Of a stretch of DNA of 64,000 nucleotides, positions 1 through 64,000 are shown piece by piece. The position numbers and the translations under genes are program-made. This DNA comes from Ignavibacteriota bacterium (GTDB lineage: Bacteria > Bacteroidota > Ignavibacteria > Palsa-1295): NCBI GenBank assembly GCA_963787835.1, contig CAWBEI010000003.1, positions 224,001 to 288,000 on the forward strand, in the 5' to 3' direction. The notes below the pieces were generated by a model. It did no database searches. It was not told the DNA's origin and saw nothing but the letters and a program-made list of their open reading frames with translations. How positions within the stretch are numbered: position 1 is the first letter of the stretch; each line of letters starts with the position of its first letter.

Positions 1-672
1 ATTCACATTGTGAATCCCGCGAATGGAAGGGAGTCATCCATCCTTGCTTTGCCGGGGAACATTCGTTCCTTCGATCTAAACAGCAATATCCACGAGCTTG
101 CCGCCGGTGACGAACTGGGAACGATCGGTATCTGGAATTTAACATCTCTGAATGGGCTAGCATCCAGAACCAGCTCCGTGAATGGCGCTATTTCTGCAAT
201 CAATTTTAGCCGTGACGGCAAAATGCTTGCAGCTGGCACGCAGAAGGGCGCGATCTACCTTTGGAACACATCCGGCGAGCAGGGGCAATCGCTCCCAAAA
301 CCGCAAGTAGCAACAACAACCGGTGAGCCGATTCACGCGATCGCCTTCAGTCCTGACGGCAGAATGTTGGCCAGTGGCAGTTCGAATGGCACGGTGCGCC
401 TTTGGAATCCGGATCGTATGGCGGAGATACCCATCACGCTTGCCGATAACTCTGCATGGATGTGGTCGCTGGCCTTCAGCCCGGATGGCAGCACGCTTGC
501 GGCCTCCAGTGCGGATAAATCCATTCATCTCATTCCAGTGCAGCCAGATGCAATTGTACGGCAAGTTCAACAGAAGATCGGACGAAATCTGACCCATAAG
601 GAATGGGATCAATTCATAGGCTCTGATGTGCCTTATGCGGAAACGATTCCTGAGTTAGGAACGAAGGAATAA
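1..672 (+). CDS. WD40-repeat protein, C-terminal part (5' truncated by window); tail typical of NTPase-WD40 proteins
   Basis: Repeated 'AIAFSPDGRMLASGSSNGTVRLW' WD40 units. The frame is open from position 1. The tail 'GRNLTHKEWDQFIG..PY' resembles nSTAND/NACHT-WD40 C-termini. Confidence 0.85.
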   Translation: MHIVNPANGRESSILALPGNIRSFDLNSNIHELAAGDELGTIGIWNLTSLNGLASRTSSVNGAISAINFSRDGKMLAAGTQKGAIYLWNTSGEQGQSLPKPQVATTTGEPIHAIAFSPDGRMLASGSSNGTVRLWNPDRMAEIPITLADNSAWMWSLAFSPDGSTLAASSADKSIHLIPVQPDAIVRQVQQKIGRNLTHKEWDQFIGSDVPYAETIPELGTKE

Positions 673-695
673 AACGTCTGTAACTTTATTTACAA

Positions 696-3029
696 ATGAA
701 ACGTCCCACGGTTCGTCCTCTGTCAGTGTATTGTTTTCTTTTGCTTTCAACCGGTGCCACTGCGCAACACATTGCTCAAATTAGCCCCCCAAATATATCC
801 TTTCGAGGTGTCAGCATTGCAGACTCGACCCATTCGATGGCAGTCGGCGATTCGGCAACGGTAATATTAAGCAATTCCGGTTATATACCGAATTGGCATC
901 TACTATCCTCCCCATGCAGTAAAAACCACACACTTAATGGCGTGAGTTACTACGACAGCCTTCATGCTATAGTTATTTCAGATATGGGACTCATCTTCGC
1001 GACCTCTGACGAGGGACAAACCTGGAATCCATCCGGAACAGGATTGACACGTCAGACATTGCGTGGTATCACGCATACCGAGGATGGGGCACTGATAACC
1101 GTCGGGGACAGCGGCATCATTTTTCGTTCCACCGATGGAGGGCTGAATTGGAGTCGGATTGCTTCCTCGACGTCGCTCAATATTTACGGACTCTCGATCA
1201 ATGTATCCGGGCACGGTTACTTCGTCGGTCAGAACGGACTGGTGGGAAAAACCACCGATTATGGTAAATCCTGGCCGATCGTAACGGATACGAATGCCTT
1301 CGGGTTTATGGCTACCATCCCATCTACGCTTCGCGCCATAGCGATATGTACGAACGATTCCGCGGTTGCGGTTGGAGACAGTGGCGCGGTTGGCTTTACT
1401 TCTGACGGCATCCATTGGAAGGCGCTGAGTGGATTTCCTCAGTCAAATGTAGATAGTATTGCCTTTTATTATCCTCCGGAATCAATTGCACGGACGTCGT
1501 TTCGTGCAGTCATGTATTGTCCCTTGCGATTTGAATTCGGTCCGGGTACTTGGATCATTTGGGGTGATAACGACATATCGGCTGGAATTGTCGATTCTGC
1601 ACTATTCTATCCAGCTCCAAAAAATAGTATATCTAAGTCTCTTGATAGTTCTGCAGTGCTTGTATTTTCCTTTAATTTCCTTGCGGGAGATGCCGATGGC
1701 GGCAGGGATCTCCTCGCTTTTAGAGTACTTTGTGCGGATTATTTTAGTGTGAATCGCAGGATGGATTTTGGGGGGTCGTTTGAGCAATCATTTCATTGCT
1801 CATTCCCAACCGATTCAACATTGATTCTTTATGCCCAGCCTGGATTTAGGGAAAATTTCCTTTTCGCTTCGATCGATAGCATGGGATTTGGATATGCAAC
1901 ATGCACTGGAGGGTTTTTTCTAAAAACAACGGACAATGGATTTTCATGGGGAATCGTCCGGGTGAACGATACTTCGTTTGCCTATCGCAGCTTTGATGCC
2001 ACGGACATCCACACTATTGATTCCAATCATGCGTTTGCGGTCGGCTGGTCAGGTAACCTTTTTCGAACGACGAATGGCGGCATCACCTGGGATAGCTCCA
2101 ATATCGACAATAACTTAGAACGCCTGCAAGGTATCTCATATCCCGCAAAAGGTGTAGCTGTGGTGGTTGGTGACTTTGGCGCCATCCTTCGAAGCACGAA
2201 CGATGGTGCATCTTGGAATTATATCTCTCAAAGCATCACAGAAAGTTTTCTCGAAGCGGTTGCGTTTTCTTCGCCGGAGATAGGAGTAGCTGTCGGTACA
2301 AGCGCAGAAATATTGCGAACTGCCGATCAAGGGGTGACCTGGACCGAGATCAACAATCCGCTCACAGGGCAGAATGTTTCATTCCGGGAAATTGCCGCAT
2401 TCCCCGATGGCACCTATTATACAACAACAGATTCTATGGGGCTGTGGAGATCGATCGATCAAGGAGAGAATTGGAACCGAGTTATTGCAATCCCTAACAC
2501 GATCAGCTTAGGATTCTATGATGAAAACACCGCAGTTGTTGCGGAAAAGACATGGTCGTCCGCAATTGTTCCTGACACAATGCTGCTCGCATTCACGAGG
2601 AATGGTTTTGCTACAAAGACAGAATTTAATATCCCAATTATCAACAATAATAGAATTGTATTTCATTTCATTGACTCCAATACCTTCCTCTGTTTTGGCT
2701 CGGATGGCTTTGTGGTGAAGGTAGAGATGTCGCAAGGCGGCGCAAGCGTTACGGAGCTTTCATCATCGCAAACCTCGCCGGTACAAGCATTCCCAAATCC
2801 CTGCGTTACACATTCAGTGACGATCGAATATGATCTCGATAACTCAGGCACAACGGCCGTCGAACTTTGGAACACGCTCGGCGAAAAAGTGCAAGCCTTG
2901 TTCACAGCAAATGAATTAGCTGGACATCATTCTCAAGTGCTTAAAATAGATCCCGAATTGCATGGTGCGTTCTTTGTCAAAGTGATTTCTGGGACAGAAG
3001 CAAAGATGCTGCCTATTAGTATCGAATAA
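696..3029 (+). CDS. Secreted BNR/Asp-box (YCF48-like) beta-propeller protein with T9SS type-A sorting domain
   Basis: Signal peptide, many S/T-x-D-x-G-x-x-W repeats, C-terminal 'FPNP...GAFFVKV' CTD. Confidence 0.85.
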   Translation: MKRPTVRPLSVYCFLLLSTGATAQHIAQISPPNISFRGVSIADSTHSMAVGDSATVILSNSGYIPNWHLLSSPCSKNHTLNGVSYYDSLHAIVISDMGLIFATSDEGQTWNPSGTGLTRQTLRGITHTEDGALITVGDSGIIFRSTDGGLNWSRIASSTSLNIYGLSINVSGHGYFVGQNGLVGKTTDYGKSWPIVTDTNAFGFMATIPSTLRAIAICTNDSAVAVGDSGAVGFTSDGIHWKALSGFPQSNVDSIAFYYPPESIARTSFRAVMYCPLRFEFGPGTWIIWGDNDISAGIVDSALFYPAPKNSISKSLDSSAVLVFSFNFLAGDADGGRDLLAFRVLCADYFSVNRRMDFGGSFEQSFHCSFPTDSTLILYAQPGFRENFLFASIDSMGFGYATCTGGFFLKTTDNGFSWGIVRVNDTSFAYRSFDATDIHTIDSNHAFAVGWSGNLFRTTNGGITWDSSNIDNNLERLQGISYPAKGVAVVVGDFGAILRSTNDGASWNYISQSITESFLEAVAFSSPEIGVAVGTSAEILRTADQGVTWTEINNPLTGQNVSFREIAAFPDGTYYTTTDSMGLWRSIDQGENWNRVIAIPNTISLGFYDENTAVVAEKTWSSAIVPDTMLLAFTRNGFATKTEFNIPIINNNRIVFHFIDSNTFLCFGSDGFVVKVEMSQGGASVTELSSSQTSPVQAFPNPCVTHSVTIEYDLDNSGTTAVELWNTLGEKVQALFTANELAGHHSQVLKIDPELHGAFFVKVISGTEAKMLPISIE

Positions 3030-3062
3030 GATTAAAGCTGGCATCGCCAATACCACAAATAG

Positions 3063-6000
3063 TTACCTTGATCGTTGTGCGGCTTCATTTTGCTTGCGAA
3101 TTCGCCGGCAGAGCGTCGTGATCGCACCGCGCGCGATCTCGATGTTATCTATCATCAGATCGTAGAACACTTCCCGATCGAGCTTGAGGAGGGTCGTTTC
3201 TTCCAGTGCCGTTACGGATGCGGATCGAGGCTCGGGATCCAACAGCGCCATTTCACCTACCACATCCCGTGCGTGTAATTCGGAAAGTTGATGTTCGCCA
3301 TCATGAACGCGCACACGCCCCTCGACAATGATATACAGGCAGCTTCCTGTCTCGCCTTTCTCGATGATTCGCTCCCCAACAGAGGCATGAACTTCCTCCA
3401 GCGCCTGCGCAATATGAGAAAGCACCGGATCGGGCGTTTCGTGAAACAAATCGACCGTCTTTAATAAAATGACGCGTTCAAATAAATGTGGCATAGGTTC
3501 CTCGTCCTTGGACTTGTAGTAAAAATGAGCGACCGCAAGGGTCCAGGGTTCGTAAAAATGGTCATCATCGCGCAGGAGATTGTTCCATGCTATCTCGTGG
3601 GAGCCGTGTTCAAGATCCTGTGGAATGATGTCAGCCAGCGTGGTATGGTCGGTAATATGTGCTGAATGCTTAGCTCCATCATGATTGGTCCTTCTAAGAA
3701 AAAGCGTTGCTTCGAGCAATGCAACCACTTCTTTCGCAAGATCCGGAGCGAGGATCTGATCCAGAACTTCAAATGCGTTGGCATGATGCAGATGTTCGCC
3801 GATGAGCAGGCTGTCACGCACCCGGCGTAGCGTTACAGGATCATATTCAAGCTCCAATAGCATCAGCACGCGATCTGCCGCTTGTGCGACCTCATGCGAA
3901 AGCGTGCTTCGAAATAATTCCGACACTGGAAGATTTGTTGAATGTCCATTTGTGGATTCAAGAGAATGAATGATGGTAATAAGCTTGCGGACGCGCCGAA
4001 GTTCCTCAGCTATGATACGTGTGATGATATCAGAATCGTTTATTCGGATACCATTGGTCGTAAGCGCATGCAACGCAGCCAATCGCAGGGTTCCCAGCAC
4101 TCGCGGTGCTTCGTCGATGGTACCACCTACGGTTCCACCGCTGGACGGATTCGGCCAGGTTAACAGTGCGACCAATAACTGAATGGATTGTTCGGAGAAT
4201 GGTGCGTGCTCACCCTTACTCCAATGACCGAGCAGGCGCGCAATTCGTGGTAAGCGGGCACTTCCGACATGTCCCTCCTCGATGTGGTGCGTGAGGTGCG
4301 GCAGCACCGCATTGCCAAAGGCCTGCAGAGCATGCTCGATAAGGATGAGCGTTTGCCGAGTGGTTGCGGGTTGTAGATACAGATCGAGTATTGGTTCGAT
4401 AAGTTGCGGATGAGCAACCAGCGCGGATGCTCGAATCGCAGCAAGCCGCACTTCCGAATTCTCGTCTCGCAGAAGCGCAAGAAGGGAATGATAGAACTGA
4501 CGAACCCCAACTCCGCCTATGATCTTCGCGGCAGAAACGCGCACGCTGGGATCGGTGCTGTGCGCCATGGACTGCACGAATTCACCAGCCACAAGCACCC
4601 CGTCGATCCCTTTATGCTTGATGAGCCCGGCAAGCAGCCCTTCTCGCACGGGGAGTCGTTCATCATCGAGCCACTGCTTCATATCTTCGGCCTCAAGTTC
4701 CGGAGAAACGGCAGAATAGACCCGCAACGTTTGGCCCAGCATCGTTCCATCGTCGTGATTCAGATCGATTTTAGCGTTCGTTAACACAGCATCTAAAATG
4801 GTCTTAGCGCGAAGGCGTTCGGCGGCAGAAAATTCAAGATCATCCACGCGGCGTAGGGCAGCGATTCGAACGGACAATTCACCGTGTGCGAGCAAGTTGG
4901 GTAAGGCGTCGATGAGGAACGTATGTTCGGTCGGAGGAATAAGATGCAAGGCATATTCCACTTCCATCGGATGCGCGCTATGCAGCTTTTCTAAGACCAT
5001 GCTTCGCGCGGCATGATCCCAGACCAGCGCTGATGACATAAGCCGCCGGTGCTTCAACGCCCGGAGCACTGTTCTCTTGTATTCGCGGTCGAACCAAAGA
5101 AGTGTTCCCGCCCACGCTGCAAACACCCCAAGCATTACAAAACTGATCCCACGCAACGAGAAACCAATAGAAACGGAGAGCACATATAACAGGATGGACG
5201 CTGCACCTAACGCAAGCGGTTCAATGATTCCACCAATGGCTTGATGCCCGCGATGCTGAAGGTGTTTCGAGAGCGGTTGCATGGCAATGGCCAATGCAGG
5301 AACCTGAACGGCCTCCGACCACAACTCGACAAGCAACATTCCACCAATGAACGCCCAGATCATGGCGGGTGCGGCACCTGCGACCGATGCAGAATTTGCG
5401 CTAAAGATTAGTCCAGCAACGGTGGTAATGAGTAGTCCGATGGGCAGCACGATGATCGTTCTTGCGAGTCCGAACTTACTGAAGAGTCGCCCAACGACAC
5501 CGACTTTGAGCAACAGACTCGCCAGTTTTGCTACTCCGAGGAACAGTCCGATGAAATTTGCAACTTGTGTGAGGCTTTCTTTTCGTTCCTCGATCTCTCG
5601 AAGAAATCCAAAGTCGATACAGGTCGTTGCAAAGAGCGCCAGGAACGCAACCAGAGACACACTTGCGATATACGTATCCCGCCAAATGAACGTGAGTGAG
5701 TTTTGCTTCCCGTCATGATGCTTCGGCTGTTCGAACGCCGTTCTGGAATGATGTTTTTGTTTCCCATCTGTATGCATTGCCATCAGATGCGAGTAATTTG
5801 AAATGATTTGCTGTAGCACAAAGACACTTATCGCTGTTCCACCGGCGGAGAGAATCAACAACTGCGGTACTTTCAAGAACGAGGTCAATAGCGGGACAGA
5901 AAAATAGCCGAGTATTTTTGCAAGGAACGATCCTGAATCTATCAAACTGAACAGCCGCTTCCCTTGCCGGACATCGAAAAGATGCATGGGAAGCCCCCAA

Positions 6001-6440
6001 AACTCACTTTGAGCTACGAAGATCATAATACGGGACCACACCAATAGCCCAAACGCAATGGCGAGCGGGGGAATCTGCAAGGCGTATTCCTCCATTGCGT
6101 AGAAGGCGACCGTTCCGGCCACGAGCAGGATCAGCGCAAGCCGGAGCACTTGAAATTGACCGATCGCATGCTCTAAGCGTTCGGAGCTATACCCGATCAG
6201 AAGTTCAAGAACCGCAGCCGCCGCAAACGCGCACGGAAGATACACGATCGGAAAGGAATCAAGAAAGATCGGAAGTGCTGCTGAGATCAGATACGCAACC
6301 CCGACCCCGAGAAAGAACGAGTGCGTCCAGAGCAGCGCCACGGGGCGCATCTCATGCGAACGCAAGTTCAGGGTTTGAAGAACTACTCGCTTACCCCAGG
6401 ATGTTCGAAAAGAGCCTTGACGATTTGGAGATGAATCCAT
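3063..6440 (-). CDS. Npt1/TLC-like MFS nucleotide-transporter domain + HEAT repeats + C-terminal cyclic-nucleotide-binding domain
   Basis: About 12 TM helices with 'FWG...LFDVRQGKRLF', HEAT repeats 'LLRDENSEVRLAAIRA', cNMP motif 'GEMALLDPEPRSASV'. Start moved to ATG 6440 to avoid overlap with the divergent gene. Confidence 0.85.
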   Translation of the reverse strand: MDSSPNRQGSFRTSWGKRVVLQTLNLRSHEMRPVALLWTHSFFLGVGVAYLISAALPIFLDSFPIVYLPCAFAAAAVLELLIGYSSERLEHAIGQFQVLRLALILLVAGTVAFYAMEEYALQIPPLAIAFGLLVWSRIMIFVAQSEFWGLPMHLFDVRQGKRLFSLIDSGSFLAKILGYFSVPLLTSFLKVPQLLILSAGGTAISVFVLQQIISNYSHLMAMHTDGKQKHHSRTAFEQPKHHDGKQNSLTFIWRDTYIASVSLVAFLALFATTCIDFGFLREIEERKESLTQVANFIGLFLGVAKLASLLLKVGVVGRLFSKFGLARTIIVLPIGLLITTVAGLIFSANSASVAGAAPAMIWAFIGGMLLVELWSEAVQVPALAIAMQPLSKHLQHRGHQAIGGIIEPLALGAASILLYVLSVSIGFSLRGISFVMLGVFAAWAGTLLWFDREYKRTVLRALKHRRLMSSALVWDHAARSMVLEKLHSAHPMEVEYALHLIPPTEHTFLIDALPNLLAHGELSVRIAALRRVDDLEFSAAERLRAKTILDAVLTNAKIDLNHDDGTMLGQTLRVYSAVSPELEAEDMKQWLDDERLPVREGLLAGLIKHKGIDGVLVAGEFVQSMAHSTDPSVRVSAAKIIGGVGVRQFYHSLLALLRDENSEVRLAAIRASALVAHPQLIEPILDLYLQPATTRQTLILIEHALQAFGNAVLPHLTHHIEEGHVGSARLPRIARLLGHWSKGEHAPFSEQSIQLLVALLTWPNPSSGGTVGGTIDEAPRVLGTLRLAALHALTTNGIRINDSDIITRIIAEELRRVRKLITIIHSLESTNGHSTNLPVSELFRSTLSHEVAQAADRVLMLLELEYDPVTLRRVRDSLLIGEHLHHANAFEVLDQILAPDLAKEVVALLEATLFLRRTNHDGAKHSAHITDHTTLADIIPQDLEHGSHEIAWNNLLRDDDHFYEPWTLAVAHFYYKSKDEEPMPHLFERVILLKTVDLFHETPDPVLSHIAQALEEVHASVGERIIEKGETGSCLYIIVEGRVRVHDGEHQLSELHARDVVGEMALLDPEPRSASVTALEETTLLKLDREVFYDLMIDNIEIARGAITTLCRRIRKQNEAAQRSR

Positions 6441-6483
6441 TATCGAACGATAACAAGCATAGAACGCGATGCGTCCCAGCACC

Positions 6484-7086
6484 ATGATTGTTCCTCCGCA
6501 TTCCCTCGTACCCCAGATCGAAACATTCTCACGCGAGATCATCGCCACATTACCGGCCGGATATACCTACCATTGTATCGAACACACCGAGATGGTCGTG
6601 AGGCACACAACGATGATAGCGGATTCGATCCAGCTAACCGAAGAGCAGACGGCACTGCTCATCATGGCGGCCTGGCTTCACGATGTGGGGTTTCGCATCC
6701 GGTATAAGGGGCATGAAAGAGATAGCTGCGTTGCTGCACGAGAAAAGCTTGCGGATGTACTAACTCCCGAGGATATGGCGACCATTGAAGAAGCCATTAT
6801 GGGAACGGAGATTCCTCAGCGCGCGACCCATCCTATCTCACAAGCGCTTTGCGACGCCGATCTGTTGTACTTAGGTGGCGATCACTTCTTTGATTGGAGC
6901 GCGCGGCTGCGCGAAGAGCATCAGAAGGTTCTTGGACGTGAATACAGCGATCAACAATGGATCGAATTTAACATTGACTTCGTCCGCAATCATACATTCT
7001 TCACAGCATTTGCTCGGGAACATTATGGCGAGGGTCTTTTAAAAAATCTGGATGCGTTGGAACTGATGAGAGCGGAGTCCCTCTGA
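6484..7086 (+). CDS. HD-domain metal-dependent phosphohydrolase
   Basis: 'YHCIEHT...AAWLHDVG...HE..S...LCDADL' HD motif set. Confidence 0.85.
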   Translation: MIVPPHSLVPQIETFSREIIATLPAGYTYHCIEHTEMVVRHTTMIADSIQLTEEQTALLIMAAWLHDVGFRIRYKGHERDSCVAAREKLADVLTPEDMATIEEAIMGTEIPQRATHPISQALCDADLLYLGGDHFFDWSARLREEHQKVLGREYSDQQWIEFNIDFVRNHTFFTAFAREHYGEGLLKNLDALELMRAESL

Positions 7087-7456
7087 TCGAAGGCTTCTCC
7101 GACTTGGAAGCCCCTCTCACATGTGTTGTTTGGAGCAAAGCATCTTGGTTATTTCACACAACAATCATTTGAAGTATTGAGGAGGAAGGTTTACTCACTG
7201 GAATCACAGACCGGCTCATGTCGGATATTTGTAATATTTGTCAGTCAACTAATGTCAAAAGATAAACTATTAAATATCCATAAACAGTTGATTATATTTA
7301 ACTTAAGCGGAGGACCTGGGATTCGAACGTCAAGTGCCGGAAGACAAACGATACCATTCTTCTTTACGTCTCTATGTTGCTACTATCCATTTGAACCATG
7401 GGTCCGGCTTGTGAATTTTGACAAATCGAACTTTTTTGATCTATTCAACTCTTTGC

Positions 7457-8044
7457 ATGACGATGGACTCGCGAACCGATCTCGACCTCCTAACTGCAAT
7501 TCAGGAACGCGCAGATAACAGCGCGTTGGGAGCTCTCTACGACCGTTATGGGCGAAAGGTCTATGTATTGGCCTATGGTATTTTGCGGTGCAAACCGGAC
7601 GCAGAGGACATACTGCAAGAGGTATTTGAGCGCGTTTGGAAGAAAAGCCACACCTATAATAGTACGCTTGGTAGCGTGAAAAGCTGGCTGCTCCGTATCA
7701 CACATAATCGTTCTATAAATAGGCTTAAAGCGCGTGCAATACGGGCAACCCATTCGGGCTACACTTCAGAGGGTGCGTATGGAGATTCCTTTACCGGCAG
7801 GATGCCAGAGAACATTTTAGATGCTTCCGAGATCGACATGGATTTCGACATTGGGATATTTGTTCGCAAAGCACTTGACTATTTACCCGAAGAGCAACGG
7901 CGGCTGATCGAACTGGCATTCTTCAAAGGGCTATCCCATTCGGAAATTGCTGAAACTGAGCAGATTCCGCTTGGCACCGTGAAGACTCGGATACGCAGCG
8001 GCATCGCTCGATTACGAACGGAATTAAAATTTTTAAGAACGTAG
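7457..8044 (+). CDS. ECF sigma factor (SigK/RpoE-like)
   Basis: Region 2 'DAEDILQEVF..VW...KSWLLRITHNRSIN', region 4 'GLSHSEIA...IPLGTVKTRIR'. Start is ATG 7457 or 7463. Confidence 0.92.
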   Translation: MTMDSRTDLDLLTAIQERADNSALGALYDRYGRKVYVLAYGILRCKPDAEDILQEVFERVWKKSHTYNSTLGSVKSWLLRITHNRSINRLKARAIRATHSGYTSEGAYGDSFTGRMPENILDASEIDMDFDIGIFVRKALDYLPEEQRRLIELAFFKGLSHSEIAETEQIPLGTVKTRIRSGIARLRTELKFLRT

Positions 8045-8084
8045 CGAACATTTGCGATAAAAATAGTAATAAGGAACAATACAA

Positions 8085-8113
8085 GAATCCGAGAGCATAG
8101 AGATAGCTGTAAT
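8085..8113 (+). promoter_or_regulatory. Putative ECF promoter GAATCC-N17-TGTAAT upstream of the anti-sigma gene
   Basis: The same bipartite motif recurs at 8842 and 13535. Confidence 0.5.
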
Positions 8114-8149
8114 AAAAAGAATAAGCTCTCGATCAGCGATCAGCACATA

Positions 8150-8782
8150 ATGGCGGAACAGAAACAACAGAGCAATGGAAACGGTCAAGACCCTTTAATG
8201 GGCAAAGAGCCACTAATGGGCAAAGAGCCACGCATCTCCAATGATGCGTTGCTCGGCTATCTTCAGGGCGAACTTCGGCTTCCGGACATGGAAGCGTTCG
8301 AGGCCGCCTCTGTAAATGATCCTGAACAAATGGAGTCGATTCGAGTCTATTCCGAATTGCTCGATTCCTTAACGGATCTATTGCCTGAACCTGAGATGCC
8401 TATCGGAGACGATATGCGGACGCGGATAATGTCTATTGCAGACTCCAAGCCGATCTCCCAAGTCATTCGTGCTCACCAAGGCCAGTGGATCGATTCTGGT
8501 ATGCCGGGATTTGAGTTCAAACTGCTGTATCAGGATCCGGAATCGAAGAAGAGTACGGTCCTCGCTCGTATCGCGGCAGGTGCACGAATGCCGCATCATC
8601 GCCATCAAGGCACAGAGGAATGTCTTATTATCGAAGGCAGCTTATGGACGGATGGCGTTCTGCTTGAAGCCGGAGATTTTATCGTGACGCAGGATCAAAC
8701 CGAGCATGAAGATACGTGGTCGCCTCATGGAGCGCTGGCACTTATAAAAACATATCTGGAGGATGAAATATTATCGAGTTAA
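8150..8782 (+). CDS. Anti-sigma factor with ChrR-like cupin domain
   Basis: Directly after the ECF sigma gene. N-terminal 'LLGYLQGEL' anti-sigma helix and cupin 'PHHRHQGTEE...EG...GD...H'. Confidence 0.82.
   Translation: MAEQKQQSNGNGQDPLMGKEPLMGKEPRISNDALLGYLQGELRLPDMEAFEAASVNDPEQMESIRVYSELLDSLTDLLPEPEMPIGDDMRTRIMSIADSKPISQVIRAHQGQWIDSGMPGFEFKLLYQDPESKKSTVLARIAAGARMPHHRHQGTEECLIIEGSLWTDGVLLEAGDFIVTQDQTEHEDTWSPHGALALIKTYLEDEILSS
8196..8231 (+). repeat. Perfect 18-bp tandem duplication (TAATGGGCAAAGAGCCAC x2) encoding PLMGKE-PLMGKE
   Basis: Read directly from sequence. Confidence 0.95.
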
Positions 8783-8804
8783 CCATTTTAGCTTTGTTTC
8801 TGAG

Positions 8805-8838
8805 AAAGGCCGGAGAAAACTCCGGCCTTTTGTATTTT
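8805..8838 (+). terminator. Intrinsic terminator after the anti-sigma gene
   Basis: AAAGGCCGGAG-aaaa-CTCCGGCCTTT followed by a T-rich tract. Confidence 0.8.
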
Positions 8839-8841
8839 GAT

Positions 8842-8869
8842 AAATCCAGTGACCCAATGTAGGTGTATT
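8842..8869 (+). promoter_or_regulatory. Putative ECF promoter AAATCC-N16-TGTATT upstream of the DUF4331 operon
   Basis: Lies just after the terminator, so the operon needs its own promoter. Matches the motifs at 8085 and 13535. Confidence 0.6.
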
Positions 8870-8941
8870 AGTCAGAGCAATCCTCTTTTTTATCGTCAGG
8901 CAAAAGAGTGGAAAGTCTTTTAACTAATCACAAACATTTCT

Positions 8942-11026
8942 ATGCGTACACTTGCTAACTCATTCCGACTGCTCTTACCCTCAGCGGCGGTGCTTGCAGT
9001 AGTTCTCTTTGCCGCTCCTCAGGCCCAGGCGTCGAGCCATCGCGAAGCGCCACTGATCTCGAACGATCCCCTTGCGGATAACACGGATCTCTATGCCTTC
9101 GTATCTCCGGACGATCCGAATATGGTCACGATCATCGCGGACTACATCCCGTTTGAAGCTCCGCAAGGCGGACCGAACTTCGCAACGTTCGGGACAAACA
9201 TTCATTATGAAGTCCACATCAAAAATAATGCGATGACGGCAGGTGATGACATCACCTACCGGTTCACATTTTCCCAAACGAATCAGGATCCGACCACTTT
9301 CTTCAATATTCGTCTCGGAAAGCAAAATCTGATGACGACGTATGATTGCGAGAAATCAACCGATGGTGGAAACACCTGGACGACGATCGTGGCAAATGGA
9401 ACGGTTCCACCGCCGAACATCGGACCGCGTTCGATCGAGGGTGCTGCTGGACTTAATACGCCTTACGCGACCTTGATGCAAAATGCCGTTGCGAACGCTT
9501 CTGGCACTGGCGGCGAGACGATCTTTTGCGGACCGATCGATGACCCATTCTTTGTCGATTTAGGTGGAATCTTCGATCTAGGCGGATTTAATAAGCATGG
9601 CAAGGACGGTCTTGCCGGTTTCAACTGCCACACGATCGCGCTCAAAATTCCTATCTCTTCGCTTCAGAAAGATGGAAAGACTGTTTCGGAGGCTGCTAAT
9701 ATCTTAGACGGTAATTTCGTGATCGGCGTGTGGGCTTCTGCTTCGCGCATGAAATTCCGCACGATCAATGGTGATGGCACATACACCGATAGCGGTTCCT
9801 ATGTGCAGGTCAGCCGTCTTGGAATGCCACTTACGAACGAAGCCATCATTCCGATCGGAATGAAAGACAAGTGGAACTCTGGAACTCCCTATACCGATGC
9901 ATCCGGTGCCTACAATGCTAATTTCGTAAACCCGGAATTAGCACTCTATGTCGGAAATGGCGCGTATAGCGCTGCCGTTCCAGGACTTGCAAATCTTCGC
10001 CTCGATACCAATTCGCTCGGCGGAGGCTTCGATTTCCGAAATGGAAAGATAGGACTTTATGGCCTCTATGGTGCTGCGGCAACAAAGGGCACTGCCCTTG
10101 ATACTGCAAGTTTCGGGAAGATCCTTCTGGAACCAAATGCTCCCCGTTCGGTCGATCTACTGCCGATCTTCTACACCGGCGTGCCGAATATCGCGCCGTA
10201 TCAACTTGCAACCGGCAAAGCAGGTAATCCACTCGCAGCAGGTAAACCGTTCATCAATAATTTCCTGCCGACGCTCGGCGATATGCTGCGATTGAACATG
10301 GCCGTTCCCGCTACACCGCGAAACAGCCCTGATTTCAGCAGCGAAGGCCTCATTCAGGCGGCTGTGCTTGGCTTGACCGATTCACGCTTCAATGTGAATG
10401 CCACACTTCAGGATATTCCCAACATGGATGGGTTCCCGAACGGGCGACGCCTGGAAGACGATGTTACGACCATCGAAATGCAAGCCGTCGGCGGCCTGGT
10501 CTTGAATGCTATCGGCCTCTGGACGGACGATTATGTGCCCGGCTCATCGAAATCGCCGGTAACTCCATACCTTCTTGGCAAATTAGGCTGGGACGCCGGC
10601 GTAACGAAAAACGATGTACCGCTCCAAGCAACGTTTCCATACGTTGCCGCACCGCATCGTGGTTCGCTCGGACTAATGACCGATACTTCCACGATCGTCA
10701 TGGGAACTGCGGATGTTCACAATATCCCAGAGTCCATTGGTATTCATGCACCGGGCGGTCAGTTCACCGGTCAGAATTATCCGAATCCTGCGACAAGCCA
10801 ATCGACAACATTCCAATTCCATATCTCCGCCGTAGCTCCGGTGAGTGTAACGATCGTCGATGTCAATGGGATGCAGGTTGCGACGGCTTTCGCGCAACAG
10901 TGCACTCCTGGCGATTACACCTCCGCGTGGCAACTCCCACAAGGGCTTGCCTCCGGTGATTATTTTGCGGTGCTCTCGGTGGATGGGGAGCAAGTTTCGA
11001 CAATGCGATTTGTCGTAAACAAATAA
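8942..11026 (+). CDS. DUF4331 family protein with T9SS type-A sorting domain
   Basis: Signal peptide ending AQA, then 'SSHREAP...DNTDLYAF', 'DDPFFVDL', 'QVSRLGMPL.NE', 'GFPNGRRLEDDV', and CTD 'QNYPNP...SGDYF'. Confidence 0.9.
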   Translation: MRTLANSFRLLLPSAAVLAVVLFAAPQAQASSHREAPLISNDPLADNTDLYAFVSPDDPNMVTIIADYIPFEAPQGGPNFATFGTNIHYEVHIKNNAMTAGDDITYRFTFSQTNQDPTTFFNIRLGKQNLMTTYDCEKSTDGGNTWTTIVANGTVPPPNIGPRSIEGAAGLNTPYATLMQNAVANASGTGGETIFCGPIDDPFFVDLGGIFDLGGFNKHGKDGLAGFNCHTIALKIPISSLQKDGKTVSEAANILDGNFVIGVWASASRMKFRTINGDGTYTDSGSYVQVSRLGMPLTNEAIIPIGMKDKWNSGTPYTDASGAYNANFVNPELALYVGNGAYSAAVPGLANLRLDTNSLGGGFDFRNGKIGLYGLYGAAATKGTALDTASFGKILLEPNAPRSVDLLPIFYTGVPNIAPYQLATGKAGNPLAAGKPFINNFLPTLGDMLRLNMAVPATPRNSPDFSSEGLIQAAVLGLTDSRFNVNATLQDIPNMDGFPNGRRLEDDVTTIEMQAVGGLVLNAIGLWTDDYVPGSSKSPVTPYLLGKLGWDAGVTKNDVPLQATFPYVAAPHRGSLGLMTDTSTIVMGTADVHNIPESIGIHAPGGQFTGQNYPNPATSQSTTFQFHISAVAPVSVTIVDVNGMQVATAFAQQCTPGDYTSAWQLPQGLASGDYFAVLSVDGEQVSTMRFVVNK

Positions 11027-11115
11027 GATCCATCCTCTATCTCGCTTGGTTGCGCGTGGCATCTCGGATGCCACGCGCACCCTTCCGAAAAAATAACCAT
11101 ATCATTTTTATTGCA

Positions 11116-12456
11116 ATGAATCGTAGATCAATGCTCTGGATCGTTCCGATCGCAGTAGTAGCAATCGCTTCCATCGTGTTCCTTGCTTGGCCTTCTAAAA
11201 AAACGGCGCTTGCTATGCCGGATCTCCTGCCCCGACCTGGAGAAACAACCCCTTCTGCGGAATTCTTGAAAAGCGAGGCGGATGTAAAAAAATACCGCAT
11301 AGAGCTTGCTGAACATCCAGATAAAAGTGAGGATTATGTTAAGCTTGCCGAGATTTATTTGCAAGAGTCGCGGGTGACGGCGAATCACCATTTCTACATT
11401 CCAGTGGCTTCCGCGCTTCTCGACGAAACGCTTCGTCGGGACACGAATAATTTCGAGGCGCTCGTCACGAACGCGGGACTTCAAATGACGCTGCATCAAT
11501 TTCAGAAGGCCGATGACATGGTCACCAGCGCTATTCGTCAAAATCCGTATAACGCCACTTCGTATGGTGTGCTCTGCGATGCGAATGTTGAGCTTGGGAA
11601 TTATCATGAAGCGGTGACCGCATGTGACAGCATGATGTCCAAGCGCCCCGATCTCCGTTCCTACGCACGAGCATCGTATTTGCGTCAGCTTATGGGAAAG
11701 GACTCCTCGGCCATTCAGGCCATGCTGCTGGCCGCCGATGCCGGTCTTTCCGGAAGCGAGAGCCGATCCTGGGCGCTCTATCAGCTTGGTAACCTTTTTA
11801 TTCAAGCTGGCAAGTTCGACACGGCCGCGTTTATTTTCAATGGGATTTTAGAAGAGCGCCCTGGTTATGCCTATGCAAAGAGCGGACTTGCAATGATCCA
11901 CCTTGCGAAGGGCGAATATACGGATGCGATCCGCGAACTTGCATCGGCCATGCAGGCATTGCCGGAACATATTTTTCTCGAACAGCTTGCCGACGTTTAT
12001 ATCGCAATGGGAGATACCGCGAATGCGCGGACGTTAGAAACCAGGGTATTCGCCGCATTCGATCAGCATGAACAGGATGGCTGGAATGTCGATCGCGAAT
12101 ACGCGCAGTTTGCCGCCGACCATAATGTGCGATTGGGCGAAGCTGTCACTCGAGCAGAACGGGAATGGAAACGCCGCCCGAATAATGCGGATGCCATTGA
12201 AACATACGCGTGGTCGCTCTTGAAAAATGGCGATGCTCAAAAAGCGGAAACCATCATGGAGTTCGGATTGAAGTCCGGGATCGTCACACCGACGATGCAC
12301 TATCATGCAGCAGTTATTTATGCGTCGTTGGGCAGAACTGCCGAGGCTCAGGAAGAATGGCGATCCGCCATCCTTCGAGTGCCGTGTGTAAAACCGGCGC
12401 TGGTGCGTGACGCGAAATCGTTCCTGACGAACAGGGAACGCCTTTCCATGAACTAA
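11116..12456 (+). CDS. Membrane-anchored TPR protein (DUF4331-associated type)
   Basis: N-terminal hydrophobic anchor and multiple TPR motifs. Start set at ATG 11116. Confidence 0.8.
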   Translation: MNRRSMLWIVPIAVVAIASIVFLAWPSKKTALAMPDLLPRPGETTPSAEFLKSEADVKKYRIELAEHPDKSEDYVKLAEIYLQESRVTANHHFYIPVASALLDETLRRDTNNFEALVTNAGLQMTLHQFQKADDMVTSAIRQNPYNATSYGVLCDANVELGNYHEAVTACDSMMSKRPDLRSYARASYLRQLMGKDSSAIQAMLLAADAGLSGSESRSWALYQLGNLFIQAGKFDTAAFIFNGILEERPGYAYAKSGLAMIHLAKGEYTDAIRELASAMQALPEHIFLEQLADVYIAMGDTANARTLETRVFAAFDQHEQDGWNVDREYAQFAADHNVRLGEAVTRAEREWKRRPNNADAIETYAWSLLKNGDAQKAETIMEFGLKSGIVTPTMHYHAAVIYASLGRTAEAQEEWRSAILRVPCVKPALVRDAKSFLTNRERLSMN

Positions 12457-12467
12457 CGCGCATACCA

Positions 12468-12962
12468 ATGCTCTCGTTGATCTTTGCACGGATGTTTTTA
12501 CTATGTGCCTTTCATGCGGTGCACATTAGTTACGGTGATTTTTCCGTCACGCAAAATTCAGTGCATGACCGATCATCCGTGCTGAGTGGTAGTTTTACGT
12601 TTTACAAAGACGATTGGGCGAAGGCAACCGAGCATTGGTTCGGTCGATCGATGACAAACGAGCCGAAGGCAGTACAGGACTGGATGGAATCCGAATATCT
12701 CAAGGGGCATGTCCGCTTTTGGTTGGATGGCTACAGCACTCCGGTTCACTTCGATCTGCGGGTAAAAGAAGATGCGGCGCAATCGATCACTTACGAGTTT
12801 ACCGCTCCAGTTTCCTCCGATCATCATGTGGTCATCATAGATTCGCGCGCGGTGCTTTCTGAATATAGCGATCAGATGAATTTGATGACCGTGAAAGTTC
12901 GCGGCAAATCGACGAACATTATTTTTACAAGCGATCATACAACCTCAATCATAAAACTTTAA
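12468..12962 (+). CDS. DUF6702-like exported protein
   Basis: Short signal followed by 'FHAVHIS', C-terminal 'EYSDQMNL' motif, position before HupE/UreJ. Confidence 0.6.
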   Translation: MLSLIFARMFLLCAFHAVHISYGDFSVTQNSVHDRSSVLSGSFTFYKDDWAKATEHWFGRSMTNEPKAVQDWMESEYLKGHVRFWLDGYSTPVHFDLRVKEDAAQSITYEFTAPVSSDHHVVIIDSRAVLSEYSDQMNLMTVKVRGKSTNIIFTSDHTTSIIKL

Positions 12963-12967
12963 CGATC

Positions 12968-13525
12968 ATGTTCACACAATTTATCCAGATCGGGTTCCAG
13001 CATATTCTCGAGGGGTATGATCACTTGCTTTTTCTTACGGCACTTGTGCTCGTAAGCCGCCGTTGGCAGGATCTACTAAGTGTTATTTCCGCATTCACGA
13101 TCGCACATACAACGACGATCGTGCTGTGCGTGTTCGGCGTACTCTCGCTTCCGTCCCTTCTTACAGAATCACTTATTGCGGCCTCGATCGCTTATGCAGG
13201 AATTGAAAATATGTTTCGAAAAAATTTCGATACGCGTTGGGTGATCGCCGGAGCATTCGGGCTTATTCATGGCGCGGGGTTTTCCGGGCATCTTGTCAGT
13301 GTGTTACAACCGTTGCTTGGGACGGGCCAAGTATGGGGACCGATCTTCGGTTTTACCTTTGGCATCGAAATGGGGCAGCTTGCTGTGATCACGCTCATCT
13401 ATCCCGCAGTGATGCTGGCTCGTTATTTCGGGAGAGAGCGGGTTTTTGTGCGAGCATTCTCCGCGCTTATTGCGATGGCAGGTACCGCCCTTCTAATAAT
13501 GCGGCTCTCCGGCTCTTCTTTGTGA
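12968..13525 (+). CDS. HupE/UreJ family membrane protein (putative Ni/Co permease)
   Basis: 'GFQHILEGYDHLLF', 'AFTIAHT', 'FGLIHGAGF', 'GIEMGQL' motifs. Confidence 0.9.
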   Translation: MFTQFIQIGFQHILEGYDHLLFLTALVLVSRRWQDLLSVISAFTIAHTTTIVLCVFGVLSLPSLLTESLIAASIAYAGIENMFRKNFDTRWVIAGAFGLIHGAGFSGHLVSVLQPLLGTGQVWGPIFGFTFGIEMGQLAVITLIYPAVMLARYFGRERVFVRAFSALIAMAGTALLIMRLSGSSL

Positions 13526-13534
13526 TCGGATCGA

Positions 13535-13562
13535 ACATCCATTCGACGCAATGGGCTGTATA
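13535..13562 (+). promoter_or_regulatory. Putative ECF promoter ACATCC-N16-TGTATA upstream of the TonB-dependent receptor
   Basis: Third copy of the motif, within a 48-bp intergenic gap. Confidence 0.6.
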
Positions 13563-13573
13563 ACATTCGTCAC

Positions 13574-15631
13574 ATGATACGAATGTTAATCCTCCGAACC
13601 TCCTTCGCAGCTCTATTCATTTCCGCGGCTCTTTCAGGGTTATGGAATCCGGCACACGCCCAATCCAAAGTAGACACGATCCATGAAAAGGAGCAAGTAG
13701 TCACCGTCACCGCAGAGCGCCCGCTTTCTGCGGCCTCGGACAAAAGTTTCCGCGATTCTGATTTTGAGCTTCGACCACGTAACTCCGCGCAAGATATGCT
13801 CCGGCTCGTTCCGGGACTGGTGCTTGCACAGCATGCGGGCGGCGGAAAAGCGGAACAGATCTTTTTGCGCGGATTCGATGCCGATCACGGAACCGACGTG
13901 AATATCTCCGTTGACGACGTTCCAGTTAATATGCTTAGTCATGGACATGGGCAAGGTTATGCCGATCTTCATTTTATCATACCAGAAACGATCCAGGAAG
14001 TAGATGTGGTCAAAGGTCCGTATTCTCCTCGCTATGGCGATCTTGCAACGGCAGGGGTGATTGCCTTCCAAACGAAAGATTCGCTCAAATATAACGAGTT
14101 GAAACTTGAAGGTGGGTCCTTCGATGAATATCGAGCGCTCGCGCTCATCAAAGGCCCATCTTCACAAACGATCCAATCCTATTTTGGCACCGATCTATTC
14201 TATACGCGAGGACCGTTCGACGTTGCCCAGGATTTTCATCGTCTTAATCTGTTCGCAAAGACCGATGCTGCGCTCAGCGACGATGCAAAACTTTCCGCGA
14301 GTCTTTTTTCTTTTAGTTCCTCCTGGAATGCGAATGGCCAGATTCCGGAGCGCGCCGTCGCAGATGGCCTCATCGACCGTTTCGGTTCGCTCGATTCAAC
14401 AGAAGGCGGCGCAACATCACGCACCACCGCCAACATCACATACACATCAGGAGGAGAATCCCCTCTGACACTTACCGCCTCTTACACCGATTATCATTTT
14501 CGGCTGTTTAGCGATTTTACTTTTTATCTTGTTGATACCACTCAAGGAGACGAAGTGGAACAGACAGATTCACGCACCCTGCTTGCGTTTCGGGGGGAAC
14601 GAACACTTCCCTGGATCTTAGGCGACGCCATCATGAATACAAAGATCGGTGTCAGCACACGAAGCGATGATATTCAAGCTGCCATCTATCATGATTCTGC
14701 GCGCGTCCGACTCAACAATGTAGTAGATGCGGCCATTCAGGAGCGGGAAACAGGGCCATATATTCAGCAGGAGATCGGGCTTGGATGGATTCAATTCATT
14801 CTTGGGCTTCGCGCAGACTATGCAACGGTCGATGTACAGAATTTGCTAAATTCCGGCGCACAGCCAAACGGTATCAACCAGCAGATCATCCTTTCGCCGA
14901 AAGCGAATGCAAGCATTCCAATAAGCAATGACGCCACAGCATTTCTGAATTTTGGCTATGGGTTTCATTCCAACGACGCGCGTGCCATTGTGCAATCTCC
15001 GGGAATTCCGACCTTACCGCGAGCGCTTGGCAGCGAGATCGGTTTACGGTATGGCGAACCTTCGGAATTCTTTTCCTGCTCATCCTCGCTATGGTATCTT
15101 TACCTTCAAAGCGAACTTGTCTGGGACGGCGATGAAGGAACACTTATTGCACAAGGAAGTACACGTAGGGAAGGCATCGATCTCGAAGCACGCATTCGTC
15201 CAACAGAATGGCTCACGTTCGGGGGGGATGCAACGATTTCCGAGGGGCGGTTCGTCGATTCTGCAGTTGGCAATAATTACATTCCTCTTGCACCAAATTT
15301 TACGCTTACGGGAAATGCCGTCGCCAAGTGGGATGATTTTTCCGCTGCCTTGCGCTTGAGACACGTCGGCGACCGACCTGCCAATACCGACAATTCTATT
15401 GTTGCAAAGGGGTATTCGATTTTCGATCTTTCACTCACCTATCATACAGGGCCCTATGAATTGTACGCAAACGTCGAGAACGTATTCAACACAGTTTGGA
15501 ACGAGGCTCAATTCGCGACCGTAAGCCGTATTTATGTTCACGGCGTGCTTGAGGCAAATCCGGTGGATGATCTCAGCTTTACGGCTGGAACCCCAATCTC
15601 CGTAAGGACAGGAATCGCCTTTAGTTTTTGA
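13574..15631 (+). CDS. TonB-dependent receptor with His-rich plug
   Basis: TonB-box-like 'VTVTA', plug 'QHAGGGKAEQIFLRGFDADHG...SHGHGQGYADLHF', 'VVKGPYS..YG', C-terminal Phe. Confidence 0.92.
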   Translation: MIRMLILRTSFAALFISAALSGLWNPAHAQSKVDTIHEKEQVVTVTAERPLSAASDKSFRDSDFELRPRNSAQDMLRLVPGLVLAQHAGGGKAEQIFLRGFDADHGTDVNISVDDVPVNMLSHGHGQGYADLHFIIPETIQEVDVVKGPYSPRYGDLATAGVIAFQTKDSLKYNELKLEGGSFDEYRALALIKGPSSQTIQSYFGTDLFYTRGPFDVAQDFHRLNLFAKTDAALSDDAKLSASLFSFSSSWNANGQIPERAVADGLIDRFGSLDSTEGGATSRTTANITYTSGGESPLTLTASYTDYHFRLFSDFTFYLVDTTQGDEVEQTDSRTLLAFRGERTLPWILGDAIMNTKIGVSTRSDDIQAAIYHDSARVRLNNVVDAAIQERETGPYIQQEIGLGWIQFILGLRADYATVDVQNLLNSGAQPNGINQQIILSPKANASIPISNDATAFLNFGYGFHSNDARAIVQSPGIPTLPRALGSEIGLRYGEPSEFFSCSSSLWYLYLQSELVWDGDEGTLIAQGSTRREGIDLEARIRPTEWLTFGGDATISEGRFVDSAVGNNYIPLAPNFTLTGNAVAKWDDFSAALRLRHVGDRPANTDNSIVAKGYSIFDLSLTYHTGPYELYANVENVFNTVWNEAQFATVSRIYVHGVLEANPVDDLSFTAGTPISVRTGIAFSF

Positions 15632-15749
15632 CGAGGTGTTGGAGAACCATTAATTAATTCTTTCCAATATGTGGTCTGCATGGGCAAATCGGTAGACCAT
15701 TTTTATCCCCACAATCCCGAGATGAGCAAAAGCATTGACTCGACAGAAT

Positions 15750-15826
15750 TTGTTGCCACATTGTTGCCAAACAAATTAAATTAGAAAATTTTGAAAGGCA
15801 ATAAATCATTGATATTGAATGACTTA
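15750..15826. repeat. Direct repeat TTGTTGCCA x2 and imperfect palindrome TAAATCATT-N7-AATGACTTA at the tRNA 3' end (att-site-like)
   Basis: Direct repeats at 15750-15758 and 15761-15769; inverted repeat at 15802-15826. Confidence 0.55.
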
Positions 15827-15839
15827 CGGCGATTTTCTG

Positions 15840-15921
15840 CGGAGGACCCGGGATTCGAACTCGGAAGCCCTTGCGGGCGGCAGTTTTCAAGACTGCTGCA
15901 GTACCATTGTGCCAGTCCTCC
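15840..15921 (-). tRNA. tRNA-Ser(UGA)
   Basis: GGAGGAC/GTCCTCC acceptor stem, anticodon arm GCAGT-CTTGAAA-ACTGC, long variable arm, TTCGAAT T-loop, G discriminator. CCA is not encoded. Confidence 0.95.
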
Positions 15922-16021
15922 ATTCTGCGGGTCGGTAACGCCTAAGCCGGCGTGGGAGTGCCAAACGGCAAGTGTAATTGAGGAGTTTGGAATCAAAGCG
16001 GGCAAAATTTCGATAAAAGAG

Positions 16022-16029
16022 TATCTTTG
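16022..16029 (+). promoter_or_regulatory. Bacteroidota-type -7 promoter box (TATCTTTG) upstream of pckA
   Basis: Matches TAnnTTTG; similar boxes at 17780, 31361 and 47087. Confidence 0.45.
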
Positions 16030-16066
16030 TAGCTACAACGGGCCTTGTGCCCCTTAATTTTACATT

Positions 16067-17686
16067 ATGAATACTCCTGAAACTCACGCAGCAGACGTCC
16101 AATCAGCCCAGAGCCTCCTCCATAAGAATCTTTCCGACCATGGTGTTTCTCATAGCCAGATCAATTTTAATTTAGGCACGGAAGAGCTTTATGCCGAAGC
16201 GCTTTCGCGTGGCGAGGGGCAGCTTGCTGCTAACGAAGCACTCGTCGTCTCGACCGGAAAATTTACTGGCCGCTCGCCGAAAGATAAGTTTATCGTCGAA
16301 AATGCACCGAGCAAATCCAATGTCTGGTGGGGCAAAACCAATCAGCCGATAAGCGAGGAGAATTTCGAGCGGCTGTATCAGAAAATGGTGAAAGCGATGA
16401 ACGAAAAAGAACTTTTCGTCGCCGATCTTTTCGCTGGCGCGGAAAAGAAATACCAGCTTCCGCTTCGTGTAATAAATGAGTATGCGTGGCATAATCTTTT
16501 CTGTCACGATCTTTTCATCCGCCCCGCGCAGGCCGAGCTTGCCGAGCATCGCCCGCAATTCACGATCATCGCGCTGCCAAGCGTGAAGGCCGATCCTGCA
16601 ACGGACGGTACCAACTCAGAGACGTTCATTCTGCTCAATTTCGAGCGCGGACTTATTCTCATCGGTGGAACGGAATACTCCGGCGAGATGAAAAAAGGGA
16701 TTTTTACCACACTAAATTATATGCTTCCGCTCAAGGGAGTGATGTCTATGCACTGCTCTGCAAATATAGGTGAAGCAGGTGATGTGGCACTCTTCTTTGG
16801 TCTTTCCGGCACCGGCAAAACGACACTTTCCGCAGATCCAAAACGACGCCTCATCGGTGATGATGAACATGGATGGTCGGATAACGGTGTGTTCAACTTC
16901 GAAGGCGGATGCTACGCGAAGTGCATCAAACTTTCGAAAGAGCAGGAACCACAAATCTGGAATGCGATCAAGCGCGGCGCTGTGCTCGAAAATGTTGTGC
17001 TCGATGCCAACCGTGTCCCGGATTACAACGACACCTCGAAAACGGAGAACACGCGCTGCGCCTACCCATTGGATTTCATCGAGAATTCCGTCGAGCCTTC
17101 TGTGGGTGGGCATCCGAAAAATATTATTTTCCTCACAGCAGATGCATTCGGCGTACTTCCGCCGATCTCAAAGCTTACCAAAGAGCAAGCGATGTATCAT
17201 TTTATCTCTGGATATACAGCAAAGGTCGCTGGCACCGAACGTGGCGTGACCGAACCGGAGCCGAATTTCTCCACATGCTTCGGCGCACCCTTTATGGTGC
17301 ATCATCCGAATGTGTATGCCGGTCTGCTTGGAAAGAAGATCGAGGAGCACAATGTCCGTTGCTGGCTTGTCAATACCGGATGGACGGGCGGACCGTATGG
17401 CGTGGGTAAACGCATGCACTTGCCTTACACGCGCGCGATGGTCGAGCAAGCGCTGGCTGGCAATCTCGATAATGTAAAGACGGTAAAAGATCCAATTTTC
17501 GGCATGGAAATTCCGCAGCAAGTTCCCGGAGTGCCGGATGAAGTGCTCAACCCGCGAAATACGTGGGCCGACAAATCGGCCTACGATAAGCAAGCTGCTG
17601 ATCTAGCCCGCCGCTTCGTGGAAAACTTCAAGAAATATGAAGAAGGGACAAGCGAGGCCATCAAGAATGCTGCCCCAAAGGCGTAA
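16067..17686 (+). CDS. pckA: Phosphoenolpyruvate carboxykinase (ATP)
   Basis: 'TGRSPKDK', '[13 protein letters not shown]', 'LIGDDEHGW', 'NFEGGCYAK'. Confidence 0.98.
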
Positions 17687-17741
17687 TACTTCCGCCAAAA
17701 CTCTGAAGCGAAACAGAAGCTCAAAATTCTAATTTTTTTGG

Positions 17742-17777
17742 ATCATCCCGGATTTTTTAGTCCGGGATGATTTTTTT
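17742..17777 (+). terminator. Intrinsic terminator after pckA
   Basis: ATCATCCCGGA...TCCGGGATGAT followed by a T run. Confidence 0.85.
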
Positions 17778-17779
17778 CG

Positions 17780-17787
17780 TATTTTTG
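17780..17787 (+). promoter_or_regulatory. TAnnTTTG -7 promoter box upstream of the DUF4199 gene
   Basis: CG-TATTTTTG immediately after the terminator. Confidence 0.45.
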
Positions 17788-17831
17788 AACGAGAGATGAG
17801 TGTGTTGTAAAAGCTCATCTCACATAACACT

Positions 17832-18350
17832 ATGGTAACAGCTATTCTTTTTGGCCTTTATTCTGCTGGCGTTGCGATCGTGGTCACCTTAATTGGGTAC
17901 TTTACGGGCATGTACAAAACTGACGCCATGAATTGGCTTCCATGGGTAGGCGTCCCGTTCTTCATCCTCTTTATTTGGATGGCTATGAATGAGCGAAAGC
18001 GAGAGGATTTCGGAGGTGAGATTTCCTACGGTCAGGCATTCATCACCGGCTTGCTCGTCGGGGTTTTTGCAGGGATAGCCATGGGAATTTTCATGTATAT
18101 TTATGCAACCTCTATCAATCCTGGAATGATGGATATGGTCACTCAAAAGCAAGTTGCAGCGATGCGGGCGCAGAACATGTCCTCCGATCAAATTCAAAAA
18201 GCCCAATCGTACATGAAGATGTTTACATCACCCACTGCGATGTTGATCACGACGTTTATTGGGGATGTTATTATGGCAACGATCTTTTCGCTCATTGTCG
18301 CCATTTTTGTAAGGTCGAAAGAAGGCGAATCCGAAATCAAGACCGTTTAA
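17832..18350 (+). CDS. DUF4199 family membrane protein
   Basis: 4 TM helices with 'GGEISYGQAFITG' motif. Confidence 0.8.
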   Translation: MVTAILFGLYSAGVAIVVTLIGYFTGMYKTDAMNWLPWVGVPFFILFIWMAMNERKREDFGGEISYGQAFITGLLVGVFAGIAMGIFMYIYATSINPGMMDMVTQKQVAAMRAQNMSSDQIQKAQSYMKMFTSPTAMLITTFIGDVIMATIFSLIVAIFVRSKEGESEIKTV

Positions 18351-18414
18351 CGAAAAAATTTAGCCTCCTGCAATTTCGGCGCAAACGAAAGTTTGCATAT
18401 CATGTTCTTCTCGC

Positions 18415-20118
18415 ATGTCCGAAACTTTCCAGGTAACAGCCCTTAAATGGCGCCCCATGCGATTCGATGACGTGGTCGGTCAGGATCACGTCACGCGCAC
18501 GCTAAAAAACGCCATTGCATCCGACCGGCTTGCTCACGCGTTCCTATTCACCGGTCAACGCGGCTGCGGCAAAACCACTGTTGCTCGTATTCTTGCCAAA
18601 GCCGTTAATTGCCCGAACGCAGCATCGAATGGCTACGAACCATGCAATTATTGCGAGAACTGCCTTGCCATTACCGAAGGCCGCTCGATGGATGTGGCGG
18701 AGATCGATGGCGCTTCTAATACCGGAGTTGATGACGTCCGCATGTTACGCGATAACGTCAAGTATCCGCCGCTGACGGGAAAGTACAAAGTTGTTATCAT
18801 CGACGAAATTCACATGCTTTCTAACAATGCATTTAACGCACTGTTAAAGACGTTAGAAGAGCCGCCGCGTCATCTCATTTTTGTTTTCGCTACTACGGAA
18901 GTTCAAAAAGTCCTCCCGACGATTCTTTCCCGCACCCAGCGTTACGATTTCCGGCGTATTCAGCTTGAAGAGATCACCCGACGTTTGCGAACAATCGCCG
19001 AGGCTGATGGAATTACGATCGAGGATGATGCGCTCATCATCATTGCAAAAAAAGCCGATGGTTCCATGCGAGATGCGCAATCCTTGATGGATCAGGTAAT
19101 TGCATATTGCGGAATGACCGTGGAAACTTCTCGCCTGCGCGAAGCCCTCAACCTCATAGATCTTGATTTTTATTTCGAGGTAAGCGAAGCAATTGCGGAC
19201 CGCACTCCCAAACGCGCCTTTGAACTGAGCGGCGAAATTATATCGCGTGGGTACGATGTGGAGGAATTTTTTTCTGGCTTGCTTGAGCATTTCCGGAATA
19301 TCCTGACCGTCCGCATTACAGGGACTACCAAGCAATTAGAGGTCTCAAAAGCGCATCAGGAGCGATATTCCAATCATGCCGAGCAATTCAACGAGGCTGA
19401 TGTACTTCGACTCGTTCGGCTGGGACAAACGGCATTCGAGCGCCTGAAATCTACCCACGACCCACGTATTGTTCTTGAAGTGGCTCTGGTTGAAATGATG
19501 ATGCTGGAACGAGCCATCGAAGTATCACAGCTTATTGAGGAAGTTCGTGCGCTTCGTGGAGTTGCTCCAATGAGCCTACCTCAGAACCCCGCCACGCCGG
19601 AAAAAAAAAGTAGCAACATAGCGGCAGGCCCAGCAAATGGAAGTTTGCCTCCCTCCATTCCTAAAATATCTGCAGCGGCTCCATCTTCAAAGCCACAAAT
19701 AGTTCAAGAGGCCGTTCCCGAACAAAAAGAAACACTCGATACCGATACTGTTGCTTCCCGCTGGCTGGAGTTTGGAGATTTCTTAAGAACAAGATCCCGC
19801 CCGCTTTGGTCTATTCTTCCTGAACTGGAATTCTGCGGCGTTCGCCGAGCTACGATCTACTTTGGAGTTCCCGGCGCAGCGCAGAAGGGCATGCTGATGA
19901 ATATGAAGGACGAGATGCAACTTGCCCTGAAAGAATTCTTCGGCGCGCCTTTACAATTCGAGGCCGGCCCCAAAAGCGAAATGCATGTAAAAGCCGGCTC
20001 GCCGGTGGTGATGAATCCTGAAATTGTTGCCCTGGTCGCACCTGAATCAAAGCCATCCACTGTAGAACGATCGGAATTGGAAATGGCACTTCTTGAATTG
20101 GGAGCGCAGGAAGTGTGA
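18415..20118 (+). CDS. dnaX: DNA polymerase III subunit tau/gamma
   Basis: 'KWRP..FDDVVGQ', Walker A 'GQRGCGKT', zinc module, 'DEIHML...FNALLKTLEEPP'. Confidence 0.97.
   Translation: MSETFQVTALKWRPMRFDDVVGQDHVTRTLKNAIASDRLAHAFLFTGQRGCGKTTVARILAKAVNCPNAASNGYEPCNYCENCLAITEGRSMDVAEIDGASNTGVDDVRMLRDNVKYPPLTGKYKVVIIDEIHMLSNNAFNALLKTLEEPPRHLIFVFATTEVQKVLPTILSRTQRYDFRRIQLEEITRRLRTIAEADGITIEDDALIIIAKKADGSMRDAQSLMDQVIAYCGMTVETSRLREALNLIDLDFYFEVSEAIADRTPKRAFELSGEIISRGYDVEEFFSGLLEHFRNILTVRITGTTKQLEVSKAHQERYSNHAEQFNEADVLRLVRLGQTAFERLKSTHDPRIVLEVALVEMMMLERAIEVSQLIEEVRALRGVAPMSLPQNPATPEKKSSNIAAGPANGSLPPSIPKISAAAPSSKPQIVQEAVPEQKETLDTDTVASRWLEFGDFLRTRSRPLWSILPELEFCGVRRATIYFGVPGAAQKGMLMNMKDEMQLALKEFFGAPLQFEAGPKSEMHVKAGSPVVMNPEIVALVAPESKPSTVERSELEMALLELGAQEV
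19600..19621 (+). other. dnaX A9 slippage/frameshift site with nearby stops in both alternative frames
   Basis: GAA AAA AAA AGT in frame 0; -1 frame AAG TAG; +1 frame GTA GCA ACA TAG. Confidence 0.75.
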
Positions 20119-20119
20119 T

Positions 20120-20766
20120 ATGATGACCGAACCAAATCTTTCTAATGCTACTTGTTATTATCGAACACGGGAATCCCGCTGGCTCTTGATGATTATAGTA
20201 ATTGTTGGATTTGCTTTCTCCGCTTATGAGACAATCTCTGGCATCAATCAAGGACTTCAGTGGTATCAATTAACCTATAATCCATTTCGTTATTATTCCT
20301 ATCATTATTATCATTATCATTTAGGCCCTCCTCTATTCGTTTGGCTTTTGCTTGCGTTATTCTTTGTAATTCTCTTGATCCTAAATGTTCCTGCATTTTC
20401 TACTCCGGACCCACACTTGCAATCTCTAAAGAAGGCATATACTATGAGTTTCTTAGTAGAAAGCTAATATTGATTGGATGGGATGATATTGCCCGATTGA
20501 CAGCATCGGACGTTACTTGGCGCGGTTCTACGATCCATAATATTTTTATTGAACTAAAAGATTCGCACAAAACCCTTGAACATATTAAAGAGCGATCAGG
20601 AACGGTTCCATTTGTTTTCGGACTTCAATTTGGTTTCAGAGACCCTACAAAGCCATTACGCATTTTAGCAGACAACATCGAAAATGCCACGCGAGATCAA
20701 ATTTTGGATCAATTAGGGACACAACTTTCAGAGTACCGAAAACATAATTCGGTTCATGGAACATAG
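20120..20766 (+). pseudogene. Membrane protein (2 TM + PH-like domain) split by a single-base frameshift near 20396-20399
   Basis: ORFs 20120-20467 and 20341-20766 join as 'VPAFFYSGPTLAISKEGI...IGWDDI' if one T is added to the T4 run. Confidence 0.6.
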
Positions 20767-20799
20767 ATCCAGTGGATTCCCGCTTTCGCGGGAATGACA
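20766..20799. repeat. REP-like palindrome TGGATTCCCGCTTTCGCGGGAATGAC (family B)
   Basis: Identical to 48188-48213; lies between convergent genes. Confidence 0.9.
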
Positions 20800-20801
20800 T
20801 T

Positions 20802-21047
20802 TTAAGCCACTTTTGCCGCCTTGGCCAGCTTCGATTTCTTATTGGCGGCGAAATTCTTGTGGACAAGTCCCTTGCGGGCGAGCTTATCCAAACGGCTCTG
20901 GATCGTCTTGAGATCGGTGGGCGCACCCTCCGGGGATTCTGCAAATCCCTTCAAAAGTTTACGTAAATCGACCTTTTGGCCCTTATTGGCCGTGCGGCGC
21001 TTCTCCGAAAGACGAACGCGGCGTACCGCTCCTTTATGCTGAGGCAT
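20802..21047 (-). CDS. rpsT: 30S ribosomal protein S20
   Basis: 'HKGAVRRVR...LDKLARKGLVHKNFAANKKSKL'. Confidence 0.95.
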   Translation of the reverse strand: MPQHKGAVRRVRLSEKRRTANKGQKVDLRKLLKGFAESPEGAPTDLKTIQSRLDKLARKGLVHKNFAANKKSKLAKAAKVA

Positions 21048-21117
21048 GAATTAATCTAATGTAAAATTTCTATTCGAATTGGAGCCGACAAACGCCGGAA
21101 TTGCCCTCTTTAGTTCA

Positions 21118-21262
21118 GACTGGGATTCATAGGATTTTTAGGGATTCATGAGATAGGAAAAATCGCTCATTCTAAACTCGAAAACGTCTTCTTGTAATAA
21201 AGATTGAAAAACCTTACCAATCCCCATCGCATGAATCCCCAAAAATCTCACGAATCCCAGTC
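21118..21262. repeat. MITE-like element with ~40-bp terminal inverted repeats GACTGGGATT... (family C, copy 1)
   Basis: 21118-21157 pairs with 21222-21262; second copy at 25644-25741. Confidence 0.8.
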
Positions 21263-22535
21263 ACGTCTTCAATTTCCGCTTCTTCGCTGCAGGGAAAAGC
21301 ACGTTATTCAATATCAAACGGTAGCCCGGCGAATTTTTATGCAACTTCAAGTCTGTCGGCGGATCACCCACCTGGTGCGTGTATGCCTCCGGATCATGCC
21401 CGCCATAGAAGCAGAAAAAGCCGCGACCGTAGTTAGAGTAAAGATATTTCACCTGATCGGTCCCCTCCCGCTGGCCTAAAATGGTCACATCTTTCTTGAT
21501 AAGCTCTTTATGGAATCCGGTGGTCTGCCCCATGAATCCTTTTACCACATTAGTGTGATCCTGCGTAAGCATAGTCGGGACGGGATCGTATTTCGCGGAA
21601 AAATCGAACAGCGTGAAATAGTCGTTATCTTTCGAGCCAACCTCGTTCGGCTGAATATCGATGTCGCTGAACTCATACGCGAACGGGTTTGGATTCACTT
21701 TGAAATTTTCGAATGCGAACGTCTTGGAATAATCAAGCTTTGACTGATAATTCGGATCGACCGGATCGCCATCGAATTCTGCTGCACAAATGTCATCGTT
21801 CTCAGCAGCAAGGGCAATGTCATAGGTATCGGTTGCCGAGCACATGGCAAACATGAAGCCGCCATTGGCAACGAACTCCTTGATCTTCCGTGCAACGGCT
21901 TTTTTTTCCTCACTCACTTTTGCATAGCCTAATTTTTTTGCTTCATCTTCCAGCATTCGCACTTGCGCCTGATACCATGGCGCTGAACTATAATTCCCGT
22001 AGAATTTTCCATATTGTCCCGTAAAATCTTCGTGATGGAGATGCAGCCAGTCATATTGCTTCAGCTTATCTCCCAGGACTTCATCGTCCCATATCTTATC
22101 GTAGGGGACTTCGGCGTATTCCAGCGCCAGTGTTACGGCATCGTCCCACGGCTGAAATCCAGGTGGAACATAAACGGCGATCTTCGGCGCTTTTTCCAGC
22201 TTTACAACATCCATGTTCTTCGCAGGCTCCTGCACCAGATCGTAGATGGATTTCGCGGCTCCGGCATCGACCGTCTCGAACGATACGCCTCGGATACGGC
22301 ATTCGGCAGCCAGCAGATCGGAATAATCGGCCATAAAGCTTCCGCCTCGGTAATTCAATAGCCAATCGACTGCCAGCCCTTTCTGCAGTGCCCAGAAGGT
22401 GATTCCGTAGGCTTTCAGATGGTCCGTCTGATCGAGATCCATCGGAATAAGCAGCTTATTTTGAGCAATGCTAACGGAAGATGATAAAAGAAGTAATGCC
22501 GTGACCAGCGGCAGGAGGAATTTTCGAACGTTCAT
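21261..22535 (-). CDS. Conserved exported FCB-group protein (family often labelled 'asparagine synthetase B'; function unverified)
   Basis: Signal peptide; 'HLKAYG', 'WLLNYRGGSF', 'DWLHLHHEDFTGQYGKF', 'FAMCSATD', 'YGGHDPE'. Confidence 0.75.
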   Translation of the reverse strand: MNVRKFLLPLVTALLLLSSSVSIAQNKLLIPMDLDQTDHLKAYGITFWALQKGLAVDWLLNYRGGSFMADYSDLLAAECRIRGVSFETVDAGAAKSIYDLVQEPAKNMDVVKLEKAPKIAVYVPPGFQPWDDAVTLALEYAEVPYDKIWDDEVLGDKLKQYDWLHLHHEDFTGQYGKFYGNYSSAPWYQAQVRMLEDEAKKLGYAKVSEEKKAVARKIKEFVANGGFMFAMCSATDTYDIALAAENDDICAAEFDGDPVDPNYQSKLDYSKTFAFENFKVNPNPFAYEFSDIDIQPNEVGSKDNDYFTLFDFSAKYDPVPTMLTQDHTNVVKGFMGQTTGFHKELIKKDVTILGQREGTDQVKYLYSNYGRGFFCFYGGHDPEAYTHQVGDPPTDLKLHKNSPGYRLILNNVLFPAAKKRKLKT

Positions 22536-22582
22536 ACAAATACTAACTTCGAGCGCCTCAAAAGGATTGCCAGTTCAAAGCT

Positions 22583-22813
22583 TTATTGCTTTAATTCTTT
22601 GTCATTATTTACCATCCATCGCCTGAGCGCAACCACGCCCCATAATCCCTCCACAATCGCAAACGGAACGGAGTCGATAAGCACCGCATACGTACTGGCC
22701 CCGAAACAGGAGATAGCGAATACCAGCCGCCACACTCTTCCCCGCTTGTCGAGCAGGTACGATAGGAACATCATCGTAACACAGGTAAAACCAAACGCCT
22801 CTGTAACAGTCAT
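22583..22813 (-). CDS. Small membrane protein (CBU_0592-like)
   Basis: Three hydrophobic segments, 'PFAIVEGLW...RRW'. Confidence 0.6.
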   Translation of the reverse strand: MTVTEAFGFTCVTMMFLSYLLDKRGRVWRLVFAISCFGASTYAVLIDSVPFAIVEGLWGVVALRRWMVNNDKELKQ

Positions 22814-22897
22814 TGCATATCTCGAACAATTCTTCAGAGAAGACACGTTCTTTCCTTGTAACTTTCGCTCTCTTGATGTGTTTTAATAGTAGTCTTT

Positions 22898-23416
22898 ATG
22901 AAAGCAATTCTCTTCACACTATTTGTTGGAAGTGCGCTTCTTTGCGGCTCGTGCGGCGGCACGAACTATATCGTAACGGATTCCGCGCCGGACTATATCA
23001 CGCGCGATTCCCTCAATAATTCCGTTGCGGTCGTAGCCGCGCAGCCGGTTCTTCATCCGGCCCATGTTGTTTCATTCGGGAATTATCTTTTCGTCAACGA
23101 ACCGTATCAGGGATGGCACATCATCAATAACACGAATCCCGCAGCCCCGAGCAACGTGGCATACATTTCTGCTCCCGGCAGCCTCGATGCAACTGCATCC
23201 AGCGGCTATCTCTATCTTCAAAATTCGGTGGATCTTGTGGTCTTGAGTATTGCAAATCCAGCACAACCGGTTGTAGTGAAACGAATGCAAAATGTTCTGA
23301 ATATTCCGGCCTCACCGCATGACCCGACCGGGTATGATTCCCCAGCCGATGGCTTGGAAATCATTAATTGGCACGATACAACTGTTTCGGAGACTCTGGG
23401 CGGCCTATACTTCTGA
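22898..23416 (+). CDS. LVIVD-repeat lipoprotein
   Basis: Lipobox-like Cys; 'YLFVNE..G.HIINN.NPA.P', 'DLVVLSIANP' repeats. Confidence 0.75.
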   Translation: MKAILFTLFVGSALLCGSCGGTNYIVTDSAPDYITRDSLNNSVAVVAAQPVLHPAHVVSFGNYLFVNEPYQGWHIINNTNPAAPSNVAYISAPGSLDATASSGYLYLQNSVDLVVLSIANPAQPVVVKRMQNVLNIPASPHDPTGYDSPADGLEIINWHDTTVSETLGGLYF

Positions 23417-24192
23417 TGAAAAAACTCAGTGTTGTTCACCTGATCGCTCTGTTGCTCTTCGTCATCTGCGGATGCTTTCAACAGGCAACTCCACCAACGG
23501 AGCATGTTGCGAGTTGCAGTACGTCGGGATGGGCCTACAGCCTCGTGAGTAACGGAAATTATATTCAAGTAGCAGACTATACGAGTCTCTATTCACTATC
23601 GAATCCGGCAGATCCCACACCCTCCGGATACTCAGCGTTCGGCTTATACGATACCACATTCATGGATAGCGCCAATGAATATAATTGCTTTGGAAGCCGT
23701 TTTGAGTTTGGCCCTATTGCATCGACAAGCTATCCGCTTACGGTAACGATATTATCGGGATATGCCCGGCACATTGCAATAGCCGATAGCCTTATCTACA
23801 TCATTCGGCACACGACCTACCCGGGAACCAACGTATTCTGCCAGCAGGCGGTCGATTCCGTGAACGGGCTCGATGTTGACCAATTCGACCCGCATCAACC
23901 GAATGACACTTCGGAATTTGCTACCCTTCTGACAAAGATCCCATTCACCGACCCAACCGACATAGCCATTCAGGGCAGCACGCTTTTTGTGTTAGATGCT
24001 TCGACGGGATTGCAAATATTTAGTCTTTCAAATCCAGCGAACCCGGCGCTTATCGCGCAAGCTCCGAACGTGCAGGGCTATCATATTCAGGTTACCTCGC
24101 AATCGACACTTCTGGTCACATCTGCCACCGGACTCGCACAATATGATATCTCCAATCCCGCCTCGGTAATTTTGCTTAGCAAGATACAGTAA
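23416..24192 (+). CDS. LVIVD-repeat lipoprotein
   Basis: TGATG coupling to the upstream gene, lipobox 'ICGC', 'GLQIFSLSNPANP', 'QYDISNP'. Confidence 0.75.
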   Translation: MKKLSVVHLIALLLFVICGCFQQATPPTEHVASCSTSGWAYSLVSNGNYIQVADYTSLYSLSNPADPTPSGYSAFGLYDTTFMDSANEYNCFGSRFEFGPIASTSYPLTVTILSGYARHIAIADSLIYIIRHTTYPGTNVFCQQAVDSVNGLDVDQFDPHQPNDTSEFATLLTKIPFTDPTDIAIQGSTLFVLDASTGLQIFSLSNPANPALIAQAPNVQGYHIQVTSQSTLLVTSATGLAQYDISNPASVILLSKIQ

Positions 24193-24216
24193 AGTATACT
24201 GGCTTACCTACGTCTG

Positions 24217-24885
24217 CTACTTCACAATAAACTTGGCAATCTCATAGCCGCTGCCGGTTCCGAAATGTCCGGTGGAATCGCGCTGGGGCAGCACGTTCTG
24301 TTCGAGGAGAATTCCGGTCGTGGTATCGTACCATTCTTTTAGCGTCTCGCCCTGTATTCCCGCAGCGGTAGGACCGGTATATACATCGAACGTCTCGGAG
24401 TTGAATTGCTGCCCAGCAAAGAGCAGAGGGTCAGGGCCGGTATAGGTGTACCATGTGCTGTTGGCGGGGTTGGGATCGATAGAGGCGAATGTGTGCATAC
24501 TGTCCATTGGAACGGTGATCCATGTTCCGCTTTGTCCCGCCCCCGGATTCATATAATACGAAATGTTACCGCTCGTATCGTAATTGACATACTGAAACAG
24601 GAAATTCGGCGTAAACTCCGTTACGTACGTCTCGCCAAACATCGAAATGCCTGTGGCGAGCACCGTATCGCCATAGAGCGTGCTTGAATCAACACTCCTG
24701 ACGGTGCCGGTGGAATCGACCGTGACCCGATAATACAGGAATGAACTGCCAACTCCCGGAGATACCGGCTTGACCGGCAAAGCCGGGGCCGGACTTGTTG
24801 AATTCGATTTACATCCGGCCAGGAAAGAAATTGCGACAGCGACGAGAACGACAGCCAGAGGGTATTCTTTTAGATTCATTTGCAT
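24217..24885 (-). CDS. Hypothetical lipoprotein
   Basis: Lipobox 'LAGC' followed by an S/T/P-rich linker. Confidence 0.75.
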   Translation of the reverse strand: MQMNLKEYPLAVVLVAVAISFLAGCKSNSTSPAPALPVKPVSPGVGSSFLYYRVTVDSTGTVRSVDSSTLYGDTVLATGISMFGETYVTEFTPNFLFQYVNYDTSGNISYYMNPGAGQSGTWITVPMDSMHTFASIDPNPANSTWYTYTGPDPLLFAGQQFNSETFDVYTGPTAAGIQGETLKEWYDTTTGILLEQNVLPQRDSTGHFGTGSGYEIAKFIVK

Positions 24886-24953
24886 TTGATTCGCGTGTTG
24901 ACAACCTTAGCTCACAAATAGTTGCCAAGCACAGCGCCAAACCTGCGAATTTC

Positions 24954-25631
24954 TCAATATTGCAGCTTCGGATGCCAATCCGCGCCACGGCCTTCGGGAG
25001 TGTAGTCGAACAAATTCCAAACGGGCCAGATTATATCGACATGACGATGATGCTGACCCGGATCGGCAGGAGCAAAGAGCAATTCCGTTGCATACGTATG
25101 GAATATCCCATCCGGAGTTTTCGAAAACACATTAAGTATAGGCAACTGATTTCCTTTTTCATTTTCGCCGAGATAATCGTGATTGTACGTGTTGGAGAAC
25201 GAGGAAAGCAACCGCACGTTGCGCCAGCCTCGCCCGCTCGCCCATTCCAGCGTTTTCTCGATAGGCGCTTTCGTTACCACGACAAAATTGATCTTGTCGC
25301 GCACATGCGTCGTAGAGCCATCAAGCCCATCAACGATGGAGTTACAGCTCGGGCAAGGGAACTTGTCATCCGGATGGTACATCATGCTATAGATCACGAG
25401 GGATGGTTTACCCTCCGCGAACAATTCCGAAAATTTCGTGGTACGCTTCTCGCCATTCACCATTTCATCGAACACATAATCTTCCTTCAGTTTGCCGCCG
25501 ATGGGAAGTTCGCGTCGCATCTGTGCAACACGCTCGGTGTGGCGGCGCAGCGCGATCTCTTCTTCGAGCAGCGCATTTCTGGCATCGCGGTACTGTTGAT
25601 CCTCGTTAGGAAAATTTTTGGTGTGTAGCAT
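24954..25631 (-). CDS. DUF899 family thioredoxin-like protein
   Basis: 'AR..LL.EE....R......RRELP', 'CPSC', 'LFDYTPEGR'. Confidence 0.9.
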   Translation of the reverse strand: MLHTKNFPNEDQQYRDARNALLEEEIALRRHTERVAQMRRELPIGGKLKEDYVFDEMVNGEKRTTKFSELFAEGKPSLVIYSMMYHPDDKFPCPSCNSIVDGLDGSTTHVRDKINFVVVTKAPIEKTLEWASGRGWRNVRLLSSFSNTYNHDYLGENEKGNQLPILNVFSKTPDGIFHTYATELLFAPADPGQHHRHVDIIWPVWNLFDYTPEGRGADWHPKLQY

Positions 25632-25643
25632 AATGGAAAGCGT

Positions 25644-25741
25644 GACTGCGATTCGTTAGATTTTTAGGGATTCTTAGGATGATAATTGTAAACACTTATT
25701 TCCATCACAAAAATCTCCTAAAAATCTCACAAATCCCAGTC
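25644..25741. repeat. MITE-like element, family C copy 2
   Basis: GACTGCGATTCGTTAGATTTTTAGGGATT ... AAAAATCTCACAAATCCCAGTC. Confidence 0.8.
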
Positions 25742-27720
25742 TAAAAAGAATCCCCTCTCAACTTCCGTGCTCTATCGCGGGCATCATTGACGAAATTGGA
25801 GTTGGGGTATCTCGCAAGAAAATCCTCGTATAATCTTTCAGCCCTCGGCTTGTCGTGCATGTCGCGCTCGACGATCTCCGCCTCGCGAAATGCCGCCACA
25901 TCCAACAGCGGACTGGAAAGCAATTTTGTTTGCATGGAGTCTAACTCGCGTATAGCCTCCTCGGCTCGCCCCAGCTTTACAAGCACGGCTGCGCTTCGGA
26001 GCGCGGCGTTATCGGCAAGCGGCGCATTGATCTCCGTATCGATGATGGCACGGAAGGCTGCTTCCGCCTCAGCATACTTATGGGCTTGTTCCGCAAGCGC
26101 GCCTTTCGCAAAATACCTAAGCGAGGGCAACCCACCCGGCGTATTGCCTTGCTCAATAATGCCGACGAGCGCAATGGCGTCATTCGCATAATCGCTCGAA
26201 GCATCGGCGGCAACTGTTTCGAGCAGGACCGTGGATGTATCAAAATTCCCCTGATAATATTGCCCCAACGCCCGGTCGTACATAATGTGATTGCGGATCT
26301 CCCTTTCATTTTGAGGATGATACGTTCCAAGCATCTCCTCAATATGTTGAAGCCGGGCATTCGCCAATGGGAAATCTTCCGAAGCATACGCAATATCCAC
26401 CAATCGGAACGCCGCTTGCCGCACCAGGTCGCTGAGGCCATTATGCGTGTGTGCAACAGCAGATTCCAGATCCTTCGCCGCGCGCGTCAGATCGAACAGA
26501 TCGGTATAGGCAAGGTTACCGGCGTGCAACAGCGCGTCCAGCGATAACTCGTTCATAACCCCACTCGCCGCAAATGATTCATATCTCGAGATGAGCGCGG
26601 CAATAGAATCCTTCCAGAATGGGCGGTCATCATTGGGCTTAGAGTGATAATATGCTTCCCAAGTTTTGAGCGAACCAAGTTCAGCCTGTTGCACATAAAA
26701 ATCCTGCCCACGGCTTGCTTTGAGTCTGCGCGATGCTTCTGCATACGCCGTCGCAGCGACATCCAGGGCGCCTTCACTTCGCGCCCGTTCCGCGAACGCC
26801 AGCAACTCCCCTCCCTCATATCCCGGAGTTCCCGATGTGAGATCGTCGAGCTGGATCATCGTCTGAAGCGCTTTGGCATAGTCCTTCTTCTCACCATAGA
26901 GCCAGGAAAGCAATCGCAAATTTGCGCGCGTGGGGCCACCGGAAGCCGTTGCGTCAGCCGAGAGGATCTCCCCTTCAAGCGCGCCAAGCACGGTTGCGCG
27001 GGAAAGAGAATCGGTCAGGTATTCGGCAAGGCGCTGCTCGACCATCCCCACATTTCCCTCACCCTCTTTTAAGATCGTGATAAATTCTTTGGATGCGCGG
27101 TCGAACTCTCCAAGCCGGAGATACACTCCGGCGATCTGGCTCGAGCAAATATCGCCATAGCCATTGGTCGCCGCGGAACTCGGGGCATTCTTACGCATCG
27201 CATCGAGCAATTCAAGCGCATCCTGATTGTAGGAAACATCCATCATCGCATAGACGATGGGAAAAAGGGCAGTGCAATCCTTTGCATTGATCAACCCCTC
27301 CGCCTGTTGAAATTTAGCGAGAGATTCCGTTCGCTTCCCCATCCATGCCTCGATGCGAGCGGAAAGCAGAAGAATATCGACCGAGCTATCCGTCTGAAGC
27401 CGCACATTTACGATCTTTTCTGCATCGTCGAACCGCTTAAGTGCAACCAGGGATCGCAGGTATCCATCGAATACGGTTTCGTCCCTCGGACTTAAGGTGT
27501 ATAGCTCCCCATAGACCCGCGCAGCATTTGCAGGATCGTGGTTCTCTTCATACACTTCCGCAATTTGAAGCTTCTGATTAAACTCCGCTGGACTTAACCT
27601 CGGCGCCTCACGAGGCTCACCCTCTGGATTGCCGGGGTTTTGAGCAATCGCAGCCAACGGCAACGTCAACAACGCAGCCACCAGTGATATAAAGAGTCCT
27701 ATCTTGTGCAACCGTGACAT
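25741..27720 (-). CDS. Exported TPR protein
   Basis: Signal peptide, TPR repeats, C-terminal 'YEDFLARYPNS..V.DAR.R.RKLRGD'. Confidence 0.85.
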   Translation of the reverse strand: MSRLHKIGLFISLVAALLTLPLAAIAQNPGNPEGEPREAPRLSPAEFNQKLQIAEVYEENHDPANAARVYGELYTLSPRDETVFDGYLRSLVALKRFDDAEKIVNVRLQTDSSVDILLLSARIEAWMGKRTESLAKFQQAEGLINAKDCTALFPIVYAMMDVSYNQDALELLDAMRKNAPSSAATNGYGDICSSQIAGVYLRLGEFDRASKEFITILKEGEGNVGMVEQRLAEYLTDSLSRATVLGALEGEILSADATASGGPTRANLRLLSWLYGEKKDYAKALQTMIQLDDLTSGTPGYEGGELLAFAERARSEGALDVAATAYAEASRRLKASRGQDFYVQQAELGSLKTWEAYYHSKPNDDRPFWKDSIAALISRYESFAASGVMNELSLDALLHAGNLAYTDLFDLTRAAKDLESAVAHTHNGLSDLVRQAAFRLVDIAYASEDFPLANARLQHIEEMLGTYHPQNEREIRNHIMYDRALGQYYQGNFDTSTVLLETVAADASSDYANDAIALVGIIEQGNTPGGLPSLRYFAKGALAEQAHKYAEAEAAFRAIIDTEINAPLADNAALRSAAVLVKLGRAEEAIRELDSMQTKLLSSPLLDVAAFREAEIVERDMHDKPRAERLYEDFLARYPNSNFVNDARDRARKLRGDSF

Positions 27721-27823
27721 GACCAGAGGTAATCGGCGTGATGAATGTGAGCTATCTAGAAAATTCAACCTGCTATCCGAACGATCGGTTTCACCGATTC
27801 GATGATGGAAATTTCATCAATGA

Positions 27824-28669
27824 TCAATGCAAAATAAGCAGTCTCTGAAACTGATGAGTTGACCCGGCTTGGAATTCCAGAGAATAGACACCATCGCTCA
27901 TCCCTGTCAGACTAATGGGAAATTCATGCCATCCAAAGCCATCATTCTTCATCGAAAGAGATTGAGAGAGGATCCCAGCAGAATTATAAAGCTGAAATGT
28001 AACCGGGATAATGGAAATAGCTGAGTCTTCCGCAATAAAATAAGAAACAAGAATGCTTCCGGAAGCAGGATTTGGAGTGCATTGCATAATGCTGCTCGTT
28101 GGTGTAACCCCGGAAGTTACCACCGGAGAGCATGCATCGATAACCAGCAAGCGGCCGGTATCGGACACGACGATGGGATCCAACAAACTGGCACCGGCGG
28201 AATCAACGATAAATCCGGAATTTGAAAACGTTGGCGCCTGGCTCAGCACATGGAATTGCATTTGCAGGATCTCCCCAGGTCCCTTGAGCGGTGTGCTGCT
28301 CGAAGAATTTCCCGTGACATAGAGTATTCCCGGTGTCGTAACAGATTTGGTAAAGAACCAGTCCGGCGCGGGAGTATTGGCACCATTTCTTACATTGATA
28401 AATTCCAAAATATCGGGATTATAGCTGATGATCTCGCCAAATGAAATGATGGGCTTGAGCGCGCCGGGGAGCGTATCCTTTATGATCTGGGAGATGATCA
28501 CATCGGTATCGGCAAATACCACATAATTTGTGGCAATAGAAAGATGAATGGTATCCTTGCCAGCAAGCGGCTGATCCCCATCACCGGTAGAATTCGCGTG
28601 AGCGATCTGCCCGACAAAAAGAAAAGCGATCGCGGCAAGCAATGCGAATGGAAAGTGCTTATAGATCAT
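27824..28669 (-). CDS. Cohesin-like domain protein with T9SS type-A sorting domain
   Basis: 'ISYNPDILEF...G...LKGPGEILQMQFHV' cohesin-like pattern; CTD 'PNP...DGVYSL'. Confidence 0.65.
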   Translation of the reverse strand: MIYKHFPFALLAAIAFLFVGQIAHANSTGDGDQPLAGKDTIHLSIATNYVVFADTDVIISQIIKDTLPGALKPIISFGEIISYNPDILEFINVRNGANTPAPDWFFTKSVTTPGILYVTGNSSSSTPLKGPGEILQMQFHVLSQAPTFSNSGFIVDSAGASLLDPIVVSDTGRLLVIDACSPVVTSGVTPTSSIMQCTPNPASGSILVSYFIAEDSAISIIPVTFQLYNSAGILSQSLSMKNDGFGWHEFPISLTGMSDGVYSLEFQAGSTHQFQRLLILH

Positions 28670-28812
28670 CCTCACGGATGTGATAGGCAAATGAGAGTTG
28701 TGAAGTTCCGGAAGATGGCCCAGAAGTAGATTATATTCAGGTAAACCAACCGGGCTTCCAGTGAGTTTACATGCCCTTTAGTACCATCCCATAGCGTCAC
28801 TCTATCATTTTC

Positions 28813-29370
28813 ATGAATCTCATCCTATTTGGCCCACCCGGCGTGGGCAAAGGCACACAGGCCATGCGCCTTGCCGCCGCCCATAATCTGATCCATATCT
28901 CCACCGGCGATATTCTACGCGCCGCCATTGCCGAAGGATCCCCGCTGGGTATGACGGCAAGAACCTTCGTGGAATCCGGCGGGCTGGTACCCGATGACAT
29001 CATTATCGGTCTCGTCCGCGAAGTACTTGAAATGAAGCCAGAATCAAAAGGCTTTCTGCTCGATGGCTTCCCACGCACGCTTGAACAGGCAAGTGCGCTT
29101 GACGATCTGTTCCACGAGCTTGGCATTGCCGATGTGCACATTATCATGCTCGCTGCGCCGGAGCAGGAGCTTCTCGATCGTATGATCCGCCGCGGAATTG
29201 AACAAGGACGTAAGGATGATACCGTGGAAACGATACGGCACCGTCTCGAAGTATATAACGCACAGACGGAACCGGTGAGATCGTATTATGAAGAACGACG
29301 AGGTGTCACACTGGTCGATGGTCTTGGTTCAGTTGATGATGTAACCGCCAGGATCGAGAGCGTTCTTTAA
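28813..29370 (+). CDS. adk: Adenylate kinase (short, LID-less)
   Basis: 'GPPGVGKGTQA', 'ISTGDILR', 'LDGFPRT', 'RKDD'. Confidence 0.97.
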   Translation: MNLILFGPPGVGKGTQAMRLAAAHNLIHISTGDILRAAIAEGSPLGMTARTFVESGGLVPDDIIIGLVREVLEMKPESKGFLLDGFPRTLEQASALDDLFHELGIADVHIIMLAAPEQELLDRMIRRGIEQGRKDDTVETIRHRLEVYNAQTEPVRSYYEERRGVTLVDGLGSVDDVTARIESVL

Positions 29371-29391
29371 AACGAGCATCATGTACTTACG

Positions 29392-29955
29392 ATGAGGATC
29401 ATTGCTGGGGAATTTCGAAGCCGAGTGCTCGTTGCTCCGAAAGGCAATGCTACCCGTCCGACGACAGACCGCGCGAGAGAATCGTTATTCAATGTCCTGA
29501 ATAATCTCATCTCCTTCGACCGCATTCGTGTGCTCGATCTTTACGCCGGTTCCGGCGCGTTTTCGTTCGAAGCGCTTAGCCGTGGAGCCAAACATGCCAC
29601 GCTCGTCGAACGCGATCGTCATGCAATCCTTGCCATAAATGCCAATGCGAAGACCCTCCAGGTTACAGATCGTGTTTCCGTGTTCCATTCCGATGTGATC
29701 GCGTTCCTCCGAAGGCAGACGAAGCAGTTCGATCTCATTTTTGCTGATGCACCGTATGAGGACAAGCAATCACGCGAACTCTTGCCTACATTACTATCGG
29801 AGAAGGCCACCCGCGACGGGCTTTGTATCATCGAGCACCGCACCGGCGATTCCATTGTTTTAGCAAACGGCTCAACCTTGCTTCGGGAGCTAAACTCCGG
29901 AGAAGCGAGCTTTACTATCTTTCAGAAACAACCAATCTCGATCCCAGCCACATGA
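29392..29955 (+). CDS. rsmD: 16S rRNA m2G966 methyltransferase
   Basis: 'MRIIAG...TRPTTDRARESLFN', 'LDLYAGSG', 'EALSRGA'. Confidence 0.95.
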   Translation: MRIIAGEFRSRVLVAPKGNATRPTTDRARESLFNVLNNLISFDRIRVLDLYAGSGAFSFEALSRGAKHATLVERDRHAILAINANAKTLQVTDRVSVFHSDVIAFLRRQTKQFDLIFADAPYEDKQSRELLPTLLSEKATRDGLCIIEHRTGDSIVLANGSTLLRELNSGEASFTIFQKQPISIPAT

Positions 29956-30452
29956 AGATCGCCATCTATCCGGGAACATTTGACCCCATCACGAACGGCC
30001 ACCTGGACATTATCGAGCGAGCCAGCGAACTCTTCGATCAGGTGATCGTCGCACTGGCAAAGAACAGCCAAAAATCACCCCTGTTCTCGGAGCCGGAACG
30101 GTTGCGGCTGATCGAGCAAAGCCTTTTGGAATACTGTCCGCAACGCACAAACATTCGAGCCGATGCTTTCCAGGGGCTGCTCGTCGAGTATGCCGATTCA
30201 AAAGGAGCGACGGCGGTTGTTCGGGGACTTCGGGCCTTGAGCGATTTCGAATATGAGTTCCAAATGGCACTGATGAATCGCAAGCTGGCACCGAATGTAA
30301 GCACGATCTTTCTGATGCCGCACGAAGAATACACGTATTTGAACTCCACGATCATCCGCGAGCTTGCACGGTATGGCAAAGACGTTTCAAGTTTCGTTCC
30401 GAACTCGGTTTCCAATGCGCTTCGGGAAAAATTTGAAATTAAATATCATTAG
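29952..30452 (+). CDS. coaD: Phosphopantetheine adenylyltransferase
   Basis: 'AIYPGTFDPITNGHLDII', 'RGLR..SDFEYE'; ATGA overlap with rsmD. Confidence 0.97.
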   Translation: MKIAIYPGTFDPITNGHLDIIERASELFDQVIVALAKNSQKSPLFSEPERLRLIEQSLLEYCPQRTNIRADAFQGLLVEYADSKGATAVVRGLRALSDFEYEFQMALMNRKLAPNVSTIFLMPHEEYTYLNSTIIRELARYGKDVSSFVPNSVSNALREKFEIKYH

Positions 30453-30473
30453 ACCTATCCAACACAAACATAT

Positions 30474-31319
30474 TTGGAAGCGCCGCAACATATCGGGAAA
30501 CATCCTCTCCTTCTCAATGAGAAGCACGCCGTGGAGATACTCACCATCTTCATTCGCGAGGAGGTGCGGCGGACCGGGCTTAGTAAAGCTGTGATCGGGC
30601 TATCGGGTGGGGTCGATTCCGCGCTCTCGACCTATCTTTCTGTTCGAGCCTTAGGTGCAGAGAATGTCCATGTGCTCCTGATGCCATATCGAACCTCATC
30701 CCCGGAAAGTATCAAGGATGCCACCGACGTCGTGAACGCACTTGGAGTCTCTTCAGAAATACTCGATATTTCCAATGCGGCGGACGCCTTTTTTGCTTCA
30801 GATAGTTCCATGGACAAAAGGCGCCGGGGAAATATCATGGCTCGATTAAGAATGATCGCATTATACGATCGATCCCAGGTGATGAGTTCACTCGTCATTG
30901 GCACGTCCAACAAGACAGAATCGCTGCTCGGTTACACTACGATCTATGGCGATAATGCGAGTGCGATCAACCCACTTGGCGATCTTTACAAAACTCAGGT
31001 CTGGCAGCTTGCAAAATATGTAGGCGTACCGGAGCAAATAATAACCAAACCTCCATCGGCAGACCTTTGGCCGGGGCAGACGGATGAATCGGAACTCGGA
31101 ATATCGTATCATGAAGTTGATGAACTGCTTTTTTACATGATCGATCTCCGCGAACGCGATGAACAGCTAATGAAGCGTGGATACAGATTGGATCACATTA
31201 ACCATATCCGCCAGATCGTACAACGAACCCAATACAAACGCCGATTGCCGCTTATCGCAAAATTATCGAGCCGCACTATTAATACAGATTTTCGCTATCC
31301 GAGGGATTGGGGGACGTAA
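30474..31319 (+). CDS. nadE: NH3-dependent NAD+ synthetase
   Basis: 'GLSGGVDSA', 'GNIMARLRM', 'GTSNKTE', 'PSADLW.GQTDE'. Confidence 0.95.
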   Translation: MEAPQHIGKHPLLLNEKHAVEILTIFIREEVRRTGLSKAVIGLSGGVDSALSTYLSVRALGAENVHVLLMPYRTSSPESIKDATDVVNALGVSSEILDISNAADAFFASDSSMDKRRRGNIMARLRMIALYDRSQVMSSLVIGTSNKTESLLGYTTIYGDNASAINPLGDLYKTQVWQLAKYVGVPEQIITKPPSADLWPGQTDESELGISYHEVDELLFYMIDLRERDEQLMKRGYRLDHINHIRQIVQRTQYKRRLPLIAKLSSRTINTDFRYPRDWGT

Positions 31320-31360
31320 GAGATTTGCCGGACTATCCCTTGCGATAGTTCAATATGTCG

Positions 31361-31368
31361 TATTTTTG
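31361..31368 (+). promoter_or_regulatory. TAnnTTTG -7 promoter box upstream of icd
   Basis: CG-TATTTTTG with TTGC 17 nt upstream. Confidence 0.45.
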
Positions 31369-31410
31369 TAGTGGTTTCCTCCCTCAGTAACCAATATTTT
31401 AAATTAAAAC

Positions 31411-32787
31411 ATGAGCATTGACGCAAAAAAATTAGCAAAACCCTCTCGCGGCGAGAAGATCCGCATGACCTCCAATGGGCTGGAAGTGCCTGCCAATCCT
31501 ATCATTCCATTCATCGAAGGCGATGGCACCGGACCGGATATATGGCGTGCCTCCGTCCGCGTATTCGATGCTGCCGTCGAAAAAGCTTACGGCGGTAAGC
31601 GGAAAATTGAATGGTACGAAGTGTTTGCCGGCGAGAAAGCCAACGAAGTCTATGGCGAAAATACCTGGCTTCCGAATGAAACGCTGGACGTGATGCGGGA
31701 ATATCTCGTCGGCATTAAAGGTCCGCTTACCACCCCCATCGGCGGCGGCATTACAAGCTTGAATGTTGCTCTTCGACAGCAGTTGGATCTGTATGTATGC
31801 CTGCGTCCGGTACGGTATTTTTCCGGAGTCCCATCGCCGGTGAAGCGTCCGGAATTGGTTGATATGGTGATCTTCCGCGAGAACACCGAAGACATTTACG
31901 CTGGCATCGAATGGGCTGCCGGAAGCGATGAATCAAACAAAGTCCTCGACTTTATCGAGAAAGAATTCCCGAAAGCGTTCGGCAAGATCCGGTTCGGAAC
32001 GAAAGCGAAAACCGAAGCATGGTCTAAACAAGCGAATGTGGAGGAAGTTAAAAACGCTCCGCATGTCGGCATTGGCATCAAGCCTGTTAGCCTGGAAGGA
32101 TCGGAGCGCCTTATCGCAGCGGCAATCGAATATGCGCTTCGGCTCAATCGAAAATCGGTGACGATCGTGCATAAGGGCAATATCATGAAATTCACAGAAG
32201 GCGCATTCCGCGACTGGGGTTATAAAATGGCGAAAGAGCGCTTTGGCGATAAAGTCTTCACCTGGGCCGAATGGGAGGATCAGAAAAAAGCATTTGGCGA
32301 GCAACAAGCGAATGAGCTTCAGAAAAAACGCCTGGCTGAAGGTGCGTTGCTCATCAAGGATGCCATTGCCGACATCACGCTTCAGCAAGTTCTGACACGT
32401 CCCGAAGATTTCGATGTGATCGCCACGCTTAATCTCAATGGCGATTATCTTTCGGATGCGCTTGCCGCACAGGTTGGCGGAATCGGCATTGCGCCGGGAG
32501 CGAATATCAATTACGTTACCGGCGCTGCGATCTTTGAAGCAACGCACGGTACGGCACCGAAATATGCTAATCTGGATAAGGTAAATCCCGGTTCGGTGAT
32601 TCTTTCCGGCGAGATGATGCTGCGTTACATGGGCTGGGGCGAAGCCGCCGATCTCATTATTCGTGGGCTCGATTCCGCTATCGGCTCCAAGCGCGTCACC
32701 TACGACTTTGCCCGCCAAATGGATGGCGCACAAGAGATCAAGACGAGTGAGTTCGGGGATGAGATTATCAAAAGGATGATTGTCTGA
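31411..32787 (+). CDS. icd: Isocitrate dehydrogenase (NADP-type, homodimeric)
   Basis: 'IEGDGTG', 'IKGPLTTP', 'FRENTEDIY', 'HKGNIMK', '[10 protein letters not shown]'. Confidence 0.97.
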
Positions 32788-32828
32788 ACCGTGATTATGG
32801 GATTATTAAGATTTATGAGATTTTGATT

Positions 32829-32878
32829 GTCATTCCCGCGAAAAGCCTGCCCTCGACCTGATCGAGGGCGGGAATCCA
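32829..32878. repeat. REP-like palindrome family B with an internal CCCTCGA-cctga-TCGAGGG insertion
   Basis: GTCATTCCCGCG...CGGGAATCCA. Confidence 0.8.
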
Positions 32879-32954
32879 TTCAGACTATCTCACTTCCATC
32901 CACTCACCACGCTGATTGAGGAACGCATATGATCGTACTTCAGGTTTGGAGATC

Positions 32955-33992
32955 ATGCGAAAAGTGTCTATTTTCGTTTTGCTTCTCTTCCCCCTGATCG
33001 AGGGATGTTTTCTCAATGTTGACGGTCCCCAAGCTCCAGCAATCGAAACGGTCAATTGCATTAAATGGAGCTCGGATGGCTCCATGCTCGTTGCTTTTCG
33101 AACCAAACCCTACGATTCTGCTGGAGAAACATTAAGCCATTCTTTCATTGATGTTTATAATCAAACTGGAACGCTTGTTAGCACTACGCCTATCAACTCC
33201 GCATTTCTTGCCCCAATTGAGATCACCGATGATGGGAAGCATTTCATTTTCTGGGATCTCAGAACAAACTCAAACGAATCTCTGAAATTTGGAACACTTG
33301 GAGATCCCGTTCTGACTCCTGTCGGGGCTCAAGGAGATTCCTCACTGAAACTTGAATGGAAGGCAGAGATGGATGCCATGTCACCTTCAGGCCATCTTAT
33401 GATTAGCGACAAAAGTAACGGTTCCGGTATCGATGGAGCGCCTGTTACTTATTTTCTTACGTATTTCAATGGAGGAACCTTCCGGGAAATGCACCAATGG
33501 AATTCACATTGGGTCGGAACTTACTATGGCGCGACAATCTTGAATGACAGCCTGTTTTCGATCTGTGAGAACATTGGAGGCAACAATGTTTTCTCGGTCT
33601 ATGATACTTCGCTGAATCTCATTTATCGTGTGCCCATGTCTCCGCAAGGAACGCTTGGCATAGGTTATGCTCAAAGCCTTAATTCTATAGTTGCTGCCGG
33701 AAATTGGAATGGACCAAGTGGCACCGTAAATTTAATCAACCTCACCAGCGGTCAAACCCAAAAAGTGCTTGATTGGCCTGGCAACGGCATGAATGCCGCT
33801 CCAGATGGCTTCCATGTTGTTTATCCTTATGTCGGAGTCAAGGTTCGGAATCTTAGCACAAACATTGAGAAGGACATCGCTTCCGACGTCCCTGTCATAG
33901 AGCTTTTTAGTCCTGACGCTCAGACCGTTGCCTACGTACCACTCAATAATGAAGCGATTGTGAAGTTCGCACCTGTGAATGGACTTCCGTAG
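32955..33992 (+). CDS. Hypothetical lipoprotein, probable beta-propeller
   Basis: Lipobox 'IEGC'; 'WSSDG', 'APDG', 'FSPD' blade motifs. Confidence 0.7.
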   Translation: MRKVSIFVLLLFPLIEGCFLNVDGPQAPAIETVNCIKWSSDGSMLVAFRTKPYDSAGETLSHSFIDVYNQTGTLVSTTPINSAFLAPIEITDDGKHFIFWDLRTNSNESLKFGTLGDPVLTPVGAQGDSSLKLEWKAEMDAMSPSGHLMISDKSNGSGIDGAPVTYFLTYFNGGTFREMHQWNSHWVGTYYGATILNDSLFSICENIGGNNVFSVYDTSLNLIYRVPMSPQGTLGIGYAQSLNSIVAAGNWNGPSGTVNLINLTSGQTQKVLDWPGNGMNAAPDGFHVVYPYVGVKVRNLSTNIEKDIASDVPVIELFSPDAQTVAYVPLNNEAIVKFAPVNGLP

Positions 33993-34003
33993 CGTTCAAA
34001 TTT

Positions 34004-34735
34004 TTAATGTTCCAGCGCCCAGATGACGATATTCGTTCCGAAACGCAACGCTTCCTGACGTTTTTCTTCGGGGTCGCCGTGGACATCTGGGTCGTCCCAG
34101 CCATCGCTGGGATTGGATTGATAGGTGTAGAATACACAGAGCCGACCATTGCTAAAAAGCCCGAAACCCTGCGGTGGTTTGCCATCGTGCTCATGAGTTT
34201 TCGGTACGCCGTTCGGAAAATCGAAATGGCAATGATAGAGGCCATAAGAAAATGGCAGTTCCTGAAGATTTTGCTCGGGAAATACTTTCTTTAATTCGCC
34301 ACGGATAGTGGTGTCAAGACCGTAATCGTCGTCGATATAGAGAAACCCTCCGGCATCACAATAGGCGCGCAGGCGTTTAGCCTCCATGTCTGAAAAATCG
34401 ACACGGCCATGACCAGTCATGAAGAGAAAAGGGTAATTAAAAATTTCATCGCTCGCTATATCGACGGAGAAATACGTTGGATCGACATCGATATTCGTAT
34501 TTTCGTGAAGAAATTTGAGCAGATTTGGCTCTTCGGACTGACCATTATACCAATCGCTGCCGCCCTCGTATTTAAGACGCGCGATGCGAAATTGTGAACC
34601 CGTCCTGTTTATAGACGTTGGAAAAGAACTGACCTGTGCAAATGCATTCGCTGGATGGTCAATCATCCACGAAAGCATCAGAACCCCGAAACCGATTGTA
34701 ACAAAAATTGACCTATTGAAAAACCGAGCGACCAT
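34004..34735 (-). CDS. DUF4159 family protein
   Basis: 'ARLKY.GG.DWY', 'YPFLFMTGHG', 'GGFLYIDD.YG', 'PK.HEHD', 'G.NI..WAL'. Confidence 0.88.
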   Translation of the reverse strand: MVARFFNRSIFVTIGFGVLMLSWMIDHPANAFAQVSSFPTSINRTGSQFRIARLKYEGGSDWYNGQSEEPNLLKFLHENTNIDVDPTYFSVDIASDEIFNYPFLFMTGHGRVDFSDMEAKRLRAYCDAGGFLYIDDDYGLDTTIRGELKKVFPEQNLQELPFSYGLYHCHFDFPNGVPKTHEHDGKPPQGFGLFSNGRLCVFYTYQSNPSDGWDDPDVHGDPEEKRQEALRFGTNIVIWALEH

Positions 34736-34763
34736 ACTCATTCCAAACGAGAAGAAGGCGGGT

Positions 34764-37055
34764 TTGTTCCTGGACGGGCTTAGCTCATGGGCGGCCTTTG
34801 GGATTTATGTACTCTTCATGATCGCCGTTTATTGGCCGGTATTTCTTGGTCAGCGGTTCTTTTGGGAGGACTTTTTCATCCAGGAGTATCCCATTCGGGA
34901 GTTCTGCTTCTATATTGTGCGCGTTCAACATACGCTTCCATTTTGGAATCCGTATTCCTGGGCGTGGTCGCCACTATTGGCAGATGCACAATCCGGGTTT
35001 TGGTATCCTACCAATCTCCTGCAAATAGCAATTACCTGGCTTACGATACCACAATCAGTACATTTGCCAGTCCTCGTGCCTGAAACGATGACGCTGTTGC
35101 ATTTGCCTCTGGCTGCACTCGGGGTATTCGTATTGCTCAAAAGAGAATTTCGTGTGGCAGGAGCAGCAGCGCTGCTTGCAGGATTATGCTGGGGTTTCGG
35201 AGTGCGAATGGCCGCTGAGCAAAATCATTCCATGCAGATCTTGCAGCTTGCATTACTTCCATGGGAAACATTATTGCTAATGAGCGCATGGAAGTCCTGG
35301 CGTTATGCCATAGGGCTCGGACTTTTGTTTGGCATCAGCTTCTTTGCAGGCCAGCCGCAGACGTTCTTCTTCATCGCCATTTTCCTTGGCACATTCACGG
35401 TCGCTGAATCGCTGAAACGATGGCGAACGAAAAGCTCTTTTCGAGAATCTTCAGCACCTTTGTTGTACCTCGCTCTCGGGATGATTGTTGCTGTTGGAAT
35501 TACCGCGATCCAACTTCTGCCCTCGATGGAATTGGTTGCGTTGTCTGCTCGGAATCACCTGGATTTCCTTGAAGCAAACACTGGCGCGATCCATCTCGGG
35601 CATTTTATTGATTTCTTCGTTCCAAAATTCTACGGTGAATATCCAGGATTCAATATCCCATTTAGTCCGATCGTAAACGATCACTATTGGTATTGGGAAG
35701 CGACGTATTATTGGAGCGCAGTTGCGGAGATAATCGCGCTTTTTGCAGTCATGAACCTATGGAGGAATCGGCGGAATAAAGATCCCAAATCGAGACATAT
35801 CTTTTTTATTGTTGTATTTTCCATCTTTGCGTTAGGATATGGGATGGGGCATTATTTCATCTTCTATTGGCCGATCTGGCGATTCATACCGTTATTTGAT
35901 CACTTCCGCGCACCGAACAGGATGATCTGGTTCCTTTGGTTTTTAGGCACGATCATGGCTGGCATTGGACTCGATATTCTATTTCGTGATCCAGAAGAGA
36001 TCCGTCACCGCAAACGATATTTTTATTGGGCGAGTGGCATCTTTGTTGGCATAAATCTGATCGCGATGTTCGGTCTGATCGACCTCTTCTTCAAGCCATA
36101 CACTGTGCGTGCGGGTATCTGGATAATTGTGCTTTCATCTTTAATTGCAAGCGTGCTATCAGGTATTTTCTTCTTCGCAATCACGAAAAAATGGCTCCCA
36201 CAGTGGGTTGTTGTACTTTGTGCGATAATCTTGATCGCTGGCGATCTGTATTATAACGATTTTACCTGGCACCGAAATACGGTTAATCGAGAGACGGTCG
36301 TTGCACAAGATTCCTCGAGCGCGCCGCTTCAAAGATTCCGATCGATTCACAGCACGGACCATTCGAAGCTTCTCGTACTGTATCCCGATTCCATCCGCAA
36401 GATGAAGGCTAACCTGGGAATGTTCCTGCGAGAACCGATCGAGTACGCCGAAAATTTGGATAATCTTCTGAATGTGAATCCGCTTCGACTTGACCGGTCA
36501 ATTCCCTTAGTCACGGACAGCATAAAGCGTATGGACATCATGGGTGTTGCTACAAAGCTGACATGCGACACGCTCGAAACCGAATTGCAACAGCATCTTC
36601 CATTCTTAAAGCTCTATCACCATTGGAGATTCTCATCCGGAAATAATGACAGCATTATACTGAACGATACAAGCTTCGATTTCACGAAGGAGATATTGCT
36701 TTCTGGATATCCGGCATTAACTGCGGAGATTAAACCACTCGAAGACACCATAGTGCTTGCGGAATATTCAGAGAATCATTTAAAAATAAATGTCGCGACT
36801 TCGCAAGGCTCGGTATTGCTTGTGAACGATCTGTATTACCCAGCCTGGCGAGCCGCAGTCGATGGCAAGGACACGAAAATCCTTCGCGCCTTTACCAGTT
36901 TGCGGGCCATACCTATCACCGCAGGTACTCATGTTGTTGAACTGCGGTATGAAAGCGCCACCTTCGATCTCGGTTGGAAAATAACACTCGGAACGCTGGC
37001 TTTCTCAATAATTGCCCTTTTTATACCCAAAAAACAGAAGAACCCCGACGTATGA
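34764..37055 (+). CDS. YfhO-family polytopic membrane protein (GT-C-like); start uncertain
   Basis: 'LPFWNPY...PLLAD.Q...YP', 'QLLP..EL...S.R', 'RAP.R', C-terminal 'YYP.W.A.VDG'. Confidence 0.85.
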   Translation: MFLDGLSSWAAFGIYVLFMIAVYWPVFLGQRFFWEDFFIQEYPIREFCFYIVRVQHTLPFWNPYSWAWSPLLADAQSGFWYPTNLLQIAITWLTIPQSVHLPVLVPETMTLLHLPLAALGVFVLLKREFRVAGAAALLAGLCWGFGVRMAAEQNHSMQILQLALLPWETLLLMSAWKSWRYAIGLGLLFGISFFAGQPQTFFFIAIFLGTFTVAESLKRWRTKSSFRESSAPLLYLALGMIVAVGITAIQLLPSMELVALSARNHLDFLEANTGAIHLGHFIDFFVPKFYGEYPGFNIPFSPIVNDHYWYWEATYYWSAVAEIIALFAVMNLWRNRRNKDPKSRHIFFIVVFSIFALGYGMGHYFIFYWPIWRFIPLFDHFRAPNRMIWFLWFLGTIMAGIGLDILFRDPEEIRHRKRYFYWASGIFVGINLIAMFGLIDLFFKPYTVRAGIWIIVLSSLIASVLSGIFFFAITKKWLPQWVVVLCAIILIAGDLYYNDFTWHRNTVNRETVVAQDSSSAPLQRFRSIHSTDHSKLLVLYPDSIRKMKANLGMFLREPIEYAENLDNLLNVNPLRLDRSIPLVTDSIKRMDIMGVATKLTCDTLETELQQHLPFLKLYHHWRFSSGNNDSIILNDTSFDFTKEILLSGYPALTAEIKPLEDTIVLAEYSENHLKINVATSQGSVLLVNDLYYPAWRAAVDGKDTKILRAFTSLRAIPITAGTHVVELRYESATFDLGWKITLGTLAFSIIALFIPKKQKNPDV

Positions 37056-37093
37056 GTGATCATCGACGATGATCACTCATACTAACGGGGTTC
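37029..37093 (-). terminator. Intrinsic terminator (minus strand) overlapping the YfhO stop codon
   Basis: GAACCCCG...CGGGGTTC enclosing a perfect 16-bp inverted repeat, followed by TTCTGTTTTTT. Confidence 0.75.
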
Positions 37094-37175
37094 CTCGATC
37101 TAAAGTAAGGTGAGGCTCACTTATAGAAAGTGCAGACCGGATGAGCAATCGTGATCGCTCACAGGAAGTCTGCGA
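37029..37175 (-). ncRNA. Candidate structured small RNA (5' hairpin, C/U-rich linker, long terminator hairpin)
   Basis: Two long stems; G-U pairs form only on the minus strand; a U-tract follows the second stem. Confidence 0.4.
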
Positions 37176-37255
37176 TTCCAGATTCGTAAACACTTTTTTA
37201 AAGCAAAAACATCCCATAGAAAATTTCTTCACTATTGATTTTCGCAGAACTTGCA

Positions 37256-38731
37256 TTATTCTTTCGTCAGCTTTAACAGGCTTGTTTTGCCATTATTTTG
37301 ATCGACAACTTGCAAGAAATAATTACCCGCCGCCACGTTCCTAAGCGGCAGATCAACATTATTAGTGCCAGCAATTACCGGTCGAGTAATTGCACTTATC
37401 GCGCTTCCTTGTTCATCGAACAAAGTGATTACTACTATGGAAGCTTCGTTATAATTCACATGGAGCGTGGCCTCATTTGCCACCGAGGGGTTCGGAAAAA
37501 TCAAGGCGTTTAATTCATTCTTCGTCGCACTCGCAACATCGGAGTTAAATGATTTGTAATAATAAAACGTGCGGCTATAATTATGAGGGATAGTATAATT
37601 GCCATAGACCGTTGAATCCAGATATTCGGTGAGGTTGTTGTCAGCATCATAGGTTTCCAAAACTTCCTCCTCCCCTGCCCAGCCGCTGCTTGTGCTATCC
37701 CCAGAATAAAGTATTTCTTTGATATTGTTCCCTCTGCTGTCGATGGAATAAATGTATTCATTTTGTGGGACACGAAGGTTTCCATTCCAGTACGAATGTT
37801 CCTCTGAAAGTAGATAACCACCGCTATCGATTATTACATCCTCCCACGATGTATCGAAGGAAACCGTTGAGGAGTTCCAGCCTTCATCAATCGTAATATA
37901 GAAAATGTTGGGAAGATACAACTCGATGTTTCTCCATTTCGTAGTCCATTCACTTGTCGTATCATCCCAGAGCGAATACGTTTCTACTTCTGTATCGGCA
38001 TTCGTGCCTTGGGTGTAGGTAAAGACATAGCGATCGTAAACCGCCCATTGACCGGTAGCCGCGATCCAGGCTTGATCGACCTCTTGGGTTTCTTGATTTG
38101 AATCGTTGTAGGTATAAATGGAATTTCCTACGTTTTCCCAGCCAGCGGAATCCCAGTACTGATAGATCACCTCGGTGTTGTTATGATTGGCATCGTAGCT
38201 ATAAATAGAGTTATATGTATCCACCCATTGGTTTGCGACCGTATCCCACGATTGATCCTGTACATCCGTTCTATCTCCGGCAGCGTCGTAGGTTTGCACC
38301 GTTTGAGTTTTGTTACGCCATGCTTCCAGGTAATTTACCCAAGACTGCTGACCGGAGATGAGTTGGTGCCCACTGGCGTCATACGTATAATAATTTAGTG
38401 TGCTGTTTGCCCATTGCTCTACTTGATCCTGGGGATCGGCAGCGGTATTGGAGTAACTGACCAATGCCGTATCATTCGCGTTTGCATCGTAGTAATAACT
38501 TTCTGAATCCTCAGGGTACCAACTGCTATCAACCTCATCGTAACCATCGGTTCGATCCGCAACTGGCCTCCATACCAGCGAAAGCGTTCCCATTCCGGGG
38601 CTATGCAGCTTGATCGGCGCGCTCTGGATATGTGCGTTAGATAGCACTGCGCCCTGAGGCGTGGTCACGGTCTGCGCATTGGCGTTCGAAAAAATGAAGA
38701 GAATCGAAAAACAGAGGAATAGTTTTTTCAT
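37256..38731 (-). CDS. Secreted repeat protein (W..Y.YD repeats) with T9SS type-A sorting domain
   Basis: Signal peptide 'MKKLFLCF...ANAQ' at 38731, ~30-aa repeats, CTD 'IFPNP...GNYFLQV'. Confidence 0.85.
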   Translation of the reverse strand: MKKLFLCFSILFIFSNANAQTVTTPQGAVLSNAHIQSAPIKLHSPGMGTLSLVWRPVADRTDGYDEVDSSWYPEDSESYYYDANANDTALVSYSNTAADPQDQVEQWANSTLNYYTYDASGHQLISGQQSWVNYLEAWRNKTQTVQTYDAAGDRTDVQDQSWDTVANQWVDTYNSIYSYDANHNNTEVIYQYWDSAGWENVGNSIYTYNDSNQETQEVDQAWIAATGQWAVYDRYVFTYTQGTNADTEVETYSLWDDTTSEWTTKWRNIELYLPNIFYITIDEGWNSSTVSFDTSWEDVIIDSGGYLLSEEHSYWNGNLRVPQNEYIYSIDSRGNNIKEILYSGDSTSSGWAGEEEVLETYDADNNLTEYLDSTVYGNYTIPHNYSRTFYYYKSFNSDVASATKNELNALIFPNPSVANEATLHVNYNEASIVVITLFDEQGSAISAITRPVIAGTNNVDLPLRNVAAGNYFLQVVDQNNGKTSLLKLTKE

Positions 38732-38769
38732 CGGGGTACGTGTTTGGGGATTAGGTAAGAATGATGAAG

Positions 38770-39477
38770 TTATAATTCCAAACTCACCAGCGCCTTCTTT
38801 ACCTGTGAGATATGCCAGGTAATATTTATTTCTTTCGGGCAGGCTTCCACGCAATTGAAGATGGTATGGCAGCGCCAGACTCCATCGGGTGAGTCTATGG
38901 CGGCCATGTGTTCTTCCGGCGCCTCGTCCCGCGTATCGAATGCAAAGCGAAATCCTTTTAATATTGCGGCAGGTCCGAGATAATTTTCGTTCGACCACAG
39001 GGATGGGCAGCTCGTCGTGCAGCATGCGCACATAATGCACTTGGTGGACTCCATCAGCAGTTCCGCATCCGCGTGAGATTGCAGGCGCTCCATTTGTGGC
39101 GGCGGCTCATTTGCTATAAGCCACGGCTTGACCATCTCGTATTTTCGGAAAAAATCTGTCTGATCGACGGCAAGATCTTTAATGATGGGCAAAAATGGCA
39201 ACGGCTCGATAACAATCGGCTTGCTCGTGTTCACATCCTTGAGCAACATAGCACACGCAAGCCCGTTGCGGCCATTGATCCGCATTCCGTCCGAACCGCA
39301 CATACCGTGGGCGCAGGATCGACGGAACGTGAGAGTACCATCGATCTCCCATTTGATTCGGTGCAGGGCATCGAGAATGCGGAATGTCGGGTCGAGATTT
39401 TCAAGTGAGTAGTCCTTGAAATAAGGCTTCTCATCTTTCTCTGGATTGTAGCGTTGAATGCGGAAAGTTGCAGTCAT
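38770..39477 (-). CDS. sdhB: Succinate dehydrogenase/fumarate reductase iron-sulfur subunit
   Basis: 'RRSCAHGMCGSD', 'CIMCACCTTSCP', 'CHTIFNCVEACP'. Confidence 0.95.
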   Translation of the reverse strand: MTATFRIQRYNPEKDEKPYFKDYSLENLDPTFRILDALHRIKWEIDGTLTFRRSCAHGMCGSDGMRINGRNGLACAMLLKDVNTSKPIVIEPLPFLPIIKDLAVDQTDFFRKYEMVKPWLIANEPPPQMERLQSHADAELLMESTKCIMCACCTTSCPSLWSNENYLGPAAILKGFRFAFDTRDEAPEEHMAAIDSPDGVWRCHTIFNCVEACPKEINITWHISQVKKALVSLEL

Positions 39478-39491
39478 TAATTTTATAAAAA

Positions 39492-40860
39492 TTATATTCT
39501 CACCACCATTGGCACATGCAGCTGCACTGGCTCTAAGCCGCCTTTGCGAAGGCCATGCACCCGGTTCGGGCTTTCGATCTTCAGTCCCGGTTTTACGCGC
39601 TTTTCAAAATCTTCACGGAAGCGTTCGATGGTGAAGTAAACAGGCCACGCGGCGGCTTCGCCTAAAGCACAGATGGTTCGGCCTTCGATATTCTTAGCCA
39701 CGTCGTAAAGCAGATCAATGTCGCCTTCCATTGCCTCTGAAGCCTCGAAGCGGCGCAAAAGTTTTAGCAACCAACCGGTTCCCTCACGGCAAGGAGTACA
39801 CTGTCCGCACGATTCGTGCCAGTAAAACTTTGCAATGCGGGTCAGCACTTTGATGATGTCAGTGTCTTCGTCCATCACCATAATTCCCGCAGTTCCGATA
39901 GCGGACCCAACTTCCTGCAAGTGGTTCGCGTCCATCAGTACGCCTTCGAGTTTATCGCCGCGCAGCGGAGGCATGGAGGAACCTCCGGGAATGACCATCT
40001 TGATCTTCTTCCCGTTCGGCACACCGTCCGCGTGGATGTTGATGATGTCGAGCAATGGTGTTCCCGTTGGGAGTTCATAAATCCCGGGGCGGTTCACATG
40101 ACCGCTTACGCCATAGAGAATCGTTCCAGGCTGCTTTGCATCGCCGATCTTGGAATACGCTTCGCTGCCCATTTTCATGATGGCCGGTACATTGGCGACG
40201 GTTTCGATATTATTGACCGTCGTTGGCATTCCCCACAAACCAAAGTTTGCAGGAAACGGCGGCTTGAACCGTGGATATCCCCGCTTTCCTTCAAGGGAAT
40301 CCAGCATCGCGGTTTCTTCGCCAACGATATATGCTCCGGCACCTTTATGCACCGTAAGCTCGGTGCAGAATTCCACGCCTTCCCCGCTCGGTTTCAAACG
40401 TCTCTTTCATGCGTGGCCCAATGAACCCCTTTGCGTAAGCATCTGCAACCGCACGCTCGACCATCCTGAACCAATGCGCATATTCACCACGAATATAGAT
40501 ATAGGCATGATCGATCTGCATGGCATAGCATCCGATAAGAATGCCCTCGATCATCTGGTGAGGATTAAACTCGAAGATCTGCCGATCCTTGAAAGAGCCG
40601 GGTTCGGATTCATCGCCATTGATGAGAAAATATTTTTTCTTTTCCTTCCCTTTCGGCATGAAGCTCCATTTGAGTCCCGTCGGAAATGCTGCGCCGCCAC
40701 GTCCGCGAAGACCTGATTTTTTTACTTCATCGGTAACCGCCGAAGGCGCCATCGAATACGCTTTTTGCATTGCGTCACGATAACCACCGTTGGCAATGTA
40801 GGTATCAATGTTCCGAAGATTAGGAATATCGGGTAAAACTAATTTTGGAGTCTCAGCCAT
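39492..40860 (-). CDS. nuoF: NADH:quinone oxidoreductase subunit F, interrupted by a single-base frameshift near 40397
   Basis: N-part '[17 protein letters not shown]...NGDESEPG' (40345-40860); C-part '[12 protein letters not shown]...[12 protein letters not shown]...TICALG' (39492-40397). Confidence 0.92.
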
Positions 40861-40894
40861 CAGATTATTTATCGAAAACTTTTAATTGGTATGC

Positions 40895-41434
40895 TTATCG
40901 GTTTGCCGCTTCCGAAAGCTCCGGCATTTGAGCTACGAATTTCGGCTTGGGAATCTCACCGGTTGCTTTGATGTGGTCAATCACATCTACAGCTTCGTTA
41001 TTCCCGACCTTTTCGAAAAATGTTTCGTTCACTGCCATCATCGGGGCACCGCCGCAGGCACCCATGCACTCGGTTTCTTCGATCGAGAACATGCCATCTG
41101 CGGTGTGTTCCAAATTTTGAATGCCAAGCTTCGCCTTCATTTCATCGAGCAATTTTTCGCCACCTCGAAGCATACAACTTACGTTCGTACAAACCTGCAC
41201 ATGGTACTTCCCCATCGGCTTATCGAAAAACATGGTGTAAAAGCTGACAACACCCTGAACATGGCTTTTGGGCACCTCACACACTGCAGCGGCCTCTTCC
41301 ATTGCCTCGTCATCGAGCCAGCCGCGCTTTTCCTGTAAGCGCCAAAGGACGGGCAACAGCGTTGCCATGGGCTTAGGGTACCGCTTTTGAAGTTCTGCTA
41401 TTTCCTGAAGTTCTGTGTTCGAAAAAATGGACAT
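40895..41434 (-). CDS. nuoE: NADH:quinone oxidoreductase subunit E
   Basis: 'VSFYTMF', 'VCTNVSC', 'ECMGACGGAP'. Confidence 0.95.
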   Translation of the reverse strand: MSIFSNTELQEIAELQKRYPKPMATLLPVLWRLQEKRGWLDDEAMEEAAAVCEVPKSHVQGVVSFYTMFFDKPMGKYHVQVCTNVSCMLRGGEKLLDEMKAKLGIQNLEHTADGMFSIEETECMGACGGAPMMAVNETFFEKVGNNEAVDVIDHIKATGEIPKPKFVAQMPELSEAANR

Positions 41435-41498
41435 AATGGGGTCAAGAATAAGTCTTCAGAAATCAAACAGCAAATAAGGACTTCTGGCTCCGCTCTCT

Positions 41499-43238
41499 TT
41501 AGCGAATTACTACCACCTTTTGAACCGATTCATTGCCGTTCTCGTCCCGTAACACGATCCAGTAATTTCCGGATAACAACCCATCCGTTGAAACCGTCAC
41601 GATCTGCTCACCCTGCTCAATAACTTCGGTTTGTTGCCGAAGTGTTTCGCCGATATCATTCACGACACCAATCGTCATCATCTGGTGCCTGAATGAAAGA
41701 ATATAACATTGAATCGCATCGGCCGTTGGATTCGGATTGACCGATTGCACATTAAATTGGGCTACGCTGGCTGGTGGGCTGGCAGTAAGCTGTACCGGCA
41801 ACTGATAGAACGTGGTCGCAAAAATGGTATCACCGGAGGTAGGATCGATCATGGCAAGCGGCGCGAACTCTCCGTTGGCAATGTCATCGTAAGTGATAGA
41901 CCAATAATTGCTCATCGGCGTGATCGAATCGTTCCGAAGTCCGATCTGCACCCGACTCGAATCGGTTGGTGAGATGCGATACCAGACGGATCCCGTATCG
42001 TACAAAGGAAAGCCATCTGCATCGATGCCAAAATATTGAGAGGGGTACATGCTCGTAAGCTTAACCGGCTTTCCAGCACGGGTCCAGCCAATAGAAAAGC
42101 AATACTTGCCTTTGATGCTGCCATCCGTAATGGAATCGAGTGTGGCAACAGTATCGGGCATGAGCGGCGGGTACATCGGATAGCTAATGCCGTACATGTT
42201 TTTCAGGACCGCACCAGCAAACATTTGGCCGACAGACCGGTAGGTAGTAACGGAATAATGGAATGCGCTATCCCATAGCGAACGGCCAACTGCAGTTCCC
42301 ACAAGCGTAGAAGGAGGCAGTACGCGCAGCGCTTCTCGTGCTTCGGGATAGGTTCCGGGACCAACGATCGATCCTGAATACCCCGAAATCTGTAGATGGA
42401 AAACAGGAAATGTATCCTGAAGATCGCTCCAAAAGTCGTGAATAAGGGTGTCAAACTGAGTGCGATACACATCGGGGTAATAAAGCGCTTCGCCTTCTCC
42501 ATCAGCTTCTCCTTGTATCCAGGTGAAACATTCGAGTTCCGAGCCTGCGTGAAGAAACCGATCGATCGCATCTGGATACATGGAATCTTCAGGATTAGGT
42601 GAATCTTTTAACCATCGCCCCATGGTGCCAATGGAAACCGTTAAACCAGTCCCGCCCACAGCTGTATTCACAATGCCTATTGGTAGAGCATCTCCGATTT
42701 GAGCATACAACAAATTGGCCATTTCGATCCATGGGCCCTGACCTGCGCCGGCCGTTGGCTCTGCTGCAGGCTGCCATGCGGTGTCGCTCGTTAACATTCT
42801 AATATCACCTTGCGCAACTGCGACAAAGATAGGGGATGGCGGATAAACCCAACCGACCGCGTTCGATTGTCCTGCGATGCCGACAATATGTCCGGGCGTG
42901 AGGTTAGCAATTTCTCCTCCAGTATCGGTAGCTGAAAGCCCGGTTCGCCAATACAGCCCATAGTTCAGAAGTGACTTTGGAACCAGCAGCAGAGTATCAA
43001 CAATGCCATTCTTAACACTGATGGAAACCCAGCCTTCCGTGATATTCGATGTGTCGATGCTGGAACTTAACTTGTAACTGAAATTTGAGTAACCATTCAA
43101 AGTAACATGCAGTCTTAGATCGGCATGGTCGCCGTGAACTTGCAAAATGCCATCCGGCAAAGGAGAGATAAAGACAACTTGGGAACGCACAAGGGTTGGC
43201 ACCAGTACGAGAAGAAGTATGAACAAGCGCGGTATCAT
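41499..43238 (-). CDS. SGNH/sialate O-acetylesterase-like (SASA/DUF303) carbohydrate esterase with T9SS sorting domain
   Basis: 'AGQSNA', 'WIQGEAD', 'DSAFH' catalytic motifs; CTD 'NPNP...SGNYW'. Confidence 0.8.
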   Translation of the reverse strand: MIPRLFILLLVLVPTLVRSQVVFISPLPDGILQVHGDHADLRLHVTLNGYSNFSYKLSSSIDTSNITEGWVSISVKNGIVDTLLLVPKSLLNYGLYWRTGLSATDTGGEIANLTPGHIVGIAGQSNAVGWVYPPSPIFVAVAQGDIRMLTSDTAWQPAAEPTAGAGQGPWIEMANLLYAQIGDALPIGIVNTAVGGTGLTVSIGTMGRWLKDSPNPEDSMYPDAIDRFLHAGSELECFTWIQGEADGEGEALYYPDVYRTQFDTLIHDFWSDLQDTFPVFHLQISGYSGSIVGPGTYPEAREALRVLPPSTLVGTAVGRSLWDSAFHYSVTTYRSVGQMFAGAVLKNMYGISYPMYPPLMPDTVATLDSITDGSIKGKYCFSIGWTRAGKPVKLTSMYPSQYFGIDADGFPLYDTGSVWYRISPTDSSRVQIGLRNDSITPMSNYWSITYDDIANGEFAPLAMIDPTSGDTIFATTFYQLPVQLTASPPASVAQFNVQSVNPNPTADAIQCYILSFRHQMMTIGVVNDIGETLRQQTEVIEQGEQIVTVSTDGLLSGNYWIVLRDENGNESVQKVVVIR

Positions 43239-43239
43239 G

Positions 43240-46068
43240 TTAAGCCAATTCGTCTATACTTGCTTTCAGTTTCTCGATCTGTGAAGTATAGCTTGCATGC
43301 TTTTCGCGCTCTTTTTCGATAACCTCAGCCGGTGCGCGTTCCACAAAGCTGGTGTTCGCAAGTTTTGCGCGTATCTGCTGCTCCTGAGTTTCAACGCGCT
43401 CTAATTCCTTAGATAGCCGTTGTTGTTCAACTTTTCGCTCCTCTTCAGATCGCTGTTCAAGCTTGAGAAATGTTCTTGCCCGTCCGCCGATCATCTCGCT
43501 TGCATATTCCCGCGAGGACAATTCGCCAGCACTCTGCTGAATAACTAAGGTAGAGGCGCGGCTCATGCGTTCGAGAATTTGCCGGGTTGATTCGAACAGT
43601 TCACGATCCTGCTTTGATTCGGCTTGAACAATAATTTCCGCTGATTTCGATGGTGAAAGTCCAACGGTGGAGCGCATGAGCCGAATCGCTTCCACAGTTC
43701 GCTGAACAAAGTAAAATTCCTCTTCAGCTTTATCATCGATCTTCCCTTGATCCGCAGTAATATAATCATCGCGCCCGATGAGCACGCTCTCCGGTTCCCC
43801 GGTAAGCGCGTGCCAGAGTTCTTCCGTGATGAATGGCATGATGGGATGCAACATTCGAAGAACGCCTTCGAGAATTTCAACCGCAAGCGGGATCGAATCC
43901 GGCTGGATCTTTACGATTTCCAGATACCAATCGCAGTAATCGCGCCAGATAAAATCGTAGAGTAGTTTCGTTACTTCGTTGATCTCGTAATTATCGAATG
44001 CCTTGCGAATATCGCGCGCAGTGCGGTTGGCACGAGAGAGAATCCACTTGTCGCTCAAAGTGGATAGTGGATAGTGAGTCGTGGATAGTGAGGAATTCCT
44101 CTTCGTCCGTATTCCACTATCCACTTTCAAACTATCCACTATTTCAGCGTCTTCCGATTCAAATTCGGTTTTCGGATGCGTGGATTTGTATTCCTCCCGT
44201 TTCATCAGCACAAACCGCGTGGCATTCCACAGCTTATTCGCAAAGTTCCTGCCGAACTCGCAGGATTGTTCGCCGAAACGAATGTCCTGTCCAAGTGGCG
44301 CGAGATAAAGCAGCGTAAACCGCAGTGCGTCTGTACCATACTGTGCCATCAGATCGAGCGGATCGGGAGAATTACCGAGGGATTTCGACATTTTTCTTCC
44401 CTCAAGATCGCGGATGATATTATGGAAATAAACTTCCCTAAACGGAATGCGGTCTTTAAGCTCGGTGCGTGGCGAGCCGTCCTTTAGGGGAATAGACGGC
44501 ATGAATTCAATTCCTGCCATAATCATGCGTGCGACCCAGAAGAAAATGATCTCGAAACCGGTAACCAGCAGCGAGGTCGGATAAAATTCCACGAGATCGG
44601 GATTCGCTTCAGGCCACCCGAACGTGGCAAAAGGCCAGAGCCAGGATGAAAACCATGTATCGAGCACATCGGGATCTTGCTGAAGCGGACCATCGTATCC
44701 GGCGGCTTTTGCTTTGGCGCGTGCTTCCTCTTCGTTCCGTCCAACGAAGATCTCGCCCGTCTCCGTATACCATGCGGGAATACGATGTCCCCACCAAAGC
44801 TGGCGCGAGATACACCAATCACGGATGTTCGTCATCCAATGGCGATAGGTATTCGTCCATCGCTCCGGATAGAACTTTATCGTTCCATCTTCGACCACCT
44901 GAAGCGCAGGTTCCGCAAGCTGCTTCATCGAAACAAACCACTGATCGGAAAGATATGGCTCGACCATCTCACCACCGCGCTCGGAATAACCTACGGAATG
45001 CGTATAGTTTTCGATCTTCTCGACAAGACCGAGCAATTGCATTTCTTCAACCACTCGCTTTCGCGCATCGAATCGTTCCAGACCGGCGAAACGTCCGCCG
45101 TTCTCGTTGATGATGCCGCGCGTATCCATCACAAGAATCTGCGGAAGATTATGGCGAATACCAATTTCGAAATCGTTCGGATCGTGCGCGGGAGTGATCT
45201 TCACGCAGCCGGTTCCAAATTCCTTATCGACATAGCCATCCATGATGATGGGAATTTCCCGGTTCATCAGTGGCAGCATCAGCGTTCGTCCCACCAATCG
45301 CTTGTAGCGATCGTCATCGGGATTTACAGCTACCGCAACGTCGCCGAGCATGGTTTCTGGGCGCGTGGTTGCGATTGTTAGATATTCGGGTTGATCGCCA
45401 TGCGAGCCAACAATAGGATATTTGAAATAATAAAGCTTCCCTTGAGTCTCCTTGTGAATAACCTCTTCATCCGAAAGCGCTGACTGCGCGAGCGGCGACC
45501 AATTGATGATGCGCTTGCCGCGATAAATAAGTCCCTTCTCATGCAAACGCACGAAGCATTCGATGACGGCCTCGTAATACTTCGGGTCCATCGTGAAGCG
45601 GGTGCGGCGCCAATCGCAGGAGCAGCCGAGCGCGCGAAGCTGACTGATAATAATATCGCCGTATTTTTCCTTCCACTCCCACACGCGCTCCAAGAACTTT
45701 TCGCGTCCGAGATCATGCCGCGTGAGACCTTCGGCGCGCATTTCGCGCTCGATCTTCGTTTGCGTGGCAATGCCGGCATGATCGGTTCCCGGCAGCCACA
45801 ATGCCTCGTGACCGAGCATCCGGTGGTAACGTGTATAAACGTCCTGAATCGTGAACGTAAAGGCATGGCCGACATGCAAAATACCCGTCACGTTGGGCGG
45901 AGGAATGGCAATAACGAATGGCGGCTTATCGATGGCGCGGCGTCCGGTGGGGTCCTGCGGGTTCAGTTCGGCGCGATTGGCGTCGAAGAGATGGTATTGT
46001 TCCCAACGGTCGTACCACGCCGATTCAACGGCGCTCGGGGTGTAGGCTTTTGCTAATGGTTCTGGCAT
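43240..46068 (-). CDS. valS: Valine--tRNA ligase
   Basis: 'PPPNVTG.LHVGHA', 'DWCISRQLWWGHRIP', 'KMSKS', C-terminal coiled coil. Confidence 0.98.
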   Translation of the reverse strand: MPEPLAKAYTPSAVESAWYDRWEQYHLFDANRAELNPQDPTGRRAIDKPPFVIAIPPPNVTGILHVGHAFTFTIQDVYTRYHRMLGHEALWLPGTDHAGIATQTKIEREMRAEGLTRHDLGREKFLERVWEWKEKYGDIIISQLRALGCSCDWRRTRFTMDPKYYEAVIECFVRLHEKGLIYRGKRIINWSPLAQSALSDEEVIHKETQGKLYYFKYPIVGSHGDQPEYLTIATTRPETMLGDVAVAVNPDDDRYKRLVGRTLMLPLMNREIPIIMDGYVDKEFGTGCVKITPAHDPNDFEIGIRHNLPQILVMDTRGIINENGGRFAGLERFDARKRVVEEMQLLGLVEKIENYTHSVGYSERGGEMVEPYLSDQWFVSMKQLAEPALQVVEDGTIKFYPERWTNTYRHWMTNIRDWCISRQLWWGHRIPAWYTETGEIFVGRNEEEARAKAKAAGYDGPLQQDPDVLDTWFSSWLWPFATFGWPEANPDLVEFYPTSLLVTGFEIIFFWVARMIMAGIEFMPSIPLKDGSPRTELKDRIPFREVYFHNIIRDLEGRKMSKSLGNSPDPLDLMAQYGTDALRFTLLYLAPLGQDIRFGEQSCEFGRNFANKLWNATRFVLMKREEYKSTHPKTEFESEDAEIVDSLKVDSGIRTKRNSSLSTTHYPLSTLSDKWILSRANRTARDIRKAFDNYEINEVTKLLYDFIWRDYCDWYLEIVKIQPDSIPLAVEILEGVLRMLHPIMPFITEELWHALTGEPESVLIGRDDYITADQGKIDDKAEEEFYFVQRTVEAIRLMRSTVGLSPSKSAEIIVQAESKQDRELFESTRQILERMSRASTLVIQQSAGELSSREYASEMIGGRARTFLKLEQRSEEERKVEQQRLSKELERVETQEQQIRAKLANTSFVERAPAEVIEKEREKHASYTSQIEKLKASIDELA
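44057..44142. repeat. Heptamer (GTGGATA) inverted-repeat element inserted in frame in valS
   Basis: AAAGTGGATAGTGG (44057-44070) is the perfect reverse complement of CCACTATCCACTTT (44114-44127); further GTGGATAGT/ACTATCCAC copies. Confidence 0.8.
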
Positions 46069-46184
46069 AGAATTTGGTAGAACGCCGCGAATGTGCTAGC
46101 AGTGCCAAAGTCCCTTGATTTTTTGAGAACGAAACATCTCTCCATTGTGTAACCAATAGCATAAATAGGATAAAAGACACGCTT

Positions 46185-47021
46185 ATGAAGCTCAGATTTT
46201 TATCACTCGCTTTAATCTCCGCTTTAGCTGGATGCACAACAAACGTTGAAGATCCAAGTTACTATCTTGATGCGGTTCAACGAGTTGTCGAACCTGGAAG
46301 TTATCCTGCCTACCCGTTCGGAGATATGTGGAACGGTAGAACCTTCCTGATGAGCAGCACCGAAATATCGAGCGAACTCGTCGGCCCGACGATCATCACT
46401 CTTGAAAATGGTCAACATTTTGATGCTGCCGTTGGACTTTTTCGAGGGCAGACCATAAGCGGACTTTCTGACCCAACCAATCTACCGATCGGTCGAATGG
46501 CTTTTGAGTTAAACAACACACCCTCTCAAGTAGGAGGCGCAGCCATTAACAATGAAACTCTTGCGTGGCTTCCATCGGGTTCAGGAATCGGATCAGATTG
46601 GTCCTATGGGAAGGCCGACCCTAATTTATATGATTCGCTGGGTAGCATGGCGTTTTCGTATATGGATTTCAACGGTGAAACCTATAACGATACCGTGAGC
46701 GTTGCGCCAGCATTTGGAACAATAACGTTCCCAGACTCCATATCCATTTCGCATGGATGCGTCATCTCCTATCAGCATTCTGTCCCGAACGATAGCATCG
46801 GAATTTATGTCGATATGTTCGACACTAGTTTTTTTGTAACAAGGCCCGACAATGGCTCCATCGTTTTAGCGCCTAACCAATTTCCACACTCGAATTACAC
46901 CGAGTTAGCCATTTACTTCTATCGATGGAATTGGTCAACTCAAACAACTCCGAGCGGTAAAAGAATTGGCGTCTATTCTGCCATGGAAACGAACGGACAA
47001 TATATTCCCACTGCGCCCTAG
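46185..47021 (+). CDS. Hypothetical lipoprotein
   Basis: Lipobox 'LAGC'. Confidence 0.75.
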   Translation: MKLRFLSLALISALAGCTTNVEDPSYYLDAVQRVVEPGSYPAYPFGDMWNGRTFLMSSTEISSELVGPTIITLENGQHFDAAVGLFRGQTISGLSDPTNLPIGRMAFELNNTPSQVGGAAINNETLAWLPSGSGIGSDWSYGKADPNLYDSLGSMAFSYMDFNGETYNDTVSVAPAFGTITFPDSISISHGCVISYQHSVPNDSIGIYVDMFDTSFFVTRPDNGSIVLAPNQFPHSNYTELAIYFYRWNWSTQTTPSGKRIGVYSAMETNGQYIPTAP

Positions 47022-47086
47022 TCCTGTCGTATAATTTATTTTGCGAGTAAGCAGGTTCATTCAGATTGTGAGGTCAAAACTCTTCG

Positions 47087-47094
47087 TAATTTTG
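47087..47094 (+). promoter_or_regulatory. TAnnTTTG -7 box 5 nt before ATG 47100 (probable leaderless mRNA)
   Basis: CG-TAATTTTG-cacta-ATG. Confidence 0.45.
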
Positions 47095-47099
47095 CACTA

Positions 47100-47657
47100 A
47101 TGCCAACCCCCGCTCCCCGACAGATCGCTGAAATCCATGCTGCCCGCAAGCTTATGCTTGCCGGGCGGCCACGCGATGCGCTACGCAAGATCGCGAGCAT
47201 ACAGATCCCGTTCGCTACGCTGCACATCGTGCGCGGCGAGTGCTGTTACGTGCTCGGCCAGTGGGCCGATGCTGTTCGGGAGCTCGATGATGCCTTAAAG
47301 CTTTCACCGAACTCCCCTCGCGCAGAAATTCTGCTGATGCTTGCTTCGGAAATGCAGGAACTGTCACGAACTATGCGTCCGACAACGAACATCGCTCAAT
47401 CCATAGCAAGCGCCGAGCCAGAGACCGTTGCGCCAACAATGCCGCGTCCGGTCATTGATAGAAGCAAGCTTTCCAAAGAAGAGCCGAGCGAAACGGTGGA
47501 GGAGATCGGATTGGTCAGCGAAACGCTTGCGGAATTGATGATCGCTCAGGGTAAATTCGATGAGGCACGGAAGGTGTATATTCAGCTTTCGCAACTCAAT
47601 CCTGACCGGTATGAATATTTCCGAGAGCGCATTCAAAAATTAGAAAATCAAGAATAA
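47100..47657 (+). CDS. TPR-containing protein
   Basis: TPR motif; C-terminal 'VSETLAEL...QG....A..VY..L...NP....YF'. Confidence 0.75.
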   Translation: MPTPAPRQIAEIHAARKLMLAGRPRDALRKIASIQIPFATLHIVRGECCYVLGQWADAVRELDDALKLSPNSPRAEILLMLASEMQELSRTMRPTTNIAQSIASAEPETVAPTMPRPVIDRSKLSKEEPSETVEEIGLVSETLAELMIAQGKFDEARKVYIQLSQLNPDRYEYFRERIQKLENQE

Positions 47658-47665
47658 TATAATAT

Positions 47666-47785
47666 CGTCATTGCGAGGAGTCCCGAAGGGACGACGAAGC
47701 AATCCATTGAGATTGCGTTTGCTCTCAACGGATTGCTTCGTCGCGTTCGGCTCCCTACGGTCGCCGAACGCTCCTAGCAATGACG
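47666..47785. repeat. Structured palindromic element GTCATTGCGAG...GCAATGAC (family A, copy 1)
   Basis: Nested inverted repeats; second copy at 60359-60484. Confidence 0.9.
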
Positions 47786-47805
47786 TGCTTTAAAAAAGAT
47801 TTATT

Positions 47806-48120
47806 ATGACCCCATTTACGCAGAATTACGACACAACCATCCGCGACCTTGAAGGAAAACTTGAGACCTTGATCGATTCCGGCATTGAGTTCGATTTTTC
47901 CCGCTCCGGCGATGTGCTTACCATCGAGTTCGATAGCGGAGAGAAGATCATCATTACCCCACAAGCGCCAACAGAGCAATTATGGATCTCCGCAAATTAT
48001 GCAGGCCATCGGTTCAATTGGAATGACGGAAATTGGGTGAATGAGAAAGGCGGTCAGGAACTAATTCCATTCTTGTCTCAAGCTTTATCCTCTCAGCTTG
48101 GAATGCAAATTGAAATTTAA
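47806..48120 (+). CDS. cyaY: Iron donor protein CyaY (frataxin)
   Basis: 'GDVLTIEF..G.KIII..Q.P..QLWIS...G.RF'. Confidence 0.88.
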   Translation: MTPFTQNYDTTIRDLEGKLETLIDSGIEFDFSRSGDVLTIEFDSGEKIIITPQAPTEQLWISANYAGHRFNWNDGNWVNEKGGQELIPFLSQALSSQLGMQIEI

Positions 48121-48132
48121 CGAACGGTTTCT

Positions 48133-48214
48133 TGTCATCCCCGCGAAAGCGGGGATCCAGATGTGCCCTTTCCCGTAACTCAAGCTATGGATTCCCGCTT
48201 TCGCGGGAATGACA
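48133..48214. repeat. Complete two-arm REP-like element, family B
   Basis: TGTCATCCCCGCGAAAGCGGGGATCCA ... TGGATTCCCGCTTTCGCGGGAATGACA. Confidence 0.9.
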
Positions 48215-48221
48215 TCTTAAC

Positions 48222-49007
48222 CTATGCGCGATGCACAACAGCCGCCGAACCCTGATTGGTTGGCAAAATAATCACTTCCGCAACCTGAACATGCGCGGGT
48301 CGGCTGGCGCACCAAACGATAGTATCAGCAATATCGGATGGCATAAGCGCTTCCAATCCTTTATAGACACTTTTCGCACGCTCTTTATCTCCGTGGAAAC
48401 GCACTTCGGAAAACTCCGTCTCCACTAATCCTGGATCAATCGTCGTAGCCCGAAGTGGTGTATCGAAAAGATCAAGTCGAAGCCCTTGGGTTAAAGCATT
48501 AACCGCAAACTTTGAGGCGCAATAAACATTCCCCTTGGGATACACTTCATGTCCCGCGATCGAGCCGATATTGATGATATGTCCGCGCCCACGGACGATC
48601 ATGCCTGGCACAATTTTGCGCGTCATGTAAAGCAAGCCTTTTACATTCGTATCGATCATTTCTTCCCAATCTTCGATGAGACCATCCTGAAACTTATCGA
48701 GTCCGCGTGAAAGACCAGCGTTGTTAAGAAGAATGTCAATATTTTTCCAATCTTCGGGTAGTGAATCAAGGCTTCGATCGACCGCTTTTCTATCCCGGAC
48801 ATCGAGCACAAAAGAGTAAACGTTTGCATGAAATTCGTCCTCGAGGAGAGATTTCAGTTCATTCAGGCGTTCGTCACGCCTTGCACAGATGAGAATTCTC
48901 GCGCCTTCGCGGGCAAAAGCTTCCGCCGAAGCGCGGCCAATACCACTGCTGGCGCCAGTAATGAGAACGGTTTGGTTAGTTAAGGAAATTGTGCCTTTAT
49001 TGCTCAT
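48222..49007 (-). CDS. SDR oxidoreductase, YdfG-like NADP-dependent 3-hydroxy acid dehydrogenase
   Basis: 'TGASSGIG', 'NNAG', 'YCASK', 'PGLVETEFSEVRFHGD'. Confidence 0.9.
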   Translation of the reverse strand: MSNKGTISLTNQTVLITGASSGIGRASAEAFAREGARILICARRDERLNELKSLLEDEFHANVYSFVLDVRDRKAVDRSLDSLPEDWKNIDILLNNAGLSRGLDKFQDGLIEDWEEMIDTNVKGLLYMTRKIVPGMIVRGRGHIINIGSIAGHEVYPKGNVYCASKFAVNALTQGLRLDLFDTPLRATTIDPGLVETEFSEVRFHGDKERAKSVYKGLEALMPSDIADTIVWCASRPAHVQVAEVIILPTNQGSAAVVHRA

Positions 49008-49065
49008 GTAAAAATGGGATTGCGATATGGCCTAAAGGCAGGCCAGGTAAGAAGATGAGTGACCG

Positions 49066-49139
49066 CTCCTGAGGTAGGACTTGAACCTACGACCCTCTGA
49101 TTAACAGTCAGATGCTCTAACCAACTGAGCTACTCAGGA
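49066..49139 (-). tRNA. tRNA-Asn(GUU)
   Basis: TCCTGAG/CTCAGGA acceptor stem, anticodon loop CTGTTAA, TTCAAGT T-loop. Confidence 0.97.
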
Positions 49140-49214
49140 ATGAAGTGCCGCAAAACGAGTACAATGGCCTGCGCGGTTCCGGCGAGAGCAGCTTATTTGC
49201 TGAATATAGATTAT

Positions 49215-50558
49215 TCAGAGCAAATATTTCTTACGTTTCCTCCACAATGTGGCGCTATCGATCTTGAGCACCCGCGCGGCTTCTTCGAGGCTCGATGTTT
49301 TGCCAATAACCTGCGCAATGTAATCCCGCTCCACTTCCTCGAGCGAGTGTAGTGCAGAGGTGCCATCCGTCATGGTCGGTAATCTATTCTCGAATGTATT
49401 CCGGCTAATTCCGATATACTCTGGCAGATCCTGCAACTCGATCGTTCGCCGTTCTCCGGCAAGGACGGTAGCACGAAGCATGGTATTTTCCAATTCGCGG
49501 ACGTTGCCGCGCCAATCGTATTCAAGAAGGGCTGATTTAACTTCCTCTGAAAGCTCCGGCATGTTAGTAGCTTTTGATGCGCTGGAGCTAAATCGCTCTG
49601 CAAGCGCGAGAATGTCTTCCTTGCGTAAACGAAGCGGTGGAATGAGCAGCCGTACACCGCTCAACCGGTAAAAAAGATCTTCACGGAATTCACCTCGTTG
49701 AATGGCATCTTCGAGATTGCGATTTGTAGCAGCAATGATACGCACATCTGCATATCTTGTTTGGTTTTCTCCGACGCGCTGAAATTCACGGCTCTGCAAA
49801 AAACGCAGAAGTTTGGCCTGAATTGGCGGTGGCATTTCGCCGATCTCATCGAGAAAAAGAGTTCCACCATCGGCAGCTTCGACACGACCGGCGCGGTCTT
49901 TCATCGCTCCGGTAAACGCGCCTTTTACGTGACCGAATAATTCGGATTCAACAAGTTCTGCCGACAAGGCCGCGCAATTAAGCTTTACGATTGGCTTCGC
50001 TGCACGGTCGCTTTTCTTATGAATGAAATCCGCGACTAATTCTTTGCCGGTTCCCGTCTCACCCTCGATAAGAATTGTAAGCTGCGAATTTGCAACTCGC
50101 TCTGCCATGCGAAGCACTCCAAGATAGGTTAGATTCTGCGTGATTATTTCATTTGACGCACGAGATGCTGCCTGAAGCGCATGTGATCTCATCACGCGTT
50201 CGACAAATTCCGTCAGCTCGCGCAGTTCAAACGGCTTTTGGAGGTAATCGTATGCGCCAAGCTTCATCGCTGATACCGCAGTCTCCACGGTACCATGCGC
50301 GGTAATGATAACAATAGTTATATCCGGCATCCGGCGATGCAGTTCCTGCATGAGTGTGATGCCGTTCATCGGAAACATCATCAGATCGAGAAAGGCAACA
50401 TCATAGGAAATAGCTCCGAGGAGGTCTTTATCTATTTCGCGAAGCGCAGCTTCGGCCTCCTCGAATGCAGTTACATCATAGCCGAGCGCCTTCAGGCCGA
50501 TCGTCATCGTTTTTACGATGTGCGGCTCGTCATCGACGATGAGAATCTTTCCTTTCAT
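49215..50558 (-). CDS. Sigma-54-dependent response regulator (NtrC family, AlgB-like)
   Basis: REC domain, 'GETGTGKE', 'GAFTGA', 'FLDEIG', HTH '[13 protein letters not shown]'. Confidence 0.93.
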
Positions 50559-52498
50559 GAGACGGTCTCTCCTTCTGGAACTCGGTCAACATGGAATGTG
50601 ACCTTGAACGTGCTGCCTTTTCCTACTTCGCTTTCCAGTTCTACGCGGCCACCATATTTTGCGGCGATCTCTCGCACAATTGCAAGCCCTAAACCAACGG
50701 AACCAGGCGTACTCATGTCAGGATGTTTAATTTGAACAAACTTCTCGAAAATCCTTTCCTGATCTTCTCGTGCAATGCCAACGCCAGTATCATGAACGGA
50801 AAGTCTAAGTTCGTGTAGGGATTCATTCCAAGTGGACGAAATCCTCACCTCCCCTCCCCTTGGAGTATATTTCAGTGCGTTCGAAAGCAGGTTGGAAAGC
50901 ACACTTGCAACATGCTCTTGAGACATTCGAAAATGCCCTTCCACTAATTGGGTTGAAGTAAGCCTCACTCCCCGTTCTAAATAAAGTGGACGCATAGAAC
51001 GTACTAATGCTTCGATAGTTTCGCTAACATCGGTTTCTTCTTCAGGAGCTTCGGTAACGTCGGGAGCATTTTCCAGTCGAGAAAGTGTAAGAAGATCTCG
51101 AATGAGCTTCGCCAGCCTTCGTGCATCCGCTTTCGAAGTATCGATCACTTCATGCTGCTCGCGATTAAGCACCCCAACTAATTCATCGCCCAGAATATCG
51201 AGCGACATGGTCATCGAAGTCAGTGGCGTGCGAAATTCATGCGAAACTTTTGCAATAAAGTCAGACTTCATCTGATCGAGTTCCCTGAAATGTGTTATGT
51301 CCGTAAAGAGAACTAATACTCCTGCCACGGGAGTAGCTTTGTTCTTGGAAATTTCTTCCACTGGCTCATTTGCAAGAATCCGGGCCACTCGAATTCGATA
51401 ATGCCGCATTCGCCCGCGGAGCGGGAGAGAGACGATGGGAAGTGCCGCAAGGCCATCAATTCCATCGCCAGCGGGATTCGTACCAGTTAACTGACGCGCA
51501 GCGAGTTCCACTGCTCGCTCGATATCCTTCCGTACCCGTGCATCTCTAAAAAGCTGCGATAGTGATCGCCCAAGGGCTCCAATTGGCCCAACAGATATTA
51601 ATTCCTCAGCTGCTCGATTTAGGTGAAGCAATCGCCCGTTTGCATCAAAAAGCAATAACGGGTCGTCAATGGATTCAATGATCGCCTCCGATTTCTGCTT
51701 TTCTCGAACGATCTCATTAATGTTCATCGCTTCGAACTCGCCAAGGCGCTCCGTCAACCGATTGAATTCAAAACCCAAGTCTGCAATTTCATCCGCACCA
51801 TGAATGGGAATGCGTGTATCGAGGTGTCCACCACGCAGTTCTTTCACACTATTTGTAAGTTCCCGAAGCGGCTGGATCGCCCGGCGGGATACGATAAAGC
51901 TCCCAACCAAGCCAGCTCCAAGCGCAAACACCGCAACAAGGATCACCCCAACCGTCGATCGTTTGGCACGATCTTTGGCCTGGATTTTAGCATTTTGGAA
52001 CGCATTAAAGTTCAACTCCTGCAATGCAAGGTTTCGCTCTCGGAGTGTATCGATCTCACGTTCGAGCGTATCTTCGTAGAAATGGCGAGCCTGAGCGGGC
52101 TTATGCAAAGCAAGCCCGTAAAAGAAATCGAGATGGGAATGATAATGATCCCATTGCGCCTCGATATCATTCAGCAGAACGGAAGAAGAATCCTGCGGAG
52201 TGCTTACTCGCCAGGCACTCTGCAAAGCAAAATAAAAATGTGCTGGTTGTTCGACGAGCGCAGGGCCAGCATTAATGGTGTCTCCCGCAAGCATTCGTAG
52301 TTCCGCCTCATCGATGCGAACGAGGCTTTCGTACATGCTGGTGTTGGCAAGACTTTGCTCGGCACTTCGCTCCAGGGCTTCGCTAGTTACATCCGCAAGT
52401 GAGGCAAGCGAAAATATGGCATACGCTCCCAATCCGACCATCAGCAGAAGGATCAGCAGGAAGCCAACGAAGACCTTAGCCCGAAGTGTTGAGAACAT
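50555..52498 (-). CDS. Sensor histidine kinase (TM-helical sensor-HAMP-PAS-HisKA-HATPase; KinB-like)
   Basis: Two TM helices, HAMP, PAS, 'SHEFRTPLTS', 'NLLSNALKY', 'GLGL'. Confidence 0.93.
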   Translation of the reverse strand: MFSTLRAKVFVGFLLILLLMVGLGAYAIFSLASLADVTSEALERSAEQSLANTSMYESLVRIDEAELRMLAGDTINAGPALVEQPAHFYFALQSAWRVSTPQDSSSVLLNDIEAQWDHYHSHLDFFYGLALHKPAQARHFYEDTLEREIDTLRERNLALQELNFNAFQNAKIQAKDRAKRSTVGVILVAVFALGAGLVGSFIVSRRAIQPLRELTNSVKELRGGHLDTRIPIHGADEIADLGFEFNRLTERLGEFEAMNINEIVREKQKSEAIIESIDDPLLLFDANGRLLHLNRAAEELISVGPIGALGRSLSQLFRDARVRKDIERAVELAARQLTGTNPAGDGIDGLAALPIVSLPLRGRMRHYRIRVARILANEPVEEISKNKATPVAGVLVLFTDITHFRELDQMKSDFIAKVSHEFRTPLTSMTMSLDILGDELVGVLNREQHEVIDTSKADARRLAKLIRDLLTLSRLENAPDVTEAPEEETDVSETIEALVRSMRPLYLERGVRLTSTQLVEGHFRMSQEHVASVLSNLLSNALKYTPRGGEVRISSTWNESLHELRLSVHDTGVGIAREDQERIFEKFVQIKHPDMSTPGSVGLGLAIVREIAAKYGGRVELESEVGKGSTFKVTFHVDRVPEGETVS

Positions 52499-52550
52499 CT
52501 ATAATACACAACCGCATAGGATCGGGAATATATTCCCGATCCTATTTTGG

Positions 52551-54836
52551 CTATACCATCACTTCCTCACCAAGGGCGGCTGGTAGTGCTGAGGAATAGA
52601 TCGAATACAGTTCTTCAACACTTTCATCGATCATGTCGCCAATAACGAGCCGGCTGCCTTTTATTTCACCGATAAGGGTTGCCTTAACCCCATGAATATT
52701 GCAAATTCCCAAAATAGCATTTTCATTAGCAGGATCGACTGAAAGAATCACCTGTCCCTGTTGCTCACCAAACAATAAGGCATCAATGCGCGAATTTCCA
52801 CCAATATTCTTGACAATAGCTCCCATTGGCTTCTCTGTGCCTTGCGCGAAGCAGCATTCTGCAAGCGCAACGGCTAAACCTCCCTCGCTTACATCGTGCG
52901 CAGAATTCAGAAGACGCTTGTCGGCAAGTTCAATAAGCGCTTGGATAAGTGCTGCCTGCTTCGAAAGATCACATGATGGAGCCTGCCCTGTCACAAAACC
53001 GGTTCGCTGATATAAATATTCGCTCCCACCCAATCCATCCGAATCATCATCAACCGACAGAAGAATGATCACATCCCCCTCATTCTTAAAATCGCTTGAA
53101 ACTACTTTCGTTATATCCTCTATCAGACCGATCATCCCAATGGTTGGCGTTGGATAGATCGCACCATCCGGACTCTCATTGTAAAAGCTGACATTTCCGC
53201 CGGTCACTGGCGTACCGAATGCCTTGCAAGCATCCCCCATCCCGCGTACCGCTTCTTTGAATTGCCAATATACTTCCGGGTCGTAGGGGTTCCCGAAGTT
53301 CAAACAATTCGTCACGCCAATGGGCGTTGCGCCGGTGCACGCGATGTTTCGTGCCGCTTCCGCAACAGCGATCGTTCCCCCACGATAGGGATCAAGATAC
53401 ACATATCGGGAATTACAATCTGTTTTCATTGCAAGGCCCTTCGTGGTCCCTTTGACTCGCACAACTGCGGCATCGCTGCCTGTCAAATAAAGCGAATTCG
53501 TGCGCACCATCGAATCATATTGCTCATACACCCAACGCTTCGATGCAATGGTTGGCGTGGCAAGCAACGTTCGAAGCATCGCACCGGCATCTTCAACATC
53601 TGGCAACTTCAAGACATCATACGCGCTTGTTTCAGTAAGATAGTTCGGTTTTGAAGTCTCACGGTAATAGACCGGCGTCATGTCCCCACCGAGAGCCAAG
53701 GCTTTGGCTGGAATATCGGCTACACGCTCGCCGTGATAGTCAATCACCACTCGGCCAGTATCCGTAACTTCACCGATAATTTCTGCTTGCAGATCCCATT
53801 TCGTAAAAATCGACTGAATCGCCACGACATCTTTCGGCTTCACAACCACCAACATTCGCTCCTGCGATTCCGATAGCATGATCTCGAACGCCGTCATACT
53901 TTCCTCACGTAATGGCACGCGGGTCAAGTCGATCTTCATTCCGGTTCCCGCTTTGGCAGCCATCTCGGCAGTGCAGCAACTAATGCCAGCAGCGCCCATA
54001 TCCTGCATGCCCACGACAACTCCAGCCGCAATAGCCTCAAGCGTAGCCTCCAGCAATAATTTTTCTGCGAACGGGTCGCCAACCTGCACCGTCGGCCTCA
54101 GTGATTCTGCCGCCTCACTAAAGACTGCACTGGCAAGCAAACTCGCACCATGAATTCCATCGCGGCCTGTGCGGGAACCCACGATCATCACGATATTCCC
54201 TACGCCCTCCGCTGTTGCACTGACCGTCTTACCATGCTCGACGATACCTACCGCCATCGCATTCACTAATGGATTGCCCTGATAACATTTATCAAAATAC
54301 ACTTCTCCGCCGACCGTTGGTACTCCGAACGAGTTCCCGTAATCCCCGATCCCTCGAACCACCCCGCGAACTAAGAATTTCGTTCTCTCAATATCTCCGC
54401 CACTCGCTTCAGACAGCTCACCAAACCTCAACGAATTCAATGCCGCAATAGGCCGGGCGCCCATCGTAAAAATATCGCGAAGAATACCACCAACCCCTGT
54501 CGCCGCTCCCTCATACGGTTCCACGGCGGAGGGATGATTATGCGACTCGATCTTGAACGCTACCGCCAGACCATCCCCAATATCGACAAGCCCAGCGTTC
54601 TCCTCGCCCGCATCCACCAGCAACCGTCCGCCGGAGCGCGGCAACGTCTTCAAAACTGCGATGCTATTCTTATACGAACAGTGCTCGCTCCACATCACCG
54701 AAAAAACACCAAGTTCGGTATAACTCGGGATGCGCCCGCCGAGGATGGAAACGATCTGATCGAATTCTTCAGAAAGGAGGCCTAATTGGATGGCTATTTC
54801 GCGGGCTTCGTCGAGATTGGTAATGGTATTTTGCAT
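52551..54836 (-). CDS. purL: Phosphoribosylformylglycinamidine synthase subunit PurL (small form)
   Basis: 'MWSEHCSYK', 'KIESHNHPS', 'QDMGAAG', 'LSESQERM'. Confidence 0.98.
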
Positions 54837-54898
54837 GATGTGAGACTATAAACAAATTACCGTTCCAAAAGTGACAGGCTGCCCAGCTGTCCTAAATA

Positions 54899-55285
54899 TT
54901 ACACGTACATTTTAATAATGATGAAGAGCTCAATGGCTAAAAAGACCACAGCAGTCCAAAAGCCTTCGTTGATCTTTTTGAGTGCGATATTGATGAACAT
55001 GGATTGGATTTCGACCAATGCTCTCACGCCGGTAACCATTACAATCGCTTGCGGAGAACCTATGAGGGCAGCGATCAATAGCCCTATGCCCATCGCCAGG
55101 TTCCTTGAGGAATATTCGTAGGAAGCAAATCGTGCTCCTTTTCCTTTGAGGTCCACACCTTCGATGCTATTCTCGAACGTGTGAGAAGGCTGGAAATAAC
55201 CCATAATTCCGTAGCCGATATTCGCTAAGGCAAACAGCCCGGCAAGAATCCTCACATACATGGGTATCGCATTCATTTCGATCAT
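54899..55285 (-). CDS. Small 4-TM membrane protein (DUF4267-like)
   Basis: Hydrophobic helices, 'SRNLAMG'. Confidence 0.6.
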   Translation of the reverse strand: MIEMNAIPMYVRILAGLFALANIGYGIMGYFQPSHTFENSIEGVDLKGKGARFASYEYSSRNLAMGIGLLIAALIGSPQAIVMVTGVRALVEIQSMFINIALKKINEGFWTAVVFLAIELFIIIKMYV

Positions 55286-55377
55286 ACTGTTTATTGTTTT
55301 CTATAGTTAAAGAATCCATCTTAGGATTTTCATACTCATAGTAGGCCGGATCGATAATTTTAGTTCTTGATAGCTTG

Positions 55378-56862
55378 TTATGCTTTTATAAAATCTACCC
55401 TCGCCTTTTTAGCATTTAGCGCTTTCTGCACTAGAGCGAAATACGGCACCGCAGCAGCAGTATATCTCGCAAACTCCCGCTCTCGTGCTTCGGGAGTAAA
55501 TTCTTCTTCTACAAAGGCGGTGGAGAGATGACCGTGCTTGAAGCGCGGGTTCCGCATGGCAAAGAGTCCGAATGGGATCGTTGTGGAGATGCCGGTCACG
55601 CGCATTTCTTCAAGCGCGCGCGTCATGCGGCGAATGGCGGTATCGCGGTCTCTATCCCAAACGATGAGCTTCGAGAGCAGTGAGTCGTAAAAGCCGGAGA
55701 CTTCCAATCCGGCAAACATGGCGCTATCGTTCCGTACGAATGCACCGCCAGGATGGCGCACGAACTGAATTCGTCCGAGGCTCGGAAGAAAATCATTCCA
55801 CACATCCTCGGATTGAATGCGTACTTCGATGGAGTGTCCGTGGGCAACCACCCCCCAGCCCCCTCCTACTCCGCTTCGCTGCGTAGGAGGGGTAGTAAGC
55901 TTTTCTCCTTCGGCAATGCGGAATTGCTCGCGCACCAAGTCGAGTCCCGTTACAAATTCCGTTACGGGATGCTCCACTTGCAGGCGGGTGTTCACTTCGA
56001 GAAAATAGAATTTTAATTCCTGACTGACAAGAAACTCCACGGTGGCGGCGCCTTCATATTTTGCCTGCTTTATCAGCGTGACGGCGGCATCGCCCATTTC
56101 TCGCCTGAGTTCAGGAGTCAGCACTACCGATGGCGACTCCTCGATCAGCTTCTGGTGTCGCCGCTGAATAGAGCACTCGCGCTCGCCGAGATGGATAACA
56201 TTCCTATGCGAATCTGCAAGGATCTGGAACTCGATATGTCGCGGCTTAATGATATATTTTTCGAGATACACGCGGTCATCACCAAAGGCGCTCTTTGCTT
56301 CATGCCGCGCGCGTTCGAGATTCTGCAACAGATCGGATTCGCGGTCCACGAGCCGCATTCCCCGGCCACCGCCGCCCGCTGCGGCCTTTAGCAGAACAGG
56401 ATAACCAATACCGCGTGCGGATTCCAGTGCCTCCTTGTCGGCTTTGATCTCCTGCGTGGTTCCATCGGGCGTTGGAATGCCAAGCTTTCGCGCAAGTGCT
56501 CGCGCCTTCGTTTTATCGCCGAGTAATTCAATGGCTTCGGGCGCAGGACCGATGAATTTCATTCCCGCCTCTGTAACGGCGGCACTGAATGCCGCATTCT
56601 CGCTTAGAAATCCATAGCCAGGATGAATAGCGCTCGCCCCGGCCTTCTTTGCAGCATGAAGGATCTGCTCGATGTCGAGATACGATTCCTTCGGCGTATT
56701 TCCCGCGAGCGGGTACGCAATATCAGCCTCGCGGACGAACAGCGCAGATGCGTCAAGCGGTGAATGTGCCACGCTCGTTTTGTATCCACATTCTTTTGCG
56801 GAACGAATCACTCGCCGCGCGATCTCGGCACGATTTGCAATAAAAATATTCTTGAAACTCAC
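55378..56862 (-). CDS. accC: Biotin carboxylase (acetyl/propionyl-CoA carboxylase subunit)
   Basis: 'IANR.EIA', 'HPGYGFLSEN', 'GGGGRGMR', 'ERECSIQRRHQK', 'EVNTRLQVEHPVTE'. Confidence 0.93.
   Translation of the reverse strand: MSFKNIFIANRAEIARRVIRSAKECGYKTSVAHSPLDASALFVREADIAYPLAGNTPKESYLDIEQILHAAKKAGASAIHPGYGFLSENAAFSAAVTEAGMKFIGPAPEAIELLGDKTKARALARKLGIPTPDGTTQEIKADKEALESARGIGYPVLLKAAAGGGGRGMRLVDRESDLLQNLERARHEAKSAFGDDRVYLEKYIIKPRHIEFQILADSHRNVIHLGERECSIQRRHQKLIEESPSVVLTPELRREMGDAAVTLIKQAKYEGAATVEFLVSQELKFYFLEVNTRLQVEHPVTEFVTGLDLVREQFRIAEGEKLTTPPTQRSGVGGGWGVVAHGHSIEVRIQSEDVWNDFLPSLGRIQFVRHPGGAFVRNDSAMFAGLEVSGFYDSLLSKLIVWDRDRDTAIRRMTRALEEMRVTGISTTIPFGLFAMRNPRFKHGHLSTAFVEEEFTPEAREREFARYTAAAVPYFALVQKALNAKKARVDFIKA
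55847..55896. repeat. REP-like C-rich hairpin inserted in frame in accC
   Basis: CCCCCCAGCCCCCTCCTAC-tccgcttcgctgc-GTAGGAGGGG; encodes TPPTQRSGVGGGWGV. Confidence 0.75.
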
Positions 56863-56864
56863 GA

Positions 56865-59360
56865 TTATTTTAATTCCACAATAGTAACGCCGGCTCCACC
56901 CTCCTGCGGTTCACCATAGCGGTAGCTTTTAACCAATTCGTGACCGCGTAAGTGCTGCGTGATGCGGCGGCTAAGCGCGCCTGTGCCATGACCATGAATG
57001 ATTTCCACGCGCTCCAGCCCATGCGCAGAGGCATCGGCAAGAAAGCGATCGACCATCATCACGCCGTCATCGCCATACTGACCGCGCAGATCGATCCGGC
57101 GCTCGGCGGTTTCGGCAAGATATTTCGTGGCCTGAGATACTTCGCGAGATGCAGGCTTCATCGCCTTTGCATCTGCCTTACTCACAAATTCCAACTGATC
57201 GCGCTTTGCCCGCATCTTCAGCGAGCCGATCTCTACCTCTACATCATTCCCTTTTACCGAAAGCACTTTTCCGATCTGTGCAGGATTCGATTTCAATTTA
57301 ACATTTACCCCAATGGTGATCTCACCGTCCTGGACGGTGTGGACTTCTTGGACGGCAAGATCAGCTACTAGTTGTTTTCGTTCTTGCTCCTGACGGAATC
57401 GCATAGAGCGCAAATTATCGCTGGCTTCTGATGGATTTGCGACTGCTTCTTTTGCTTCCCGGACGGCGCGTTCCACAAATTGATTTGCGCGCTTTAATAT
57501 TTCTTCAGCTTCTTCGGATGCTCGTTTCTTTGCGGAGCGGCGAATTTCATCGGCTTCATCGCGCTTGCGTTCAAAATCCATTCGTGCGGCACGGGCTGCG
57601 CCAAGTTCTCGCTCGGCTTCCGTTTTGCGAGCGCGCGCTTCTTGTTGCAACGTTTCGAGCGAAGCCGTCAGATCTTCAATGCGATTGCTTTGCTCGCCGG
57701 TTAGCTCGCGAGCATGTTGAACAAGATGATGTCCAAGCCCAAACCGCTCTGCAATATCGAAGGCATGGGAACTGCCGGGCACGCCAGCCCGAAATCGGAA
57801 CGTCGGCGCAAGCGTTTCGCGGTCGAATTCCATCGAGCCGTTTTCAACACCCGAAGAGGATTCCGCGTACGCAGCGAGCCTGCCGTAGTGTGTGGTAGCA
57901 ATAGTGAAGCAGCCTATGCGCGTGAGATGTTCGAGGATACTCTGCGCAAGCGCACCGCCCTCTTCCGGTGCTGTGCCACCACCAATCTCGTCGAGAAGGA
58001 CGAGGCTTGAGCGAGTTACATCACTCAGAATTTCTACCAGCGAACGAACGTGTGAACTAAAGGTACTAAGATCATCCGCAATAGATTGGGAATCTCCGAT
58101 CTCGACAAAGATCCCGTCCATCATCGGCAAGCGGCAATCTGCACCGACTGGAATCGGCAGCCCCGCGTGTGCCATCAGCGAAAGGATCCCGACTGTTTTA
58201 AGCAGAACGGTTTTGCCGCCGGCATTCGGGCCAGTGAGAACGAGTGTGCGGCGGTCTTCATCCATTTGAATCGTCAGGGGCACTGTTCTATCCCTGCCGA
58301 TCTTCTCGATGAGTAATGGATGCCGTGCATTTGTAAGCGTAAACACTCGGTCGCGTTTTGCCGATTGTGGCTCCAACAGTGCGTCCTCCGCAACAATGCG
58401 TAACGCATACGCTCCTTTTGAATGCACGGCATCGAGATGGGCGGCAGCGTGAAGAGAGGAACGAAGATCTGGAATAGAACTTCGCAATCGATCAGCAAGA
58501 ATGCGCAGTATGCGATCGATCTCGCGTTGTTCGGCAAATTCGAGCGAACGAAGTTCATTGTTGAGCTCCAGCGTTTCACTTGGCTCGATGAAGACGGTTT
58601 GTCCAGTCTGTGAAACAGAATGAATAAATCCTGGCACACGCCGTTTATGTTCGACCTTAATCGGCACCACGTAGCGGCCTTCACGCTGGGTGATAATTTC
58701 ATCGCGAGCAAATTCATCTTCGGAAAGCCTTCGCACAATAGCCATCAGGCGATTGCGAAGTATCTCCGCCGCGCGTACCATATCATGCCGAATGCGCGAA
58801 AGCTCCGGACTTGCCGAATCGCGAATCTTTCCGGCATCGTCAAAGACGGTATCGAAGTGGAGTTCAAGCACTTTGTCATCGAAAAGATTTACTGCTGTTT
58901 TCCACAAAAGCGGAGCCTCATCGTGACGACGAGAGAAGAATTCCCGCATGGCACGCATGGCTTTCATGGCACCGAGCAATCGAAAGCCTTCCTCAATAAT
59001 TAGTGTGCTGCCTTCGATCTCTACTTTGCGGAGCGTGGGAGCTATATCGGTAAGTCCGAAAAATTGCGGTGCTTCACCAGCAATGAGATACTTACGCATC
59101 TCGCGTATCTCTGTTAGTGAGCGATCAATGGCGAGAGGGTCGGATTTGGGAAGCAACTCACGAACGATCGCCTGCTTGCCGGGAGTGGTATGCGCTAATT
59201 GGAGATGCGTGAGGCAAATTTTATCCATCTCCAATTCACGTGCAGCATTGCGGAACGATGGAGGAATGGAACGTAGAAATTCTTCGGCAAGGCGAGTGTT
59301 CGTTTCTCTCGAATCCTCGAAATCATGATCGGAATCCGAATAGTCTTCGAGCGTACTCAC
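56865..59360 (-). CDS. mutS2: Endonuclease MutS2 (Smr domain)
   Basis: 'TGPNAGGKT', 'LSTFSSH', 'LLDE.G.GT.P.EG', C-terminal Smr 'IIHGHGTG.L'. Confidence 0.95.
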   Translation of the reverse strand: MSTLEDYSDSDHDFEDSRETNTRLAEEFLRSIPPSFRNAARELEMDKICLTHLQLAHTTPGKQAIVRELLPKSDPLAIDRSLTEIREMRKYLIAGEAPQFFGLTDIAPTLRKVEIEGSTLIIEEGFRLLGAMKAMRAMREFFSRRHDEAPLLWKTAVNLFDDKVLELHFDTVFDDAGKIRDSASPELSRIRHDMVRAAEILRNRLMAIVRRLSEDEFARDEIITQREGRYVVPIKVEHKRRVPGFIHSVSQTGQTVFIEPSETLELNNELRSLEFAEQREIDRILRILADRLRSSIPDLRSSLHAAAHLDAVHSKGAYALRIVAEDALLEPQSAKRDRVFTLTNARHPLLIEKIGRDRTVPLTIQMDEDRRTLVLTGPNAGGKTVLLKTVGILSLMAHAGLPIPVGADCRLPMMDGIFVEIGDSQSIADDLSTFSSHVRSLVEILSDVTRSSLVLLDEIGGGTAPEEGGALAQSILEHLTRIGCFTIATTHYGRLAAYAESSSGVENGSMEFDRETLAPTFRFRAGVPGSSHAFDIAERFGLGHHLVQHARELTGEQSNRIEDLTASLETLQQEARARKTEAERELGAARAARMDFERKRDEADEIRRSAKKRASEEAEEILKRANQFVERAVREAKEAVANPSEASDNLRSMRFRQEQERKQLVADLAVQEVHTVQDGEITIGVNVKLKSNPAQIGKVLSVKGNDVEVEIGSLKMRAKRDQLEFVSKADAKAMKPASREVSQATKYLAETAERRIDLRGQYGDDGVMMVDRFLADASAHGLERVEIIHGHGTGALSRRITQHLRGHELVKSYRYGEPQEGGAGVTIVELK

Positions 59361-59375
59361 AGCAATGATCGGAGA

Positions 59376-59861
59376 TCAAACATTAGCATCATTTGAAACC
59401 GGGGCATGGACATACGGTTTCAACACCGCAATAACCAACGTTGCGGCTTTGATGAGCGCCATATAGAGTATGGATCGCACAGCAATGGCTTCCGGTGGCA
59501 AATGAACGAGTTGGAATAACGCCAATAGAAGCCCAACGACAACAACGCCACGTATCAGGCCGAGAAAAGCTCCAACTATACCATCCAAGCCCCGCAGCAA
59601 GCCCTGCTTGGGTTTGATCAGTTTTTTCAACCAACTGCCGGCGATCATAAGTACGATGAATGTGAAAATAAATCCCACAATGGGCCATGTCCAGTTCGGG
59701 CCAATGTGAATGAGCGCGCCTACTCTCGCACCAAACATGGAAGAAGCAATGGCGGCAACAAACAGGATCACGATGGAAAGGAGCATCGTCATTGCTCCGG
59801 AGCGCCATCCCCTAATCACACTCAAGACGAGCAACACAGCGAGGATAATATCGAGAACCAT
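59376..59861 (-). CDS. cvpA: CvpA family membrane protein
   Basis: 'LDIIL...S.IRGW..G', 'LD...GA..G..RG'; position upstream of mutS2. Confidence 0.85.
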   Translation of the reverse strand: MVLDIILAVLLVLSVIRGWRSGAMTMLLSIVILFVAAIASSMFGARVGALIHIGPNWTWPIVGFIFTFIVLMIAGSWLKKLIKPKQGLLRGLDGIVGAFLGLIRGVVVVGLLLALFQLVHLPPEAIAVRSILYMALIKAATLVIAVLKPYVHAPVSNDANV

Positions 59862-59878
59862 TTTTTTACAACGCTCTC

Positions 59879-60331
59879 TTACATTGCGGCGAGCTGCGCC
59901 TTCAGCACTTCCTGCACTAATTTTCCGTCGGCCTTACCCTTCATCTCTTTCATAAGGATGGGGTTCACCTTATTGGCATCCTGAGGCCCGGATGCGCCAA
60001 CTTCGGCAATGATAGCCTTCACGCGCTCTGCAATTTCCGGCTCGGTAAGTTGCTTTGGAAGATAGTCCTGAATAACAGCAAGTTCCGCGCGTTCTTTTTC
60101 AGCAAGTTCCGGGCGGCTATTCTTATCATAGAACTCAATGGCTTCGCGGCGTTTTTTTGCTCCGCTGGTGAGGATTTTCATCTCATCATCGGGAGTCATG
60201 GCACGATCAATACCGCTCTTTTCGAACTCGATGATCGCGGCGCGAATGCTGCGCAGCGTTTCGGTGCGCACTTTCTCGCCCGCTTTCATAGCGGACTTCA
60301 GATCCTCGTTGATTTTATCTATTAAGTTCAT
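59879..60331 (-). CDS. GatB/YqeY domain protein
   Basis: 'DLK.AMKAG...LR', 'KKRREAIE.Y....R.ELAEKE..EL.VI..YLP.QL', 'GKADGK.V'. Confidence 0.93.
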   Translation of the reverse strand: MNLIDKINEDLKSAMKAGEKVRTETLRSIRAAIIEFEKSGIDRAMTPDDEMKILTSGAKKRREAIEFYDKNSRPELAEKERAELAVIQDYLPKQLTEPEIAERVKAIIAEVGASGPQDANKVNPILMKEMKGKADGKLVQEVLKAQLAAM

Positions 60332-60358
60332 TGGGATGAGAAACTCGTTCATGTCGTA

Positions 60359-60484
60359 GTCATTGCGAGTCAAAATCACGAAGCGAAGCGGAGTGATTTT
60401 GACGAAGCAATCTCACGCTTGAAAGATCGAGATTGCTTCGTCGAATCGAACTCCCTCCGGTCGTTCGATTCTCCTCGCAATGAC
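60359..60484. repeat. Structured palindromic element, family A copy 2
   Basis: GTCATTGCGAG...GACGAAGCAATCTC...GAGATTGCTTCGTC...CTCGCAATGAC. Confidence 0.9.
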
Positions 60485-60552
60485 ATGATAAAATTTATTT
60501 CGAAGAGAGAAACTCGGACAAACGTTTACTCTCAGCGTGGCGGAAGCTAAAC

Positions 60553-60816
60553 TTACGCCGTAGCTTGCGGATACACGCTGACGCGCTGGCGGTCGAGGCG
60601 AAAGCGCTCGAACTTCACTGTGCCATCGGCAACTGCGAAGAGCGTGTCATCCTTGGCGCGCATGACGTTCTCGCCCGGATGGTACTTCGTTCCGCGCTGA
60701 CGAATGAGGATATTTCCCGAGCGGACGAATTCGCCGCCGAATTTCTTTACGCCTAACCGTTGTGCATTGGAATCGCGCCCGTTGCGCGTCGATCCCATTC
60801 CTTTTTTATGTGCCAT
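60553..60816 (-). CDS. rpmA: 50S ribosomal protein L27
   Basis: '[21 protein letters not shown]'. Confidence 0.98.
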
Positions 60817-60821
60817 GAGGA

Positions 60822-60925
60822 AGTGCTTAAGTGCTGAGTGCTAAAGTGCTACGTTCTTTTCTTGTTCGCTAATATCCTGAAAAATCAGTCCGCGTGATCC
60901 ATCCAATCCGCGTAATCGTGGTGCA
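60822..60925. repeat. Short tandem repeats (AGTGCT units; AATCCGCGT-like units) between rplU and rpmA
   Basis: aagtgcttaagtgctgagtgctaaagtgct and tccgcgtgatccatccaatccgcgtaatc. Confidence 0.6.
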
Positions 60926-60928
60926 GGT

Positions 60929-61207
60929 TCACCAACTGATCGCTAATTCGGTAAAACGCGGCGTGTGCCCATTCGTTTTGCGATAGCGCTTGCGGCGCTT
61001 TTTGTGAAAAACGATAACCTTCTCGCCACGGATATGTCCGCTCACCGTCGCGAACGGTTTCGCACCGTTACGGCCATCCGAAAATAGAACCTTATCGAGC
61101 GAGACCTCCTGGCCTTCCTCGGCGCCTGCCATATAGGGCACACGAAGCGTCTTCATGGTATCGTCGATCTTGAATTGCTCTCCGGAAATTTCTACGATTG
61201 CGAACAT
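60929..61207 (-). CDS. rplU: 50S ribosomal protein L21 (short variant)
   Basis: 'MFAIVEI.G.QFK', 'KVIVFHKKRRKRYRK.NGH'; upstream of rpmA. Confidence 0.93.
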   Translation of the reverse strand: MFAIVEISGEQFKIDDTMKTLRVPYMAGAEEGQEVSLDKVLFSDGRNGAKPFATVSGHIRGEKVIVFHKKRRKRYRKTNGHTPRFTELAISW

Positions 61208-61318
61208 GGCTTAGTAACGATAACGAGTGATGAGTACCGAATTCTCCACAAAAAAAGCCATTTTGATCGCTCTATTTGCGGGAGGGCGTTAAATGCGAAG
61301 AATCGGCAAAAAGTTCGG

Positions 61319-61810
61319 TTAATCGCCAGTTAGTGATGATTTTGGCAGAGCCACATAGTCATCCGTCGATTTTACGATGGAATCGACATATTCCATCATA
61401 CCTTTCAGTTCATAGCTTGCTGGCTGAAGACTATCAGTCGAGCCGAACCAATGGACGGTCTTATCCAGCGTATCATTCCAGATTCGCAGAAAGTGCGGCT
61501 GACCGGCTCTCGTGTTCCCTGCATGATAGAAGGTATCCGGCATTTGGTAGAAATGCAGCACGACAGCCTTATTGAGAATAAGAAGTTGCTGTCCGGGATC
61601 GAGCGTACACCGCGTTTCGGCATAATGCCCGGTTTCGATCTCCTTTTTATAAAACCGGTCGTACGAGTTGAACTCGTTCCTGCCCGGATATACATAATGC
61701 ACATCCACATGAAAGTGTGCAGGAATCACAGAAGGAATTGGGGACTTGAAATTGATAATGCAGCCACTTAGGGCTATTGCGGTTAGGCAGACTAAAAGTT
61801 TAGGATTCAC
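61319..61810 (-). CDS. Hypothetical lipoprotein (start uncertain)
   Basis: Lipobox 'LSGC' after a hydrophobic stretch. Confidence 0.65.
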   Translation of the reverse strand: MNPKLLVCLTAIALSGCIINFKSPIPSVIPAHFHVDVHYVYPGRNEFNSYDRFYKKEIETGHYAETRCTLDPGQQLLILNKAVVLHFYQMPDTFYHAGNTRAGQPHFLRIWNDTLDKTVHWFGSTDSLQPASYELKGMMEYVDSIVKSTDDYVALPKSSLTGD

Positions 61811-61845
61811 GATACTTGGATTATTGGGCCCCAATTGGCGGATCT

Positions 61846-62112
61846 CTAATAGACTGTGTCGTGAGGACCAATGTTTTCTAATTCGGCAACTCCCGGTTTT
61901 GGAAAATAAAAAATAACGCGCAGGTCGTGGTTCAAGCTAAATGCGCATGAATCCTTTAGTTTGCCGCCTAATTTGTGGGTCTTAAGAGACCGATCATAGG
62001 GATTCTTAAGAAAGATCGCTAATTTTTCTCGAAAGAGTAATTCGAGAGACGGGTTCCCTCGAACAAGCCGATTATATGCGCGAACAAACGAGGAACTGCG
62101 TACAAGTTCCAT
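61846..62112 (-). CDS. Type II toxin, RelE/YafQ-like mRNA interferase
   Basis: 'S.SF.RAY..L', 'LKTHKL.G.L', 'DLRVIF', 'IG.HD.VY'. Confidence 0.88.
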   Translation of the reverse strand: MELVRSSSFVRAYNRLVRGNPSLELLFREKLAIFLKNPYDRSLKTHKLGGKLKDSCAFSLNHDLRVIFYFPKPGVAELENIGPHDTVY

Positions 62113-62327
62113 CAGACTTCATCGAGGCTGCGGATGAACGCATCGAGGTCTGACGTTGGCTGGAGTGAGCCTTGTTCCCACTCGGCAACACTTTCCAAAT
62201 GTTCCATGTAAAGACGATCTCGCTCCGCCTCGATCAACTCCCGATCCAAAACATGTTTTAATTCTTCCATCTCTTCGACCGGCCGGTGCCGGGCTTCTTC
62301 CACTAGATCCATGAATGTCATACTCAT
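62112..62327 (-). CDS. Putative antitoxin
   Basis: Small acidic protein upstream of the toxin and TGATG-coupled to it. Confidence 0.75.
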   Translation of the reverse strand: MSMTFMDLVEEARHRPVEEMEELKHVLDRELIEAERDRLYMEHLESVAEWEQGSLQPTSDLDAFIRSLDEV

Positions 62328-62398
62328 AATGTCCCTCTAAAAAAAAGAACCAACCATAAGGGTAAGAGAGTTCGTTTCTCTTGAAAACGATCCTTTAG

Positions 62399-63700
62399 GT
62401 GAGCGTGGTTTCATTTCGGTACTTACAAACTATTTTGAAGTCTATCATTTTCGCACCCTTTCTCTTCTGCCTCGCGCTTAACGCACGAGCACAGCAAACC
62501 CAGCAGGCCGATAGCATTATTACATCGCCGTGGGTGCAAGTTCATACGCCATCACCAATAGGTGCGGGCCTTCTCTATTTGTCCCCCGATTCGACGTGGG
62601 CGACTGGAGGTAATGGAGGTGTTGCCGAACTCCAACTTTCAACCGACGAAGGAGCGAGTTGGCAGTTTATTCATCGCAACCCGCCGGGTGGCTTAGTGGC
62701 CATGCGAAATGCACACGAAGGTATTACACCGACGTATCAGCAAGGGTATGTTTATAAAACGTATAATGCTTGGCAAACATGGGATAGCGTCCCAAACCCA
62801 CTGACAATTGCAAGTATGGTTTATATCTTCGATTCACTCCATGTTTTTCTTGGGGGAGGCGTAAGTGGTAATGAACTTGAGCGATCCTCTGACGGAGGCA
62901 AAACATGGAATCATGTTTTTATCGGATTTTTCGATGCAATGGGAATGGCTGATGATCTCGTGGGATATGCTGTTGGGCCTGTGCAGCAAGGACCGAAACA
63001 AGGCGACCAAGGAGTTGGGGCATTTAAGACCACCGATGGCGGCGGTTCATGGATTCAGCTATATCCCGGTGATTCTATCGTTGGAATTTATGACGCATAC
63101 GATGTAGCTGTTGTCAATGAAAACACAGCCGTCATGGTTGGGGACAATGAACTCATAGCACGAACCACGGATGGTGGAAACACATGGCGGCAAATTCCTC
63201 CGCCTGATGCAAGAGGAGACATCTTCGAAGGGATCGCAATCAAAGGTGCCATTGGCTATATTTCCGGAGATTATGGTCTCATTCTGCGTACGACGGATAC
63301 GGGTAATACCTGGACCGTTGATGCAAACTACATTCGCCCGGGAGCAGAGGTCGGCAAGCCCTTCATGTATGGAGATTCCCTTGCAGCAATCACTGCCGAT
63401 AGTGGAATTATTTTGATTCGGAATGGGAGTTTAGCAAGCGTTTCTATACCACGATCCGATTTATTATCCATCTCAGTTTTTCCTAACCCGGCTCAGGATG
63501 AGATCACGGTTCAGCTATCGGGGAATGTGCAGCCGGAGATTGAGATGTTCGATGCGTTGGGGAGGGCTCAGGACGTGCACAGCACGTCCCTACACAATGG
63601 GATTTCGCTCGATGTGGCGGGTGTCCCATCGGGAATCTATTTTGTGCGGATGTCGGTGGGAGGGTATGTGCAGTCTCGGAGTGTGGTGATCCAGCGGTAA
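62399..63700 (+). CDS. Secreted BNR/YCF48-like beta-propeller with T9SS sorting domain
   Basis: Signal peptide, 'TTDGG.TW' repeats, CTD 'VFPNPA...SGIYFVR'. Confidence 0.87.
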
Positions 63701-63713
63701 GGTTACCGCATCA

Positions 63714-64000
63714 TTAGTTATTCGAAGCTTCGGAGTCTCCGGCTGGCGGCATGGGCTTCATCGGCTCAAAGCGGCCACGTGTGGCATTATACTTCCATGA
63801 GAGACATGGGCGAACAGGACGGATCATGCCAAGACTAAATTCCTCGTCGCTGGCGGTGAGCACAACTTCCTTCGCCTGCTGCTTGCTCGCCGTTGGGGAA
63901 CTATCGCCGCTGACGCGCAGGGAAATATCCTGACCGTACAATGTTCGAAACGGGAAATGAGCCTGCGCGCGAAGCCACGGCAGCGATGGAGTCAGGTCGT
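63714..64000 (-). CDS. Hypothetical protein, C-terminal part (5' end outside window)
   Basis: The frame stays open to the window edge and converges on the T9SS gene. Confidence 0.5.
   Translation of the reverse strand, partial: DLTPSLPWLRAQAHFPFRTLYGQDISLRVSGDSSPTASKQQAKEVVLTASDEEFSLGMIRPVRPCLSWKYNATRGRFEPMKPMPPAGDSEASNN

Follow-up and report, generated by a model that had tools for sequence, protein, structure and literature searches.

A conserved DUF4331-TPR gene module that may gather nickel in the bacterial envelope and load a predicted secreted metalloenzyme

What do the genes at positions 7457-15631 of the window (the whole 64,000-nucleotide stretch that was analysed) do with metal, and for which client? 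The initial annotation had read them as seven co-oriented genes that handle nickel or copper across the envelope. ORF calls and profile matches bear out the gene count: all seven co-oriented ORFs are real, and they match an ECF sigma factor, Cupin_7, DUF4331 (here carrying a T9SS type A tail), TPR, DUF6702, HupE_UreJ_2 and a TonB plug. Metal handling is likewise supported, with evidence that favours nickel (or cobalt) over copper. Our preferred reading, to which we give a little less than an even chance, is that a conserved DUF4331-TPR module would gather Ni(II) in the envelope and load it into DUF4331, a predicted secreted metalloenzyme. The metal would probably be nickel; copper is unlikely, and cobalt less likely still.

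The locus contains at least two transcription units, because an intrinsic terminator-like 12-bp hairpin (8804-8831, + strand), which closes the sigma-cupin unit, parts these two genes from the other five. Another hairpin, of 13 bp and lacking a U-tract, lies between DUF4331 and TPR (11051-11079, + strand) and would stabilise the DUF4331 message or reduce read-through. An Rfam search of positions 6000-17000 returned a tRNA-Ser as its sole match and no riboswitch.

DUF4331 and TPR are the fixed core of the module: among the 88 related loci that are not truncated, 87 have a TPR gene no farther than 5 kb from DUF4331. Within the same distance we found the receptor in 56, HupE in 33 and a NicO-family protein in 5 of the 88 loci; at least one of these nickel-type parts is present in 76 loci and none in 12. 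Of 401 genomes sampled from the phylum, 55 carry the module, which also occurs in two other phyla. TPR follows DUF4331 in 6/7 plasmid regions of Proteobacteria and Actinomycetota, where the permease slot holds a His1-headed HupE fusion (four regions) or a His1-headed NicO protein (one region); unrelated Ni/Co-type membrane proteins swap in one slot across phyla. The His1-headed NicO protein scores much better against the model of the exporter RcnA (E 1e-30 to 1e-36) than against that of the importer, a result that fits outward delivery. All seven genes stand together in only 1/113 loci of a first survey and in one further locus of the same genus. The proposed linkage of the genes is conserved, with a linked DUF4331-TPR core in the genomes surveyed, but the seven-gene set is not a conserved unit. 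The module's gene set is widely conserved, and we found no description of it in openly searchable full text, where DUF4331 and PF14224 gave no match either.

The DUF4331 protein (694 aa; 8942-11026, + strand) consists of a signal peptide (residues 1-30), a core (31-571) and a T9SS type A tail (613-693; TIGR04183, 30.6 bits against a cut-off of 23). SprA scores above its cut-off in the genome and, with both signal peptide and sorting domain, DUF4331 qualifies as a T9SS type A substrate. The sequence AQA|SSH at residues 28-33 suggests a cleavage that would leave Ser-Ser-His (9032-9040, + strand) at the mature N-terminus, an ATCUN-type site, that is, a free N-terminus of the form Xaa-Xaa-His. Xaa-Xaa-His stands at the presumed mature start in 165 of 178 ORFs, His3 follows the signal-peptide site in all 135 aligned rows (86/86 distant and 49/49 near), and the residue at -1 is small in 81/81 distant DUF4331 proteins having both leader and motif. 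Further residues are near-invariant (R262 and R472, each 137/137, together with D375, D19, Q259, N269 and K278), and these Arg, Asp, Gln, Asn and Lys look like an active site.

The DUF4331 fold is modelled with confidence and has no clear solved relative. The AlphaFold model built with an alignment has a pLDDT of 95.4 (a single-sequence run, pLDDT 35, was discarded); neither phmmer nor a profile search found a sequence relative in the PDB, and Foldseek gave no match at E <= 0.001. Thiocyanate dehydrogenase, which filled the top Foldseek rows, was rejected (TM 0.09), and the Atlas yielded nothing beyond clusters of DUF4331 itself and TonB clusters bearing no name. Could DUF4331 then be a surface protein that binds Ca or glycans through a CBM9/DOMON-like sandwich, the metal genes being merely co-regulated neighbours? 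Its best structural matches by VIA-align point that way: Sas6 for the whole 545-residue model (Z 6.3, rmsd 4.3, 189 aligned), then glucodextranase, BACUNI_03838 and CBM9 (Z 4.3-4.9). The many Asp may bind structural Ca, as happens in CBM9-like folds, some DUF4331 proteins carry CHRD and dockerin extensions, and the 12 loci with no nickel-type part nearby agree with it. Yet Z values of 4.3-6.3 do not rise above what the tool itself describes as background; EBDH gamma reaches Z 5.0 (rmsd 3.8, 142 aligned), and antibody domains score alike. A binder of this sort would also leave the invariance of His3, always two residues past the cleavage site, and the exchange of Ni/Co-type membrane proteins in one slot to be accounted for, and we consider it very unlikely.

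Downstream of DUF4331 lies the TPR protein (446 aa; 11116-12456, + strand), which has an N-terminal membrane anchor or signal and a single invariant His (codon at 11494). It is followed by the DUF6702 protein (164 aa; 12468-12962, + strand; PF20420, 35.6 bits against a cut-off of 24), with FHAVH at residues 15-19, invariant H16 and H19 and a KDD motif. Counted from the presumed mature start, the invariant columns of its subfamily are H1, H4, K32, D33 and D34 (17/17 rows), with no further conserved His. The presumed cleavage is CAF|H here, non-canonical at -1; relatives have ALA|H, CSA|H or AQA|H, also RF|H and PK|H. Processing to His1 is uncertain in our protein because the preceding residue is Phe. 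The family had been taken to have no assigned function, a statement now outdated: according to PMC12537917, the relative PaDUF6702 binds Ni with a Kd of 5.6 pM and shows no oxidase or peroxidase activity. No sequence match for DUF6702 was found in the PDB.

The HupE/UreJ-2 membrane protein (185 aa; 12968-13525, + strand) has neither signal peptide nor N-terminal His. Its conserved His are H12 (39/40), H19 (40/40), H47 (39/40) and H101 (40/40), H108 being kept in 5/40; the His motifs listed earlier for five of the genes lie where described, except that in the permease four His are conserved instead of three. With a stop at 12962 and a start at 12968, DUF6702 and HupE are separate chains, as in 22 of the 23 genomes of the class with such a DUF6702 (the other ends at a contig edge). 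Since DUF6702 precedes a permease that lacks the N-terminal His carried by 37 DUF6702-free relatives, the pair resembles a split "anglerase", and DUF6702 looks like the free head of a split anglerase-like unit. An hhalign comparison of DUF6702 with the heads of four fused HupEs gave a probability of 7.7% and a score of 23.3 (30 shuffles reached at most 22.7).

These two proteins bear on a second alternative, cytoplasmic uptake, in which surface DUF4331 would scavenge Ni or Co by its His3 tip and pass it to the receptor, and DUF6702 would feed an importing HupE. HupE/UreJ proteins are reported Ni importers (PMC11247825), and the anglerase model (PMC12537917) is one of metal uptake, with anglerases proposed to feed HupE/UreJ; the picomolar Ni affinity of PaDUF6702 and its lack of oxidase and peroxidase activity agree with it. 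Import by HupE would moreover drain the periplasm and not load DUF4331, which counts against our preferred reading. ATCUN sites, too, mostly serve transport. On the other hand, the permease slot can hold RcnA-like proteins, monoderm Actinomycetota keep DUF4331-TPR with no receptor nearby, and a 545-residue fold with invariant Arg, Gln and Asn exceeds the needs of a mere binder.

The last gene (13574-15631, + strand) encodes a TonB-dependent receptor of a subfamily marked by QH.GGGKA.Q, DHGTD and SH.HGQG, with H87, H105, H123 and H125. Of nine regions around proteobacterial relatives, seven have Ni markers (nikR, NiCoT or hydrogenase genes) next to the receptor, these nine having been picked by organism name from 37 records, some with hydrogenase clusters already known. 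H87, H105, H125 and H465 are common to all nine Ni-context relatives, which in a quick tree form a separate sister clade with 30-34% identity over the full length and Asn for H133. The subfamily is present in 39/55 DUF4331-positive against 18/346 DUF4331-negative genomes, kin that are not independent of one another. The receptor is likely of nickel type, and its relatives' position beside nikR, NiCoT or hydrogenase genes makes nickel likelier than copper; that these are NikR/NiCoT uptake loci also speaks for cytoplasmic uptake.

Which client would such nickel serve? Only a handful of nickel enzymes are known, and hardly any is known to receive its metal outside the cytoplasm. We found no urease, NiFe hydrogenase, HypA, ARD, LarC, NikR or CbiC in the 97.9% complete genome (for NikR, PF08753, the control search was positive in 5/14). 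Among DUF4331-positive relatives, the only genomes that these counts cover, 38/54 lack urease, NiFe hydrogenase, LarC and Ni-SOD, the last by a search that had no positive control. A LarA-family gene is present; it was excluded from the possible Ni clients, as it has no larC partner and its product presumably lacks the cofactor-binding Lys. Since neither this genome nor 38/54 relatives show a classical nickel-enzyme marker, DUF4331 itself is our leading candidate for the Ni client. The same absence of NikR and of any known client, here and in those relatives, argues against cytoplasmic uptake, which we hold to be the strongest alternative but rather unlikely.

How might the module be controlled? 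The sigma factor (195 aa; 7457-8044, + strand) has PRK12519 and SigK as best models, both under cut-off. Beside it lies a candidate soluble anti-sigma factor with a ChrR-like cupin (8150-8782, + strand; TIGR02451, 43.9 bits, under the cut-off of 124.5), whose ligands H150/H152/E156/H186 align with ChrR 141/143/147/177 (His-x-His-x3-Glu...His). The ChrR N-terminal His/His/Cys/Cys zinc site is absent, the first His being at 109 and the Cys single. ChrR-type cupins had been cited as stress sensors. In 11/113 related loci, unlike here, a membrane-spanning RskA-type anti-sigma takes the place of the cupin, and 3 of the 9 cupin copies no longer have their His ligands, so an obligatory metal sensor is unlikely.

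A promoter-like motif had been reported three times. ATCCA-N6/7-CMATG does occur at 7385, 8844 and 13537 in the 64 kb, as a pattern fitted to its own three sites and reaching three copies in 1/100 shuffles, but only the latter two sites have the -10 half that relatives conserve. Before DUF4331 stands AAATCC-N16-TGTAT (8842-8868, + strand; 14.2 bits), in a position kept in relatives, and before the receptor a second ECF promoter-like site (13535-13561, + strand; 9.8 bits), also present in the related loci L215, L221 and L222; the predicted ECF promoter AATCC-N16-CGTA is conserved across relatives. The -35-like half site ATCCA ahead of the sigma gene (7385-7400, + strand) has no matching -10 and is probably not a cognate promoter. 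No complete site precedes the sigma gene here or in L215, of the same genus, and the motif does so in 6/29 loci. PWM matches before rskA (12/14) and cupin (4/9) were set aside, since they overlap the sigma coding sequence or lie close to it, and a genome-wide scan lacked the specificity needed to delimit a regulon (64 sites equal or exceed the score of the site before DUF4331).

This promoter brings in a third alternative, stress defence: an RpoE/ChrR-like oxidative or envelope response in which surplus Cu or Ni would be exported by the membrane protein and kept out of the cytoplasm by binding to the His-tipped proteins. The motif matches TGATCC-N16-CGTA of the oxidative-stress sigma PSPTO_1043, the cupin ligands have ChrR spacing (singlet-oxygen sensing needs ChrR E147/H177), RcnA-like partners occur, and Ang domains prefer Cu (PMC12537917). 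An energy-driven receptor of a Ni-uptake lineage, co-located in 56/88 loci, is hard to reconcile with detoxification, and the missing ChrR zinc site, the lost cupin ligands and the replacement by RskA in 11 loci also weigh against stress defence, which we regard as improbable.

Loading of DUF4331 would, in our preferred reading, begin when some signal releases sigma from the cupin anti-sigma. Freed sigma would transcribe DUF4331-TPR-DUF6702-HupE and the receptor, which would supply the periplasm with Ni, free or chelated; at the inner membrane the DUF6702 His tip and the HupE His triad might then bind the ion and pass it on. Signal peptidase would expose NH2-Ser-Ser-His on DUF4331, the TPR protein, anchored in the membrane and bearing an invariant His, could act as loading chaperone, and T9SS would export loaded DUF4331 to the surface, there to act on its substrate. 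A bolder version, which we put forward only tentatively and think doubtful, is that secreted nickel enzymes include a class so far overlooked, of which DUF4331 is the first member, with a metal site built from the signal-peptidase-made NH2-Ser-Ser-His tip within a largely new fold, and that in Bacteroidota, Proteobacteria and Actinomycetota it is matured by a dedicated pathway made up of TPR, the His1-headed HupE or RcnA-like protein and the Ni-type receptor. If true, such a class would explain nickel-type transporters in many bacteria that have no known nickel enzyme. A module found mostly in genomes that lack a classical nickel enzyme points to a new metal client, for which DUF4331 is a candidate with a one-residue experimental handle, His3. 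The module would also give the recently described anglerase and DUF6702 proteins a physiological setting, and extend His1 "signal strapping" to His3.

The arrangement recalls CopC/CopD, whose genes accompany those of exported cuproenzymes (thiocyanate dehydrogenase or pMMO, for instance): a His1 periplasmic binder and an inner-membrane permease next to an exported metalloenzyme. The families are unrelated, however, the metal is copper rather than nickel, and TPR partner and His3 site are missing. The receptor shares plug motifs and four His with NikR/NiCoT/hydrogenase-linked proteobacterial receptors (for example those of C. necator pHG1 and of the Bradyrhizobium hupN-receptor-hupU region), but belongs to its own clade, under ECF control, in a genome lacking NikR and hydrogenase. 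For regulation the comparison systems are RpoE-ChrR (ECF11) and the SigK/RskA type (ECF18/ECF214) (PMC6852236, PMC5507510, PMC7826278 supplement); groups ECF18s13 and ECF214s1 list DUF4331 among their context genes. With RpoE-ChrR our locus shares the TGATCC-N16-CGTA-like promoter and the cupin zinc-ligand spacing; it differs in lacking the N-terminal zinc site and a complete self-promoter, the motif standing before DUF4331 and the receptor and not before sigma, and in its apparent targets at the locus, envelope metal genes. The "metal sequesterase" PaDUF6702 of PMC12537917 likewise matches PF20420 and has an N-terminal His behind a short leader, but holds metal by a tri-His brace (His1/His28/His32) instead of H1/H4 and KDD, and such genes lie beside M1 peptidase/HAD rather than between TPR and HupE. 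The anglerase (Ang-1/Ang-2)-HupE/UreJ-2 fusions of the same paper (PDB 9GCE), Ang-1 and Ang-2 themselves preferring Cu over Ni, also join a His-tipped extracytoplasmic domain to HupE/UreJ-2, and the 7/28 spacing of their modelled site His194/His201/His229 equals that of H12/H19/H47 in our HupE. Here, by contrast, head and permease are encoded separately, with DUF6702 as the head, and both belong to a DUF4331-TPR-receptor operon that has a predicted ECF promoter, a setting not described in the accessible part of that paper, whose neighbour tables give DUF4331 as counts of 1-2 only.

Seven ORFs in the same orientation were confirmed at window positions 7457-15631, and the family assignments of the initial annotation were upheld: ECF sigma factor, candidate cupin anti-sigma factor, DUF4331, TPR, DUF6702, HupE/UreJ-2 and TonB receptor. 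The source genome (97.9% complete) carries one copy each of DUF4331, HupE/UreJ-2 and DUF6702, and among the nearest named relatives of its DUF4331 protein (71-73% identity) are entries under the labels Candidatus Kapaibacterium and Ignavibacteriae. A terminator (8804-8831) ends the sigma-cupin unit, a 13-bp hairpin is located 3' of DUF4331, and a tRNA-Ser(TGA) gene (15839-15921, minus strand) lies immediately past the receptor. Other genomes of the genus have the module only patchily, with DUF6702 in 1/14 and HupE in 2/14, a pattern that may reflect gain or loss at this site. Upstream, the ORF at 696-3029 encodes a beta-propeller protein of BNR/Ycf48-like type that bears a weak T9SS tail. An 1161 aa membrane, HEAT and cNMP-binding protein (3063-6548, minus strand) diverges from an HD-domain gene (6469-7086, plus strand) whose longest start it overlaps; the two are possibly a cyclic-nucleotide signalling pair.

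PF14224 (DUF4331) was present in 55 of the 401 genomes sampled across the phylum. Of the 54 other positive genomes, 40 contributed one region each to our survey, to which we added 74 GTDB loci; these were the best 74 of 740 matches and are therefore biased to close Bacteroidota relatives. After removal of the window and a duplicate (L138), 113 loci were left, 88 of them with at least 5 kb of downstream sequence. Conserved linkage was supported for part of the seven-gene set: within 5 kb of DUF4331 we found TPR in 87/88 loci and at least one Ni-type part in 76/88, but all seven genes were united in 1/113. The receptor lay within the same distance in 56/88 loci, HupE in 33/88, a NicO-family protein in 5/88 and DUF6702 in 3/88, and a nearby sigma factor was accompanied by RskA (11) or a cupin (8) in 19/113. 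The receptor subfamily occurred in 39/55 DUF4331-positive genomes, against 18/346 negative ones. On plasmids from other phyla, TPR followed DUF4331 in 6 of 7 regions examined, and after it came, in four Proteobacteria, a long HupE/UreJ or, in one Streptomyces, a NicO protein, each beginning with a signal peptide followed by His. The single invariant His of TPR was kept in 6/6 plasmid copies too. Judged by sequence and gene order, the DUF4331-TPR module is real and widespread, with apparently interchangeable Ni/Co-type transport parts. The 12/88 loci without any Ni-type part speak for a loose association of DUF4331 with metal genes, to which we give very little credence; our favoured reading, held tentatively, is that Ni is loaded onto exported DUF4331.

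Surface export of DUF4331 is likely because of its T9SS tail and the presence of SprA. His3, the third residue of the predicted mature protein, followed an Ala-x-Ala-type site in 165/178 ORFs (the 13 misses being mostly fragments) and was invariant in all 135 aligned rows spanning the position, 86 of them below 52% identity. Split forms in other Bacteroidota, with a protein of ~217 aa starting ADH and a probable lipoprotein of 184 aa, leave the motifs unchanged. The predicted model was confident (pLDDT 95.4, pTM 0.94), and its comparison with solved structures gave no clear relative; the weak best matches include what we take to be CBM9/DOMON-like sandwiches. Tandem full-length pairs were seen in 48/99 loci (L041, L052, L074-L144), often with a recognisable T9SS tail on the second copy and none on the first, and some DUF4331 proteins carry CHRD or dockerin extensions. 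A conserved gene of 373-395 aa, presumably PorV-like, lies directly 5' of DUF4331 in five loci (L077, L099, L102, L140, L143).

Unguided counting gave AATC/ATCC-N16-CGTA as the top motif 5' of the first DUF4331, in 54/114 upstream regions versus 4.9 in mononucleotide shuffles. A PWM made from 53 of the 54 matching sites, so that scoring of the same regions is partly circular, was positive before DUF4331 in 73/114 cases, against 19/819 other genes; it was also positive at 19/100 TPR genes, and TPR genes apart from DUF4331 (L217, L218, L228) carry their own promoter-like site. The motif matches the RpoE/ChrR-type consensus listed in excerpts of PMC5507510, and in the PMC7826278 supplement, as excerpted, DUF4331 is named among the context genes for ECF18s13 and ECF214s1. 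We infer that the window sigma factor recognises sites of this type. The cupin has the ChrR ligands and lacks the ChrR anti-sigma zinc site, as both are described in excerpts of PMC6852236. The promoter match and the cupin ligands speak for sequestration under stress, the missing zinc site speaks against it, and we consider this reading improbable.

Going by the gene surroundings of the receptor's relatives, the metal is more likely Ni than Cu. Relatives of the receptor were found in 37 plasmid records (tblastn). Nine regions were examined: nikR was adjacent in four, NiCoT adjacent in three and within 5 kb in one more, and hydrogenase genes were present in three, so that 7/9 had some Ni marker, 1/9 cobalamin genes and 1/9 neither. 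H87, H105, H125 and H465 of the window receptor are common to 9/9, and H123 to 7/9; the plasmid proteins have Asn in place of H133 and form a separate clade. In 13 loci (L077:7081-7443, L102:15057-15434, L078:13685-14080 and 10 more), small ORFs of 120-163 aa whose products terminate in a PP motif sit immediately 5' of the receptor, in two unrelated groups, one His-rich; the two that were scanned had no Pfam match. These ORFs may encode leader peptides or bind metal in the periplasm. Excerpts of PMC11247825 count HupE/UreJ and UreH among the Ni importers; RcnA appears there as a periplasmic Ni exporter. NicO partners headed by His1, the first residue after the predicted signal-peptide site, best matched RcnA; three short NicO partners, from genomes with hydrogenase, matched both RcnA and importer models poorly. 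In single chains of 726-738 aa (L119:13463-15679, L033:9410-11590), a His1 head is joined to two units, one RcnA-like (HALTPGHGKT) and a second with HALDADH.

The scarcity of known Ni enzymes speaks against import to the cytoplasm, the main alternative, which we rank below DUF4331 loading and regard as rather unlikely. Urease, NiFe hydrogenase, HypA, ARD, LarC, NikR and CbiC were not found in the source genome, with positive controls for each, nor was Ni-SOD, in a search without a positive control. A LarA-family gene is present (C2:896376-897659) in this genome without detected LarC, and its product appears, in our estimation, to miss the cofactor-binding residues. Among the 54 DUF4331-positive relatives, the only genomes these counts cover, urease (6), NiFe hydrogenase (8) and LarC (6) scored above cut-off in a union of 16, leaving 38 with none of the three.

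The transport parts represent variations on known types, and the DUF4331-TPR core pair is uncharacterised. A leader ending in Ala/Ser-His precedes the membrane domain in 37 of 43 HupE ORFs (35 by script, two by eye), none of which has an adjoining DUF6702; four are leaderless, every one 3' of DUF6702, and the others are one cut at a contig end and one degenerate paralogue. The window-type DUF6702 subfamily, in 23/301 genomes of the class from three families (partly shared with the HupE count), follows TPR in 23/23 and lies directly 5' of a leaderless HupE in 22/23; in the 23rd, a contig end interrupts the locus. Leaderless HupE is not confined to this setting, since at L197 and L211-L213 neither DUF6702 nor TPR gave a match within 1.5 kb of it. 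DUF6702 and leaderless HupE look, from their sequences, like a split form of the anglerase, a His-tipped extracytoplasmic head fused to HupE/UreJ-2; homology between the window DUF6702 and the fused heads is borderline. According to excerpts of PMC12537917, His1 heads fused to HupE/UreJ-2 bind Cu/Ni and PaDUF6702 binds Ni (5.6 pM). Compared with the proteins as described there, the window permease has identical His spacing, whereas the window DUF6702 lacks the His28/His32 of PaDUF6702.

Follow-up and report, generated by a model that had tools for sequence, protein, structure and literature searches.

The DUF4331 protein described here is predicted to start, once its leader has been removed, with Ser-Ser-His, and a histidine at this third position is kept in 472 of 473 evaluable N-termini of the family (the single exception being Tyr; the sets counted may overlap). 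A free N-terminal amine followed by His at position 3 forms the high-affinity ATCUN site for Cu(II)/Ni(II), a square-planar 4N arrangement of the free amine, two backbone amides and the His3 imidazole in which other side chains are not needed. We propose, as a reading whose chances we regard as about even, that the Ser-Ser-His tip of DUF4331 binds Cu(II)/Ni(II) in the ATCUN manner and relays the metal to a TonB-dependent receptor, a DUF6702 protein and a HupE/UreJ-2 permease. Signal peptidase would expose Ser-Ser-His at the start of the chain, Cu(II) or Ni(II) would be gripped by the four nitrogens listed above, and DUF4331 would hand the metal towards these three proteins, all of them encoded downstream of it.

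The window (the whole stretch of 64,000 nucleotides analyzed, from a contig of an Ignavibacteriota bacterium) contains the DUF4331 open reading frame at positions 8942-11026 of the forward strand. Its product of 694 aa starts MRTLANSFRLLLPSAAVLAVVLFAAPQAQA/SSHREAPLISNDPLADNTDLYAF (here and below, the slash marks the predicted cut) and is the only DUF4331 protein of the genome. The Pfam profile search identified it as a full-length family member (PF14224; 417.2 bits, cut-off 27; E 1.2e-124; the whole profile aligned, 1-421 of 421), the domain covering residues 31-571 (9032..10654, forward strand). Residues 1-30 (8942..9031, forward strand) form a predicted Sec signal peptide, with Arg2 and Arg9, then LLLPSAAVLAVVLFAA as its hydrophobic core, and A-Q-A occupying positions -3 to -1; homologues have variable leaders ending in A, G or S at the equivalent place. 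Residue 31 begins at base 9032, the codons of Ser31-Ser32-His33 occupy 9032-9040 and His33 would be mature position 3. A preliminary description of this DNA had placed the end of the signal at residue 30, closed by A-Q-A, and the mature start at S-S-H-R-E-A-P, and positions 9032..9052 of the forward strand encode exactly that predicted N-terminus. Position 1 of the PF14224 profile aligns to residue 31, so the family model itself begins at Ser31. The cleavage site was inferred from the -3/-1 rule, hydrophobicity and leaderless relatives. Since the first two cannot tell A/SSH from ASS/H, the leaderless forms and a variant with S-N-H were used to separate them, and on these grounds the mature chain is predicted to start with Ser-Ser-His.

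The register of the histidine was followed in several sets of sequences, with N-termini from Bacteroidota, Calditrichota, Actinomycetota and Alpha-, Beta- and Gammaproteobacteria, together with metagenome proteins labelled Chloroflexota and Planctomycetota by their sources. X-X-His stands at the chain start, preceded by a variable leader or by nothing but the initiator, in 119/119 evaluable close homologues. The same holds for 118/119 evaluable cluster representatives, the remaining one having Tyr, drawn from the best 150 of the 5283 clusters at 50% identity that matched DUF4331 at E 0.001 or better. All 108 evaluable genes from 72 genome loci, which were located by the motifs PNGR[RQ][LP]xDDV and VDLG... 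far from the tip, carry it as well, as do 117/117 relatives of one divergent DUF4331 member. The 72-locus set holds only Bacteroidota-like, Calditrichota and Rhodothermia-like genomes; other phyla were covered through plasmid records, where X-X-His was found at 10 of 10 loci (Actinomycetota, Alpha-, Beta- and Gammaproteobacteria). In every sequence set the last residue of the variable leader, right before X-X-His, is A, G, S or, once, T. For the 106 representatives with a long leader, position -1 is A in 96, G in 6 and S in 4, position -3 is A, V, L, T, G, S or I in 106/106, and a hydrophobic core is present in 103. The tip itself varies little among the representatives: A-S-H was found three times, and T-S-H and S-N-H once each, so that position 1 holds a small hydroxyl residue in 116/119 and Ala in 3/119. 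Judged from these alignments, the register between leader and X-X-His is not due to chance. The expectation that His would consistently occupy mature position 3 in homologues is thus borne out, predicted cleavage placing it elsewhere in no sizeable part of the evaluable N-termini.

Eleven DUF4331 forms are leaderless and start with Met/Val-Ser-Ser-His (one with Met-Thr-Ser-His); ten of these gene calls read M-S-S-H (M-T-S-H in one of the ten). In Kitasatospora, a GTG start codon abuts S-S-H and no hydrophobic stretch lies upstream. Removal of Met before Ser or Thr is established biochemistry, and in the leaderless forms it would yield an X-X-His tip too. The previous suggestion that signal cleavage creates the Ser-Ser-His tip has therefore to be widened: the register on which it was based holds, but Met removal would be a second route to the same end. 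Because the leaderless M-S-S-H proteins would reach Ser-Ser-His through Met removal, they also argue against a cut right in front of His. In a FastTree phylogeny, 6 of the 7 leaderless rows shared a clade with a support of 99, and the M-T-S-H form lay outside it. Independent origins of the leaderless state were considered and are not shown by this tree, which needs two leader-state changes in all, of which its well-supported branches force only one. The Kitasatospora gene directly follows one for a small protein with a twin-arginine (Tat) signal (SRRSLMRQAAAVGAAG..., with an HDHDHD run). This arrangement recalls the [NiFe]-hydrogenase large subunit, exported through Tat as a "hitchhiker" with its signal-bearing small subunit, although the likeness is confined to the leaderless branch, whereas the DUF4331 protein of the window has its own Sec leader. 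At two other actinobacterial loci, DUF4331 has its own leader and a NicO-type permease is encoded nearby.

Within the DUF4331 domain, His3 is invariant in 105/105 aligned diverse sequences, and no other His, Cys or Met column passes 75% conservation, the next ones standing at 74/105 and 53/105. An ATCUN site requires the amide nitrogen of residue 2 to deprotonate, which bars Pro there; this residue is Ser in the window protein, and in 119/119 evaluable representatives it is Ser or Asn, never Pro. Other residues near the tip (S1, S2, R4, E5, A6, P7, D12, P13, D16, T18 and D19) show 90-100% conservation, and 15 acidic columns of the family are conserved at 90% or more. As an ATCUN site needs none of Ser1, Ser2 and Arg4-Pro7, their conservation of at least 90% points to a constraint beyond that on a free tripeptide. 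The conserved domain, about 540 residues long and containing these 15 acidic columns, exceeds the needs of a carrier, which counts against a relay. Furthermore, ATCUN sites grip Cu(II) very tightly, so that a relay of the metal would need a release step.

The AF2 model of DUF4331 (pLDDT 92.4, pTM 0.92) shows an Ig-like beta-sandwich and, after it, a helix/loop region. Over residues 1-10 the pLDDT averages 77 in the full model but drops to 61 in a fold of the isolated N-terminal domain, which hints that the N-terminal segment may pack against the C-terminal half rather than dangle free. A sequence search of solved structures with DUF4331 gave nothing below E 0.29, and Foldseek found no PDB match at E 0.001 or better for either the full model or the N-terminal domain (TM at most 0.20). 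In a wide VIA-align search, the best hit to the full model had a Z of 6.3 (7uwu_A, rmsd 6.5, 224 aligned), and for domain 1-270 the top Z was 7.8, below which came antibody-type Ig domains in a flat list; no specific relative emerged from these searches, a result that does not by itself make the fold a new one. The ESM Atlas search returned no usable match. By the sequence, Foldseek and VIA-align searches, the modelled protein is without a relative among solved structures.

DUF4331 lies in a cluster of genes that are all on the forward strand. The first encodes an ECF-type sigma factor (7418..8044; Sigma70_r2 63.6 bits, Sigma70_r4_2 49.7 bits) and the second a ChrR-type anti-sigma factor carrying a cupin domain (8150..8782; Cupin_7, ChrR cupin-like, 64.8 bits), whose sequence includes HHRHQGTEE. 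Downstream of DUF4331 follow a TPR protein anchored in the membrane by its N-terminus (11050..12456; TPR_19 and other TPR families in Pfam) and a DUF6702 protein (12468..12962; PF20420, 35.6 bits, cut-off 24). The latter has the leader MLSLIFARMFLLCAF, ending in ...LLCAF, and then HAVHISYGDF. It may start with His1 after cleavage, although the cut is doubtful with Phe, an unusual cleavage residue, at -1. Next comes a HupE/UreJ-2 permease of 185 aa (12968..13525; PF13795, 133.9 bits), the one match to this family in the whole genome. We considered whether this protein might be an Anglerase-permease fusion, and rejected it: the profile begins at residue 5 and there is no fused domain. The last gene of the cluster encodes a TonB-dependent outer-membrane receptor (13574..15631; Pfam Plug, 67.6 bits) that scores below the cut-offs of the NCBIfam subfamilies, and the gene after it is pckA.

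Neighbours of DUF4331 in other genomes were counted by tblastn at the 72 loci, 29 of them with full flanks. The TPR protein is the commonest (54/72 loci; 27/29 with full flanks), and a TPR or TPR-like gene adjoins DUF4331 in Actinomycetota and Proteobacteria too; these TPR partners are TM-anchored or lipoproteins. Relatives of the TonB-dependent receptor were found at 26/72 loci and at 14/29 full-flank loci, and they follow the TPR gene in many of them. HupE/UreJ-2 is present at 9 of the 29 full-flank loci. The linkage of DUF4331 to HupE/UreJ proposed in the preliminary description is consequently real but partial, the near-constant companion being the TPR protein. Other DUF4331 loci contain NicO-type permeases, TonB-dependent receptors or T2SS genes; in Rhodobacterales, the DUF4331 copies adjoin T2SS genes with no permease in view. 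The sigma/anti-sigma pair also lies upstream of DUF4331 in Pseudoalteromonas and at one more locus (L049), and tandem DUF4331 paralogues (2-3 copies) are common in the 72-locus set. Strains of Dyadobacter or Runella (loci L004, L006 and L047) are among those with the cluster. Relatives of the DUF6702 protein were detected by tblastn at 0/72 loci, this gene being particular to the window among the loci sampled. Six of six permeases read beside DUF4331 in other phyla (four HupE/UreJ-2 and two NicO) have a signal peptide and then His1, with the predicted junctions TWA/H, LKA/H, ALA/H, ADA/H, ASA/H and AAA/H, and in four proteobacterial plasmids DUF4331 adjoins fused HupE/UreJ-2 proteins of 366-406 aa with His1.

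Metalloproteins with an N-terminal His have been described in DUF6702, in the domains Ang-1 and Ang-2 fused to HupE/UreJ-2 and in DUF4198 (Franco Cairo et al., Nat Commun 2025; PMC12537917). In that study, PaDUF6702 had an affinity of 5.6 pM for Ni and nM affinities for Co and Cu, Ang-1 and Ang-2 on HupE/UreJ-2 bound Cu at 62-74 nM, and His was the first residue after signal cleavage in 65% of the DUF6702 family; PaDUF6702 and Ang-1 have an Ig-like beta-sandwich architecture. The periplasmic His1 domains of the neighbouring permeases, perhaps together with the DUF6702 protein of the window, give the strongest support to a metal-related role of DUF4331, as relatives of these families bind Ni, Cu and Co (PMC12537917). 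DUF4331 resembles the proteins of that study in that the processed N-terminus defines the metal-binding residue (as a prediction, in our case), in that the N-terminal domain of the model gives only Ig-like matches, and in the operons shared with them, with DUF6702 and HupE/UreJ-2 in the window and His1-domain permease fusions at other loci. In contrast, its His is at position 3 and not 1, it is unrelated to those families by sequence and, unlike in the Ang fusions, the periplasmic domain and the permease of the window are separate genes. DUF4331 is undiscussed in the available text of PMC12537917, its sole trace there being in three source-data sheets, which count it as a neighbour 1, 2 and 1 times. 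Our literature search found no paper naming DUF4331; two copper papers, PMC12509749 and PMC12914433, do not concern it in the parts available.

As for the destination of the protein, a T9SS type A C-terminal sorting domain (NCBIfam TIGR04183) covers residues 613-693 (10778..11020, forward strand) with 30.6 bits against a cut-off of 23. A whole-genome scan gave 35.2 bits for it at C3:234778-235020 (window 10778-11020) and turned up at least 150 domains of this kind in all, and Pfam PF18962 scored 18.8 bits, below its cut-off of 27. With a sorting domain above the NCBIfam cut-off, DUF4331 classes as predicted T9SS type A cargo. If it is exported outside by the T9SS, the periplasmic TPR neighbour would meet it only in transit. 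With regard to the metal, neither a [NiFe]-hydrogenase large subunit nor urease alpha was found in the genome (97.9% complete), which encodes two heme-copper oxidase subunit I genes; the Ni-SOD search gave nothing, but is uninformative, as it came back empty for the control genomes too. For the Ignavibacteriota host, copper seems somewhat more likely than nickel.

Several other explanations of the conserved tip have to be weighed. The Ser-Ser-His tip could be a metal site in a protein that is itself the end user, a secreted Cu/Ni metalloprotein or enzyme which the adjoining permease, His1 domain and TPR protein would load instead of bringing metal into the cell. The position of the leaderless Kitasatospora form behind a Tat-signal protein would fit, as Tat passengers usually fold and take their cofactors before export, the [NiFe]-hydrogenase large subunit being an example, and so would the size of the domain (about 540 aa) with its many invariant non-ligand residues, the T2SS-adjacent copies without a nearby permease and the frequency of tandem paralogues. 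However, many loci have, behind the TPR gene, one for a TonB-dependent receptor, a type of importer, and the domain has neither a second conserved soft ligand nor a recognisable catalytic motif, nor did the fold searches reveal similarity to any solved enzyme; we consider such a final user rather unlikely. A purely structural role, with the amine and His3 docked into the fold as a salt-bridge or hydrogen-bond plug, possibly beside a Ca2+ site made from the nearby Asp residues, is improbable to a slightly greater degree in our view. It would by itself account for the strictly preserved position at which the chain begins. In its favour are also the 90-100% conservation of residues between S1 and D19 that ATCUN does not need, the lower modelling confidence of the first ten residues once the C-terminal half is removed, and the fifteen conserved acidic columns, which suit hard cations. 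It accounts less well for the repeated proximity of DUF4331 to Ni/Co/Cu-type permeases with His1 domains, and for a His that is invariant where Asn or Gln would often be tolerable and whose lone replacement is Tyr.

Catalysis that dispenses with metal, in which Ser1 would be an Ntn-type nucleophile with the free amine as base and His3 assisting, appears very improbable. Such a role requires an exact N-terminus, which here would be reached by cleavage or Met removal, and would profit from the small hydroxyl found at position 1 in nearly all representatives; but Ntn-type hydrolases have an invariant N-terminal Ser, Thr or Cys and a four-layer alpha-beta-beta-alpha fold, whereas three representatives have Ala at position 1, the model is a beta-sandwich plus helix/loop region and the fold lists contain no Ntn hydrolase (which is weak evidence only), and the gene context is that of metal transport. 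The remaining explanation, to which we give the least credence of all, moves the cut to a place after Ala-Ser-Ser, which would make His residue 1 of a histidine-brace site as in LPMOs, CopC, DUF6702 and Ang-1. A-S-S fits the -3/-1 rule in every sequence and the same clusters encode His1 proteins. Nevertheless, leaderless M-S-S-H proteins could not shed Ser-Ser through Met removal, and the S-N-H variant would have Asn at -1, which disallows a cut before His. Ala is also the commoner residue at -1, and the His1 partners place His right after ...A, next to which the constant Ser-Ser spacer of DUF4331 looks deliberate. A histidine-brace assignment of DUF4331 was accordingly discarded, the M-S-S-H and S-N-H members excluding a cut before His in those proteins.

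Turning back to an ATCUN-type relay, known systems offer partial parallels. ATCUN sites occur in serum albumin (Asp-Ala-His) and at the extracellular tip of human Ctr1 (Met-Asp-His). DUF4331 shares with them a His as third residue counted from a (predicted) free amine, a residue 2 other than Pro and an extracytoplasmic location and, like Ctr1, it is associated with a metal importer. It differs from them in that its tip, where binding is a prediction, belongs to a large bacterial domain without a solved relative, arises by signal peptidase or Met removal, and has conserved residues at positions 1, 2 and 4-7 as well. The hemophore HasA and its receptor HasR are an example of a secreted carrier feeding a TonB-dependent receptor, and DUF4331, as a putative secreted or surface protein, has its gene next to that of a TonB-dependent receptor and under an ECF sigma/anti-sigma pair. 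In contrast to HasA/HasR, its ligand would be a bare metal ion on the chain terminus, the window receptor has no N-terminal signalling domain (the Pfam scan gave Plug only) and the window anti-sigma factor is of the ChrR/cupin type.

DUF4331 is a large and unstudied family present in multiple phyla, which would gain a function if Ser-Ser-His is a metal site. In that case, the His1 domains of HupE/UreJ-2 permeases would gain an upstream partner, and bacterial Cu/Ni acquisition, poorly charted beyond a few models, would gain a protein-based capture step, with an active site set by the position of the chain start and not by the fold, and preserved via two processing routes. More tentatively, and as an extension that we rather doubt, DUF4331, the TPR protein and the permease with a His1 domain might constitute a widespread, undescribed form of protein-based metal capture in many phyla, in which an ATCUN tip, made by signal cleavage or by Met removal with a Tat escort, would pass its metal on to the histidine-brace domain that sits at the entrance of HupE/UreJ-2 or NicO, in Bacteroidota via the TonB receptor.

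The DUF4331 gene (8942-11026, plus strand), the only one in the 3.57-Mb genome, encodes 694 residues and its product starts with MRTLANSFRLLLPSAAVLAVVLFAAPQAQA and continues with SSHREAPLISNDPLADNTDLYAF. The Ser-Ser-His-Arg-Glu-Ala-Pro that a preliminary description had reported is encoded at 9032-9052 exactly as claimed, with S31-S32-H33 first. The Pfam DUF4331 profile matches residues 31-571 over positions 1-421 of 421 (E 1.2e-124), so that the family model begins at Ser31. The C-terminus carries a T9SS type A sorting domain (TIGR04183, 30.6 bits, cut-off 23; Pfam PF18962, 18.8 bits, under its cut-off of 27), one (10778-11020) of at least 150 in this genome.

Whether His occupies the predicted mature position 3 across homologues, a check that the preliminary description proposed, was assessed by taking the conserved His of each relative as an anchor and then reading what precedes it; it does so in 472 of 473 evaluable N-termini, counted over sets that may overlap. 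A leader followed by SSH was found in 119 of the 120 close homologues listed (at least 59% identity), the N-terminus of the other being missing. Among the best 150 of 5283 cluster representatives (50% identity), 31 are N-terminal fragments, and 118 of the 119 evaluable sequences carry His, preceded in the 119 by SS (114), AS (3), TS (1) or SN (1). The sole exception in the sample, the 276-residue fragment P0170, reads ...QA and then S-S-Y-R-E-A-P, with Tyr for His. In the 106 of these best-150 representatives with a leader of at least 12 residues, position -1 is Ala (96), Gly (6) or Ser (4), position -3 is Ala (48), Val (16), Leu (14), Thr (10), Gly (9), Ser (7) or Ile (2), and a hydrophobic core is present in 103. 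The 72 genome loci, searched with PNGR[RQ][LP]xDDV and VDLG... and not with the tip, are the only set found independently of it; 108 of their 110 DUF4331 genes have a leader and then SSH (106 recognised by pattern and 2 on visual inspection), the others being masked (1) or running off the contig (1). Ten of 35 matching plasmid records, spanning Actinomycetota and Alpha-, Beta- and Gammaproteobacteria, gave ...A then SSH in nine and a leaderless form in one. Finally, SSH is present in all 117 new relatives of the divergent sequence P0249, some of them source-labelled Thermomicrobiales/Chloroflexota, Planctomycetota or Eiseniibacteriota, and position -1 of their 115 long leaders is Ala in 112 and Thr, Ser and Gly once each. 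Tandem paralogues, two or three, are frequent (L003, L004, L006, L007 and many other loci outside the window), each with its own leader and SSH tip.

Because Ala-Ser-Ser satisfies the -3/-1 rule too, a start with His as the first mature residue (His1) was a real alternative to Ser-Ser-His. Ten gene calls without any leader start M-S-S-H, one of them M-T-S-H (nine among the representatives, one among the P0249 relatives), and the Kitasatospora plasmid gene has a GTG start directly before S-S-H and no hydrophobic stretch upstream. Removal of Met before Ser or Thr is established biochemistry; it would leave X-X-His, never His1, which argues against cleavage directly before His. So do the S-N-H variant, which would place Asn at -1, and the His1 proteins of the same clusters, which carry His directly after Ala; all six permeases read beside DUF4331 in other phyla have an N-terminal periplasmic domain starting with a signal peptide and then His1. 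A His1 brace on DUF4331 is unlikely, and we consider a Ser nucleophile at its N-terminus improbable as well.

In a FastTree phylogeny of 105 sequences, six leaderless rows form one clade and M-T-S-H lies elsewhere, which may be compatible with a single origin of leaderless forms. In the Kitasatospora plasmid locus (L078), a small ORF (5445-5903), whose product bears a twin-arginine signal (SRRSLMRQAAAVGAAG) as well as an HDHDHD run, precedes the leaderless gene, and a 112-aa ORF (7462-7800) starting MTQQHTHPHLH follows it; both look like metal-related helpers.

The 105-sequence alignment has invariant columns at H3, P7, D19, G131, R262, P469 and R472. No His, Cys or Met column other than His3 (residue 33 of the full chain) exceeds 75%; those that rank after it reach 74/105 and 53/105, and fifteen columns hold Asp or Glu at 90% or more. 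The AlphaFold2 model (pLDDT 92.4, pTM 0.92) comprises a beta-sandwich (residues 17-263) and thereafter a helix/loop-rich half. The mean pLDDT of residues 1-10 was 77 in the full model but 61 when residues 1-270 were folded alone, a hint from modelling that the N-terminal segment may lean on the C-terminal half. Sequence and structure searches for solved structures resembling the model returned only generic Ig-like sandwiches.

In the window, DUF4331 follows genes for an ECF sigma factor (7418-8044) and a ChrR/cupin anti-sigma factor (8150-8782), and precedes those for a membrane-anchored TPR protein (11050-12456), DUF6702 (12468-12962), HupE/UreJ-2 (12968-13525) and a TonB-dependent receptor (13574-15631), all on the plus strand; the next gene, pckA, is unrelated. 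Since the anti-sigma factor is of the ChrR/cupin type, contains HHRHQGTEE and shows no obvious transmembrane stretch, control of the cluster may lie with a signal in the cytoplasm, possibly a metal-dependent one, rather than with the receptor. Five bases separate the DUF6702 gene from HupE/UreJ-2 downstream of it, an arrangement resembling a split form of published domain-permease fusions. Its leader ends ...FLLCAF, followed by HAVHISYGDF, so that the usual His1 would require processing at the Phe-His bond; were the chain cut after Cys, it would start Ala-Phe-His, also an X-X-His tip.

With the window's proteins as tblastn queries, the 72 loci gave TPR in 54, the receptor in 26, HupE/UreJ-2 in 21 and the sigma factor in 12, whereas none gave DUF6702; of the 29 loci whose 10-kb flanks are complete, 27 have TPR, 14 the receptor, 9 HupE/UreJ-2 and 6 the sigma factor. 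Where HupE/UreJ-2 is absent, the TPR gene is followed by a TonB-dependent receptor (six loci) or a NicO protein (one). The TPR partners either have a membrane anchor or are lipoproteins; two of their genes (L007:16619-18145 and L032:2444-3841) have one internal stop codon each, which may be sequencing error or decay. DUF4331 occurs with TPR and a NicO-type "nickel transporter" in Streptomyces anulatus and a Streptomycetaceae plasmid, with TPR in Miltoncostaea, and with a TPR-like gene and a HupE/UreJ-2 protein of 366-406 aa in Marinobacter, Pseudoalteromonas (with a sigma/anti-sigma pair), a Comamonadaceae strain and Lichenicola, whose TPR-like gene had no Pfam match. In the Streptomycetaceae plasmid (L083:7791-8534), a class F sortase gene separates DUF4331 from the TPR/NicO neighbours, which suggests cell-wall anchoring in some Gram-positive hosts. 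The context on Sulfitobacter (L081) and Paracoccus (L082) plasmids is unlike all others: DUF4331 is flanked by an A24 prepilin peptidase gene on one side and a type II secretion block on the other, and no permease or TPR gene is annotated nearby.

Franco Cairo et al. searched for proteins with His1 exposed by signal cleavage, and proposed that His1 domains "fish" metal for the permease (PMC12537917). The paper gives affinities of 5.6 pM (Ni), 3.6 nM (Co) and 3.3 nM (Cu) for a DUF6702 protein, 62-74 nM (Cu) for Ang-1 and Ang-2, His1 domains fused to HupE/UreJ-2 permeases, and 220 nM (Ni) for Ang-1; its text has no mention of DUF4331, for which the entries examined in the source data give neighbour counts of 1, 2 and 1 (PMC12537917). 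Our full-text literature search found no paper naming "DUF4331", "PF14224" or "IPR025566".

Taken together, the most likely reading, which we hold with about even confidence, is that DUF4331 is exported, that its mature chain begins Ser-Ser-His, and that this tip would bind Cu(II) or Ni(II) and feed an uptake route via the TonB-dependent receptor, DUF6702 and the permease. It is possible, if rather doubtful, that DUF4331 keeps the metal as its cofactor and is loaded with it by the neighbours, as the apparently Tat-escorted leaderless forms, encoded after the small twin-arginine-signal protein, would fit. Somewhat less probable still is that the N-terminus acts as a structural plug or belongs to a site for a hard cation; in favour of this, residues 1, 2 and 4-7 are conserved although an ATCUN site (NH2-Xaa-Xaa-His) has no need of them.

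ATCUN sites accept both Cu(II) and Ni(II). A search of the window's genome (97.9% complete) for two nickel enzymes, the [NiFe]-hydrogenase large subunit and urease alpha, gave no match, and the genome contains two genes for heme-copper oxidase subunit I; this leans towards copper over nickel in this organism, in which the name HupE/UreJ-2 may be misleading as to the metal of the permease.
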